In this document: positions 1 to 52,017 of the stretch, piece by piece
Position numbering within the stretch: the stretch's first letter is position 1
Layout of the letters: the number at the start of each line of letters is the position of its first letter
Sequence record: SRR2962707_859
DNA: 52,017 nucleotides
Strand: one strand, 5' to 3'
Notes under the pieces: generated by a model
Seen by the model: only the letters and a program-made list of their open reading frames with translations
Told to the model about the DNA's origin: nothing
The model's database searches: none
Position numbers and translations under genes: made by a program

Positions 1-1
1 T

Positions 2-1483
2 ATCTACCCATCCAGTGATATTTATGATGGCCTGGGAGCCACCTATGATTACGGGCCCAATGGGTCTGAATTAAAGAATAATATCAAGGAATATTGGTGG
101 CAGGCGATGGTGCGTATGCATGAAAACATTGTGGGTATCGATGCGGCAATTTTCATGCACCCAACCACCTGGAAAGCTTCCGGTCATGTGGATGCATTTA
201 ATGACCCGTTGATTGATAACAAAGACTCCAAAAAACGCTACCGTGCAGATGTGCTCGTGGAAGAGTACATCGCCAAGATTGAAGGGAAAATAGATAAAGA
301 AGTCACAAAAGCCGCTAAGAGATTTGGTGATGATTTTGATGAGGAGCAGTTTGTTACTACAAACCCTCGGGTGGTTGGCTATAAAGAAAAAATTCAATCA
401 ATAGAAGATCGGTTGGGGAGTGCACTCAATTCAGGAAACCTGGCTGATGTAAAAGCATTAATAGAAGAGTTGGAAATCGCTGACCCAGTTTCAGGCTCCA
501 AAAACTGGACGGATGTACGTCAATTCAATTTGATGTTCTCAACAGAAATTGGTTCACTGTCTGATGGCGCTGAAAAGATTTATCTCCGACCAGAGACAGC
601 ACAAGGAATTTTCGTAAACTATCTAAACGTGCAAAAAACGGCACGAATGAAACCTCCTTTCGGGATTGCACAAATTGGCAAAGCATTCAGAAATGAAATC
701 ATAGCCCGGCAATTTATTTTCCGAATGAGGGAATTTGAACAGATGGAAATGCAATTCTTCGTAAAGCCAGGTGAAGAAATGAAATGGTATGAGCATTGGA
801 AACAAAAACGAATCAACTGGCACAAAGCTTTGGGACTCGGTAACGAAAATTATCGCTTCCATGATCACATCAACCTCGCACACTATGCGAATGCTGCAGC
901 GGATATTGAGTTCAACTTTCCAATGGGTTTCAAAGAACTGGAAGGCATTCACTCGCGAACAGACTTTGATTTGAAGGCACATGAAAAACACTCTGGCAAA
1001 AAGCTTCAGTTCTTTGACCAGAACACCAATGAAAGCTACGTGCCATATGTTGTGGAAACTTCAATTGGACTAGACCGAATGTTTCTGGCAATTATGTCTG
1101 CAGCATACACAGAGGAAAAACTTGAAGACGGAAGTGAGCGAACAGTGCTCAAAATTCCACCTGCTCTAGCGCCAAATAAAGTAGCCATTCTCCCTTTGGT
1201 AAATAAGGATGGATTGCCGGAAAAAGCCGAAGAGATTCTCAATGAATTGAAATTTGATTTTTCTTTCCAATATGACGCAAAGGATGCGATCGGGAGAAGG
1301 TATCGGAGACAGGATGCTATTGGCACTCCTTTCTGTGTGACGATCGATCATCAAACGCTGGAAGATAATACTGTTACTATTAGAGAAAGGGATTCAATGA
1401 ATCAGGAGCGGGTCTCTGTCGAGGAGTTGATCCAAAAACTTCATGATAAAGTTGACATGAAGCATTTGCTGAAAACCATCTAG
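2..1483 (+). CDS. glyQS: Glycine--tRNA ligase, alpha2 type (5' end outside window)
   Basis: Frame is open from position 2 (IYPSSDIYDGLGATYDYGPNG...). Class II motifs YLRPETAQG, FRNEI...FRMREFEQME and ETSIGLDR; anticodon domain IGRRYRRQDAIGTP. Confidence 0.96.
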   Translation: MYPSSDIYDGLGATYDYGPNGSELKNNIKEYWWQAMVRMHENIVGIDAAIFMHPTTWKASGHVDAFNDPLIDNKDSKKRYRADVLVEEYIAKIEGKIDKEVTKAAKRFGDDFDEEQFVTTNPRVVGYKEKIQSIEDRLGSALNSGNLADVKALIEELEIADPVSGSKNWTDVRQFNLMFSTEIGSLSDGAEKIYLRPETAQGIFVNYLNVQKTARMKPPFGIAQIGKAFRNEIIARQFIFRMREFEQMEMQFFVKPGEEMKWYEHWKQKRINWHKALGLGNENYRFHDHINLAHYANAAADIEFNFPMGFKELEGIHSRTDFDLKAHEKHSGKKLQFFDQNTNESYVPYVVETSIGLDRMFLAIMSAAYTEEKLEDGSERTVLKIPPALAPNKVAILPLVNKDGLPEKAEEILNELKFDFSFQYDAKDAIGRRYRRQDAIGTPFCVTIDHQTLEDNTVTIRERDSMNQERVSVEELIQKLHDKVDMKHLLKTI

Positions 1484-1486
1484 CAA

Positions 1487-2254
1487 TTGGAATTAATACT
1501 CATATTATTAATTCCGTTCATTGCAAGATGGGTTGTTCGGTTTAATCAAACAGGAAGCTTATTCCCGGCCTTTTTTCTTAGCGCAAAACACAAAGATTTT
1601 CTTTCGAAAAACTTTGTGTTCTATCAAAAACTTCCACCAAAATCAAAAAAAATATTTGAGCGGAGAGTCGCTCTTTTTATCAGCTCAAAAAAATTCATTC
1701 CCCGGCAAATGGATCATGTGACCTGGGAGATGAAAGTATTGATTTCATCCTCTGCCGTGCAGCTTACTTTCGGTTTCCCCAAAGTGAATCTGAGCTGGTT
1801 TAGGTATATCTTGATTTATCCTGATACATTTTTCAGCAATGTAAACCAGCGGCATCACAAGGGTGAAGTCAATCCAAAAGCTAAGACCATTGTCTTGTCC
1901 TGGAAATATTTTGTAGAAGGGTATTTAAAACCAGATGGTCGTAATCTGGGCCTGCATGAAATGGCTCATGCATTAAGGCTTGAAAATAGAATCATGAATG
2001 AAGAATACAATTTTCTGGATCATGAGGTGCTGGAGGAATGGGAAGCAAGAGCAAAGCACACCATGAGAGAAATAAAATCCGGATCAGAAGACTTTTTCCG
2101 AAAATACGGTAGTGCAAATAATGAAGAGTTTTTTGCCGTTGCAGTGGAGAATTTTTTCGAACGCCCGGTCGAATTCAAAGAAAAGCATCATAAGACCTAC
2201 AACACAATGTGCCGATTGTTAAGACAAGACCCGGTATTGCTAGAAAACACCTAA
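1487..2254 (+). CDS. Zinc-dependent peptidase, MtfA/M90-like
   Basis: DGRNLGLHEMAH (HExxH) and YGSANNEEFFAVAVENFFERP match the MtfA pattern. TTG start uncertain. Confidence 0.85.
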   Translation: MELILILLIPFIARWVVRFNQTGSLFPAFFLSAKHKDFLSKNFVFYQKLPPKSKKIFERRVALFISSKKFIPRQMDHVTWEMKVLISSSAVQLTFGFPKVNLSWFRYILIYPDTFFSNVNQRHHKGEVNPKAKTIVLSWKYFVEGYLKPDGRNLGLHEMAHALRLENRIMNEEYNFLDHEVLEEWEARAKHTMREIKSGSEDFFRKYGSANNEEFFAVAVENFFERPVEFKEKHHKTYNTMCRLLRQDPVLLENT

Positions 2255-2263
2255 TTTTTCGCT

Positions 2264-3595
2264 ATGAACTGGCTTCAACTTCTTTCACACAAACGACCGG
2301 GAGAAAGCTCCACCACCTCGCACGATCAAACCCGAAGTAGATTTGAACAGGATTTTGATCGGATTATTTTTTCTCACCCATTTCGAAAATTACAAGATAA
2401 AACCCAGGTCTTTCCTCTACCTGAGGATGACTTTGTTCACACGCGATTGACCCACAGTCTGGAAGTTTCTGTTGTTGGTAGGTCCCTGGCCAAGAATGCA
2501 GGAATCTATCTTTTAGAAAAACACAAAGAGCTTCGAGAAGCAGGGTATACCGTCCATGATTTTGGAGGAATCGTTGGGGCTGCCTGTCTCGCTCACGATC
2601 TAGGAAATCCTCCTTTTGGTCATTCAGGTGAAGACAGCATTTCATCCTTTTTTCTAACAAACAAAAAAGGTCGTTTCTTTCAAGAAAAAGTATCGGAACA
2701 AGAGTGGGAAGACCTGACCACTTTTGAAGGGAATGCTCAAGGGCTCAGGATTCTAAATGGAAAAGGTAATGGAGGCTTAAAACTCACATTCGCCACATTA
2801 GGTGCTTTTACTAAATATCCACTCTCCTCTTCTTGTGAAAAGGAGAAGGGCAGGAAAAGCCAAAAAAAGTTCGGCTACTACCAATGCAACGCAGAGCTCT
2901 TTCACGAGATGGCCAGCGAAATGGGGTTAGTTTCCGTAGGCAAGGACAAATGGTGCCGGCACCCACTTGCTTTCTTGGTAGAAGCAGCGGATGACATTTG
3001 TTATCATATCATAGACCTTGAAGATGGCTGTCGGCTGGGCCTGGTTCCATTTGAAACAGTAAAAGATTTACTCGCTGAAATCATTGGTGACTCCTACTCG
3101 GAGGAAAAAGTGCAGAAAATTCCCTCACATAATGAACGACTGGGGACGCTGCGAGCACTGGCTATTGGACAGCTGGTACAGGAATGCTCAGATGTGTTCA
3201 TTGCCAATGAAGAGGGGATGCTGGATGGCACTTTTGATCAGGATCTGACAAGCTTGATCCCCTCAGCAGAAGCCATGCAAAAAATCATCAAGCTTTCAAT
3301 TGAAAAAATCTATCGGTCAAAGTTGGTTCTGGAAAAAGAGGCCGGTGGATATGAGGTGATTGATAATTTGATAGAAGCATTTGCAACGGCCGTGTACGCC
3401 GATAAATTTGATCAGGCCAGACCAAAACACAAATCAATTCTCCGATTACTTCCGGAAGAATACACTGTTCAATTGAATGAGAAAGTATCCGTTTATGAAG
3501 CTCTGCAGATAGTTATTGATTTTATCAGCGGCCTCACTGACTCCCATGCCGTTCGTTTATATAAAACCATAAAAGGGTATCGGCTTCCTGTTTAG
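2264..3595 (+). CDS. dgt: Deoxyguanosinetriphosphate triphosphohydrolase (HD family)
   Basis: RSRFEQDFDRI, LQDKTQVF, HTRLTHSLEV, AHDLGNPPFGH, FEGNAQ, EAADDICY, DFISGLTD. Confidence 0.95.
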   Translation: MNWLQLLSHKRPGESSTTSHDQTRSRFEQDFDRIIFSHPFRKLQDKTQVFPLPEDDFVHTRLTHSLEVSVVGRSLAKNAGIYLLEKHKELREAGYTVHDFGGIVGAACLAHDLGNPPFGHSGEDSISSFFLTNKKGRFFQEKVSEQEWEDLTTFEGNAQGLRILNGKGNGGLKLTFATLGAFTKYPLSSSCEKEKGRKSQKKFGYYQCNAELFHEMASEMGLVSVGKDKWCRHPLAFLVEAADDICYHIIDLEDGCRLGLVPFETVKDLLAEIIGDSYSEEKVQKIPSHNERLGTLRALAIGQLVQECSDVFIANEEGMLDGTFDQDLTSLIPSAEAMQKIIKLSIEKIYRSKLVLEKEAGGYEVIDNLIEAFATAVYADKFDQARPKHKSILRLLPEEYTVQLNEKVSVYEALQIVIDFISGLTDSHAVRLYKTIKGYRLPV

Positions 3596-3957
3596 TCGTC
3601 AACGGACTTGCCATCCTTGTCCAATATTTCCCACGACATCAGGTAACTCGCTGTACTATCTCTTTCAAGTAGTGTCATGGAAGTGGAGTATTTGCCAGGT
3701 GTATCATCTACCTTGAACTTAAAAACACCAAGCTTGTCATTTAGGCTCACATAATCATAGTCCCATACCTCCACCTCATTCCATCCTTCATTTACATCCA
3801 GCACTAAATCTACTTTTTCTACATCCCCCGTGTCCACTCGGTGATATCGCTCCCCTTCCGGCCAAATTTTATGGCCATCCTTTTTCAGGTACATTTCGTC
3901 TTTATCAATTTCATCTGGAGTAGTGCATTGCACGGAGTTGATTCGAATCTTTGGCAT
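3592..3957 (-). CDS. Small C2-domain-like hypothetical protein (paralog of 38800..39129)
   Basis: Start set at MPKIRI by alignment with the paralog MPKLKL. Shared DKDE[MI]YLK, KIWP and W[DE]YD motifs. Confidence 0.75.
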   Translation of the reverse strand: MPKIRINSVQCTTPDEIDKDEMYLKKDGHKIWPEGERYHRVDTGDVEKVDLVLDVNEGWNEVEVWDYDYVSLNDKLGVFKFKVDDTPGKYSTSMTLLERDSTASYLMSWEILDKDGKSVDD

Positions 3958-4049
3958 AGGATTGAATGTTTGGAACAACTAAAATAATCCAACCCAGCAA
4001 TAAACTCACAATCGAGGCACAGTAGTTGCATCATAAATGCCTGAAAATC

Positions 4050-4079
4050 TTGCCCCTAAGCCTTATCTAATTACCTTTG
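4050..4079 (+). promoter_or_regulatory. Bacteroidota primary-sigma promoter for the MMPL-ileS-lspA unit
   Basis: TTG (4050-4052), 19-nt spacer, TACCTTTG (4072-4079); matches -33 TTG / -7 TAnnTTTG, 13 nt before the ATG. Confidence 0.7.
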
Positions 4080-4092
4080 CGCACTATTTTAT

Positions 4093-6486
4093 ATGTGGTC
4101 CAAGCTAGCTCATAACATCCTTCGTTTTCGTGTCACATTAATGGTCATCTTAGCGATCATCACTGTGTTCATGGGATACAAATCTCAAGACATCAAATGG
4201 TCATATGATCTGGCCAATATTGTTCCGGAAAGTGATCCGGACATGGTCTACTTCAGGCAGTTCCGTGAAACGTTTGGGGAAGATGGCAACATCATGGCGA
4301 TTGGGGTCAGCGATAGTGCTATTTATCAACTAGATACTTTCAAAAAATTTAGTGACCTCACTTACGAGTTGGAGAACATGGATGGCATCAGAAATGTACT
4401 GGGTCTTCCTAATCTCCAAAAGCTGGAAAAGAACAATCAGAAAAGGGCGTTTGAATTGCAGCCTGTTTTTCCTGAAATGCCCGCATCCCAGGAAAAGCTA
4501 GATAGTTTACTCCAGGGTGCTGCTAATTTGAAATTCTACAGTGGCCAACTCATCAATTCTGATAATGGCTCAACGCTAATTCTCATCACCATTAAAAAAG
4601 AAGTTCTTAACTCCAAGAACAGGGATCAATTGGTCAACAATATTATTGATGCCGGCAAGCGATTTGAAATAAACTCGGGTGTAGATGTTCATTTCGCAGG
4701 ATTACCTTATTCACGCTCCATTACCACCAGTAAAGTGAAGGCCGAGCTGAACATGTTTCTGGTGCTGTCTTTGATTGTTACCGGAATCATTCTTTTTATG
4801 TTTTTCCGTTCGTTCAAGGCAGTTTTTTTCCCTTTGATCATTATCGGAGTGGTGGTGATCTGGGTGATGGGAACACTAGCGTTGCTGGAATATAAAATCA
4901 CACTGTTAACAGGATTGATCCCACCGATCATCGTAGTTATCGGTATTCCTAATAGTGTGTACATGCTCAATCGCTATCACCACGAGTTTAGTCAGCATGG
5001 TGACCAGATGAAGGCACTTAGTCGCATCATACGAAAGATTGGAGTAGTTACTTTTATCACCAATCTTACAACCGCTGTGGGCTTCTTCGTGCTTGCAACT
5101 ACCCAAATTAATGTGCTCGTTGAGTTTGGAATCGTTGCAGGCATTAACATCATGGCCACCTTCGTAGTGAGTATTATTCTAATTCCTGGTGTTTTTTCAT
5201 TGTATAAACCGCCAACTCAAAAACACCTCAAGCATCTTAAATTCAAGATGCTGGATTCGGTGATCAGATGGTTAGATGATATTGTACATAAATTAAGGCC
5301 AGCCATTTTTGCTATCACCATTGCTGTGGCAGCAGTATCTGCTTATGGACTAAGCCAGATCAAAGCGGTCTCTTACATGGTCGATGATATTCCGGAAAAC
5401 AGTCCCTTGAAAAAAGACCTTGAGTTTTTTGAACAAAACTTCAGCGGCATTATGCCCCTGGAGGTGATTATAGATACGGGAGACAAGAAAGGAGTTCAAA
5501 ACTTGAGAAATCTGAGAAAAATCGATGAGTTTGAGTCTTTTATCTCTTCTATCGATTATATCTCTCAGCCTGTTTCGGTGGTTAGTTTTGCAAAGGCTGC
5601 AAGACAGGCATTTTATAATCAAAGCCCGGCCTTCTATTCACTTCCAACTAATCGGGATATGGCGTTTATCATGCGCTATCTCAGCGAGGGCGAAACGGAA
5701 GAACTCTCACAATCATTCATCGATTCTACCGGCAGGTATGTGAGGGTATCACTTAAGATTGCTGATATCGGATCCAATCGGCTGGACTCACTAGTCAATG
5801 GAGTTATTGCACCTAAGATTGATTCCATTTTTGTGGATTCAAAAATGGATGTCAACCTTACAGGCACCACCCTGATGTTCATCAAAGGCAATAAATTTTT
5901 GATTGAAAATCTTCTGACTTCCATGGTGATCGCGTTTTTCATCATCGCGTTGATTATGGGAATGCTTTTCCGTAACATCAAAATGATCATTATATCGATC
6001 ATTCCAAACATCATCCCTTTATTAGTTACGGCAGGTATCATGGGTTATTTTGGTATCCCATTGAAACCCAGCACTGCCTTAATATTCAGTATCGTATTTG
6101 GTATTTCAGTAGATGACTCCATCCACTTTTTAGCTAAATACAGACAAGAACTGTTTGCTCACAAATTTGATGTCTCCAAAGCAATCAGTAAGAGTATTCG
6201 AGAGACCGGATCCAGTATGATCTATACGTCAATCATTCTGTTTTTCGGATTTATCATTTTCGTATTATCCGAGTTTGGAGGCACAATCGCATTGGGTAAG
6301 CTTACCTCTATTACCTTGTTTTTTGCAATGATCACCAACGTTGTGGTACTACCGGCACTCATCCTTCAGTTTGATAGTGGTAAACGAGACAAATCGAAAC
6401 ACCCACTAATCGAGAGTGTGCCGGAGCTTGCAGAGGGTATCGATGATGAGAACGAAAACCAGAAAAAGAAATCAAATAAAGTTTAG
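4093..6486 (+). CDS. MMPL/RND family transporter
   Basis: Two repeats of TM, large loop and TM bundle. GISVDDSIHF motif in the second repeat. Confidence 0.9.
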   Translation: MWSKLAHNILRFRVTLMVILAIITVFMGYKSQDIKWSYDLANIVPESDPDMVYFRQFRETFGEDGNIMAIGVSDSAIYQLDTFKKFSDLTYELENMDGIRNVLGLPNLQKLEKNNQKRAFELQPVFPEMPASQEKLDSLLQGAANLKFYSGQLINSDNGSTLILITIKKEVLNSKNRDQLVNNIIDAGKRFEINSGVDVHFAGLPYSRSITTSKVKAELNMFLVLSLIVTGIILFMFFRSFKAVFFPLIIIGVVVIWVMGTLALLEYKITLLTGLIPPIIVVIGIPNSVYMLNRYHHEFSQHGDQMKALSRIIRKIGVVTFITNLTTAVGFFVLATTQINVLVEFGIVAGINIMATFVVSIILIPGVFSLYKPPTQKHLKHLKFKMLDSVIRWLDDIVHKLRPAIFAITIAVAAVSAYGLSQIKAVSYMVDDIPENSPLKKDLEFFEQNFSGIMPLEVIIDTGDKKGVQNLRNLRKIDEFESFISSIDYISQPVSVVSFAKAARQAFYNQSPAFYSLPTNRDMAFIMRYLSEGETEELSQSFIDSTGRYVRVSLKIADIGSNRLDSLVNGVIAPKIDSIFVDSKMDVNLTGTTLMFIKGNKFLIENLLTSMVIAFFIIALIMGMLFRNIKMIIISIIPNIIPLLVTAGIMGYFGIPLKPSTALIFSIVFGISVDDSIHFLAKYRQELFAHKFDVSKAISKSIRETGSSMIYTSIILFFGFIIFVLSEFGGTIALGKLTSITLFFAMITNVVVLPALILQFDSGKRDKSKHPLIESVPELAEGIDDENENQKKKSNKV

Positions 6487-6498
6487 TTATTAAGGACC

Positions 6499-9400
6499 GT
6501 GAAATATCCTGAATTTAAAAAAGTCAGCTATTCTGAGATCGCTAAAGACATCCTGAAATTTTGGGAGGATGACAAGATTTTTGACAAATCAGTAACCTCA
6601 CGTGAGGGGAACGATACTTTTACATTTTACGAGGGACCTCCTTCTGCAAACGGCACTCCTGGAATTCACCATGTAATGGCGCGTACAGTTAAAGATATAT
6701 TCTGTCGCTATAAAACCTTGCGAGGTTACCAGGTAAAAAGAAAAGGTGGATGGGATACACACGGACTGCCTGTTGAGCTTCAGGTGGAAAAGCAGCTTGG
6801 AATCACCAAGGATGATATTGGCAAAAAGATCTCCGTTGAGGATTACAATGCCAAATGCCGAGAGGCAGTAATGAAATACAAAGGTGAATGGGATGACCTG
6901 ACCCGACAAATGGGTTACTGGGTCGATCTGGATAATCCTTACGTGACTTTTGAAAAAGAATACATTGAGTCAGTCTGGAACCTACTCAAAAGGCTTTTTG
7001 ATAAAGAACTCTTATATAAAGGCTATACCGTTCAGCCCTACTCACCTGCCGCAGGAACAGGATTAAGCTCCCACGAACTCAACCAACCGGGAACCTACCG
7101 CGATGTAAAAGACACTTCAATCGTTGCACAATTCAAGGTCAAAAAGGATGATCGATCTTCTTTTCTCTTCGAGAATGAAAATGAAGATGTGAGAATTCTT
7201 GCCTGGACCACTACGCCATGGACGCTCCCATCAAACTGCGCATTGGCTGTCGGAGAGAAAATCAATTACGTAAAGGTTAAAACATTTAATCAATACACCG
7301 GGGAGCCGGTTTCAGCGATTCTGGCCAAAGATTTGGTTGGCAAATTCCTTTCAGACAAAGCCAAAGAAATTCCACTGAGTGATTATAAATCAGGGGATAA
7401 ATTAATCCCTTTTGAGATTGCACAGGAATTCAAAGGAACAGATATCGTTGAAGTTCGATACGTGCAATTGATGCCTTACGTCACTAATAGTGATCTTGAA
7501 GAAAAAGCGTTCAGAGTAATCCCTGGAGATTTTGTTTCCACCGAAGATGGTACTGGTGTTGTTCACACTGCTTCTGTATTCGGTGCGGATGACTTCAGGG
7601 TAACCCAGCAAGCGGGCGTGCCATCAGTGATGGTAAAAGATGAAAAAGATCAGGATGTACCTCTGGTTGATAAGCAGGGACGATTCGTAAAGGAAGTCAC
7701 CGATTTTGCCGGAAAGTTTGTCAAAGAAGAATACTACAGCGACGAAGAACGAAAAGATCCGAACTTTAAACCAACGGACGTGTTGATCGCCATCAAACTA
7801 AAGGAAGACAATAAAGCCTTTAAAGTAGAAAAGTACGAGCACTCCTATCCACACTGCTGGAGAACCGATAAGCCGGTATTGTACTACCCCCTGGATTCCT
7901 GGTTCATCAAAACCACCGCTCTGAAAGACCGATTAGTTGACCTGAACAAAACAATCAACTGGAAGCCCGCATCTACCGGAACCGGACGTTTTGGAAACTG
8001 GCTGGAAAATCTGGTGGACTGGAATCTTTCAAGATCCCGGTTCTGGGGAACACCTCTGCCTATTTGGGTAACGGAGGACCGAACAGAAATGAAATGCATC
8101 GGAAGCATTGAAGAGCTGGAAAAAGAAGTGCACAAGTCTGCTGAAGCAGGCTTCATGGATGCTGATTTACCCGAAGATTTTGACTTACACCGTCCATATG
8201 TTGACGATGTTGTATTAGTCAGTGATACCGGACAAAAAATGATGCGAGAGCCTGACCTCATTGATGTTTGGTTTGACTCTGGCGCCATGCCTTATGCCCA
8301 ATGGCATTATCCGTTCGAAAACGAAGATATCTACAACGCAAACTATCCGGCTGATTTTATCGCAGAAGGAGTCGATCAAACGAGGGGCTGGTTCTTTACG
8401 CTTCATGCCATCGCGGTGTTATTGAATGACTCAGTGGCTTATAAGAACGTTATTGCGAATGGACTGGTGCTTGATAAGAATGGAAACAAAATGTCCAAAC
8501 GACTGGGCAATGCGATCAACCCATTCGAGACGCTTGAAAAGTATGGAGCTGATCCTACCCGTTGGTATATGATCGCCAACGCCAATCCATGGGACAACCT
8601 TAAGTTTGACCTGGATGGTGTGGCTGAGGTTCAACGAAAATTCTTCGGAACCCTAACCAATACATATTCATTTTTTGCGCTTTATGCGAATCTGGATGGC
8701 TTCCAGATGAATGAAAGTAATACCACTCCCGTGGCAAATCGTCCTAGGTTTGATCGATGGATCATATCAGAATTACAGATCCTGATCAGGGATGTGACTT
8801 CATTTTACGAGGATTATGAGCCCACCAAAGCGGCCCGGGCGATTCAGGATTTCGTTAATGATCAGCTATCCAACTGGTACGTTCGCCTTTCAAGAAAAAG
8901 GTTCTGGAGAAGTGAATTAAACGACGATAAGAAAGCTGCATACGAAACACTTCATGAATGCTTAAGTGTCACCGCACAACTTATGAGTCCTATCGCCCCG
9001 TTCTATGCTGAGTGGTTGTATAAAAACCTCAATGTTGGAGTAGAAGGGAAATCAGAATCCGTTCACCTAAGCTTACTTCCTGAAGCAGATAGAGGTAAGA
9101 TTGATATGTCGCTCACTGAAAGTATGCATTATGCACAAAACATTTCATCTTTGGTTCACTCACTGAGAAAGAAGGAAAAAGTAAAAGTTCGTCAGCCATT
9201 GCAGAAGGTGCTGATTCCGATTCTCAAGCCGGAAGCGAGAGAAAGGATTGAGGCAGTGGAGGAATTGATCAAAACAGAGATCAATGTGAAGGAAGTTGAA
9301 TATGTGGATGATGCTTCAGGCATATTGGTGAAAAACATCAAACCCAATTTCCGTAAACTCGGACAGCAATACGGACCAAAAATGAAAGCGATTACCGGAA

Positions 9401-9852
9401 TTATCAATGGATTTGGTAAAGAGGAGATTGCAGCAATTGAGCGGGATGGAAATATGGAGATTAAAGTAGAGGGTGAAAAGATCAACCTCACGCTAGAGGA
9501 TGTGGAAATCACCTCACAGGATATTCCGGGATGGCTGGTGGCATCCGAAGGAGGATTGACGGTAGCGCTCGATATTACGATTTCAGAAGAACTCCGCAAG
9601 GAAGGATTGAGCAGGGATATGGTGAATCGAATTCAGAACCTGAGAAAAGATCAGGGGCTGGAAGTGCAGGATAAAATTGCCATCAAATATGCCACAAACG
9701 ATGACATGATGAGTTCTGCAATTTCTGACTTTGCAGATTACATCAAAACCGAAACTCAGGCGCTTTCCCTGGAATCAAATGGGGCCAACGGGGGGGAGAA
9801 ATTTGATATAGATGGAATTGAAATAGATGTCAAAATTGAGGTGGTAAAGTAA
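6499..9852 (+). CDS. ileS: Isoleucine--tRNA ligase, type 2 (IleRS2)
   Basis: FYEGPPSANGTPGIHH, GWDTHGLPVE, WTTTPWTLPSN, EGVDQTRGWF, KMSKR; long IleRS2-type C-terminus. GTG start. Confidence 0.97.
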   Translation: MKYPEFKKVSYSEIAKDILKFWEDDKIFDKSVTSREGNDTFTFYEGPPSANGTPGIHHVMARTVKDIFCRYKTLRGYQVKRKGGWDTHGLPVELQVEKQLGITKDDIGKKISVEDYNAKCREAVMKYKGEWDDLTRQMGYWVDLDNPYVTFEKEYIESVWNLLKRLFDKELLYKGYTVQPYSPAAGTGLSSHELNQPGTYRDVKDTSIVAQFKVKKDDRSSFLFENENEDVRILAWTTTPWTLPSNCALAVGEKINYVKVKTFNQYTGEPVSAILAKDLVGKFLSDKAKEIPLSDYKSGDKLIPFEIAQEFKGTDIVEVRYVQLMPYVTNSDLEEKAFRVIPGDFVSTEDGTGVVHTASVFGADDFRVTQQAGVPSVMVKDEKDQDVPLVDKQGRFVKEVTDFAGKFVKEEYYSDEERKDPNFKPTDVLIAIKLKEDNKAFKVEKYEHSYPHCWRTDKPVLYYPLDSWFIKTTALKDRLVDLNKTINWKPASTGTGRFGNWLENLVDWNLSRSRFWGTPLPIWVTEDRTEMKCIGSIEELEKEVHKSAEAGFMDADLPEDFDLHRPYVDDVVLVSDTGQKMMREPDLIDVWFDSGAMPYAQWHYPFENEDIYNANYPADFIAEGVDQTRGWFFTLHAIAVLLNDSVAYKNVIANGLVLDKNGNKMSKRLGNAINPFETLEKYGADPTRWYMIANANPWDNLKFDLDGVAEVQRKFFGTLTNTYSFFALYANLDGFQMNESNTTPVANRPRFDRWIISELQILIRDVTSFYEDYEPTKAARAIQDFVNDQLSNWYVRLSRKRFWRSELNDDKKAAYETLHECLSVTAQLMSPIAPFYAEWLYKNLNVGVEGKSESVHLSLLPEADRGKIDMSLTESMHYAQNISSLVHSLRKKEKVKVRQPLQKVLIPILKPEARERIEAVEELIKTEINVKEVEYVDDASGILVKNIKPNFRKLGQQYGPKMKAITGIINGFGKEEIAAIERDGNMEIKVEGEKINLTLEDVEITSQDIPGWLVASEGGLTVALDITISEELRKEGLSRDMVNRIQNLRKDQGLEVQDKIAIKYATNDDMMSSAISDFADYIKTETQALSLESNGANGGEKFDIDGIEIDVKIEVVK

Positions 9853-9887
9853 TCAGCCTGTATAGTTTGCAGACCAAAATAAGATCA

Positions 9888-10520
9888 ATGAAAAATCAGG
9901 TTCTAAAATATTTTCTAATCAGTGTTCTTGTAATCATCGTTGACCAGATCGTGAAGGTGGTGGTCCACTACAATATGGACATGGGTACCCAGGGACAAAT
10001 CCTGATTTTTGGAGACTGGTTTAAACTTCATTACCTCACCAATCCAGGTATGGCCTTTGGAATGAAACTTGATTTTGAATTCGGAAAGCTGATTCTGACT
10101 GTCTTTAGAATTGGTGCCATGATAGCCATTGGCTATTACCTTTATACCATTATTCAGAAGCAGGCCAATTCCGGCTTGATCATCTGTATTGCGTTAATTC
10201 TGGGAGGTGCCATCGGAAATCTTGTGGATTCCATTTTTTATGGAATCTGGTTTGATAATGCTCCTTATGATGCACCCAGTCCATGGTTTCATGGGCAGGT
10301 AATTGACATGTTCTACATCGACATTTGGGAAGGTTACCTGCCAAACTGGATTCCATTACTTGGTGGTGATTACATGGCCTTATGGCCGGTTTTCAACATT
10401 GCAGATGCCTCTATTTTTGTAGCAATCTGTTTCATCATCATCTTTCAGAAAAGGTATTTTAAGAAGGAGGAAAGTGAGGCTAAAGCCGAAAAAGCTGAAT
10501 TAGAAACCCAAGACTCTTAG
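9888..10520 (+). CDS. lspA: Lipoprotein signal peptidase II
   Basis: DQIVK, NPGMAFG, GGAIGNLVD, VIDM and VFNIAD motifs; directly after ileS. Start moved to ATG 9888. Confidence 0.95.
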   Translation: MKNQVLKYFLISVLVIIVDQIVKVVVHYNMDMGTQGQILIFGDWFKLHYLTNPGMAFGMKLDFEFGKLILTVFRIGAMIAIGYYLYTIIQKQANSGLIICIALILGGAIGNLVDSIFYGIWFDNAPYDAPSPWFHGQVIDMFYIDIWEGYLPNWIPLLGGDYMALWPVFNIADASIFVAICFIIIFQKRYFKKEESEAKAEKAELETQDS

Positions 10521-10522
10521 TT

Positions 10523-11263
10523 TTGAACGCTTTCCACATCCTCAACGGCGATGCGCTAAAAGATCAATTTCCTGTTGATCGTATAACTGGGGAAATCATT
10601 GTGGCTAGGGAATGCATGGTTGACGGCCCTGTTCATGCGAAATCACTGAAAGAACTATTTCAACTACGCGATGAGTTCATCACCGAAACGTATGGCTTAG
10701 ATGATTATGCTTCGCTTACAATTCCTGAAATATCAAAAATCACCAATATTCAAGAAGGTGAGGTAAACTTATGGTTTGAAGATGACCTCTTCTGTCAGGT
10801 GAACTTTTGGTTTGTATGTAGCCTCCTATACCAGAAAGATGCTAAAGTCTACTTAGTTCGACCGAATACTTCTTTAGAGTATGGTTTTGGAGGATTAGAC
10901 CGGAATGGTCTTGTTAATGCCTATCAACAAAAACAACCGATGACAAAGGTCAACGTCAATCAGTTTGCTCTTTTATGGTTCGCATACAGAAAAAATGATA
11001 TTGAGCGATTATTAAAGCTCGGCGTACAGGTTCATTCAGATTTCCCATTTGTAATGAAAGCCATCGAAGCACATTTCGAAAGTTTACCGAATGGAGAAGA
11101 GCCCGGACTACCAGAAAGAACAATTGCAGAGATCATTGAAGAGAGTCCCAACCATGATTTTGGTACGATCTTTCGGGAGTTTCATAAGCGGATACCAATA
11201 TATGGCTATGGTGATTTGCAAGTAAAAAGGATTTATGATAAGGTCCTGAGCTCAGGATCCTGA
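10523..11263 (+). CDS. DUF1835-like hypothetical protein
   Basis: HILNGDAL, LWFEDDLFCQVN and C-terminal GYGDLQ resemble this family (recall). TTG start. Confidence 0.7.
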   Translation: MNAFHILNGDALKDQFPVDRITGEIIVARECMVDGPVHAKSLKELFQLRDEFITETYGLDDYASLTIPEISKITNIQEGEVNLWFEDDLFCQVNFWFVCSLLYQKDAKVYLVRPNTSLEYGFGGLDRNGLVNAYQQKQPMTKVNVNQFALLWFAYRKNDIERLLKLGVQVHSDFPFVMKAIEAHFESLPNGEEPGLPERTIAEIIEESPNHDFGTIFREFHKRIPIYGYGDLQVKRIYDKVLSSGS

Positions 11264-11347
11264 AATTTTTCGACAAGAAGAAGTACATAAATCTTGGGAT
11301 GTAGCTGAGGCTCTTTTATTTTTCTGAAAAATTTCTACTTTAGTCCC

Positions 11348-11653
11348 ATGAATAATAAGCCTCGCGTACTAAAAGCCTTTGAAGCATTGGATACTGAGAT
11401 CCAGGAGCAAATCAAACTTGCTTATCCGGAAGGATTTAAAGATCACCTGATCAAATTCATAAACAAAGACGGAGAGTACCAAAGCGGACTTCCCTTTGAA
11501 ACGGATGATAAATACTATTTGGTGAAAATGACTGTGGCGGAAGCTAAAGAGTTAATCGCTGAGGATGACGACTATGATGATGACGGAAATTTGAGAGATG
11601 ATGTCCGTGAAGAATTCGAGGAGCGCTATGAAGATGATGATGATTTTGAATAA
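11348..11653 (+). CDS. Small protein with strongly acidic C-terminal tail
   Basis: 101-aa ORF with YPEG and LPFETDDKYYLVKM core and a D/E-rich tail. TACTTTAG -7-like element upstream. Confidence 0.8.
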   Translation: MNNKPRVLKAFEALDTEIQEQIKLAYPEGFKDHLIKFINKDGEYQSGLPFETDDKYYLVKMTVAEAKELIAEDDDYDDDGNLRDDVREEFEERYEDDDDFE

Positions 11654-11701
11654 TCAAGATCATGTTATGCATATCTACTAAGACATCCAACCCACGCTAT
11701 T

Positions 11702-12907
11702 TTATATTTCTTCCGTCAAAATATCTGGTTTCCCCTCAAGGGTTTTATGCACCGGGCATCTATCTGCAATTTCAATAAGCCGCTTTCTTTGCTCATCTGT
11801 AAGATCGCCGGTTAGCTTGATCTTTCGCTTAATCTGATCAATCTTTCCTTTTGAGCTTTCACTGTTTTCCCCATCCTTCTTGTGTATCTTGTCATGTGTC
11901 AATTTCACCTCAACTTCCTGAAGATCAATCTTTTTGTGATCTGCATACATTCGTAAGGTCATGGCCGTGCATGCGCCCAATCCGGACAAAAGATAGCCGT
12001 AAGGAGTTGGACCATAGTCATCTCCCCCCACGCTTGGCGGCTCATCTGCGATCATCTGATGACGACCTGCAATTACCTCCGTGGTATATCCTTTTTCGCC
12101 GACACGTGTCCAAACTTCACCTTCAGGGGTCTCCTCCCGATCTTTCACCTCGATGTATCTGCTTGCCCAGCTGGAAATGATGGAACCAACATATTTTGCA
12201 TCTTCCTCCTTTTGCATCAAATGATCAGCACCATCTAATGAAATGAAACTTTTTGGATGCATAGCTTGCTTATAAATTTCTTTCGCATTGTTAATGCCTA
12301 CGATGTTGTCCTGAGGTGAATGAATAACCAACAATGATTTTTTCAGATTCTTAATAACGCCATCCCTCTCCCTGTTTTCCAGATCCTCAAGGAATTGTTT
12401 CTTCATCTTGAAAGTTCGTCCACCAATATTTACATCTGCCTCACCCTTTTCTTCCAACTCGTTTCTACCATTATCAAGCAAATGCGTCACGTGATCTGGG
12501 GTAGATGGCGCTCCAATGGTTGCAACAGCCTTCACATTTCTCAACTCTCCCGAAACATGCAATACCGCTGCTCCTCCCAGCGAGTGACCCACCATAATTT
12601 GTGGGGCTTCATAATTCTCTTCCAGAAACCCATAAGCATCATTCAGGTCTGAAAGATTTGAGGAAAAATTTGTATCAGCAAAATCTCCTTTGCTTTGACC
12701 TAAGCCAGTAAAATCGAATCGGAGAATGGCCATGCCTTGCTGTGTAAACGCATGACTAATATGATCGACAGACTTTAGGTTTTTAGAGCAAGTGAAGCAG
12801 TGAGCAAATAGCACATAGGCCTTTGGTTTACCAATCAATGGGAAGTCTAATCGGCCGGAAAGCTCTTGTCCATCGGAATTTTTGAAACTTACTTTTTTAT
12901 ATCGCAT
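11702..12907 (-). CDS. Bifunctional alpha/beta hydrolase - OsmC family protein
   Basis: AHCFTCSK, GHSLGG nucleophile, LDGADH; OsmC part DEP..GG...GPTP, LGACT, CPVHKTL. Confidence 0.93.
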   Translation of the reverse strand: MRYKKVSFKNSDGQELSGRLDFPLIGKPKAYVLFAHCFTCSKNLKSVDHISHAFTQQGMAILRFDFTGLGQSKGDFADTNFSSNLSDLNDAYGFLEENYEAPQIMVGHSLGGAAVLHVSGELRNVKAVATIGAPSTPDHVTHLLDNGRNELEEKGEADVNIGGRTFKMKKQFLEDLENRERDGVIKNLKKSLLVIHSPQDNIVGINNAKEIYKQAMHPKSFISLDGADHLMQKEEDAKYVGSIISSWASRYIEVKDREETPEGEVWTRVGEKGYTTEVIAGRHQMIADEPPSVGGDDYGPTPYGYLLSGLGACTAMTLRMYADHKKIDLQEVEVKLTHDKIHKKDGENSESSKGKIDQIKRKIKLTGDLTDEQRKRLIEIADRCPVHKTLEGKPDILTEEI

Positions 12908-12985
12908 GAGTTGGGAGATTTTAATCTATCTTGAGCGGAAACAATTTGAAACCATTTGTGTCATTAAGCTAATGATTTCAATTCA

Positions 12986-13621
12986 ATGAAAAGTTCACTA
13001 ATCACACTAATCTTTTTAATTGTCAGCCACGCAGCTATTGCGCAGACCCTTCATTATGAAGTGGTGAAAGGAAGTAAAAAGCTGGGTGATATGTACGTGG
13101 ATCGTCAGCAATCTGAGAATGTGGTGAAATATGACATCAATAGTGAGGTAACTTTTCGCATCCTGTTCTCATTCACGGTAAACTACGAGTCTACCAGTGA
13201 GTATCAATATGGGAAGCTAATCAAAGAGTATACACACAATAAATTGAACGGAAACACTCAAAAGAAATCAACCATATGGTTTGATGGTAAGAAGTATACC
13301 TTGGATCTGGACGGAAGCAGATCCACTTTAGACCCCCCAATTAAATACTCGGTCGCTGCGATTTATTTCCAAGAACCTACCGACGGGCAGAAGGTATTCT
13401 CACCTCAGTTTGGTAATTACCTGACCTTTGAGAAAGTAGGGGATCATGAATATAAAATGGAATCACCGGACGGCACCAATATCTACTCCTATACCAATGG
13501 CATCTGCTCGGAAGTGAAAGTATACCGTGATTTCGCCAAGTTTTCCTTCGTGATGACTCCTGAATCCCTGGTTGCAGTAAAGGACAAGAAAATTGTAGGT
13601 GGCTCGACTGCTGTGGATTAA
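12986..13621 (+). CDS. Exported beta-rich protein (DUF6134-like)
   Basis: Signal peptide ending AIA-Q; beta-rich body with YFQEP..FS..FG pattern. Family name from recall. Confidence 0.65.
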   Translation: MKSSLITLIFLIVSHAAIAQTLHYEVVKGSKKLGDMYVDRQQSENVVKYDINSEVTFRILFSFTVNYESTSEYQYGKLIKEYTHNKLNGNTQKKSTIWFDGKKYTLDLDGSRSTLDPPIKYSVAAIYFQEPTDGQKVFSPQFGNYLTFEKVGDHEYKMESPDGTNIYSYTNGICSEVKVYRDFAKFSFVMTPESLVAVKDKKIVGGSTAVD

Positions 13622-13665
13622 TCTTTCAGGAATTTATTTAACATTGCTTTTTAAGCAATGAAAAA

Positions 13666-14019
13666 ATGATCACCTGTATTGCCATTGATGACGACCCTCT
13701 TTTCCTGCAAACGATCGAAACATACTTATCTGAGTATGAAGACATTGATCTTTTAGGCACATATAATAACCCGGTAAATGGCATCATGCAGGTGGTTAAA
13801 AAGAAACCAGACGTTTTGCTTTTGGATCTGGACATGCCATACCTGGATGGTTTTGAGACACTGGACACACTGGACAAAAAGCCTAAAATCATTATGATTT
13901 CTGCGCATGTGAATCAGCCGGTTAAGAAACAAATTCTCAAAATTGATAAGTACCTTCGAAAAGTGACTTTTAACAAGGAAGTCTTAAGAAAAGCAGTCTT
14001 GAGTGTGGTGAACAATTAA
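13666..14019 (+). CDS. Stand-alone response regulator receiver protein
   Basis: AIDDD, LLLDLDMP..DGF, ISAH, YLRK; no output domain. Confidence 0.88.
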   Translation: MITCIAIDDDPLFLQTIETYLSEYEDIDLLGTYNNPVNGIMQVVKKKPDVLLLDLDMPYLDGFETLDTLDKKPKIIMISAHVNQPVKKQILKIDKYLRKVTFNKEVLRKAVLSVVNN

Positions 14020-15944
14020 GCATTTATTTTCACCTGCATTTTCTGGACTTTATCAAAAAGTGGGAGTTTTACAGTGAAAATAGTCCCGACTCCTTCTTTA
14101 CTGTCGACCCGAATTTTCCCTCCATTCATTTTAACAAACTCATAAACGAGTTGCAGCCCCAGCCCCAGTCCCTTTTCACCTGCAGTACCGTAAGTTGATC
14201 GTTCTCCCGTAAGGTTGAAAATCTTATCCAGGTTGCTTTCGGATATTCCAATGCCTGAATCTTTCACCTCTATTTCAGCAAAATCCTCCGACATGCTAAT
14301 CCTTATGTCGATTTCTCCATTCTCCCTGGTGAATTTTATTGCGTTATTAACCAAATTCCTGAAAACTGTATGAATAGAGTTTCGATCCACCCAAACATTA
14401 GTAACCTCAGGGGTGTCAAGCGAAATTTTAATCTTCTTGCCAGCAGCCATATTTGAAAACATCCCTACAATTTCATGGATCATAGATGTCATTTCTACTT
14501 TCTCCGGAACATTAGGAAAATGTCCTTGCTGCTGCATGGCCCAATTCAGCAAATTGTCCAGTAAAACAGTCAGCTGCTCCACAGTCATTTCCATATGGTC
14601 AGCCATTTTCAACAGCTGCTTTTTGTCGTCATCCTCAACAAAATGCCTGATCAGGTGACTGACTCCCATAAGGGAGCTGATAGGACCTCTCAGATCATGA
14701 GAGATGATGGAAAAGAATTTATCCTTGGTTTCATTAAGTCGCTCGAGGGAGGCTTTCTGGCGTTCCAATACTCGATTAATTCGAAGCTTAGACCGGTAGT
14801 ATATGAAAATAACGATGATCAGAATCGCGAAAGCAAAAATGACAAGAGTCGATATAACAATCACCGACTGCTGATTTTTTCGCTGTGCTTTTAAAAGTTG
14901 TACTTCCGTCTCTTTTTGAGAAAGCTCAAATGCCGATCGCTGCTGAGCCATCTGTCTGATCACATTCTTGTTTTCAATGGAATCTTTAAGCGTGGTGTAA
15001 GCAAGATGGTAGTTCAGTGCCCCCTCAAAGTTTTTCTCTTTTTGACTGATCTTGAAAAGCAACAAGTTGAGGTCTCTTCTAAGCTCTAGCAATTCATAAA
15101 GCTTCGTCAATTCCAATGCTTCTTTTGCATGCGTTTTTGCTTGATCCACATTTCCTATTCGTAATTCAATTTCGCCTAAAAACTTCATGAAATCCGCCAC
15201 GGCATAATAGTCATCGATTGACCTCAAACTGGATATGCTATTTTTCAATGCTGCTATGCCAACCTCATCTTGACCAAGAGCTGCTTGAGTAATTCCCATG
15301 TTGCCCCTGATATAAGCAAGCAAAGCCTCTCGTCGCATGTCGCTCAACTCGGAAAAGTTGGTAACCAAATGCTCTGCCTGCTTCCCATAAAGCATGGACG
15401 AATCAAGCTTATCGATCGTATAATAATCATATGCTGTATTGAGTAATGCTATTGAAAGGTTAAGCGTGTCTTTGCGTTGTTCGAAAATATCAATAGCCTT
15501 ATTCGTGAACTGAACCGATGTAGGTACGTCTCCCTGACTGGCATAGGTAGCGGCAATCTCTCCAAACGAAGATCCGATGAGTTTCTCATCATTATTTGCT
15601 TTGGCTATATCTAATGACCTGAGCAAGTGTTCCAGACTTTGAGAAAGGTCGCCCATAAATCGGAAACCAATGCCCAGCTGCAATTCTGCGGCGTGCTGAA
15701 AGAAGTAAGAATCATTTTTAATTGCCAGCTCGAGTAGTTCATTAGCCAATTCAATTTTTCTGCTTGTTTCAGGTTCTTCCCGAGTGATTGACCTTAGCAA
15801 CGTCATTTTCTGCTCTGCATCGGAAGAAGATTCATATTCGCCTTTAAGACTATCCAGATAGTCATCCTGACCAAATCCTGAAAATGAAAACGTCAGGAAA
15901 AGAAATGAGATGAGGGTTGTGAAAAAGAAGGCATACCTTTTCAT
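14016..15944 (-). CDS. TPR-containing membrane sensor histidine kinase (HisKA/HATPase)
   Basis: Start at MKRYAFF (signal-like; removes the overlap with ftsY). TPR helices, one TM, SHDLRGP, NLVNNAIKF, DSGIG, GLGLGL. Confidence 0.92.
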   Translation of the reverse strand: MKRYAFFFTTLISFLFLTFSFSGFGQDDYLDSLKGEYESSSDAEQKMTLLRSITREEPETSRKIELANELLELAIKNDSYFFQHAAELQLGIGFRFMGDLSQSLEHLLRSLDIAKANNDEKLIGSSFGEIAATYASQGDVPTSVQFTNKAIDIFEQRKDTLNLSIALLNTAYDYYTIDKLDSSMLYGKQAEHLVTNFSELSDMRREALLAYIRGNMGITQAALGQDEVGIAALKNSISSLRSIDDYYAVADFMKFLGEIELRIGNVDQAKTHAKEALELTKLYELLELRRDLNLLLFKISQKEKNFEGALNYHLAYTTLKDSIENKNVIRQMAQQRSAFELSQKETEVQLLKAQRKNQQSVIVISTLVIFAFAILIIVIFIYYRSKLRINRVLERQKASLERLNETKDKFFSIISHDLRGPISSLMGVSHLIRHFVEDDDKKQLLKMADHMEMTVEQLTVLLDNLLNWAMQQQGHFPNVPEKVEMTSMIHEIVGMFSNMAAGKKIKISLDTPEVTNVWVDRNSIHTVFRNLVNNAIKFTRENGEIDIRISMSEDFAEIEVKDSGIGISESNLDKIFNLTGERSTYGTAGEKGLGLGLQLVYEFVKMNGGKIRVDSKEGVGTIFTVKLPLFDKVQKMQVKINA

Positions 15945-15963
15945 TATACCCACAAGGTAAACT

Positions 15964-16917
15964 TTAATTTTTGAAAAAGGAATCGACGAATTCAGTCTTA
16001 TTGAAGACTTGGAGATCTTCAACTTTTTCCCCAACACCAATGTACTTAACGGGAATTTTGAATTGATCTGAGATACCAATCACCACTCCCCCCTTAGCTG
16101 TTCCATCAAGCTTTGTCACAGCCAAAGAAGATACTTCTGTAGCTTTGGTGAACTCTTTAGCCTGAATAAAAGCATTTTGTCCGGTGCTTCCGTCCAGCAC
16201 AAGCATCACATCATGGGGTGCTTCAGGAATGAATTTTTGAACCACATTTTTGATCTTGGAAAGCTCATTCATCAGATTCACTTTGGTGTGAAGTCGTCCC
16301 GCTGTATCAATGATCACCACATCAGCATTTTCTTCTTTACCCCGCTTTGCTGCTTCAAAAGCCACAGCAGCAGGATCGGTATTCATCCCCTTGGATACCA
16401 CAGGTACGCCCACTCGCTCTCCCCACATGATTAATTGGTCAACAGCAGCAGCACGAAATGTATCCGCAGCACCGAGAATCACATTTTTTCCTAAAGCTTT
16501 GAACTGGGCAGCAAGTTTACCAATGGTCGTGGTTTTACCTACTCCATTCACACCCACTACCAGGATGACATAAGGGCCATCTACCTTAGGTATATCAAAG
16601 TCGATCAGATCTTTGGTATTATTCTCTGACAGTAACCCGGCGATTTCCTCACGGAGTATTTGATTAAGTTCAGAAGTATTAAGGTATTTATCTTTTGCAA
16701 CCCGATCTTCGATTCGATCAATGATCTTTACGGTGGTTTCCACCCCCACATCTGAGGTAATCAGTACCTCCTCCAGTTCATCCAATACATCGGCATCTAC
16801 TGTGGATTTTCCCACAACAGCTTTATTGAGCTTTGTGAAAAAGTTCTGCTTTGACTTTTCAAGTCCTTTATCAAGCGACTCTTTTTTGTCTCTGGAGAAA
16901 AAGCTTTTTAGACCCAT
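15964..16917 (-). CDS. ftsY: Signal recognition particle receptor FtsY
   Basis: GVNGVGKTTT, DTFRAAA, DTAGR, TKLDGTAKGG. Confidence 0.98.
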   Translation of the reverse strand: MGLKSFFSRDKKESLDKGLEKSKQNFFTKLNKAVVGKSTVDADVLDELEEVLITSDVGVETTVKIIDRIEDRVAKDKYLNTSELNQILREEIAGLLSENNTKDLIDFDIPKVDGPYVILVVGVNGVGKTTTIGKLAAQFKALGKNVILGAADTFRAAAVDQLIMWGERVGVPVVSKGMNTDPAAVAFEAAKRGKEENADVVIIDTAGRLHTKVNLMNELSKIKNVVQKFIPEAPHDVMLVLDGSTGQNAFIQAKEFTKATEVSSLAVTKLDGTAKGGVVIGISDQFKIPVKYIGVGEKVEDLQVFNKTEFVDSFFKN

Positions 16918-16947
16918 TGATTTACAGGATTAGGTGAGTGTGAATAT

Positions 16948-16982
16948 AAAAAAAGCCACCCTGACTTGGTAGTCGGAGCGGC
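16948..16982 (-). terminator. Intrinsic terminator-like hairpin between the DUF4295 gene and ftsY
   Basis: Minus strand GCCGCTCCGACT-ACCA-AGTCAGGGTGGC followed by a T7 run. Confidence 0.6.
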
Positions 16983-17007
16983 CTTCCTTCTTTTAGGATT
17001 TAATTTC

Positions 17008-17157
17008 TTATTTCGCTAAGGTATCTTTCACATCACCTTCGAGAACCATCTCTTCCCGGTACGTGTAAGACCCGTTATCGCCTTTGATCGCCTTGATCAC
17101 TTTGGCATATTTCGCTCCACCTGGTTGCTTAAGAGTTGCTACTACTTTCTTTGCCAT
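17008..17157 (-). CDS. DUF4295-family small protein (49 aa, not in ORF track)
   Basis: Hand translation: MAKKVVATLKQPGGAKYAKVIKAIKGDNGSYTYREEMVLEGDVKDTLAK. Lies between rpmG and ftsY, as usual in Bacteroidota. Confidence 0.9.
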   Translation of the reverse strand: MAKKVVATLKQPGGAKYAKVIKAIKGDNGSYTYREEMVLEGDVKDTLAK

Positions 17158-17159
17158 GG

Positions 17160-17342
17160 TTACTTAATTTCTTTGTGTACGGTATACTTTCTCATGATCG
17201 GGTTGTATTTTTTCAACTCGATTCGATCAGGAGTGTTTTTTCTGTTCTTGGTGGTAATGTACCGGCTAGTGCCAGCAAGACCACTGTTTTTGTGCTCTGT
17301 GCACTCAAGAATTACCTGGACTCTATTTCCTTTCTTCGCCAT
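17160..17342 (-). CDS. rpmG: 50S ribosomal protein L33
   Basis: [11 protein letters not shown]...[21 protein letters not shown]...HKEIK. Confidence 0.98.
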
Positions 17343-17370
17343 TTTATTTTGTCTTTTCCAAAAAGGAGTG

Positions 17371-17378
17371 CAAATGTA
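17371..17378 (-). promoter_or_regulatory. -7 promoter element upstream of rpmG
   Basis: Minus strand TACATTTG matches TAnnTTTG; no clear -33 element. Confidence 0.6.
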
Positions 17379-17430
17379 GAAAATTTCAAGCTTCTAATGA
17401 AACATTCAGAAAATTAATCTCTTATATATT

Positions 17431-19089
17431 TCACTCCGGTACTTTGTTGATCTTCACCTCATTGACATAGATGTAATAATCATCACTTATGGACAAGTTC
17501 TTATCGGTAATTTCCATCAATTGAAATGAAGAATTAGGGTTTAGTACCGCTTCTTCACCCCCAACCTTAACCCTTACCGGCATATCGAATGATGCAATGC
17601 AGTTCGTCCATCTGTAAATCAACCGGTTACCCATTACAGCATACTCGAAAACCGGAATTCTGGCATCTCTCAGGTATTGGTCAAACACATTTGAAAGATC
17701 CATTCCGGATTGATCAGAAATATAAGATTCCACATCTGAAGTTGTTACGGTTTGGTGATAGAATTTCTTATTAAGCCCTCTCAAAATTTCTCTCCACTTA
17801 CTGTCATCGTTTATGACCTGTCTCACCGTATGAAGCAGGTTGTTTCCTTTCGGATACATATCCTTCGAGCCCTCACTATTGACATCATAGTCTCCAATTA
17901 TGGGTTCACTATTTTGAATACCCAATCTTAATCCCTGTGTATAAGATGATGCTGCTTCCTTGCCATAAAAATATTCTATGAATAAGCTTTCTGAATAGGT
18001 AGTGAAGCCCTCATGAATCCACATATCAGCAACATCTTTATAAGTAATGTTATTAGCAAACCACTCATGGCCGGTCTCATGGATGATGATATAATCCCAC
18101 TTCAACCCCCACCCGGTACCACTGAGATCTTGCCCTAAATAACCTTTCAAATATTGATTGCCATAGGTTACCGAACTCTGATGCTCCATTCCCAGATAAG
18201 GAACTTCGACCAGCTTATAGCTATCCTCATAAAAGGGGTAAGGGCCAAACCAATACTCCAGCGCCTCAAGCGTTCGATAAGCATCTTCGAAATGCTCCTT
18301 TGCTTTATCCTCATTGTAGCTGAGCACCCAAAAATCAACATCAAGGTTTCCTTTCTCTCCTTTGTATTTTGATGAAATATTTACGTAATCACCAATATTC
18401 ACATTTACACCGTAGTTATTGATTGGATTCACCACTTTCCAGATAAAAGTTCGGGTACCGTCTTTATTCTTTTTGATTTTTTCCAATCTGCCGTTCCCTA
18501 CAGCCGTGAGTTTTTCGGGAGCTTGAATGCTTAGCGTCATACCATTGTCTGGCTCATCGTACATGTGATCCTTGCATGGCCACCACAAACTTGCCCCTAT
18601 TCCTTGATTTGAAGTGGCAATGAAATGATTCCCATTATTATCCTTTTTCCAAGAATAGCCACCATCCCATGGAGCACGTATTGCTGCTCTCGGGTTACCT
18701 TCAAAGTGAATGGTTACTTTCCCTTCCGATCCTTTGGTTTGAGTTGGTAGCTGAATGAAATGCGCATTGCCTTCATGAGTGACTTCCAACTCAGCTTCAC
18801 CTTGAGTCACTTTGACGATTTTCATCGGCTTCTGGAGGTCAATTTGCATAACATTATTCGATTCCAGCACTTCATAAGTGATGGTATTCATACCTGAAAT
18901 AAATTTGTTTTCCGGATCTACCGAGACAAACAAGTCATAATATTTGATATCCCACCAGGCCCGCTCCGGGGTAATAGATCCCCTTAAGGAATCCTGTCTG
19001 GTGTAGGTTTCTTGTTTATCAAATAATTCGGTTTGAGCATGTAGCTGAAAGCTGGCTATAATGATTGAAGCCGTTACTAATTTTTTCAT
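17431..19089 (-). CDS. Exported M1-family metallo-aminopeptidase
   Basis: Start MKKLVTAS (signal peptide); LGMEHQS, HETGHEWF followed by WIHEGFTTY. Confidence 0.92.
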   Translation of the reverse strand: MKKLVTASIIIASFQLHAQTELFDKQETYTRQDSLRGSITPERAWWDIKYYDLFVSVDPENKFISGMNTITYEVLESNNVMQIDLQKPMKIVKVTQGEAELEVTHEGNAHFIQLPTQTKGSEGKVTIHFEGNPRAAIRAPWDGGYSWKKDNNGNHFIATSNQGIGASLWWPCKDHMYDEPDNGMTLSIQAPEKLTAVGNGRLEKIKKNKDGTRTFIWKVVNPINNYGVNVNIGDYVNISSKYKGEKGNLDVDFWVLSYNEDKAKEHFEDAYRTLEALEYWFGPYPFYEDSYKLVEVPYLGMEHQSSVTYGNQYLKGYLGQDLSGTGWGLKWDYIIIHETGHEWFANNITYKDVADMWIHEGFTTYSESLFIEYFYGKEAASSYTQGLRLGIQNSEPIIGDYDVNSEGSKDMYPKGNNLLHTVRQVINDDSKWREILRGLNKKFYHQTVTTSDVESYISDQSGMDLSNVFDQYLRDARIPVFEYAVMGNRLIYRWTNCIASFDMPVRVKVGGEEAVLNPNSSFQLMEITDKNLSISDDYYIYVNEVKINKVPE

Positions 19090-19129
19090 AGATGTTTTTC
19101 TATTGGTGAGTATGTTTCTGAAGAACAAA

Positions 19130-20578
19130 TTATTCCTCATCCAGGTCTGGCAAAACAAAAGAATCGAGCGGGCTTGACTCCTCCATCATTTTTTCTATCT
19201 CATCACTTTTTCTCGGAGCAATGTCCGATAGCAGCTCATAACCATCTTCTGTTATTAATACATCATCCTCGATACGAACAGCAATTCCCCACCATTTCTC
19301 ATCACATTTTGCACCTTCAGGAATGTAAATTCCTGGCTCAATGGTGATCGCCATGCCGGGCTCCAGATATTCATAGTTTCCCTTGTCATGAACATCCAGG
19401 CCGATATGATGTCCCAGGCCGTGCGGGTAATAAAGGTGACGTTGATTCGCACTGTCAATGATCCCTAACTCCGTAAGACCTTCATTGATAATTCGTCTTG
19501 CTATTCCAAAATCCAGATCCCTGGTAATATTCACACCTGGCTTACATGCCTTGATTGCTTCATCCTGTGCTTTATAAACCAAGTCATAAATGGCCTTTTC
19601 CTCCGGAGAAAATTTTCCATCTACCGGAATGGTTCGTGTTACATCCGCGGTATAGCCATGATACTCAGCTCCCAGATCCATCAGTATCATTTCATCACTG
19701 GATATTTCCGGCTTATAATTTTCAATATAATGAAGAATGCATCCATTATTTCCTGCTCCCACAATCGATGGATAGCCTTCGTATTCTGCTTTGTATTTCT
19801 TGAAAATGAACTCATGAAGCCCTTGAATTTCAAATTCGCTCATGCCTGGCTTCATGGCTTTCATAACCTCCACTTGTGCTATGCAAGAAATGTCAACCGC
19901 CTTTCTTAGTAGATCCAGTTCTGCTTCAGTTTTGATCCCCCTCAGATCTTTCATGATCTGATCCAGCGTTTCCATATCCAGATTATTAGATGCAGACTCA
20001 ATTGTTAAGTCACCTTCCGTGGGGTAACCTGCCTTTTGTTTAAATGATGCTATGAGATCATACAAATCCCCCTCTGCATTGGTATCGCGAACGTCATTAA
20101 AGAAGTCATAGAAGAGTACTTTATCGAATTTTGAGAAGTCGATGTTATAATCTGCGAATGCTGTGTTATTGAAAACCTGATTGAACGCCAGCTTTTCTTT
20201 TACGCCAGTGATCCCCATCCTTCGTCCTGTCCACATTTCTGCCATCGCATTTCGAGGTTGGATGAAAATGATTTCGTTGTAGTTCCCTTCTGGCCCTTTT
20301 TGCTCTTCTTTGAAAACCAAAAGAACGGCATGTGGCTCTTTGTAACCCGTTAGGTAATAGAAGTTAGGGTCCTGATGATAGATGTAGTCTACGTCATTGG
20401 CACGATTTCTTACCGGATTTGCGAAAAATACGGCTACTGAATTAGCTGGCATTTTTTCTCGAACCAGTTTTCTTCTTTCCTGATGAAACTCGCTGGACAA
20501 AAAATCGTCTGGCATTTCCTGCTGAGCAAATGAAAGTGATGTGCCTGCTAACAAAAGCAGCGTAAGTATCTTCTTCAT
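19130..20578 (-). CDS. Exported Xaa-Pro aminopeptidase (M24B)
   Basis: Signal peptide; Q.PNFYYLTG, DLGAEYHGYTADVTRT, HGLGHHIGLDVHD, EPGIY, RIEDD. Confidence 0.93.
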   Translation of the reverse strand: MKKILTLLLLAGTSLSFAQQEMPDDFLSSEFHQERRKLVREKMPANSVAVFFANPVRNRANDVDYIYHQDPNFYYLTGYKEPHAVLLVFKEEQKGPEGNYNEIIFIQPRNAMAEMWTGRRMGITGVKEKLAFNQVFNNTAFADYNIDFSKFDKVLFYDFFNDVRDTNAEGDLYDLIASFKQKAGYPTEGDLTIESASNNLDMETLDQIMKDLRGIKTEAELDLLRKAVDISCIAQVEVMKAMKPGMSEFEIQGLHEFIFKKYKAEYEGYPSIVGAGNNGCILHYIENYKPEISSDEMILMDLGAEYHGYTADVTRTIPVDGKFSPEEKAIYDLVYKAQDEAIKACKPGVNITRDLDFGIARRIINEGLTELGIIDSANQRHLYYPHGLGHHIGLDVHDKGNYEYLEPGMAITIEPGIYIPEGAKCDEKWWGIAVRIEDDVLITEDGYELLSDIAPRKSDEIEKMMEESSPLDSFVLPDLDEE

Positions 20579-20677
20579 ATCTGTTTTAGTGATTATTGGC
20601 TAATGGATAAAGATAGCAACTAAGGTGCCGACAGTTGAACGCCAATCCAGAACTGGTTAATTAATTGGATAAAAGGC

Positions 20678-20707
20678 AAAAAAAACCCTGACGGTAATCG
20701 CCAGGGT
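20678..20707 (-). terminator. Intrinsic terminator after rpmB
   Basis: Minus strand ACCCTGGCG-ATTAC-CGTCAGGGT plus a T run. Confidence 0.8.
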
Positions 20708-20731
20708 CTGAATTTCTTTTACAATCAATTT

Positions 20732-20971
20732 TTACTTGATCACCATGCCATTGGCACGTGCTTGCTTTAGCACAGAAGTGATGCCATTTTTATTGATGGT
20801 TCTTAATGCTGAAGTAGATACTTTCAAAGTAATCCACTTATCTTCCTCAGGGATGTAAAATCTCTTCTTCTGAAGATTCGGATTGAATCTTCTTTTGGTT
20901 TTATTATTCGAGTGAGAAACGTTGTTTCCTACTTGAGGTCTCTTACCGGTTATATCGCAAACTTTTGACAT
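20732..20971 (-). CDS. rpmB: 50S ribosomal protein L28
   Basis: [34 protein letters not shown]. Confidence 0.98.
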
Positions 20972-21000
20972 CTTTCTCGTCCGTTTTCAAAAATGGAGTG

Positions 21001-21031
21001 CAAATATCGGGATTTCAATCCAATATGCAAA
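21001..21031 (-). promoter_or_regulatory. Promoter upstream of rpmB
   Basis: Minus strand TTTG, 19-nt spacer, GATATTTG (one mismatch to TAnnTTTG). Confidence 0.6.
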
Positions 21032-21234
21032 CTATCGCTTGACATTTTCGTGATTATATGGACAATGGAGACAGGCGTTCCCGCAACAATAGCCTCTTTT
21101 CAGATGATATTGCTCAGTGAACACCATTAATCCGGCTTTATTAATATAGTAGTCTTCAGGTTGTAAGGACATTTTATATTGTGCCTCAAAGGCGAAATGA
21201 TTATTCTTGCAATCGACAGATAAACAGCAAAATT

Positions 21235-22512
21235 ATGATAGAAAACAAAACCCTTTCCAGTGAGGAATTAATCAGCTTAGAAGATAAGCATGGAGCGCAC
21301 AATTACCATCCGCTTCCGGTTGTTCTCGCCAAAGGTGATGGCGTGCATGTGTGGGATGTAGAAGGAAAGCAATATTATGATTTTCTATCTGCATACTCAG
21401 CAGTAAATCAAGGGCACTGCCATCCGGCAATTGTTGGCGCAATGACCAGGCAAGCTGAGACACTAACACTTACTTCGCGGGCTTTTTACAATGATGCACT
21501 AGGGCCCTATGAAAAGTTCATTACCGAGTATTTTGGCTTTGACAAAGTATTGCCAATGAATACAGGCGCTGAAGCTGTTGAAACAGCCATAAAGATTTGC
21601 CGTAAGTGGGCATACGAAAAGAAAGGCATTCCGGAGAATCAGGCTCAAATCATTGTGGCTGATAACAATTTCCATGGTAGAACAACTACTATTGTGTCCT
21701 TCTCAAGCGACAACACTGCCAGCACCAACTTTGGTCCCTATACACCGGGGTTTATCAATATTGAATATGATAACCTTGATCAGTTGGAGGAAGTGATTAA
21801 AGGTTCGAATGTTGCCGGATTCCTGATTGAACCCATTCAGGGTGAGGCCGGCGTGATGGTTCCCCAGGAAAACTATATTAAAAAAGCTAAGAAGCTTTGC
21901 GAAAAGTACAATGTGCTTTTACTCGCCGATGAAGTCCAGACAGGAATTGGGAGAACTGGTGCGCTACTAAGAGTATGTGGCGATTGCACATGCGAAGGGC
22001 ATTGTGAAAAACAAGAAACGTATACTGCTCCGGACGTTCTAATCCTTGGTAAAGCACTCTCTGGTGGAGCTTATCCGGTATCTGCTGTGCTAGCGAATGA
22101 CAATGTTATGGATGTTATCCAGCCAGGCACCCACGGATCTACTTTCGGAGGTAATCCCGTTGCAGGAGCAGTCGGAATAGCTGCATTAAACGTGATTCGA
22201 GATGAAAAGCTCACCCAAAACGCAAGAAGACTAGGTGAAATTTTTAGAGATCGGATGAACAAGATGATCGAGAAAACAGACCTTGTGAAGCTGGTCAGAG
22301 GAAAAGGCCTTCTTAATGCCATTGTAATTAATGACTCAGAAGGCAGCTCAACAGCCTGGGATATCTGTATCAAGCTTAGAGATAATGGCCTGCTGGCCAA
22401 GCCCACTCATGGCAACATCATCCGATTTGCTCCACCGTTAGTGATGACTGAAGAGCAGCTTCATGATTGCTGCGATATCATAGAAAAGACGATTATGGAG
22501 TTTAAGAAGTAA
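21235..22512 (+). CDS. rocD: Ornithine--oxo-acid aminotransferase
   Basis: GAHNYHPLPVV, FLSAYSAVNQGHCHP, MNTGAEAVE, EPIQGEAG, DEVQTG, LGKALSGG, HGSTFGGNP. Start moved to ATG 21235. Confidence 0.95.
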   Translation: MIENKTLSSEELISLEDKHGAHNYHPLPVVLAKGDGVHVWDVEGKQYYDFLSAYSAVNQGHCHPAIVGAMTRQAETLTLTSRAFYNDALGPYEKFITEYFGFDKVLPMNTGAEAVETAIKICRKWAYEKKGIPENQAQIIVADNNFHGRTTTIVSFSSDNTASTNFGPYTPGFINIEYDNLDQLEEVIKGSNVAGFLIEPIQGEAGVMVPQENYIKKAKKLCEKYNVLLLADEVQTGIGRTGALLRVCGDCTCEGHCEKQETYTAPDVLILGKALSGGAYPVSAVLANDNVMDVIQPGTHGSTFGGNPVAGAVGIAALNVIRDEKLTQNARRLGEIFRDRMNKMIEKTDLVKLVRGKGLLNAIVINDSEGSSTAWDICIKLRDNGLLAKPTHGNIIRFAPPLVMTEEQLHDCCDIIEKTIMEFKK

Positions 22513-22538
22513 AAAAACTCTCATTGATCGAAAACCTC

Positions 22539-22574
22539 AAAAGCGGATGTCTGTAAAAGGCATTCGCTTTTTTT
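22539..22574 (+). terminator. Intrinsic terminator after rocD
   Basis: AAAAGCGGATGTCT-GTAAA-AGGCATTCGCTTTT plus a T run. Confidence 0.8.
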
Positions 22575-22603
22575 ATTTTAGCTGTACCTAAACCAACCTT
22601 ACG

Positions 22604-24580
22604 ATGAGACTACTGGCCTTCCTATCGCTGTTCATCTTTGTGATTTCCCAAATTTTATCTCAAACTAATCTAATCGATAGCTTAGAAAGAAAAATACAAG
22701 ATGCTGAGGTAGATACAACCAAGATTAACCTGTATATAAGATTACATGATGAACTCAGGCTCTCTGACTTCAATAAAGCAGCAAAAATTGCAAGAGTATC
22801 ATACAAATTATCACAGCAAATCAACTGGCCAAAAGGAATTGCCACAACAGGAAGAAATTTTGGAATTGCTTTAAATCTTTTGGGAAAGTACGACTCAGCT
22901 GAATTGGTTTTAAATGAAGCAATAAATAGTTCCAAGGATGTAGGTGACATTTCAAATGTCGGTTATTGCTATATGACGCTCGGAAACATCCAGTATGATC
23001 AAACCAACTACGATGAAGCGTTGAAATTCTACTTTAAATCCTTAGAGACATATGAGCCAATCGAAAACTATGTTGGAATGTCATCCGCAATGATTTGGAT
23101 TGGCATCATTTATCAATATGCAAAATCAGATTATGAAGCGGCAATCGATACATATATGGACGCCCTCAAGTATAGTGATCTTGGGAATTCAACCCTCAAC
23201 AAAAGTTATATCTACAGTAATCTAGCAACGATCTATTACAATGAATACGAGTACGATTCTGCCTTAAGTTATTATCAGAAATCACATGAAATAAAGAAAC
23301 AGTTTAATGATCAGCGAGGAATTGGCAATGACTACAACAACATCGGCAATGTATGGTATGAACTAAAAAAGTATGATAGTGCACTTTTCAATTACGAAAA
23401 AAGCCTAAGCATAAGAAGGGAAATGAATGATCAAACCGGAGTTGCGTCAGCATTGATCAATATGGGTAAGGTATATGCTGATTTGGAATTGACAACCGAA
23501 GCTCAACAAAAGCTCATGGAAGGTTACAATATAGCAAAAGAAGTCGGGTACAAGGAAGCGTGGCAACAAGCTTCATTATTATTAAGTATGCTTTTTGAAA
23601 AACAAAATCAATTCAAAAATGCCCTGACCTATCATAAAGAATACAAAGCAGTAAGCGATTCCATATTCAATTCAGAGAGTGATCGATCAATAACTGAACT
23701 TAAAACCCAGTACGAAACGGAGAAAAAAGAGCAGCAAATCGAATTACAGGAGGCGCAACTAGCAGAACAAGAAGCGACTATTTCCCGAAACCGACTTGCA
23801 TTATTTGCTTCCTTCACAGCACTTGTTTTGCTTATCATTATTGGAGCCCTGTGGAGAAACCGAATTCGTAAAAAGCAGCAGTTGAAGTTGCAGGAAGCTA
23901 AGCTTGAGGCAAGAGAAGCAGAAATCAACGCCACCATTTCATCCCAGGAAAAAGAACGGGCGCGATATGCCCGCGATCTGCATGATGGATTTGGTCAAAT
24001 GATCTCCATTTTGAACATGAACCTTAAAAACCTTAACAGTGACACAAGGCCAGATGAAAGACATAAAGTATTCGAAGCTTCCGCACAGGTAATTGATGAC
24101 ATGTATAGTGAGCTCAAAAACATTTGTTTTGACCTCATGCCGCAAACATTAATCAAGCATGGCCTGGAGAGTGCCCTAAAAGAGTTTTCAGATCGTATTA
24201 ATCAGACAGGAAATATATCTATTGAACTCAACATTTTTGGACTTGATCAACGTCTGGAAGAGGTTCAGGAAATCTCACTATATCGCATTTCACAGGAGTG
24301 GATCAACAATATCATAAAATATTCCAATGCTGATAAAGTCACACTACAAATCACTAAAGATGAAACAGAAATCACGCTACTAATTGAAGACAATGGCAGT
24401 GGATTTGATAAAAACCTACTGATATCCGGTAAAGGAAATGGCTGGAAAAACCTCAATACTCGTTCAAACCTGATACAGGGAACTCTTGAATTGGAAACAG
24501 CGCCCGGAAAAAAAGGAAATGTACTGATTATAAACGCTCCGGGTGCCTTGAAGGTCAAGCAGGAAGAGGTAGTGGCCTAA
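22604..24580 (+). CDS. TPR sensor histidine kinase (HisKA_3/NarX-like core), copy 1
   Basis: Signal-like N-terminus, many TPRs, TM, ER.RYARDLHDGFGQ, QEWINNIIKYS, EDNGSGFD. Confidence 0.92.
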   Translation: MRLLAFLSLFIFVISQILSQTNLIDSLERKIQDAEVDTTKINLYIRLHDELRLSDFNKAAKIARVSYKLSQQINWPKGIATTGRNFGIALNLLGKYDSAELVLNEAINSSKDVGDISNVGYCYMTLGNIQYDQTNYDEALKFYFKSLETYEPIENYVGMSSAMIWIGIIYQYAKSDYEAAIDTYMDALKYSDLGNSTLNKSYIYSNLATIYYNEYEYDSALSYYQKSHEIKKQFNDQRGIGNDYNNIGNVWYELKKYDSALFNYEKSLSIRREMNDQTGVASALINMGKVYADLELTTEAQQKLMEGYNIAKEVGYKEAWQQASLLLSMLFEKQNQFKNALTYHKEYKAVSDSIFNSESDRSITELKTQYETEKKEQQIELQEAQLAEQEATISRNRLALFASFTALVLLIIIGALWRNRIRKKQQLKLQEAKLEAREAEINATISSQEKERARYARDLHDGFGQMISILNMNLKNLNSDTRPDERHKVFEASAQVIDDMYSELKNICFDLMPQTLIKHGLESALKEFSDRINQTGNISIELNIFGLDQRLEEVQEISLYRISQEWINNIIKYSNADKVTLQITKDETEITLLIEDNGSGFDKNLLISGKGNGWKNLNTRSNLIQGTLELETAPGKKGNVLIINAPGALKVKQEEVVA

Positions 24581-24669
24581 ATAAGCACGATAATCCTTAA
24601 ATACGCCTATTTAGACGAAAAGGCCTACAGGTAGTTCCTTTCCAACCATTATTTTGCCAAATTAGATGG

Positions 24670-26460
24670 ATGAAACCAACAGCCTTAGTCACCTTTTTGG
24701 TTTTATCTGTAGGACTTTATGCTCAAAAAATTGATCAGGAACTACTTAAACAAGTAGCTGAGGTTCGAAAGACCGATTGTGATAGTGCGCTATCCATTCT
24801 TCCCCAAAACCAAATAACTTCCTTAACCAAAGATGAGATCAAAGCTCAAGCATACTTAGAGCTCGGATATACACATTATTGCTTAGGCAATTTTGATGAT
24901 GCCCTGAAAAACTACCAACTCTCCCTGGATCTTTTTAAAGCTCTGGATTCAAAAACAAAACCAGCAGAAATACTCAACTTGATTGGCACGCTTCAAAAAA
25001 AACAGGACGATTTTGATCTGGCTGAGCAATATTTCAACGAAGGACTTGAATATGCGATTAGCAAAAACGATTCGCTTGGCATTGGAAATAGCCTTAACAA
25101 TATCGGGGTGATGCTTTTCCAGCAAGAGAGATTTGAAGAATCTCTCAAATACTACTTACAGTCCACTGCTGTGAAATCAGCGATTGGGGACACAATTGGC
25201 TTAAGCTATAATTATGACAATCTCGGGATGAATTATAGCAAACTCGAGATCTATGATAGTGCTCAATTTTATTTTGGGCTAGCAGCTGAATATAAGCTAC
25301 TCATTGGAGATAAACTTGGATATGGTATTGTGAAAAACAATACCGGTGAAATGTTGATGGAGCTCGGTGAATTCAACAACGCTGAAGTATTCTTCAAGGA
25401 AGCATTAGAGATCGCAAGGGAGGTATCTTATCCTGATTTTGAGCGCCACATTCTCGGAATGCTTTCAAAACTAAAAGAGCAGAAGGGAAATTATAAGGAA
25501 GCCCTGAGCTTTTACAAAGATCATATTAAGGTAAAAGACAGTCTATTCAATGAAAGAAAAAGCCAACAAGTAGCTGAGCTTGAAACGAAATATCAGACCG
25601 AGAAAAAAGAAGCAGAGATTCAGACACAAAAAGCAGAGATTCAGCAAAAAAACTTTCTTTTGATTGGGGCTGCCGGAGCTATTTTATTGCTTGGTCTTTT
25701 TTTCATTCAAAACAGGCAGAGGCTTAAACTTAAGGCTGAAAAATTAGTGGAAGAACACAAGCGACTGGCTCGCGAGGCTGAAATACGTGCAGCTATTGCC
25801 TCGCAGGAAAAAGAGCGGTCCAGATATGCCAGAGACCTTCACGATGGGTTTGGGCAGATGATTTCCATACTTAATATGAATTTGCAGAATCTGCAAAAAG
25901 GAGCCAAGCCCAATGAACGTCAAAAGGTGTTTGAAGAATCCTCAAAGGTGATTGACGATATGTATCATGAGCTTAAAAACATTTGCTTTGATTTAATGCC
26001 GCAAACCTTAATTAAAAAGGGGTTGGAAAGTGCGCTTAAAGAGTTCGTTGATCGAGTGAATCACACCGGAAAAATCTTTATAGAGTTAAATGTGTTTGGT
26101 TTAAAAAATCGACTTTCAGAAGTGCAGGAAATTTCACTTTATCGCATTTCGCAAGAGTGGATCAACAACATCCTTAAGTATTCAAATGCTACTAAAGTGA
26201 CCTTGCAAATCACAAAAGATGATGATGAAATCACACTCCTTATCGAAGACGATGGTACCGGGTTTGATAAAAAACTCCTTATCTCCGGAAAAGGAAATGG
26301 CTGGAAAAACCTCAATACCAGAGCCAACCTCATTAAGGGAGAAATCGAGTTAGAAACCCATCCGGGAGCAAAGGGAAATACATTAATCATCAATGCGCCA
26401 GCATACACTGAATCACCAGAAGCCGATGAAGTAGAGCAAAATACCATGGAGGTGGTATAG
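24670..26460 (+). CDS. TPR sensor histidine kinase (HisKA_3/NarX-like core), copy 2
   Basis: Same architecture; kinase core closely similar to copy 1. Confidence 0.92.
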   Translation: MKPTALVTFLVLSVGLYAQKIDQELLKQVAEVRKTDCDSALSILPQNQITSLTKDEIKAQAYLELGYTHYCLGNFDDALKNYQLSLDLFKALDSKTKPAEILNLIGTLQKKQDDFDLAEQYFNEGLEYAISKNDSLGIGNSLNNIGVMLFQQERFEESLKYYLQSTAVKSAIGDTIGLSYNYDNLGMNYSKLEIYDSAQFYFGLAAEYKLLIGDKLGYGIVKNNTGEMLMELGEFNNAEVFFKEALEIAREVSYPDFERHILGMLSKLKEQKGNYKEALSFYKDHIKVKDSLFNERKSQQVAELETKYQTEKKEAEIQTQKAEIQQKNFLLIGAAGAILLLGLFFIQNRQRLKLKAEKLVEEHKRLAREAEIRAAIASQEKERSRYARDLHDGFGQMISILNMNLQNLQKGAKPNERQKVFEESSKVIDDMYHELKNICFDLMPQTLIKKGLESALKEFVDRVNHTGKIFIELNVFGLKNRLSEVQEISLYRISQEWINNILKYSNATKVTLQITKDDDEITLLIEDDGTGFDKKLLISGKGNGWKNLNTRANLIKGEIELETHPGAKGNTLIINAPAYTESPEADEVEQNTMEVV

Positions 26461-26564
26461 CTTCCGTTGTATTCCTTTCCCTTCTTTGACTTCAAATATT
26501 TTGAAGCTTAGAGGGAAAACGAATGAATTTGCTATCTTTCATTGGCAGAGACAAACCTGCCAAA

Positions 26565-27182
26565 ATGAAAATTTTTCTAACCGACGATCATGCAGTTCTC
26601 CTGGGAGGACTGATTAAAATTCTTTCTGCAGAGGATGATCTGGAAATAGTTGGCTCGGCAGGTACGGTTAAAGAAACCCTTGATGAGCTCACACAGAAAA
26701 ATGTCGACCTCTTAATTACCGATTATAACCTACCGGACGATGATGGACTCACGCTGGTCCGAAGAGTAAAACAAAAATATCCTGAAATCAATATCATCGT
26801 TCTCAGCATGCACGATGAAGCTCATTTGATAAAGGAAATTCTGAAAGAAGGCATTAATGGATACATACTAAAAAAAGACTCCCATGAGGAATTGGTCAGT
26901 GCGGTCAGGGCAGTAAAAAATGGAAAAGTTTATCTCAGTTCAGATGTAAACACTATGCTCATGAAAGGTCTGAATGGAACAGAAGAGCAAAAGCTTTTAA
27001 CCGATCGTGAACGGGAAATCTTGAAACTCATCGCCAAAGAATACACCAACAGGCAAATGGCCGAGGAGCTATTTATCAGTGAGCGAACAGTGGAAACACA
27101 CCGAAAAAACATCTTCAGAAAGACAGGAACCAACAACCTTGTAGGCCTGATCAAATTCGCCTACGCAAACAACCTCATTTAA
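26565..27182 (+). CDS. NarL/LuxR-family response regulator
   Basis: Start MKIFLTDDH; receiver Asp in LITDYNLP; LTDREREIL...FISERTVETHRKNI helix-turn-helix. Confidence 0.95.
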   Translation: MKIFLTDDHAVLLGGLIKILSAEDDLEIVGSAGTVKETLDELTQKNVDLLITDYNLPDDDGLTLVRRVKQKYPEINIIVLSMHDEAHLIKEILKEGINGYILKKDSHEELVSAVRAVKNGKVYLSSDVNTMLMKGLNGTEEQKLLTDREREILKLIAKEYTNRQMAEELFISERTVETHRKNIFRKTGTNNLVGLIKFAYANNLI

Positions 27183-27297
27183 GCTTCATCTACGGGTTTC
27201 ACGGTATATAAATATCCCACACTGAGTGGATTCCATCGGATGGATTATTCGCCAAACTTTGAATCGAAAATTAACCGCGAATAAACTTCGATCCGAC

Positions 27298-29211
27298 ATG
27301 AAACATTTATTAAAAACTATTTTAGGTCTACTGCTAATGGTGACCTTTATCCACGCAAAATCACAGGATGCTCTCTGGCAGCTAGATTTTGATGATGAAG
27401 TAGAATGGCAAAACTCGACTGAAAGTGGAATCCTTTTGGTGGGAACCAAAGATTTTACCCTTCATGGCATTGACAGCCGTGATGGTAACATTCTATGGTC
27501 CAGTGAGGCGTTCGAGCAAGCCAAAAAAATGAAAGGTCCTGATGGGAAGAAAGTAGAAGCTAAGTATGCGTTCGAAAACTTCATCCGTGTGCTGAGCGAT
27601 GATGAATATCCTGAAGTATCCGATTACATTGAACTTAAATTTACCGATGGATATCAGTACAAGCAGTACGCTGTTATCAATATCCAAACCGGTGAAGAAG
27701 TAATCAGCCCGAAGATTGCTGAGATGCCAATTACGAAAGTTCCATTTTTCGGTGAAATGGCCACATTCAACTACAATGGAACTGGTTACATTCCTGCGTT
27801 AAGAATGGTAATTATTTCCACCACTTACGTGGATTACGAGCAAAAAGGAAACCCTACTGTCAACATTACAAAAATGGTAGATCTCCTTTCGCAAAAAATC
27901 ATCTGGACAAACGATGATATAGCCGTAAATGGTTTCCCGGCACTACTTGAAGATGGTGACATTGTGCTTCCTGGTACAACAAAAATTGCCAAGATGAATC
28001 CAAAAACAGGAGCTGTGAAATGGGAATACAACACAAGTGAAAAAAATCAGACCTTCGAAAGCTTCGACTTGAGCCTTGATTTGTCTTCCGGTTACTTCTT
28101 TGAAAAGAAGAAAAACAACGGAACACTATCAGCGCTTGATATGAATACTGGAAAGAAATTCTGGGAGCAGGATTTGAAGCTTAAAGAAGTGCCTGTAATG
28201 TCAGCAATGCGCGACGGTGTAGTTGTCATAGATGACAAATGGTTCACCATGTATGACCTAAATAACGGAAGTGTTAAATGGGAAGTGAAGAAAATTGATG
28301 GGTATGTTGTTGATCTTGGAGATAAAGGTATTCTTGCTACTTCCAAAGACAAGCAATTGATCCTTCTGAACAGAGAAAACGGCGAGGAAATATGGAATCA
28401 AAAAATCAAGGGAATTAACATAGATCAGGTTGCTGCTACTGGCATCATGTATTCCGATGACAAAAGTAGACTTGGTTATATCCAATTCGACGGAGAGTTG
28501 ATCTGGGATAAAAAAGGAATGCTCGAAGTACCTTCTCTGAGATACAAGCCTGAATTAACAAAAGAGTTGATGCTAATTGAGGGAGATCTTTATGAGGTTG
28601 ACCTACTAACCGGCGACTACAAAGTGCTACATAAAAACCTTTCCGGAAAATTTGATGGAGATGATGCAGCTCCGGAAAGTGTTCAATTAGTAGCAGGCGG
28701 ATACCTATTCTCTGATGCAAACAACCTCGTGATGCTGGAGACTGATGGTTCAGTTCGTTTCGATAAATATTGGGAAGCACCGGGAATGAGCCTTGCAGCT
28801 AAGATCGCACTAAGAGCCGCTCAAGCTTCTGTAATGGCAATGGGTGCTGCATCTCAAATGAAGTCCTCTCATATTGCTGCCAACTCTTACTACGGAGCAA
28901 ATGACTATTACAGTAAGATGTATGCTCAGCAGGCTGAGGACCTTTTCAATGCAGCTAGCATGGTAGGCTCAGAAGCCAAGAAAAAATTCCAGGCTTCAGT
29001 AACCAAAGGAGACATCCGAATGATCCTGACTCGTGTAGGTGAAGGAGGTCAGGGTAAAAGCTCCGGGCTAGTAAAAGTTGACCGAAGAACAGGTGAAGAA
29101 ATGGGAACACTTCTTCTTGGAGATAAAGATCCTGTTTATGATTTCGATCCTATCTCTGGCCAGGTTTTCTTCAAGTCTGACAAGAAACAAATCATTAGTT
29201 ATAGTTTCTAA
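27298..29211 (+). CDS. Exported PQQ/BamB-like beta-propeller protein
   Basis: Start MKHLLK (signal peptide); repeated D/N-x-x-[TD]G-x-x-x-W docking motifs. Confidence 0.8.
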   Translation: MKHLLKTILGLLLMVTFIHAKSQDALWQLDFDDEVEWQNSTESGILLVGTKDFTLHGIDSRDGNILWSSEAFEQAKKMKGPDGKKVEAKYAFENFIRVLSDDEYPEVSDYIELKFTDGYQYKQYAVINIQTGEEVISPKIAEMPITKVPFFGEMATFNYNGTGYIPALRMVIISTTYVDYEQKGNPTVNITKMVDLLSQKIIWTNDDIAVNGFPALLEDGDIVLPGTTKIAKMNPKTGAVKWEYNTSEKNQTFESFDLSLDLSSGYFFEKKKNNGTLSALDMNTGKKFWEQDLKLKEVPVMSAMRDGVVVIDDKWFTMYDLNNGSVKWEVKKIDGYVVDLGDKGILATSKDKQLILLNRENGEEIWNQKIKGINIDQVAATGIMYSDDKSRLGYIQFDGELIWDKKGMLEVPSLRYKPELTKELMLIEGDLYEVDLLTGDYKVLHKNLSGKFDGDDAAPESVQLVAGGYLFSDANNLVMLETDGSVRFDKYWEAPGMSLAAKIALRAAQASVMAMGAASQMKSSHIAANSYYGANDYYSKMYAQQAEDLFNAASMVGSEAKKKFQASVTKGDIRMILTRVGEGGQGKSSGLVKVDRRTGEEMGTLLLGDKDPVYDFDPISGQVFFKSDKKQIISYSF

Positions 29212-29226
29212 TTTCTCATAAGGTTC

Positions 29227-29262
29227 AGCGATCAGTCGTTTTGCGGCTGGTCGCTCTTATTT
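29227..29262 (+). terminator. Hairpin between the propeller and caspase genes
   Basis: AGCGATCAGTCG-TTTTG-CGGCTGGTCGCT followed by an interrupted T tract. Confidence 0.5.
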
Positions 29263-29280
29263 ATTCAAACCTCCACTGCC

Positions 29281-32200
29281 ATGACAAAACTGCTGACCCT
29301 ATTTTTGATATTTCACCTTAGCTTCTTGTATGCTCAACAAGGTGAGCTAATAATTCGACAAGGGCATACCGCCGGAATCAACATGGTGCAATATTCCCCG
29401 ACTGGTGAGTATGTCTACTCCGCCAGCGACGACAAATCCATCAAAATGTGGGATGTACAAACCGGCATAGATGTCAACACATTTAATGCGCATGAAGCTG
29501 AAGTAAAGTCGATCCAACTATCCAGAGATGGAAAGTTGATGGTGAGTGCCGACAGAGCGGGGACAATCATCCTTTGGAATGCGATTACCGGTGAGATTAA
29601 AACCAAAATCAATGCACACAATGGCTCAGCTAACACGGCCAAGCTATCCAAAGATGCCACCACAATCATCTCAGGAGGAGACGATGAAAAGTTAAAAATA
29701 TGGAGCGTGGCAGGTGACTCAATCAAAACTATAACAGGCTTCTCTGCCCCCATCATGAACCTGGCCATTTCTCCAAGTGGCGATCGGATTGTAACGGGTG
29801 GAGGTAAAAACAACGGTGTGGAAGTCAAGCTTGTGGATCCTGAAAAAGGTACCATTCTGGCTGATGCATTGGATAATGTCAAAGGATCAGGAGCAGCATT
29901 GGCTTACACCAAGGCAATCATGACCGGCTTTGCCGTGATAGGAAATGTCGCCAATGGTAGAATAGGCAAAGACATGACCACCATCTTCGTAATGACCTAC
30001 TCCAACATGGAGTTTACTAATGACGGTAAAAAAGTCCTCTTCTCTCAAAATATTTTTATCCCATTCCTAATGGAAAAAGGAGATGAGGAAGAAAATGGAA
30101 GCGCCAGTGTTTCGCTGGTAGAGCTCAGCGATGACCGGAACAATTTTGGAGAAGTCTCGAAACCCATCCGATGGAAAATCAATAATCCTCGTGGAGTCGC
30201 CGTGCTGAGCCAGGATCAAACGAAAGTCATTGTAAATGAGGAACGTTCCATTAAGGTCTACGACATTGAAAATGCGGACTTTCCAGAGCCGGGAAACAAA
30301 GAAGCAGTCAACTATGTACCACCGGTCGTTAAAGAAATTAAGAACATCACTAAAAACACCAATTGGCTGGCTCTCTCGCCGGACTACAGAACCATCGTCA
30401 CTTCCGACCAAAAGAGGCAACTCAAGCTTTGGGACTATGAAACCGGACGAAAAATCCGTGATATGGAAGGCTTTGTTCAGCCTGCCCTTGCGGTGGATGT
30501 CATGCCGGATGGCAAGCACATTTTGGTAGGTTCGCTGGATCGTGATATGACCATGTGGGACATTACCACCGGTACTCTGGTAAAAACTTTCGATCGGTCT
30601 TCGGACGTCAACCACATTGATGTATCCGCAGATGGCAATTACATGGCCACCACGGCTGTTCAAACCTCCTTTCTCAAAATCTGGAACTTCAACACCGGAC
30701 GACTTTACAAAACCCTGAAAGAAAAGAAGGACAATATTGTCTGGGTAAAATTCAACCCGGAGGATGAAGACAAAATCTGGGCACTTACGGATGCCGATGA
30801 CTTAAATGAATGGTCCATAAGTGACTTTAAAGACAAAAATTATAAGGGAGATTATCGTACGCTGGAAGACAAATTTGAGCGAGGGGAGTACTCCATTTCT
30901 TTCGATGGCTATGATGTCACTATCAAAAAAGGAGCTCAGGAAATTATTAGCGATACCCAACAAGGAGTCATCACAGATGCGGTATTCAGTATTGACTCTC
31001 GATTTGCCATCACGACCAATGAAACCGGAGAGATTGCATTATACGACCTGAAAGAAGGAAAGAAAACGATGAGCATGGCACTCATAGGTGAAAGCGGCTT
31101 TATCGCGTATACGCCGGACTTCCACTACACCTCCTCAAAAAATGCCGCCAGGGCAATTGCATTTAAAGAGGGAAACAAAGTTTTACCATTCGAGCAACTG
31201 GAGCTTAAATACAACCGGCCGGATATTATTGCTAAAACACTCGGTTATGCTCCGCAAAAGCTGATAGCCTCTTATGAAGCTGCTTACAAAAAGCGACTGA
31301 AGCGACTTGGATTTAGTGAGGGTGATCTCTCCACCTCAAATGAACTACCAAAGGTTGACGTTGACATTCTTTCCATTCCATTGGAAACAGACCAGCGAAT
31401 GCTCACTTTTTCAGCCCGGGCAAGCGATAAAAATCAATCTATAAATCGCCTGCAAGTTTATGTAAATGATGTGCCTGCCTTTGGATCAAAAGGACTGCCC
31501 GTCAATCCCTCCTCTTCCCTTAGCAAAGACATCACTGTTGAGCTGGGAAAGGACCTCAATGAAATCAAAGTGACAGCTATCAATAGCAAAGGATTGGAGT
31601 CTCTGCCGGAAACATTCGAAGTTCAGCTGACCACAGACTTTGATAAGCCTGATCTTTACCTGGTTTCCATTGGTGTTTCTCAGTATAAACAATCCCAGCA
31701 CAACCTGGCTTTTGCCGCAAAAGATGCAGCTGACATCATTTCTACCATGAAAGGCTCTTCTGAATATGAAAATGTATTTGAAAAACTCATTGTCAATCAG
31801 GAAGCTACCGATGCAAATATTCAAGACATTCGAAGCTTTGTTGAACGAGCTCAAGTCGATGATGTCGTGATGATCTTCATCGCCGGACATGGTGTATTGG
31901 ATAAAGACTACACCTATTATTTTGCTACGCACAACATGGATTTTAATAACCCGGCCAGTGGTGGGTTATCCTACGAACAGCTTCAGTCACTAATTGATGG
32001 AATCAAATGCAGAAACAAGCTTTTGATGATGGACACGTGTCATGCCGGAGAGCTGGATGAGGATGATATTGAAGAAGCTGAGGAATCCATCAGCTCGGTA
32101 GGTTCGGTTTCATTTCGTTCCACCGGATCGCTCGTAAAGCTCAAGGAAAACAGTTTTGGTCTGGATAACACGTTAGAGTTATCAAAAGCACTTTTTAGTG

Positions 32201-32469
32201 ATATGCGAAAAGGAACAGGGGCTACCGTCATTTCAGCAGCGGGCGGAACTGAGTTTGCTGCCGAAGGAGTCAACTCACAAAACGGGCTTTTCACCAGCTG
32301 CCTTATTCAGGGTTTTAGAACACGTAGAGCGGACATCAACAGGGACAGAGATTATCGTGTCTCAGAAATTCGACAGTATGTTGGTGAGCAGGTAATCCTA
32401 TTGAGCAACGGCAAACAGGTTCCTACCTCTCGTGAAGAAAATATCAAAAACGATTTCAAGATTTATTAA
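29281..32469 (+). CDS. Exported WD40-repeat protein with C-terminal caspase-like (peptidase C14) domain
   Basis: Signal peptide; GH...WD repeats; Ig-like segment; LYLVSIGVSQY, LAFAAKDA, FIAGHG (His870), MMDTCHAG (Cys920), NGLFT, QVP. Confidence 0.92.
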   Translation: MTKLLTLFLIFHLSFLYAQQGELIIRQGHTAGINMVQYSPTGEYVYSASDDKSIKMWDVQTGIDVNTFNAHEAEVKSIQLSRDGKLMVSADRAGTIILWNAITGEIKTKINAHNGSANTAKLSKDATTIISGGDDEKLKIWSVAGDSIKTITGFSAPIMNLAISPSGDRIVTGGGKNNGVEVKLVDPEKGTILADALDNVKGSGAALAYTKAIMTGFAVIGNVANGRIGKDMTTIFVMTYSNMEFTNDGKKVLFSQNIFIPFLMEKGDEEENGSASVSLVELSDDRNNFGEVSKPIRWKINNPRGVAVLSQDQTKVIVNEERSIKVYDIENADFPEPGNKEAVNYVPPVVKEIKNITKNTNWLALSPDYRTIVTSDQKRQLKLWDYETGRKIRDMEGFVQPALAVDVMPDGKHILVGSLDRDMTMWDITTGTLVKTFDRSSDVNHIDVSADGNYMATTAVQTSFLKIWNFNTGRLYKTLKEKKDNIVWVKFNPEDEDKIWALTDADDLNEWSISDFKDKNYKGDYRTLEDKFERGEYSISFDGYDVTIKKGAQEIISDTQQGVITDAVFSIDSRFAITTNETGEIALYDLKEGKKTMSMALIGESGFIAYTPDFHYTSSKNAARAIAFKEGNKVLPFEQLELKYNRPDIIAKTLGYAPQKLIASYEAAYKKRLKRLGFSEGDLSTSNELPKVDVDILSIPLETDQRMLTFSARASDKNQSINRLQVYVNDVPAFGSKGLPVNPSSSLSKDITVELGKDLNEIKVTAINSKGLESLPETFEVQLTTDFDKPDLYLVSIGVSQYKQSQHNLAFAAKDAADIISTMKGSSEYENVFEKLIVNQEATDANIQDIRSFVERAQVDDVVMIFIAGHGVLDKDYTYYFATHNMDFNNPASGGLSYEQLQSLIDGIKCRNKLLMMDTCHAGELDEDDIEEAEESISSVGSVSFRSTGSLVKLKENSFGLDNTLELSKALFSDMRKGTGATVISAAGGTEFAAEGVNSQNGLFTSCLIQGFRTRRADINRDRDYRVSEIRQYVGEQVILLSNGKQVPTSREENIKNDFKIY

Positions 32470-32472
32470 GCG

Positions 32473-33249
32473 ATGAGATATTTAGTGATTGTACTCGTAT
32501 TCCTCACTTTTCAAGGTCAAAGCCAATACACCGTCATTCATACGATAGGTAAAATCTATGATATGCAAGCCGGAAAGTATCTAGCAAAAGGCTCAAAAGT
32601 AGATGAAGGAGCAAAACTCAGGTTTGATTCCAATGGAGCCAGAGCCGCAGTATTAAGTTCTTCGAGAGGAAGGTTTGTCATTCAAAAAAACCAATCTTCA
32701 GATTCTCAAAGTGACGCTGTTTATGCATTAACTACAGTCATCTCTCCTGTTCGTGGTAGACTGAGCACACGTTCCGGCTCCATAAATAACCTAATGGATT
32801 TTCAAAAGCACTTTAATGAAGGAACCATCGCGCTGGTAGGGAAATCCTATCAGGTCAGTGTGTCTCCCAGTGCTTTTCCTATGTCCGAATCGAGATTTTT
32901 TTATGCTCAGTTCCTCTATGGTGATGAAACGATCAACAAAAAGCTTGGAAGTGATGAGGACAATTTGATCATCAATTTGAATGAATTCTTTTCAGTGGAT
33001 GGCGACCCAATAGAAGCCACTTCGATCAGTGATGTAAAGCTTTTTTACTACGATGCTGGTAAAGGCACTTCAAAATTCATCACTGATATGAATATCACAT
33101 ATGTATCAGATGAAATCCTCAAGTCTTTAGTTAATGAGTTTCCCAAAGACCCTAAGGAACCGGTGCTTGAGCTGATCAATTCCATGTTTGGAAAATGCAC
33201 GGAAGAGCAGATAAGTCAGGCGATTTCAGCAGTGAATGACGGAAGGTGA
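32473..33249 (+). CDS. Exported hypothetical protein, candidate caspase partner/substrate
   Basis: Signal peptide; 3 nt after the caspase stop; overlaps the next gene by 4 nt; LSTRSG linker motif. Confidence 0.75.
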   Translation: MRYLVIVLVFLTFQGQSQYTVIHTIGKIYDMQAGKYLAKGSKVDEGAKLRFDSNGARAAVLSSSRGRFVIQKNQSSDSQSDAVYALTTVISPVRGRLSTRSGSINNLMDFQKHFNEGTIALVGKSYQVSVSPSAFPMSESRFFYAQFLYGDETINKKLGSDEDNLIINLNEFFSVDGDPIEATSISDVKLFYYDAGKGTSKFITDMNITYVSDEILKSLVNEFPKDPKEPVLELINSMFGKCTEEQISQAISAVNDGR

Positions 33250-34406
33250 AGAAGTGGATTCTCATATTGCTGATTGCTGCCAATACCTTAGTGATGATGG
33301 CCCTCACCTTTTATTTGATGAAGCTGCCGTGGCTGGCCGGCGATGAAAAGTTTTTGATTTGGAGTACCTCAGCATTAGAATTTGTCAATCGAGAACCTCC
33401 TGATTCTGAAAGCTTTGCACTCATCAACACTTCTTATGATTTGAACTTGATCGACCGCTATGACGAGTTTGGTTTTCCGGTAGGAAACCAGGCCATAACG
33501 GATCGCCAAAAATTGGCTCAATTTCTAAAAGTCATTAATACCAATAATAGAAAGCCCAAATATGTCATTATCGACATTCACTTTGTTGATTCATCTGATT
33601 TTGATGATGAGCTAGCTGCCCAGCTTAACCGAATGGATAATGTCATTTTATCCGCACACATTAATGAGTTCGGTGAATTAGAAAAACCCTTATTCGAAGA
33701 GGTGAATTACGGCATATCTGATTATCTGATCGGCAGTGCTTTTGATGGAATCTATAAATACCAACTCATCTTCAATGACACGTCCAAGCTCCTTCCACTC
33801 AAAGTACATGAAGCAATCAATAATGTTCAAAGCTCCAAAATCGGACCTTTTGTGAAGGTTGGGGACAGGTGGACCATGAATAATTTCATCATGAACTACA
33901 GGGTGCTGCAAAAAGATATTTATGATATGGAAGCAGGGTTCAATCCAGTAAGCCTGGGGGAATTACTGTACTTATCCGAACAGGACATTCAAGACTTTAC
34001 CGTCAATAAAATTGTGATCATTGGTGATTTTTTTGAAAACGATATGCATGAGACAGTAGTGGAAATCACCTCCGGCCCACTGATTCTATTAAATGCACTT
34101 TTGACCATTCAGAATGGCGACACAGTGGTGAATGCCTGGCTTTTGCTACTCCTCGTGACAGCATATGCACTTCTTAGCTACCTGGTTTTTGTAGAAGGGG
34201 ATCTGATAGAAAAGCGGATCAATAACATCGCAGGAAAAAAACTAACCAGATATCTGGCGGGTTTTGCCAGCTATTTTATTCTGCTTACCATGCTATCCAT
34301 CATCACCTATTCGCTATTTAACATTCACATTAACGTGTTTTTTATAGCTATTGCTTTCTATGTCGTTGACAGAATTACAGGAGTCGTATTGTCCCGAAGA
34401 TCTTAA
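33246..34406 (+). CDS. CHASE2-like sensor membrane protein without output domain
   Basis: N-terminal TM; TDRQKLAQFL, PKYVIIDIHF, KIVIIGD...DMHET, SGPLILLNALLTI; three C-terminal TMs, then stop. Confidence 0.8.
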   Translation: MKKWILILLIAANTLVMMALTFYLMKLPWLAGDEKFLIWSTSALEFVNREPPDSESFALINTSYDLNLIDRYDEFGFPVGNQAITDRQKLAQFLKVINTNNRKPKYVIIDIHFVDSSDFDDELAAQLNRMDNVILSAHINEFGELEKPLFEEVNYGISDYLIGSAFDGIYKYQLIFNDTSKLLPLKVHEAINNVQSSKIGPFVKVGDRWTMNNFIMNYRVLQKDIYDMEAGFNPVSLGELLYLSEQDIQDFTVNKIVIIGDFFENDMHETVVEITSGPLILLNALLTIQNGDTVVNAWLLLLLVTAYALLSYLVFVEGDLIEKRINNIAGKKLTRYLAGFASYFILLTMLSIITYSLFNIHINVFFIAIAFYVVDRITGVVLSRRS

Positions 34407-34439
34407 TCATGAGTTTTAGGTGAGACTAATTCATGACTG

Positions 34440-34470
34440 AAGCCCCGGCTACCTTTTGTCGGGGTTTTTT
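34440..34470 (+). terminator. Intrinsic terminator closing the caspase-CHASE2 unit
   Basis: AAGCCCCGGC-TACCTTTT-GTCGGGGTTT plus a T run. Confidence 0.8.
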
Positions 34471-34525
34471 ATTGCCTCCCGGCCTATTTGCCTATTATTG
34501 CATACTAATTCAATCATACCATTTT

Positions 34526-35515
34526 ATGGCAGAAGTACGACACAACTGGACCCTTGAAGAAATAGCTGACATCTACAATCGCCCATTGATGGAATTGGTA
34601 TTTGAGGCGGCAACCATACACCGAAAATATCACGATCCAAAAGAAGTACAGGTGAGTAGCCTGATCTCAATAAAAACCGGCGGATGTCCGGAAGATTGTG
34701 CGTATTGCCCACAGGCAGCACGCTACCACACAGATATCAAAGTGCATAAACTGATGGAAGTGGATGAGGTGCGTGCCCAGGCCGAATCGGCTAAAGCAAA
34801 CGGTGCTTCCAGAATGTGCTTAGGTGCTGCATGGAGAGAGGTTCGGGATAACAGAGATTTTGATAAGGTGCTGGACATGGTGAAAACCGTGAACAGCATG
34901 GACATGGAAGTATGCTGTACCCTTGGAATGGTGTCAGAAGATCAGGCCAAAAAGCTCGCTGATGCCGGACTTTATGCCTATAATCACAACATCGATACCT
35001 CGGAAGCATATTATGATGACATCATCGGTACACGGGAATATGACGATCGTTTGAAGACGATCGATAATGTAAGAAAAGCAAAAATTACGGTTTGTTCCGG
35101 AGGAATCATTGGAATGGGTGAGTCTGCCGAAGACCGCATGGGTATGCTTCTGACTCTTGCTACTATGGAAGTCCACCCGGAATCTGTTCCAATCAATGCA
35201 TTGGTGCCGGTTGAAGGAACACCTCTGGCTGAGCAACCGCGTGTAGCCGCACATGAGTTGATCCGTATGATTGCAACAGCTAGATTGGTGATGCCGGCAT
35301 CTGTCGTGAGGCTATCCGCTGGAAGGGAAGGAATGAGCCTCACCGAGCAGGCACTTTGCTTCATGGCTGGAGCTAATTCTATTTTCGCCGGAGATAAGCT
35401 GCTGACTACACCAAACCCAGACTTCAATGATGACAAGGAGATGTTTGATTTGTTGGGGTTGGTACCAAGAGAGGCTTTCAAAGGCAAAAAGAAAGAGACT
35501 GAGGTAGAAGTATAA
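34526..35515 (+). CDS. bioB: Biotin synthase
   Basis: [14 protein letters not shown] radical SAM motif, YNHNIDT, CSGGIIG, SVPIN, RLSAGR. Start MAEVRHNW. Confidence 0.97.
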
Positions 35516-35516
35516 T

Positions 35517-35541
35517 TTTTCCCTTGAGGGGGTTAGGGGTG
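35517..35541 (+). repeat. C/G-rich REP-like palindrome at the bioB-bioF junction
   Basis: TTTTCCCTTGAGGGGGTTAGGGGTG resembles the unit at 36695-36719. Confidence 0.6.
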
Positions 35542-35543
35542 AA

Positions 35544-36653
35544 ATGAACAGCTACCAAAAAGCACTCGAAGAACGAAAAAAGCAACATCTTTTGCGTTCT
35601 CTTCCCCTCGTGCCCGAGGGAATTGATTTTTATTCCAACGACTATCTGGGACTCGCAAAGAATCAAAACCTCAAACTGACTATTGAAAGTGAATTCAAAA
35701 GCGCACCGGTAGCAAATGGAGCAACAGGTTCCCGACTCCTAAGTGGTAATTCCGAATATGCAGAGCAGGTAGAACAACAAATTGCCGATTTTCATCATGC
35801 GGAAAGTGCGTTGGTTTATCCCTCTGGGTACACCGCCAATCTAGGTCTAATTTCTTCCCTCGCTACAAAACAAACTACGCTTATTTGTGATGAACTTATT
35901 CATGCCAGCCTAATTGATGGAGTCCGTCTGGGAAAATCAGATAAAGTACGATTCAAGCACAATCAAATGGATGACCTGGAAGAAAAACTTGAGAAAACAA
36001 GTGGTCAAAAGATTGTGATAGTAGAATCTGTCTATTCAATGGATGGAGATATCTGTCCGTTGGAAAAAATTGCTGTTCTGTGTGAGAAAAAGGATGCCAT
36101 GCTCATTGTAGATGAGGCTCATGCCATTGGCATTTATGGCGATGATGGGAGTGGCCTTGTTCAGTCATTAGAATTGGAAGGCGGTTTACTGGCAAGAATC
36201 ATGACGTATGGTAAAGCTCCCGGTATTCATGGAGCAGCAGTGGTTGGACCCAAATGGCTGAAGGAATACCAAACAAACTTTTCACGGTCTTTAATATTTT
36301 CAACGGCTCCCACGCCACACCAATTTGCAAGTATTTCTGGGATGTACTCATACCTTTCAAAGGTTAATGGAGAAAGAAAACAACTTTTCGAGGTGGTGAA
36401 TTATTTCATCTCTAAAAGGGAAAAACATAGTACTAGTTGGCTCCCTTCTGAGACTCACATTCAATCACTCATCATTCCAGGTAATGCCGCCGTAATTGAG
36501 GTCGCTGACAAGCTGAAAGATGCAGGAATCAATGCGCTACCGATCCGTAAACCAAGTGTGCCAGAGGGGAAAGAACGTATTCGCTTCTGCCTACATGCCT
36601 ACAATACTAAAAGGGAGATAGATTTGCTATTTAAGACTTTAACATCCCCCTGA
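35544..36653 (+). CDS. bioF: 8-amino-7-oxononanoate synthase
   Basis: FYSNDYLGL, GSRLLSGN, SGYTAN, HASLIDG, SMDGD, DEAHA, TYGKA. Confidence 0.93.
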   Translation: MNSYQKALEERKKQHLLRSLPLVPEGIDFYSNDYLGLAKNQNLKLTIESEFKSAPVANGATGSRLLSGNSEYAEQVEQQIADFHHAESALVYPSGYTANLGLISSLATKQTTLICDELIHASLIDGVRLGKSDKVRFKHNQMDDLEEKLEKTSGQKIVIVESVYSMDGDICPLEKIAVLCEKKDAMLIVDEAHAIGIYGDDGSGLVQSLELEGGLLARIMTYGKAPGIHGAAVVGPKWLKEYQTNFSRSLIFSTAPTPHQFASISGMYSYLSKVNGERKQLFEVVNYFISKREKHSTSWLPSETHIQSLIIPGNAAVIEVADKLKDAGINALPIRKPSVPEGKERIRFCLHAYNTKREIDLLFKTLTSP

Positions 36654-36719
36654 CCCCCTTCAAAGGGGGAATAATAATAGTCGAGAGGGGAATGTCCCCT
36701 TTAGGGGACTACAGGGGTG
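36644..36719. repeat. Inverted pair of C/G-rich REP-like palindromes at the bioF-bioD junction
   Basis: ATCCCCCTGACCCCCTTCAAAGGGGGAAT ... TCCCCTTTAGGGGACTACAGGGGTG. Confidence 0.75.
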
Positions 36720-36732
36720 TTCCAAGAAAATC

Positions 36733-37338
36733 ATGAAACAAAAAATAATTGTAGCAGGCATAGATACCGACATAGGCAAAACAGTTGCTTCAGCTATCCT
36801 ATGCAAAGCACTTAATGCAGACTATTGGAAACCAGTTCAGGCAGGAGATCTGGAAAACACCGATTCGCACAAAGTGAAACGGTGGAGTCCGGAGACCATT
36901 ATTCATTCGGAAGCCTATCGACTGACTCAGCCTATGTCGCCTCATGCTGCTGCAGCGATAGATCAATTGGAAATTGATGAAGACAAACTGCAAATTCCTG
37001 AAACAGAAAATAACCTTATTATTGAATTAGCAGGCGGACTAATGGTGCCCATGCGTGAAGATTACCTGAATATCGATTGGGTGGCCAGCACCGGACTGCC
37101 GGTCATTTTGGTTTCTAATTATTACCTGGGTAGCATTAACCACACCCTTCTTTCACTGTATGCATTGAAAAGCCGAAACATCCCTTTGCTCGGAATCATT
37201 TTCAATGGTGAAAAAAATCCCTCTACATTTGACGTCATCATGAACAGATCAGGTGCAAAATGCCTATTGGAGATCAATAAAGAAGAGGAGATCAATAAAG
37301 AAGTAGTAGCACAGTATGCAAAACAACTCACCGTCTAA
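36733..37338 (+). CDS. bioD: Dethiobiotin synthase
   Basis: GIDTDIGKT, YWKPVQAG, SPH.AA, ELAGGLMVP, LGSINHT. Confidence 0.96.
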   Translation: MKQKIIVAGIDTDIGKTVASAILCKALNADYWKPVQAGDLENTDSHKVKRWSPETIIHSEAYRLTQPMSPHAAAAIDQLEIDEDKLQIPETENNLIIELAGGLMVPMREDYLNIDWVASTGLPVILVSNYYLGSINHTLLSLYALKSRNIPLLGIIFNGEKNPSTFDVIMNRSGAKCLLEINKEEEINKEVVAQYAKQLTV

Positions 37339-38647
37339 TGTAGATAATTTCCCCCTTTGGAGGGGGACAGGGGAAGGATTCGAAGAAGACATCAATTTCG
37401 ATCAAAACCACATTTGGCACCCTTATACCTCACTTACTAAGCCATTACCTACTTACCCGGTTGTTTCCGCATCCGGTGTTCGGCTCCAACTCGCCGACGG
37501 CAAAGAACTGGTAGATGGCATGTCCAGCTGGTGGACAGCTATCCATGGATATAATGTTCCCGAGTTGAATGAAGCTGCAAATGAACAGCTACAAAAAATG
37601 GCTCATGTCATGTTCGGTGGAATCACGCATGAGCCTGCGATCAAACTCTGCCAAAAGTTGGTAGAAATCACTCCTGAAGGATTGGAGAAAGTCTTCCTGG
37701 CAGATTCCGGATCAGTATCTGTAGAGGTGGCGATGAAAATGGCAATCCAATACCAGCATGCAAAAGGGCAGGCACAGAAAAATAAATTCATGACCATTCG
37801 AAACGGCTACCATGGTGATACAACAGGTGCCATGTCTGTCTGTGATCCGGAGGGGGGAATGCATCATTTATTCTCGGAGTTTCTGCCGAAGCATGTTTTT
37901 GTCAATCAACCCAATAAACGATTCGATGAGTCTTGCGAAGAGGAAGATTATGCTGCGCTCGAACAAGCCTTTCGATTGAATGCGGACAAATGTGCTGCTT
38001 TCATTTTGGAACCTATTGTACAGGGAGCTGGTGGCATGTGGTTTTATTCTCCGAACTATTTAGAGAGGATCCGGGAACTCTGCAGTCAGCATGATATGCT
38101 GCTTATCGCCGATGAAATCGCCACGGGATTCGGACGAACAGGTAAATTATTTGCCTGTGAACATGCGGGTATCTCACCTGATATCATGTGTGTAGGTAAA
38201 GCATTGACGGGAGGATACATGACATTAGCAGCAACACTTACTACGCAACATGTGGCAGAGACTGTTTGCAATGGAGAAGCAGGCGTATTTATGCATGGGC
38301 CTACATTCATGGGTAACCCGCTGGCTTGCGCGATAGCCAATAGAAGTCTTGAATTATTGCTTGAATGCAATTGGCAAGAAAGAATCAGCACCATTGAAAG
38401 GCAACTGAAGCGTGAGCTTCTTCCTATTGGAAATGCTCTGAAAGTAAAAGATGTTCGTGTACTTGGAGCAATCGGTGTGGTGGAGATGAACGAATCCGTA
38501 GATGTATCTGCAGCACAAAAGTTCTTTGTAGAAAATGGTGTTTGGATTCGGCCATTCAGGAATCTCATTTATATCATGCCTCCTTATGTGATTGCAAAAG
38601 AAGATTTGCAGCATCTGACTGCCACCATTACCGATTACGTTGTTTAA
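37316..38647 (+). CDS. bioA: Adenosylmethionine--8-amino-7-oxononanoate aminotransferase
   Basis: IWHPYT, DGMSSWW, DSGSVSVEVAMK, YHGDT, DEIATGFGRTG, GKALTGGY, HGPTFMGNP. Confidence 0.96.
   Translation: MQNNSPSNVDNFPLWRGTGEGFEEDINFDQNHIWHPYTSLTKPLPTYPVVSASGVRLQLADGKELVDGMSSWWTAIHGYNVPELNEAANEQLQKMAHVMFGGITHEPAIKLCQKLVEITPEGLEKVFLADSGSVSVEVAMKMAIQYQHAKGQAQKNKFMTIRNGYHGDTTGAMSVCDPEGGMHHLFSEFLPKHVFVNQPNKRFDESCEEEDYAALEQAFRLNADKCAAFILEPIVQGAGGMWFYSPNYLERIRELCSQHDMLLIADEIATGFGRTGKLFACEHAGISPDIMCVGKALTGGYMTLAATLTTQHVAETVCNGEAGVFMHGPTFMGNPLACAIANRSLELLLECNWQERISTIERQLKRELLPIGNALKVKDVRVLGAIGVVEMNESVDVSAAQKFFVENGVWIRPFRNLIYIMPPYVIAKEDLQHLTATITDYVV
37349..37377 (+). repeat. REP-like palindrome inside the 5' end of bioA
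   Basis: TTCCCCCTTTGGAGGGGGACAGGGG differs at 2 positions from the reverse complement of 36647-36671 (TTCCCCCTTTGAAGGGGGTCAGGGG). Confidence 0.8.
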
Positions 38648-38799
38648 GATAAGCCCTGTTTTAATTCCGTGATCAATCGAAAAAATGGTGATTATTTGAG
38701 GTTAAAAATCTTCTGGAAACAATCAGAATCAAAATTTGTGTAAATTAATCTCCATTCAGCGCCTGTATCGATTCTTTTCTGAAACGGTAACAACTACTT

Positions 38800-39129
38800 A
38801 TGCCTAAACTTAAATTGGTCTCTGTTGCATGCATGCAGACAGATGAATCTGACAAAGACGAAATCTATCTAAAGGTGAATGACAAAAAAATCTGGCCGGT
38901 AAAGCAAAAGTTTTACCCAATTGATACAGATGAGGAAGCCAGCATTCAGCTAAGCTTTAACGTGACACCCGGAAAATGCAGCATTGACCTTTGGGAATAC
39001 GACTTCATTGGGAGTAACGAAATTTTAGGATCTTTCATATTCAATATTGGTCAGCCAGGTAGTTACTCCGAAATGATGAGCAACCTGAAAGGGGATGCCT
39101 CATACATTTTGAATTATGAAATATCCTAG
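38800..39129 (+). CDS. Small C2-domain-like hypothetical protein (paralog of 3592..3957)
   Basis: Colinear similarity with 3592..3957 over the whole length. Confidence 0.78.
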   Translation: MPKLKLVSVACMQTDESDKDEIYLKVNDKKIWPVKQKFYPIDTDEEASIQLSFNVTPGKCSIDLWEYDFIGSNEILGSFIFNIGQPGSYSEMMSNLKGDASYILNYEIS

Positions 39130-39279
39130 GCTCGATTGATGTTCCTCAAATAATCAAAGCGGATCGTCATGCGATTCATCTGGCGTTAGGCGACCATTTA
39201 TCTAAAAACTCTCCTCCTATTTGGAGGATTAATGACCAATCACTTTTTTTTGTTTGCCACCAATCAAAACTTAACGATA

Positions 39280-39831
39280 ATGGAAGTAAGAGGATCTGTC
39301 ATCAGTAACATTAAAGCCTATGTAGAAAAAAAGCATCCTGAAAAATTTCAAGAATGGCATAGTTCTTTGTCAGAAAAATCTCAGGAACTGATGGAGCGCC
39401 CCGGTACCTCCAAGTGGTACCCCATAAAAGAAGGAATCCTTGAGCCTACCGAAAAAATGTGCGACCTGTTTTATCTCAACGCAAGGGATGGAGCGTGGAA
39501 ATCCGGTCGATTCAGTGCAGAAGAGGCTCTGACTGGCATTTACAAGGTGTTTGTTGTGGTGAGCACGCCATTGTTTTTGATCAAACGCGCTTCCCGCATC
39601 ATGAGCACTTTTTATAGACCTACTGAGGTAAACGTGGTAGACAATGATGACAAATCCATGTTGGTCCATTTTACCAGGCTCCCAACTCAAAGCCAATACT
39701 TGGAATACCGCATTGCTGGATGGATGGAGAAAGCACTGGAAATTTGTGGCTGTAAAGAGTTATCCGTTAAAACTCCTAAATCCATTGCGGATGGTGATGA
39801 GGTTTTTGAAGTGGATATGTCCTGGAAATAA
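39280..39831 (+). CDS. Hypothetical cytoplasmic protein, possible H-NOX/V4R-like fold
   Basis: Start MEVRGS; WYP motif, GRFSAE, IAGWMEKALEICG and terminal W. Fold call is tentative. Confidence 0.6.
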   Translation: MEVRGSVISNIKAYVEKKHPEKFQEWHSSLSEKSQELMERPGTSKWYPIKEGILEPTEKMCDLFYLNARDGAWKSGRFSAEEALTGIYKVFVVVSTPLFLIKRASRIMSTFYRPTEVNVVDNDDKSMLVHFTRLPTQSQYLEYRIAGWMEKALEICGCKELSVKTPKSIADGDEVFEVDMSWK

Positions 39832-39953
39832 ATAAGAAAAATTCTCTTTCGCCGGAAATACGATTTGAAATAATGTCCCTATGTCGAACAAGACATTTGA
39901 TTGATCGTTTTACATCTCGACGTTAAGAAAATTTATTTCTAAATTTAGTAGTA

Positions 39954-41432
39954 GTGCCTTGTAGACTCAATATATCACTTCTGTTCATTTTAGCGGTTCA
40001 TTTTCTTAATGGCCAAAAATATGGAAGTGCCTTTAATGAAAAAATCGTTGATGCGATACTATATGAGGATGCTGAGGAAGTAGGACTCCCTGAAAATGAA
40101 ATTGAAAGAAACCTGATCCTGTCAATCACGTCAAGAAATTCCTCTCCTCAAGTATCTGCCGAGAAATTAATTGCCGCAAAAGAAGCCATTTTAGTTGGTA
40201 AGAGAATTAGCTATTCCCCCGTACTTGATCTGGTCGAAGGATATTTTTACATGTTTGAGGATGTCTCCAAAGCTGAGGGTCTATTCCTAAAAGCAGTCGA
40301 AGGATTTGAACAGCAAGAAAATCAATCGATGAGTCGATTGACTCAATATTTCTTGGTCAGAATAATAGCTATTTCTGATCAATGGTTTGCTGCCTCTGAA
40401 GCATACGATAAATATCAACAGTCGGCTGAAAATGCTCAAATAAAACAAACCCTTTTAAGTAAAAAAATCGACCTACTAGGAAAAAGCCTTTATGGCAGCA
40501 TTATTACTGCTGTCTCCAATTTAGATTCTGCTGCTATTCCTAAAGCAGAATCCTTTTTAAAAGAGCTAATTGAAGAGTCAAAAGATTTCAACGCCGATGG
40601 TGTCAGGTATAATGCAATTGGCAACCTCGCTTACATTTATTTCCTTCAAAAGGATTACAAGAAAATGATTCCACTTGCACTGCAGGATCTGAAATTTTCA
40701 AAGGAGAATGGAAGAATAGAGAGTGCCTGCGGATTGCACATCACATTGAGTTCTGCTTATTCGGAAATTGGTGATTTTGAAAATGCCCGATATCACTTTC
40801 ATGAGGCAGAGCAACTAATCGATCAGGTAGATGGGTTTTTCACGATTCGGGAATTCATCAAGAACGCCAAGCGATTTTATGATTTTAATGATTCCGATAA
40901 ACTTTTTGAATTGTTGGAGTTCGTCCAAAACATTTTAATAAAGAGATTCAACACTACACCTGCAGTGAATTATGAGTATCTAAAGGCAGAAAATAAACTG
41001 CTGGAAGCAGAAAATCAGATCAAGTTTCTACTGGAAAAAAATGAACTCACCTCAAGAAACAACTTGCTACTCGTTCTGCTTCTAATCGCTGTTCTACTAA
41101 TACTCTTTATTTTCTACAGACTACTGCGTAACCAAAGAAAATTCAGAACAAAGCTTGAATTCATTAATCGCAATCTGGAAAATGAAGTGAAAAACAGAAC
41201 CAAAAAGGTATACGAGCAGAACAAGAAAATCCAACAATTCTCTTACCGAAACTCGCACATGACCCGAGCTCCTGTCGCGCGTTTAATAGGGCTAGCAGAT
41301 TTATTGTCCGACGATCCTGAATCGAATAAGGAATTACTAAAAGAGATAAAAGCGTCCACTATTGAAGTCGATAAAATTGTTCGTGAGATCAATGAAATGT
41401 TATCAGATGATTCTCCGAATACCATTTATTAA
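39954..41432 (+). CDS. TPR-like membrane protein ending in a HisKA-like helix pair, no ATPase domain
   Basis: Signal-like start, helical repeats, one TM, coiled coil, SHMTRAPVARLIGL, stop about 45 aa later. Confidence 0.75.
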   Translation: MPCRLNISLLFILAVHFLNGQKYGSAFNEKIVDAILYEDAEEVGLPENEIERNLILSITSRNSSPQVSAEKLIAAKEAILVGKRISYSPVLDLVEGYFYMFEDVSKAEGLFLKAVEGFEQQENQSMSRLTQYFLVRIIAISDQWFAASEAYDKYQQSAENAQIKQTLLSKKIDLLGKSLYGSIITAVSNLDSAAIPKAESFLKELIEESKDFNADGVRYNAIGNLAYIYFLQKDYKKMIPLALQDLKFSKENGRIESACGLHITLSSAYSEIGDFENARYHFHEAEQLIDQVDGFFTIREFIKNAKRFYDFNDSDKLFELLEFVQNILIKRFNTTPAVNYEYLKAENKLLEAENQIKFLLEKNELTSRNNLLLVLLLIAVLLILFIFYRLLRNQRKFRTKLEFINRNLENEVKNRTKKVYEQNKKIQQFSYRNSHMTRAPVARLIGLADLLSDDPESNKELLKEIKASTIEVDKIVREINEMLSDDSPNTIY

Positions 41433-42503
41433 TACTTGAGCATCCTCCTCAGTATTCATCGGCCCCACACTAAAACGCAATGTGCCTGTCTCACTTGTAC
41501 CAAGTGCCTCATGAGCTAATGGAGCACATTGAAAGCCAAGACTTCCCTTGATTCCACCTTGCCTCCAAAGATCCTCTTTAATTTCATCAAGAGACTTATC
41601 TGTGCTCGTGATGGAAACAGCTCCGGTATATCTGCCATGGGTTTTGCTTCCCGCAATTTCAATCCCTGGAATCTCACTTAGTCCGGCCCTCATGGTTTCT
41701 ACCAGATGGTTTCTGTGACTTTCCAATTCATCCCAGCCCTTAGTCTCCAGCCATTTGATTCCAGCCGTTAATCCTGCAATATTCATCATTGGGGCAGAAC
41801 CTGTATCGCAATATGTTGGGAAAACAGATGGCTCTTTCTCCCCAGGAGTGATCTCACAAGCTGCATTTGGGCAGGTCATAGTCACACGTTCTGAAATATA
41901 TAACCCTCCGATTCCTTGCGGCCCAAAAGGGCCCTTATGCCCGGCAAAAACAAATATATCCGGATCAAGGCTTGAAATATTGATAGGAATTATGCCTGCT
42001 GTCTGTGCACCATCCAGCAAGCAGACAGCTCCATACGCTTTAGATAGGCTCAGAATTTCTTCGAATGGCAGAATTTCACCCGTTACATTACTGGCCATAG
42101 AAACAGCCACCATTCGCGCCCCTTTTTTAAGCTCTTTTTCCAAGTGTAAAAGATCAAAAGGACCATCTTCATCACGTGGGATAATCACACCCTCAACTCC
42201 TCGATCCTCCTGAAGCTTGAAAAACCAGCGGGATAATGCATGGTGTTCCATCGAACTGATGATCAGTCGATCGCCGGACTCCCATGGAAAATCAGTGAAG
42301 GCGGTGGCAAGTCCCTGGGTGCAGCTCTGAGTGAATAAAAACCGGTCGGATTTAGCAATGCCAAAAAAGGATGTGATCGTTTTGATCCCTTGTTCAAAAA
42401 CATTCAACCATTGATCCGGAGCGGTTTGGTTAAAGTGATGGATAGCATCATTTACTTCAGCTGGCTTGGGCCAGGTTGTACCTGCTTGATTAAGGTAAAT
42501 CAT
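41403..42503 (-). CDS. Class V PLP aminotransferase, cysteine desulfurase-like
   Basis: IYLNQAGTTWPKP, MEHHA, ASNVTG, DGAQTAG, GHKGPFGPQGIG, GFQCAPLAH, LRFSVG. Confidence 0.88.
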   Translation of the reverse strand: MIYLNQAGTTWPKPAEVNDAIHHFNQTAPDQWLNVFEQGIKTITSFFGIAKSDRFLFTQSCTQGLATAFTDFPWESGDRLIISSMEHHALSRWFFKLQEDRGVEGVIIPRDEDGPFDLLHLEKELKKGARMVAVSMASNVTGEILPFEEILSLSKAYGAVCLLDGAQTAGIIPINISSLDPDIFVFAGHKGPFGPQGIGGLYISERVTMTCPNAACEITPGEKEPSVFPTYCDTGSAPMMNIAGLTAGIKWLETKGWDELESHRNHLVETMRAGLSEIPGIEIAGSKTHGRYTGAVSITSTDKSLDEIKEDLWRQGGIKGSLGFQCAPLAHEALGTSETGTLRFSVGPMNTEEDAQVLINGIRRII

Positions 42504-42611
42504 AAATTGAAGTTAAACAAAGGTTGATTATCTTAAAGGATTCAAACCACCGCTAACAAAATCCTTTAATTGAGCATCACAAACTGATCCTGATAAATAC
42601 CGCCTGAAAAT

Positions 42612-42899
42612 ATGCTCTTCCTTCTCCGAAAAATCCGCAGAACGCTTATGGCTAAAAACAAAATCACAACCTACATAGCCTATGCCGTAGGGGAAATCAT
42701 TCTGGTTGTTATAGGCATTTTGATTGCCGTGTGGATCAATCGGACCAATCATCGTAAGGTGGTAGGCATTGGCGTTTTAAAGATGATCGGGCAGGAAAGT
42801 AATCTGAGTTTTGGTACCACTAAAAATCCATACCTCAGATCAGCTGCCAATGACTCCTCTATTCTCGAACGACTAAATTCAAAAGAACCAACAAAATGA
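42612..42899 (+). pseudogene. Truncated DUF6090-like array member (type A N-terminus)
   Basis: First ~42 aa match 45214..45957 (RKIRR...YA.GEI.LVV.GIL.AV). Only 95 aa versus ~240 aa and lacks the central motif. Confidence 0.6.
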
Positions 42900-43585
42900 A
42901 TCGTATTCTCAACACCCTTGCTCAAAAATGGCCCGAATACTTGTTAGAAATTCTGGTAATTACCATCGGTATTCTGGGAGCATTTATTTTAAATAGCTGG
43001 AAAGAAGATAGAGCAGAAAGCGTCTATGAAATATCGATAATCCAGGAGTTGATGACCTCAACAGAACGAGATAGTCTACAAATTTCCTATATCATTAAAA
43101 GATATGATCAACATGATTCAGTAGTCACTTTACTTAAAGAAAAAATGCTTATGGATGTACCGTATAATGACACCCTTGCAAGTATGTTTTCCAGGGTTTC
43201 TTATTTTGATGTTATCAGTACGGACTTTACGGTATTTGAAAATTTAAAATCTACGGGTATTACATTGATAAAAAACCAGGAATTAAGATCAGCGATTCCC
43301 CGGTATTACGGCCTCATATCACATATAAGGTTGGTACACCAAGAGTTTATATTGCCCATCTATTTCAGAGAGAACATCTATCCGAAGTATTTTCGGTCAT
43401 TCTCCTGGCGGACCGGAGCAGTACCGGTTGATTTTGAAACTCTCAAAGATGAGCCTGAAATGTATGTCGCCTTGGACTATGTTATGAACGATGTAGGCTT
43501 TTATAAAAGAATCTACCAGAATTTACAACAAAACAATGCTCAACTAAGAGAAGCCCTTCGAAAAGAGCTAAACTCAAGAAAGTAA
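42896..43585 (+). CDS. DUF6090-like membrane-anchored protein, type B
   Basis: KWPEYLLEILVITIGILGAF anchor; FENLKSTG...IKNQELR central motif. Confidence 0.85.
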   Translation: MNRILNTLAQKWPEYLLEILVITIGILGAFILNSWKEDRAESVYEISIIQELMTSTERDSLQISYIIKRYDQHDSVVTLLKEKMLMDVPYNDTLASMFSRVSYFDVISTDFTVFENLKSTGITLIKNQELRSAIPRYYGLISHIRLVHQEFILPIYFRENIYPKYFRSFSWRTGAVPVDFETLKDEPEMYVALDYVMNDVGFYKRIYQNLQQNNAQLREALRKELNSRK

Positions 43586-43606
43586 TCTCATCAAAAGCTA
43601 ATAGCT

Positions 43607-44332
43607 ATGAAACGAATCTTTACCACCCTCAAAGAAAAATGGCCAGAGTATCTGCTTGAAATCCTGGTGATTACTATTGGTATTTTGGGGGCTTTTGCGC
43701 TCAATAAATGGAAGGAAAACCGCGATAACGCCGTTACTGAAGTGCAAATATTGAAAGAAATCAGTGGCAATCTCAAAGATGACTTATTGGGAATCCAGGA
43801 TGATCTGATGCATATGGAATCAGTGAGGCAAGGGGGATTACATATTTTGGAATTCATTGAAAACAATGACGCTCCAACAGTCGATTTTTCAAATAGCATG
43901 GCCCGCTTAAGGGTCACTCCACATTTTGACCCTAATAATTCCGGTTATGAATTACTTATTTCCAAGGGTGTAGGCATTATTCAAAATGACAGTTTGCGTC
44001 AATCCATAACCAAGCTGTTTGAGTCCACCTACTCCTACTATCGTCGATATGAAGATGAACGTGTTCAGACCAGAATCCATCACATTACCCCTGGCTTAAT
44101 GGAGTATTCAATGGCTGATATGGATGTCTGGGATAATACATTCCTTGGCGACTATGGAACCTTTGAAGTTTCACCTTCTGACTATGCTCGCCTAAAGGAA
44201 GAGAAGAAGTTTCGAAAACTTGTTCGGATGATATTGAATGAAAATGAGGGAGTAAGATATCGGGCGAGGAAAGTAGAGAAGGGAATTAAGCAACTGATAG
44301 AAGACATCAACATCGAACTCGAACAACTATGA
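43607..44332 (+). CDS. DUF6090-like membrane-anchored protein, type B
   Basis: Same anchor; YELLISKG...IQNDSLR. Confidence 0.85.
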   Translation: MKRIFTTLKEKWPEYLLEILVITIGILGAFALNKWKENRDNAVTEVQILKEISGNLKDDLLGIQDDLMHMESVRQGGLHILEFIENNDAPTVDFSNSMARLRVTPHFDPNNSGYELLISKGVGIIQNDSLRQSITKLFESTYSYYRRYEDERVQTRIHHITPGLMEYSMADMDVWDNTFLGDYGTFEVSPSDYARLKEEKKFRKLVRMILNENEGVRYRARKVEKGIKQLIEDINIELEQL

Positions 44333-44373
44333 AACGAGTCCTAAGCACCTTCAATTTAAAACGTCATTCCTGA
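44329..44373 (+). pseudogene. 14-codon remnant of a type B array gene
   Basis: ATGA overlap with the previous stop. MKRVLSTF resembles MKRILTTL, then runs into the palindromic element and stops. Confidence 0.6.
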
Positions 44374-44470
44374 TGTAGTGTAACGGAATTCAGGAATCTC
44401 ATTAAATTAGAATGCTAACTAAAAAGAGATTCCGGTATTTCTTCGTGTTACTTCGAAAACCGGAATGACG
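44362..44470. repeat. 109-bp cruciform (REPIN/MITE-like) element
   Basis: Terminal inverted repeat CGTCATTCC/GGAATGACG, inner GGAATCTC/GAGATTCC, arms ATTCCTGA..TCAGGAAT and ATTCCGG..CCGGAAT. Confidence 0.8.
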
Positions 44471-44478
44471 CACCGCCT

Positions 44479-45210
44479 ATGAAACGAATACTTACCACCC
44501 TCAAAGAAAAATGGCCCGAATACTTGCTGGAAATTCTAGTAATCACAATTGGTATATTGGGAGCATTTGCGCTGAATAATTGGAATGAGAACAGGAAGCA
44601 AGGGGCGTCTGCAATGGCCAATCTTTCCATACTAAAACAAAACCTAGTTGATGACAGATCTGAAATTTTAAGCCTGCTAAACAATGTCAACAGCACACTT
44701 GAATCAGCCGACTCTTTGCTCGGTCAGTTCAAAATGATCATCCCAATTGATGAGCGAACTACCTATCATATCAATAAGCTCATACTCGAATACAACTTTA
44801 GCCCGAATACAAATGGATTAAAAATTTTAAATGCAAAAGGAGATCTTGCCTATTTTGATAATGCACTACAAGCGGACATCATGAAATATTATAGCTTGGT
44901 TGAAAATATCATTGAGCGTGAAGGAATCACTAATCAGTTTATCAAAGACAAGTATGAAATCCATTATTTTAACAATTATTCGTTCACTATCAATAGCACC
45001 AATCAGCTCTTAGTTGTAGCAAATTACTATGCAGATGATCTTCGCAAGATTCAAAAGATAAATGAATCAGATTTAAGAGCAGACAGAAAGCTAGAAGGTC
45101 TGGCGTTTGGCAGAAGATACCAATGCATTACACAGAAACAAGCGTATGAAAATGCCATTATTCATTTAGATCTGCTCATTTCCAAAGTGGAGAATCGTTT
45201 AACTAATTAA
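44479..45210 (+). CDS. DUF6090-like membrane-anchored protein, type B
   Basis: Same anchor; LKILNAKGDL...IMKYY. Confidence 0.85.
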   Translation: MKRILTTLKEKWPEYLLEILVITIGILGAFALNNWNENRKQGASAMANLSILKQNLVDDRSEILSLLNNVNSTLESADSLLGQFKMIIPIDERTTYHINKLILEYNFSPNTNGLKILNAKGDLAYFDNALQADIMKYYSLVENIIEREGITNQFIKDKYEIHYFNNYSFTINSTNQLLVVANYYADDLRKIQKINESDLRADRKLEGLAFGRRYQCITQKQAYENAIIHLDLLISKVENRLTN

Positions 45211-45213
45211 ACA

Positions 45214-45957
45214 GTGCTCTTCCTCTTCCGCAAAATCCGCCGAAAACTTATGAAAGAGAATAAAATCAAAAATTATCTTCTGTATTCCATTGGAGAGATC
45301 GTGTTGGTGGTCGTGGGAATCCTGGTTGCTGTGCAAATTGACAATCTCAACGAGGCTCGCAAAGAGCGCAAAAAAGAAGTTCATTATCTCACTAATATTC
45401 GGGCTGATCTTGTAAGCAATTTGGGTATCATGGATCACTTTCTGGAGGAGTGGGGACAGTGTATTAAATCTGCTCAGATTGTGGTCGAACACATTGAGGG
45501 GAAACCAATAACAGACTGGGATACATTCAACCGGCATTGTATAAATGTTTGGAATTGGAAACGCTTTTATCAAACTAATAACACCTTCGAAGAACTGACT
45601 TATTCGGGAAATCTCGCCATCATTTCAAATGACTCTATAAAGAGTCAACTGTTGAATCTGGACGCGATGCTTCAAAGACTAATAGCAGAGGAAGATCACT
45701 TTCGTTTTGACTCGGAAGAGATCATCTACCCTCCTTTATATGAACTTATTGATATGCACCCATTGATACAGAACTACATGGGAAAAGATGTGACGTTCAC
45801 TATGGATATGTATGTGGAATACTTCAGTGATACGAGGGTCAAAAATGGTTTCTTGATGGCTATTCTGGAATTCTCAACCATGAATAGCCAACTAAGAGAG
45901 CGTAAAGAAATCACTCATAATCTTATTGAAATTATTGATAAAGAAATAAACAGATGA
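45214..45957 (+). CDS. DUF6090-like membrane-anchored protein, type A
   Basis: FRKIRRKL...YLLYSIGEIVLVVVGILVAVQIDNLNE; FEELTYSGNLAIISNDSIK. GTG start. Confidence 0.85.
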   Translation: MLFLFRKIRRKLMKENKIKNYLLYSIGEIVLVVVGILVAVQIDNLNEARKERKKEVHYLTNIRADLVSNLGIMDHFLEEWGQCIKSAQIVVEHIEGKPITDWDTFNRHCINVWNWKRFYQTNNTFEELTYSGNLAIISNDSIKSQLLNLDAMLQRLIAEEDHFRFDSEEIIYPPLYELIDMHPLIQNYMGKDVTFTMDMYVEYFSDTRVKNGFLMAILEFSTMNSQLRERKEITHNLIEIIDKEINR

Positions 45958-46652
45958 AACGAATTCTCGTAACCCTCTCCCAAAAATGGCCCGACTATCT
46001 GCTAGAAATTTTGGTTATCACGTTTGGTATACTCGGAGCTTTTGCTCTGAATAATTGGAATGAAAACAGAATATCTGCTAAAAAAGAACTTGATTACTTA
46101 TCCGAGTTGAGAAAAGATTTGAAAGAAGACATCAAAGACTTAAACTACAACTATGATTTCACAAAAGATAAACTGAATTCTAACGAGATTGTACTCGATT
46201 ATATACAAAACAAAAAACCGCTTACCGATTCAATAGAATACCACTTAAGCAATTTGCTACTACCGGTTCACTTTTTGTCTAATACCAGTGCTTATGAATC
46301 TATTAAAAACCAGGGAATTGATATCATTAGTAATGATTCGGTGAGGCGCCAGATAGTATTTTTATACGATTGGTATGATAAACACCTACAGTATTTCGAG
46401 ACAAATGATGACCATCTTGTACAGTATCACGTGCTTATGGAGATGTATCTAAAAAGAATTAAAGTATACGAAATTTGGCGTAAAGCGGAACCGATCGATA
46501 AAATCAATATTTACTCAGACGCTGAGTTTTATAATGTACTCACAATGAACAGTTTTTACAGAAGCTACATGCTTACTAATTATGAGGAAGCTCGTGAGTT
46601 GGCCAGTCAACTTCTAGCGTCCATTGATCAATTAATATTAGCTAACAAATGA
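45954..46652 (+). CDS. DUF6090-like membrane-anchored protein, type B
   Basis: Same anchor; YESIKNQGIDIISNDSVR. Confidence 0.85.
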   Translation: MKRILVTLSQKWPDYLLEILVITFGILGAFALNNWNENRISAKKELDYLSELRKDLKEDIKDLNYNYDFTKDKLNSNEIVLDYIQNKKPLTDSIEYHLSNLLLPVHFLSNTSAYESIKNQGIDIISNDSVRRQIVFLYDWYDKHLQYFETNDDHLVQYHVLMEMYLKRIKVYEIWRKAEPIDKINIYSDAEFYNVLTMNSFYRSYMLTNYEEARELASQLLASIDQLILANK

Positions 46653-47362
46653 AACGCATCTTCACCACACTCTCCGAAAAATGGCCAGAATACTTGCTGG
46701 AAATTCTAGTGATCACCGTAGGTATTCTTGGGGCTTTTGCTTTGAATAACTGGAATGAAAACCGTAAAGCTCGGGCTTTTGAACAAAAAATGCTTCGGGA
46801 ATTAATTATTGGTCTCAATCGTGACATCAGCGATCTCGAATGGAATCGGTCCATGAATACAAAAGCATCGGCCAGTCAATCCAGAATCCTTAAATGGATG
46901 GATGGAGAAATAGCGTATTACGATAGCCTCTGTTATGATTTTGGGAAGAGCAACTACTGGATGTCGCTGAGTGATAACAACGGCGCGTATCAAAATCTCA
47001 AGAGCAAGGACATTACCCTTATCTCAAATGATTCGATTCGTAATGCGATTGTAATGCTTTATGAAGTTTCGTATGATTACCATGATGAGGTAGAGCAAGT
47101 ATATCATAACCTCCTCCTCCATAAATGGAACAACATCGATCCGAAATATTTTCGAAATTCGTCATTAAATGAAAAAGCAGATGTTTTTTATGTTAATTGT
47201 CAGGTACCAATCGATTATGCAGAACTTCGCAAAAACAAGGAGTTTCGAGTTCATTTAGAACAGATGAAAACCATAAATAACCATCACATTTTTCAAATGA
47301 TGAGGACGGAACGAAGCGCTAAAAAGGCTCGAGATTTAATTCAAGCGCATTTAAATCATTGA
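46649..47362 (+). CDS. DUF6090-like membrane-anchored protein, type B
   Basis: Same anchor; YQNLKSKDITLISNDSIR. Confidence 0.85.
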   Translation: MKRIFTTLSEKWPEYLLEILVITVGILGAFALNNWNENRKARAFEQKMLRELIIGLNRDISDLEWNRSMNTKASASQSRILKWMDGEIAYYDSLCYDFGKSNYWMSLSDNNGAYQNLKSKDITLISNDSIRNAIVMLYEVSYDYHDEVEQVYHNLLLHKWNNIDPKYFRNSSLNEKADVFYVNCQVPIDYAELRKNKEFRVHLEQMKTINNHHIFQMMRTERSAKKARDLIQAHLNH

Positions 47363-47490
47363 CAACCCTGCCATTGTCTTTCAAGATACCTCTCAATTTC
47401 CCCTCCCGGGAGGAGAATAGATTCCGTATATGAGATATCCCCAAAGAAATATAGAGCAGTAAGCTTAAAGCCAACTACCCTTTTTAATAA

Positions 47491-50400
47491 TTAATCCTTA
47501 ATCTCAACTATCCTCCCTGGTGTCCAAGGCGCCTGATTCGCGTCTAATTCTGCATTGATCGCCGGTACATCTTCATTCATAATCGTTTTCAAACTTTCAA
47601 TTACCGGGTTAAGGTATTTTTCTGCTATCGCTTTTACCTGCTTTGAGGTTTCCGTTGGATCTGCAAGGCTTGATGTTCCTGTCCAGATTGCAGTATTTAC
47701 CCGGCTCGCCAAGGAAGGTGCCTGGTCAATTTCCAACTGATTCTTGATTGGATCTCCAAACATAATCATCTGAATTTCTTCAAGCTTAGCCTCCATGTCA
47801 ACAATCTTTTCATTCAGAGAGGTGCTTCTTACAATTCTGGCAGCAGCCTGATAATATTTCACTGCCTCCTGTAGCTGATCATAATTTCTCCTTGCGCTAT
47901 TCGCTGATTTAGAAAGCTGCATCAACTGCTGATGAAAAGCCAGCATTGCTGCCGGATCAGCCGGAGGTAGCGTTTGATTATCCAGTGTTTTTACCTCGAA
48001 AGAAACCGGATCAACCAGCTTGGTCACTACACCATCAATGCTTTTTGCCAGCTCGACAGTATAAGTTCCGGGAAGAACCATAATACCGGATTCTAAGTTT
48101 TTCACTGGATCTGCGAGACTTGTCTTTACCTCGTCTATCATTGGGTATTTCAGATCCCAATGGACTCGATTGATACCTTCCGAAGCACCAGTTCTTATTT
48201 CATTTACCATTTCTCCATTCGCATCTTTAATGGTAAAGATTAAAAATGGTTTCTCCTCGTCTTTCTCTGCTTTCAGAGTTTCATAGCTTGTATAATAAAC
48301 GGTCTGTCCATCCTTTCTTTTTTCGCCCTCCGCTTTTTCCCTCTTGCTTTCCAGTGTTTCGTATTTTTCTTTCAAATAATAAGTAAATGCAGCACCAAAA
48401 GGTGGATTTTCTCCCAAGTAGTACGTCTCTCCCTGAAATCCCTTAGGCCCCAACCATGAGATGGTTTTACTAGCGGCAATCGGACTATAAGGCTCATACT
48501 GCAATGCCTCAGAAACCGGAAATATGTGGGCTTCTTTTTGAAGCAGCTCATTGGATAGGTCTCGTAGTGCTGAATAGTCATCCATGATATAAAACCCACG
48601 GCCAAACGTGCCAAGCACCAAATCCTTTTCTCTTTCCTGAATGTTGATGTCGCGGACAGCAATTGTTGGTAGTCCCTTAGACAGTTTCTGCCAGTAGTTG
48701 CCTCCATCCAGTGTTGCAAAACAGCCAAATTCAGTGCCAACAAACAGCAAGTTTCGTGCGTCCGGATCTTCTGCTATTGCATAGGTAGAGCCCCTTTCAG
48801 GAAGGTTAGCATTAATAGATATCCAGCTTTTACCCAGATTTGTGCTTTTCAAAAGATATGGCTTAAAGTCACCTCTTTTGTGATTGTTGAAAGCGACATA
48901 AACAGTATTTATGTCATGTGCAGATGCAATAATCTCGTTCACGTATGTCATATCAGGTACACCCGGAAATGAACTGTGTTTTGTCCAGTTCTCACCACCA
49001 TCTTGTGACACATGAATCAGTCCATCATCTGTACCCGCATAGAGTAGGTTTTCGTCCAATGGAGACTCTGCAATTGCTACAATATTTCCGTATGGAGTGG
49101 TAGACTGATTCTTCGCAACCGCATCCATCGGCCAGACTTTGCCCATCACTTCCAGTCTATTGCGATCAATTTGTCGCGTCAGATCACCACTCACTTCTCT
49201 CCAGGTTTGTCCTCGATCATCGCTACGATGTAATCGATCCGAAGCATAGTATAGTCGCTTATTATCGTGATTGCTGATTAGCAATGGCGCATCCCAGTTC
49301 CAGTTGTATGAGTAATCTCCATCCGGTGGCTGAGGCACGATGTTTTGTGTTTGTCCGGTCTTGCGATCGAAGCGTGACAGATTGCCGTACTGTGATTGGC
49401 TGTAAATGATGTCCGGATTCTCTGGATCTACATGCGGCTCAAACCCATCGCCAAGGGTTGTTACAAACCAGTTGCGGTTGGTGATACCGGTCGTTTCGGT
49501 AGTTTGAGATGGACCTCCAAGCGTAAAGTTGTCCTGTGTTCCACCATACACATAGTAGAACGGGTAATCGTTGCTGACTCCTAATTTATAAAACTGCGTC
49601 ACAGGCAAGTTCGGGAAGAAGCGCCAGGTTTTTCCTCTGTCCCATGATTCGTAAACTCCACCATCATTTCCATTTAGCAAATAGTTTGGATTGTTCGGAT
49701 CAATCCACAATGCATGGTTGTCGATGTGTTTATTCTTTTCGCCAACATTGCTAAAGGTTTTGCCTCCATCTTCAGATACTCCAGCAAAGGTGTTCATCAC
49801 ATAAACCAGATCAACATCTACCGGATCAGCGATGACCTCCTGATAGTAGTTACCACTTGACGAATAATCACTCCTTCGTTCCCACGATTCTCCCAGGTCA
49901 GTGGAGCGGTAAAAACCACCCTTATCTTCCTGAGCTTCCACTACTGCATAGATGACATCTGGGTTGGCCGGTGAAATATCCAGTCCAATTCTTCCCAAAT
50001 CTCCACCTGGAAGTCCTTTGTTGATCTTTCGAAAATTCTTTCCACCATCTGTCGATTTATATACAGCAGATTCAGGTCCGCCGCTTATATAGGTGAATAC
50101 GTGACGTCTTCTCTGGTGCGCGACAGCATAAACCACATTTGAATTTCGTGGGTCAAGATGCACTTCGTGAATCCCTGTATGCTCGCTGATGTCCAATATT
50201 TTATTCCAGGTATTTCCTCCATCAGTGGTTTTGTATAGCCCACGATCACCTCCCGCACTCCAAACGGGACCCGTGGCAGCTACATAGACCACATCCGAAT
50301 TGGTAGGATCAATGGCAATCATACCAATGTGCTCTGAATTTTTTAAGCCTTTGTGTTCCCAGCTTTTTCCGCCATCCACACTTTTGTAGATGCCGTCTCC

Positions 50401-50781
50401 ATAGGAAACACTTCGCTGGTTGTTGTTTTCACCGGTCCCAACCCAGACCACATTGTGGTTGTTGGGATCCATCTCTACCACCCCAATCGAGTAAGAGCCC
50501 TGATCGTCAAAAACCGGATCAAAGTTGAGTCCCCGGTTGGTGGTTTTCCATACACCACCAGCCGCTGTTGCGACATAAAACTCACTCGGATTATCGGGAT
50601 TAACCGCAAAGTCAGCTATTCGACCAGAGGTAAAAGCCGGTCCGATAGAACGGAAGGATAGGCTATTCCAGGCGACATCATAGACTGGTGGTTTTTGTTC
50701 GTCTTTCTTTTGGGCAAAAACGAAGCAAATCGAGAGAGATAGAATGAACGAAAGTGAAGAGTAAAAGACTGATTTTTTCAT
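47491..50781 (-). CDS. Exported VPS10/BNR (Asp-box) repeat protein, glycosyl hydrolase-like
   Basis: Signal peptide; RSIGPAFTSGRI, many S-x-D-x-G-x-x-W repeats, GGTQDN, GTFGRG; helical C-terminus. Confidence 0.88.
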   Translation of the reverse strand: MKKSVFYSSLSFILSLSICFVFAQKKDEQKPPVYDVAWNSLSFRSIGPAFTSGRIADFAVNPDNPSEFYVATAAGGVWKTTNRGLNFDPVFDDQGSYSIGVVEMDPNNHNVVWVGTGENNNQRSVSYGDGIYKSVDGGKSWEHKGLKNSEHIGMIAIDPTNSDVVYVAATGPVWSAGGDRGLYKTTDGGNTWNKILDISEHTGIHEVHLDPRNSNVVYAVAHQRRRHVFTYISGGPESAVYKSTDGGKNFRKINKGLPGGDLGRIGLDISPANPDVIYAVVEAQEDKGGFYRSTDLGESWERRSDYSSSGNYYQEVIADPVDVDLVYVMNTFAGVSEDGGKTFSNVGEKNKHIDNHALWIDPNNPNYLLNGNDGGVYESWDRGKTWRFFPNLPVTQFYKLGVSNDYPFYYVYGGTQDNFTLGGPSQTTETTGITNRNWFVTTLGDGFEPHVDPENPDIIYSQSQYGNLSRFDRKTGQTQNIVPQPPDGDYSYNWNWDAPLLISNHDNKRLYYASDRLHRSDDRGQTWREVSGDLTRQIDRNRLEVMGKVWPMDAVAKNQSTTPYGNIVAIAESPLDENLLYAGTDDGLIHVSQDGGENWTKHSSFPGVPDMTYVNEIIASAHDINTVYVAFNNHKRGDFKPYLLKSTNLGKSWISINANLPERGSTYAIAEDPDARNLLFVGTEFGCFATLDGGNYWQKLSKGLPTIAVRDINIQEREKDLVLGTFGRGFYIMDDYSALRDLSNELLQKEAHIFPVSEALQYEPYSPIAASKTISWLGPKGFQGETYYLGENPPFGAAFTYYLKEKYETLESKREKAEGEKRKDGQTVYYTSYETLKAEKDEEKPFLIFTIKDANGEMVNEIRTGASEGINRVHWDLKYPMIDEVKTSLADPVKNLESGIMVLPGTYTVELAKSIDGVVTKLVDPVSFEVKTLDNQTLPPADPAAMLAFHQQLMQLSKSANSARRNYDQLQEAVKYYQAAARIVRSTSLNEKIVDMEAKLEEIQMIMFGDPIKNQLEIDQAPSLASRVNTAIWTGTSSLADPTETSKQVKAIAEKYLNPVIESLKTIMNEDVPAINAELDANQAPWTPGRIVEIKD

Positions 50782-50970
50782 GGGACTAATTCAGGTTAAA
50801 TGGAATAAAGAAAGGTAAGAAAAAACTTCAAAAGAATAGGAAACCATTACATGAATGGCAGCTCAGGCTGACATTAGCTATATTTATTGATCTTATGAAA
50901 TACACCTTCATCACGTTCAATTTTCAAGACAAGGTTGAAAATGAACTCAACAAATAACCTAAAATCAATC

Positions 50971-52005
50971 ATGAAATCCATTCTTAAAATTGGCCTGATA
51001 TTTATTTTACTGAGCTGCTCAAAAAAAGACCTGAGTCCACAATCCAGATTGTTACAGGTTCCAACCAACTCCCACTTACAGGCTATCAGTATTGTGGATG
51101 AAAACACCACTTGGATTAGTGGACATGATGCCACATTTGTACTGACGAAGGATGCAGGTGAAACCTGGGAGCTTTTTGCTCATCCAACCGGAGACTCCCT
51201 CCAGTTTCGAGATGTTCATGGCTTCAATAATGAAAAGGCTATTCTGATGACAGCCGGGGCAGGTCCACTTTCTCGAATCTTCACCTTCACGGTTCCTGAT
51301 CAATGGGAAGAGAATTTTGTGATGGAAGATTCACTCGGATTTCTTGATTGCATAGATTTCTGGGATGATCAAAAAGGCATTGCTTACGGTGACGCAATAG
51401 ACAATTATCCCTACATTTTGCTCACTTCAGATGGTGGTAAAACATGGAATAGAGCCGACTCTACAAACATGCCAAAAGCAGGAAAAGGTGAAGGCGGATT
51501 TGCAGCAAGTGGCACTTGTGTAACGACAGGTGAAAACGGAAAAGCCTGGATCGCTACCGGAGCAGGCGGTAACTGTAGATTTCTGATCACCGAAGATTAC
51601 GGACAGTCCTGGAAGGAAGTAGACTCTCCTCTTGTAACCGGGGATGCGGCTGGCAATACTTCTGTATCATTCATTGGAGATGTTGGGGTTGTTACGGGTG
51701 GTGATCTCCTGATCGCAGATGATTATACGGATAATTGCGCCTTTTCAACCGATGGTGGGGAGACATGGAACCTTTCGGAAAAACCACAAACCACTGGCGC
51801 TTTTTATGGAAGTGCAATTACAAAAATTGAGAATCAAACGTTGGCTTTTGCAAGTGGGCCAAAAGGAATTGACTACACAACAGATTTAGGACGGACCTGG
51901 ATCACTTTGGATTCCACCAATTACTGGGCGATTAGTATCAAAGGAAATATCGGATATGCGAGTGGTCCGGCTGGAAAAATTTTGAAGATATCTTTGCAGC
52001 CATGA
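50971..52005 (+). CDS. BNR/YCF48-like repeat lipoprotein
   Basis: Start MKSILK with lipobox LLSC; T-x-D-[AG]G-x-TW repeats, QFRDV, EGGFAASGT. Confidence 0.85.
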   Translation: MKSILKIGLIFILLSCSKKDLSPQSRLLQVPTNSHLQAISIVDENTTWISGHDATFVLTKDAGETWELFAHPTGDSLQFRDVHGFNNEKAILMTAGAGPLSRIFTFTVPDQWEENFVMEDSLGFLDCIDFWDDQKGIAYGDAIDNYPYILLTSDGGKTWNRADSTNMPKAGKGEGGFAASGTCVTTGENGKAWIATGAGGNCRFLITEDYGQSWKEVDSPLVTGDAAGNTSVSFIGDVGVVTGGDLLIADDYTDNCAFSTDGGETWNLSEKPQTTGAFYGSAITKIENQTLAFASGPKGIDYTTDLGRTWITLDSTNYWAISIKGNIGYASGPAGKILKISLQP

Positions 52006-52017
52006 GGCGACCAAGAA

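Follow-up and report, generated by a model that had tools for sequence, protein, structure and literature searches.

A conserved envelope locus of a marine Ekhidna-like bacterium consists of two separable gene pairs and may act by cleavage of an extracytoplasmic protein

The window analysed here, a stretch of 52,017 nucleotides from a marine Ekhidna-like bacterium, contains a conserved envelope module whose function may be the cleavage of an extracytoplasmic protein. It is encoded by four co-oriented genes on the plus strand (positions 27298-34406). The genes for a CHASE2 protein and for its 258-aa neighbour, PARTNER, are the fixed core of the module (pair B) and are inherited and exchanged as one cassette, and the genes for a propeller protein (PROP) and a WD40-caspase (WDCASP) form a separate conserved pair (pair A). 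Our reading, which is tentative and which we hold to be possible rather than probable, is that PARTNER serves as co-receptor or protein ligand of the output-less CHASE2 protein and that the exported protease pair cuts PARTNER; we infer the cleavage, its site, its cue and its output.

PROP (27298-29211, +) comprises 637 aa when counted from the ATG; a GTG opens the reading frame at 27226, but the alignment of orthologues begins at the ATG. It is followed on the same strand by WDCASP (29281-32469, 1062 aa), PARTNER (32473-33249) and the CHASE2 gene (33246-34406, 386 aa, GTG start). The coordinates confirmed the arrangement given in a preliminary description of the locus, with a gap of 3 nt between genes 2 and 3 and an overlap of 4 nt between genes 3 and 4, and the terminator that was said to close the group was found as well. 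This intrinsic terminator, a hairpin followed by a U run, marks the operon end at 34439-34470 (+). It was missed by a simple scanner and found by folding of the region 34407-34480, which gave a G+C-rich hairpin of 11 bp in front of the U run (-27 kcal/mol, z -3.97, energy equalled by 0 of 200 shuffles). The bioB gene starts near 34527, downstream of the operon terminator, its profile match beginning at residue 38 of a long open reading frame. The 3-nt gap together with the common terminator implies co-transcription of the modules. Another, terminator-like hairpin, which has a T-rich tail and 13 pairs, of which 7 are G-C, is located in the interval between PROP and WDCASP (29227-29255, +) and therefore PROP may be partly insulated from genes 2-4. 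Terminator-like sites showed no enrichment across the region (16 vs. 11.8 ± 3.5 expected).

In each of the N-termini of PROP, WDCASP and PARTNER, to which signal peptides had been ascribed before, a charged start is joined by a hydrophobic core and by a small residue that precedes a Gln, a pattern which fits the Bacteroidetes Q-rule as outlined in the consulted part of PMC5837995; judged from sequence, all three proteins look exported. PROP is a predicted exported beta-propeller protein of the PQQ_2/BamB-like type (PF13360, 1.3e-19, 71.2 bits vs. a cut-off of 27.6). Its assignment as BamB was rejected, as the equivalog TIGR03300 scored 57.2 bits at a cut-off of 285.2 and only the general PQQ_2 family was matched.

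WDCASP, likewise predicted to be exported, combines a pair of WD40 propellers with an Ig-like domain and a C-terminal metacaspase-like C14 domain (residues 797-1056; Peptidase_C14, PF00656, E 4.5e-13, 49.9 bits vs. a cut-off of 21.4). The AGHG and DTC motifs reported earlier are indeed retained: AGHG starts at 868 with His870 and DTCH at 918 with Cys920, in AGHG and DxCxxG contexts, and both residues are nearly invariant in the alignment of 18 orthologues and paralogues. No solved relative was obtained from a single-sequence search; a profile of the C14 domain matched Arabidopsis metacaspase-4 (6w8s, E 3e-8) and yeast Yca1 (4f6o, E 2.8e-4). In sequence, the protease domain is closest to metacaspases of types I and II and to bacterial orthocaspases (AtMC4 6w8s, Yca1 4f6o, GSU0716 3bij), which align with WDCASP at the His-Cys dyad and at the two acidic positions, Asp815 (KDA) with the Asp of metacaspase ND and Asp918 (DxC) with the Asp of DSC in AtMC4 and Yca1. 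We take these two positions to belong to the S1 pocket of metacaspases and to determine Arg/Lys specificity, and WDCASP is predicted, on the basis of this alignment, to cut after Arg or Lys. For orthocaspases, cleavage after basic residues has been described (PMC6426788, in the part consulted). Unlike these enzymes, WDCASP is predicted to be exported and has its C14 domain at the C-terminus, behind the two propellers and the Ig-like domain.

That the locus represents a cell-death or anti-phage caspase system, comparable to EACC1/EACC2-type conflict, is highly improbable. WDCASP gave a weak match to the EACC1-associated caspase of NCBIfam (NF047832), with 72.4 bits under the cut-off of 140, and among the known anti-phage systems of PADLOC-DB 2.0.0 only generic caspase and HEAT-ARM_XIII models matched it; the expansion of caspase paralogues in some relatives would also suit such a function. 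However, the other three proteins had no PADLOC match, no NTPase, effector or adaptor domain was found, and the protease as well as both soluble neighbours are predicted to leave the cytoplasm.

The assignment of 33246-34406 to a CHASE2 protein with three transmembrane helices after the domain held. PF05226 matched residues 83-304 (E 4.7e-10, 39.9 bits vs. a cut-off of 26.3), and the structure model (pLDDT 86.9, pTM 0.84) and hydropathy placed TM1 at residues 3-26 and TM2-4 at 297-317, 332-358 and 364-385, with a periplasmic alpha/beta domain between them (approximately 33-290), i.e. one helix before the extracytoplasmic domain and three after it. A cytoplasmic output domain is absent from this protein, the chain stopping at residue 386 just past TM4. 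The best 120 homologues listed comprise 245-409 aa; among the matches listed in the phylum sample, 150 CHASE2 matches lie in open reading frames of 670-845 aa. Since the CHASE2 protein lacks an output domain, any inward signal must use another membrane protein. The earlier proposal that a cleavage product is read by the CHASE2 protein is thus not supported, there being neither an output domain nor a visible way into the cell.

Candidates for this route in the Ekhidna clade would be the TPR histidine kinases and the LuxR regulator next to the block. HK1 (22604-24580, +) combines an exported TPR domain with HisKA_3 and HATPase_c (Pfam: TPR_12 7e-28, HisKA_3 3.6e-10, HATPase_c 3.6e-8), and hydropathy indicates a single membrane helix near residue 395, between the TPR domain and HisKA_3. 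It is followed by HK2 (24670-26460, +), according to Pfam a second TPR-HisKA_3 kinase, and by a LuxR/NarL-type response regulator (26523-27182, +; Response_reg 2e-23, GerE 2.8e-19). A kinase and a regulator were found upstream of the four-gene block at only 17 of the 37 loci, no output domain or conserved regulator travels with the block across these 37 loci, and HK1 is an accessory neighbour outside the conserved core. Compared with the nearest genome (G001), the exported TPR half of HK2 is strongly diverged at 73% identity, against 94% for the cytoplasmic half, with a nucleotide identity of 72% over 24665-25664; in the same strain pair, the exported sensor half of this kinase is diverged, as are PARTNER and CHASE2.

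PARTNER was modelled with a small N-terminal beta domain (18-71) and a flexible linker (75-101), followed by an Ig-like sandwich (107-211) and, at the C-terminus, by three helices (212-256), at a pLDDT of 81.8 that falls below 50 in the linker. The protein had no Pfam or NCBIfam match and belongs to an unnamed family of 815 clusters at E<=1e-3. Gln18 is invariant in 23 homologues, and G26, R100 and K156 are invariant among 46 diverse members, Arg100, which lies within the conserved linker, being the only invariant Arg of the family. Because the protease aligns best with Arg/Lys-specific metacaspases and the conserved linker that contains this invariant Arg is modelled with low confidence, a cut in PARTNER is chemically plausible.

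In its build, PARTNER resembles MtxA of Magnetospirillum gryphiswaldense (MGR_0208; PDB 4Z29). Both are exported and similar in size. In the PARTNER model, much as in MtxA, a flexible linker connects an N-terminal beta region to a C-terminal body of Ig-like and helical parts, and each gene is located directly upstream of a CHASE2 gene, in the case of MtxA an adenylate cyclase gene; the equivalent linker of MtxA is a trypsin-sensitive site (PMC4439547, in the part consulted). Unlike MtxA, PARTNER is not accompanied by a CHASE2 protein with cyclase output, and the likeness has no counterpart at the sequence level. PF22433 (MtxA_IG-like/DUF7354) and FecR (PF04773) gave no match in 23 PARTNER members at E<=10, in searches in which the HMMER filters discard most matches with E above about 0.1; PF22433 was above cut-off in 0 of 401 genomes of the phylum, and a PARTNER profile search did not recover 4Z29. 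The structural comparison with 4z29_B covered both C-terminal subdomains (121 residues, rmsd 4.3, rank 19) at a Z of 5.2, which is within the noise band, and Foldseek with the PARTNER model returned no match at E<=1e-3. The Pfam-bearing Atlas cluster nearest to PARTNER was DUF7354/MtxA_IG-like (score 0.79), a lead only. In the consulted part of PMC4439547, no caspase is reported with MtxA, and the mtxA deletion is described as having no phenotype.

An exported accessory gene immediately upstream of a CHASE2 gene is also present in the Burkholderia 'BiofilmReg' and P. aeruginosa LysM/FecR + CHASE2 kinase operons, which include a two-component regulator (PMC5192318, in the part consulted). They differ from the present locus in that PARTNER has no FecR or LysM match, that CHASE2 is there part of a kinase and that the consulted part of this source describes no protease. 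In our reading, PARTNER has the role of co-receptor or protein ligand of CHASE2 and the two proteins most likely form a periplasmic complex; the gene layouts of MtxA and of LysM/FecR are the same as that of pair B. Complex prediction for CHASE2 28-296 with PARTNER 18-258 scored 0.50 (runs 0.55, 0.42 and 0.50; best of three controls 0.00), with at least 73% of the contacts shared between runs and a partner pLDDT of at least 74. Of 78 solved complexes, 51 attained the mark, as did 2 of 108 mismatched pairs; no more than 5 of these solved complexes passed with a score of 0.60 or less, a range into which all 4 passing mismatches (of 180) fell. The prior for this test was high because of the fixed PARTNER-CHASE2 adjacency, and the score weakly supports binding.

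The preliminary description had further stated that caspase genes often adjoin CHASE2 genes, and this is borne out by independent arrangements and by fusions and one gene cluster in print (PMC3501461, PMC2853523, PMC8195603, PMC3914696; each source consulted in part). In the metacaspase/caspase-CHASE2 fusions (Trichodesmium; EACC2-caspase) C14 and CHASE2 are joined in one polypeptide with a cytoplasmic caspase (PMC3501461, PMC2853523, PMC8195603), whereas here the protease is separate and predicted to be exported to the membrane side of the CHASE2 domain. The layout as such is already in print for another member of the Bacteroidota: genomic island 15 of Psychroflexus torquis, 35 kb with four metacaspases, contains exported WD40-metacaspases and a CHASE2 family protein, for which cell death or algal interaction was guessed (PMC3914696). 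We liken the two by description; the consulted part of that source gives no partner family, mechanism or conservation analysis, and the earlier statement that this layout has no characterised example stands. The only CHASE2 receptors whose signal has been studied, CyaD1/CyaD2/CyaK of Sinorhizobium meliloti, which respond via the envelope to a protein, ribosomal uL2, together with outer-membrane NsrA (PMC7529298, PMC13001267), are related to this locus by the CHASE2 domain alone: they have cyclase output and an outer-membrane barrel partner and, in the parts of these sources consulted, no caspase or PARTNER-like gene.

Co-occurrence of the genes in other genomes, as expected earlier, was found in a neighbourhood survey. 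All four genes were present in the same order at 36 of 37 species-level Cytophagales loci with enough flank, a count that largely reflects one ancestral arrangement, the loci having been found by peptide patterns of close relatives. The WDCASP-PARTNER junction is kept across loci while both flanks vary, and the grouping of the four genes is not accidental. A CHASE2 orthologue was detected in 11 of 101 genomes of the family, with PARTNER adjacent in 11 of 11, and the adjacency recurs in two genomes of other families. When the locus was compared with the nearest genome, nucleotide identity fell from 91-97% to 69-70% exactly over PARTNER and CHASE2, where synonymous sites are saturated, against a dS of 0.19-0.30 in the genes for the regulator, PROP and the caspase. 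The boundary of this swap lies exactly between the caspase gene and PARTNER; a match between the modules is not required.

The pairs also separate in other genomes, in some of which pair A is located elsewhere or was not found. PROP and the caspase stay together when unlinked from CHASE2, namely at L025 in G010, where pair A is unlinked, and at L030 in G043, which has pair A without pair B, so that PROP is a fixed companion of the WD40-caspase. Conversely, pair B occurs without a full-length WD40-caspase match in G050 and G044, genomes that are 100% and 90% complete, respectively. In G442, L074 and G010, the stretch covered contained pair B but no caspase. Instead of the one single-chain system proposed earlier, the genes thus constitute two separable modules, as seen in G043, G010, G050 and G044 and from the swap boundary. 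Altogether, the four domain calls, export and co-occurrence of the preliminary interpretation stood, and the single block and the CHASE2 read-out were not supported.

PARTNER retains its Arg motif in G050, G044, L074 and G010, and G442 has an altered form of it. Thus PARTNER is not merely a caspase substrate, and the motif may serve binding rather than cleavage. Other C14 genes are present in all five of these genomes, so the absence of the WD40-caspase does not exclude cleavage. These data bear on an unlikely alternative in which control is reversed, PARTNER-CHASE2 docking, inhibiting or releasing the periplasmic caspase, with other envelope proteins, perhaps PROP, as its substrates. LapD/LapG is an example of an inner-membrane receptor which governs a periplasmic cysteine protease. 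For a CHASE2 protein without cytoplasmic output, action within the periplasm fits better than an inward signal; the constant companion of the caspase is PROP, not PARTNER, and the Arg motif persists where no caspase adjoins. On the other hand, pair B of genomes without a WD40-caspase match needs a role without that protease, and the cassette swap gives no indication that caspase and pair B are matched.

It is quite unlikely that the modules are independent and merely lie side by side in one lineage, PARTNER-CHASE2 being a self-contained sensor or scaffold and PROP with the caspase an unrelated protease system. Their separability in G010, G043, G050, G044 and G442, the recombination boundary between them and the largely single ancestral arrangement behind the 36/37 count would agree with this explanation, but the co-transcription implied by gap and terminator and the junction kept while both flanks change argue against it. 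So do the C14-CHASE2 fusions and the P. torquis cluster, as well as exported caspases of another type beside the pair: in G118, from another family, CHASE2-PARTNER is directly preceded by a tandem of three genes for exported TPR-Ig-C14 proteins, which are no orthologues of the WD40 form. In G036 a convergent WD40-caspase lies beside the PARTNER-CHASE2 pair.

According to our tentative reading, in which pair A acts on PARTNER, the propellers would bind a protein cue from the envelope or the outside, and the protease, as a predicted Arg/Lys cutter, would cut the exposed conserved linker of PARTNER at or near the invariant Arg100. The cut would detach the N-terminal domain, leave the Ig-like/helical body behind and thereby change the state of the PARTNER-CHASE2 complex. 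A very unlikely extension is that PARTNER is a pro-ligand cut at Arg100, the freed piece of which is read only by its own CHASE2 allele, such that the pairs constitute specificity groups, comparable to the pherotypes of peptide signalling, which recombination swaps between strains, and the signal passes sideways in the membrane to the TPR kinases. If true, this pro-ligand reading would mean cleavage-based, strain-specific communication or recognition in the envelope of Bacteroidota.

Seven consecutive genes on the plus strand of the window are relevant here. Two sensor kinases whose TPR domains are exported (HK1, 22604-24580, and HK2, 24670-26460) and a LuxR-type response regulator (26523-27182) are followed by PROP (27298-29211), a PQQ_2/BamB-like propeller protein of 637 aa, and WDCASP (29281-32469), a protein of 1062 aa in which two WD40 propellers and an Ig-like region precede a C-terminal Peptidase_C14 domain. 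The last two are PARTNER (32473-33249), encoding 258 aa without a family match, and CHASE2 (33246-34406), encoding a CHASE2 protein of 386 aa; biotin genes come directly thereafter. The 3-nt gap and 4-nt overlap noted in the preliminary description are both present, and the block of four co-oriented genes from PROP to CHASE2 that it singled out is real and conserved. A strong hairpin with U run lies 3' of CHASE2 (-27 kcal/mol, z -3.97, equalled by 0/200 shuffles), and a second terminator-like hairpin was found between PROP and WDCASP (29227-29255). In WDCASP the residues His870, Cys920, Asp815 and Asp918 are all present. PROP, WDCASP and PARTNER carry predicted export leaders of typical form ending just before Gln, a pattern that fits the Q-rule of Bacteroidetes (PMC5837995). 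Names on homologues place the host near Ekhidna, Cytophagales. Downstream, the long ORF of bioB (34433-35515) starts upstream of the terminator of the CHASE2 operon and runs through it; the bioB profile match begins at residue 38 of this ORF, which makes the ATG near 34527 the probable start. bioF, bioD and bioA follow (35544-38647). At 39954-41432 lies an ORF of 492 aa that combines an export leader with a long helical/TPR-like region, a single membrane helix and a short C-terminus; it appears to be a further membrane protein with an exported TPR part.

Among 101 genomes of the same family as the host, PARTNER was present in 12 and a CHASE2 orthologue in 11, always in the same genomes and always adjacent; the twelfth PARTNER genome (G021) contained a partial PARTNER-like ORF only. 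The order PROP-WDCASP-PARTNER-CHASE2 was found in 7 of the 12 neighbourhoods, one of these seven with a stop codon inside PARTNER and another with a caspase gene split by two transposase genes. PARTNER of G009 (loci L018 and L071) has one in-frame TAA; in G076 (L019, 6804-9259) the genes breaking the WD40-caspase gene are an IS110-family and a DDE transposase, with PROP, PARTNER and CHASE2 intact. The pair PARTNER-CHASE2 was accompanied by a convergent WD40-caspase in G036 and stood amid unrelated genes in G010, G050 and G044. G010 retained a PROP-WDCASP pair on a different contig, and G043 possessed a pair of PQQ-propeller and WD40-caspase genes without PARTNER or CHASE2. No full-length match to the caspase end of WDCASP was detected in G050 and G044, both of which contain other C14 genes. 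These neighbourhoods therefore reveal two separate conserved pairs, PROP plus WDCASP and PARTNER plus CHASE2, which are joined often, not always.

When one genome of each species was scanned, 40 loci were obtained, all from Cytophagales, three of them on contigs too short to judge. All four genes occurred in the same order in 36 of the 37 usable loci (at least one gene being in pieces in three of the 36) and the PARTNER-CHASE2 pair only in the remaining one; since the peptide patterns used came from close PARTNER relatives (alignment A1) and biased the search towards these, the 36/37 count mostly reflects one inherited arrangement. The flanks varied by lineage (biotin genes, FtsK/LolA, PntB, an AraC regulator, LacI regulators), and the kinases and regulator were adjacent in 17/37 loci. 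The CHASE2 gene was fragmented in L061 and L069.

Other WD40-caspase paralogues were paired with TPR proteins instead. Small ORFs after other WD40-caspases (L030, L034, L031) were unrelated to PARTNER (hhalign probability 0.8-2.2%). At L030 (G043:C28, 8961-10935) the propeller and WD40-caspase pair is followed by one such protein of 254 aa (0.8%) and then by a papain-like C1 peptidase. The WD40-caspase family is strongly expanded in G003 (12 matches), where three paralogues stand in tandem at L029 (G003:C111, 2973-17019); a TPR protein of 403 aa comes before each of two of them, and a WD40 protein of 495 aa before the third.

The window was also compared with the nearest genome (G001, locus L036). 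At the nucleotide level the regulator, PROP and WDCASP are 91-97% identical and bioB 98%, with a sharp fall to 69-70% that coincides exactly with PARTNER and CHASE2 (window 32470-34400). Values of dS were 0.19-0.30 in the regulator, PROP and WDCASP genes, 0.62 for bioF and 1.19 for HK2, and synonymous sites were saturated in PARTNER and CHASE2. This pattern points to a recombinational exchange of old alleles, and shows that PARTNER and CHASE2 travel together, apart from the caspase. In three other genome pairs with caspases at least 97% identical, PARTNER (93-97%) and CHASE2 (90-98%) did not show such a drop; the G001 case is thus a single exchange, not a general rule. The exported TPR half of HK2 (24665-25664) was also low in identity to G001 (72%), a parallel divergence of the sensor half that is a single observation.

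When PARTNER and CHASE2 were modelled as a complex, the score was 0.50 (runs 0.55, 0.42 and 0.50; best of three controls 0.00), the runs agreeing in at least 73% of contacts with a partner pLDDT of at least 74. The mark of this test is reached by 51/78 solved complexes and 2/108 mismatched pairs; scores of at most 0.60 comprise only 5 of the 78 solved complexes and all 4 passing mismatches (of 180). By itself the result counts as weak support. Taken with the fixed adjacency of the genes as prior, the score lends modest support to binding of PARTNER to CHASE2. That the two proteins work together is, in our judgement, quite likely.

CHASE2 was reportedly first described by Zhulin et al. 2003. 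The model of the protein encoded here (pLDDT 86.9, pTM 0.84) shows the canonical 1+3 membrane-helix topology with a short cytoplasmic loop only between TM2 and TM3, and the chain ends after TM4; this CHASE2 form is without any output domain. Homologues measured 245-409 aa among the best 120 listed. In the phylum sample, a CHASE2 match was present in 172/401 genomes, the 150 matches listed lying in ORFs of 670-845 aa. Foldseek retrieved nothing for CHASE2, and in VIA no solved structure was clearly similar to the periplasmic domain (best Z 6.2). A caspase-like fold was unsupported, the one separase row (Z 5.8) not being outstanding; nor were Mur-ligase C-terminal domains, which matched residues 52-294 with Z 4.9-5.9. 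Little is known of the natural signal of CHASE2 sensors; the only cases studied suggest that it is a protein (PMC7529298, PMC13001267).

The profile search for PARTNER yielded 815 clusters at E ≤ 1e-3 and 578 at E ≤ 1e-10, with a length of about 250-290 aa in nearly all of the 150 matches listed. Neither Pfam nor NCBIfam holds a model for PARTNER; a Pfam search of 23 members at E ≤ 10, and a search of PDB sequences with a profile of the diverse alignment A2, gave chance matches only. Five longer homologues, three with N-terminal extensions that appear low-complexity (345-377 aa) and two of 298 and 309 aa, were likewise without any Pfam domain. The PARTNER model (pLDDT 81.8) comprises a small beta domain (18-71), a low-confidence linker (75-101), an Ig-like sandwich (107-211) and three helices (212-256). 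Few stretches of PARTNER are as well conserved as the linker, and of all residues only G26, R100 and K156 are invariant in 46 diverse members. The R100 motif is kept in pairs without a neighbouring caspase, in altered form in G442.

Foldseek found no PDB match to the PARTNER model at E ≤ 1e-3. The best VIA row, the 'cell surface anchoring domain' 5ix9, reached Z 7.1 over 57 residues, within the noise band, and no fold was assigned from it. Of the proteins described so far, MtxA of magnetotactic bacteria comes closest: it is exported and has an N-terminal beta region, a trypsin-sensitive flexible linker and an Ig-like and helical body (PDB 4Z29), and its gene is followed by that of a CHASE2 adenylate cyclase (PMC4439547). 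The PARTNER model aligns to 4z29_B over both C-terminal subdomains with a Z of only 5.2, and the MtxA_IG-like cluster is its nearest annotated one in the Atlas (0.79); sequence tests for membership in the MtxA family failed. We therefore describe PARTNER as similar to MtxA in build and gene position, and claim no membership in its family.

For the protease, a C14 profile built from 18 WDCASP orthologues and paralogues matched Arabidopsis metacaspase-4 (6w8s, E 3e-8), yeast Yca1 (4f6o, E 2.8e-4), GSU0716 (3bij) and, weakly, MALT1; the caspase domain of WDCASP as a lone query gave no match to PDB sequences. The acidic residues of WDCASP before the catalytic Cys and in the KDA motif align with metacaspase counterparts, which we take to form the basic-residue pocket. 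Orthocaspases cleave after basic residues (PMC6426788). The linker that connects the regions of the large and small subunit has a conserved Arg (or Lys) within FR[SG], which looks like a self-processing site. Its resemblance to the S-x-R-[SG] surrounding Arg100 of PARTNER is suggestive only. Action of the caspase on PARTNER at Arg100 is possible in our judgement, though less likely than not. A defence-system reading of the locus was rejected on the basis of NCBIfam and PADLOC scans and of the export of every soluble part.

The link to caspases recurs outside the family. PARTNER was found by profile search in 3/401 phylum genomes. In G118, a genome of another family, CHASE2 and PARTNER are immediately preceded, in the same orientation, by three tandem genes for exported TPR-Ig(Glucodextran_B-like)-C14 proteins (L078, G118:C96, 11919-19485), and a fourth C14 gene lies a few kb beyond. 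These caspases are of a different kind from WDCASP and the gene order is different. A PF00656 search of the G118 genome listed none of the three tandem proteins; whole-genome family scans can therefore overlook C14 domains. In G442, from another class, the PARTNER-CHASE2 pair occurs without a caspase. Neither exported partners encoded alongside CHASE2 genes nor links between C14 and CHASE2 are new: metacaspase-CHASE2 fusions have been described (PMC3501461, PMC2853523), as have EACC2-caspase proteins that carry CHASE2 at the C-terminus (PMC8195603) and an island of Psychroflexus torquis bringing together exported WD40-metacaspases and a CHASE2 protein (PMC3914696). We found no paper combining CHASE2 with a CHAT domain, or CHASE2, CHASE3 and CHASE4, and no bench study of any member of such modules is known.

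Altogether, the data are best explained by a periplasmic module with PARTNER and the output-less CHASE2 protein as its core, to which an exported Arg/Lys-type caspase and its propeller companion are a frequent, replaceable add-on. Functional coupling of proteolysis to the CHASE2 pair seems somewhat more probable than its absence. The linear cascade proposed earlier, in which a caspase activated by WD40 ligand sensing cuts the partner and the product is read by CHASE2, stands as one possible wiring among several, and leaves the missing output unexplained.

The operon joins an exported Arg/Lys-type caspase, a CHASE2 protein and a small partner whose exposed linker holds an invariant Arg, and thus offers a concrete and cheap test of extracytoplasmic proteolysis as a CHASE2 switch. 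The work delimits a partner family, so far without a name, that numbers at least 815 sequence clusters, and the CHASE2 form without output domain makes one ask by what means such proteins could act. The locus also bears on a possible non-death role for bacterial caspases.
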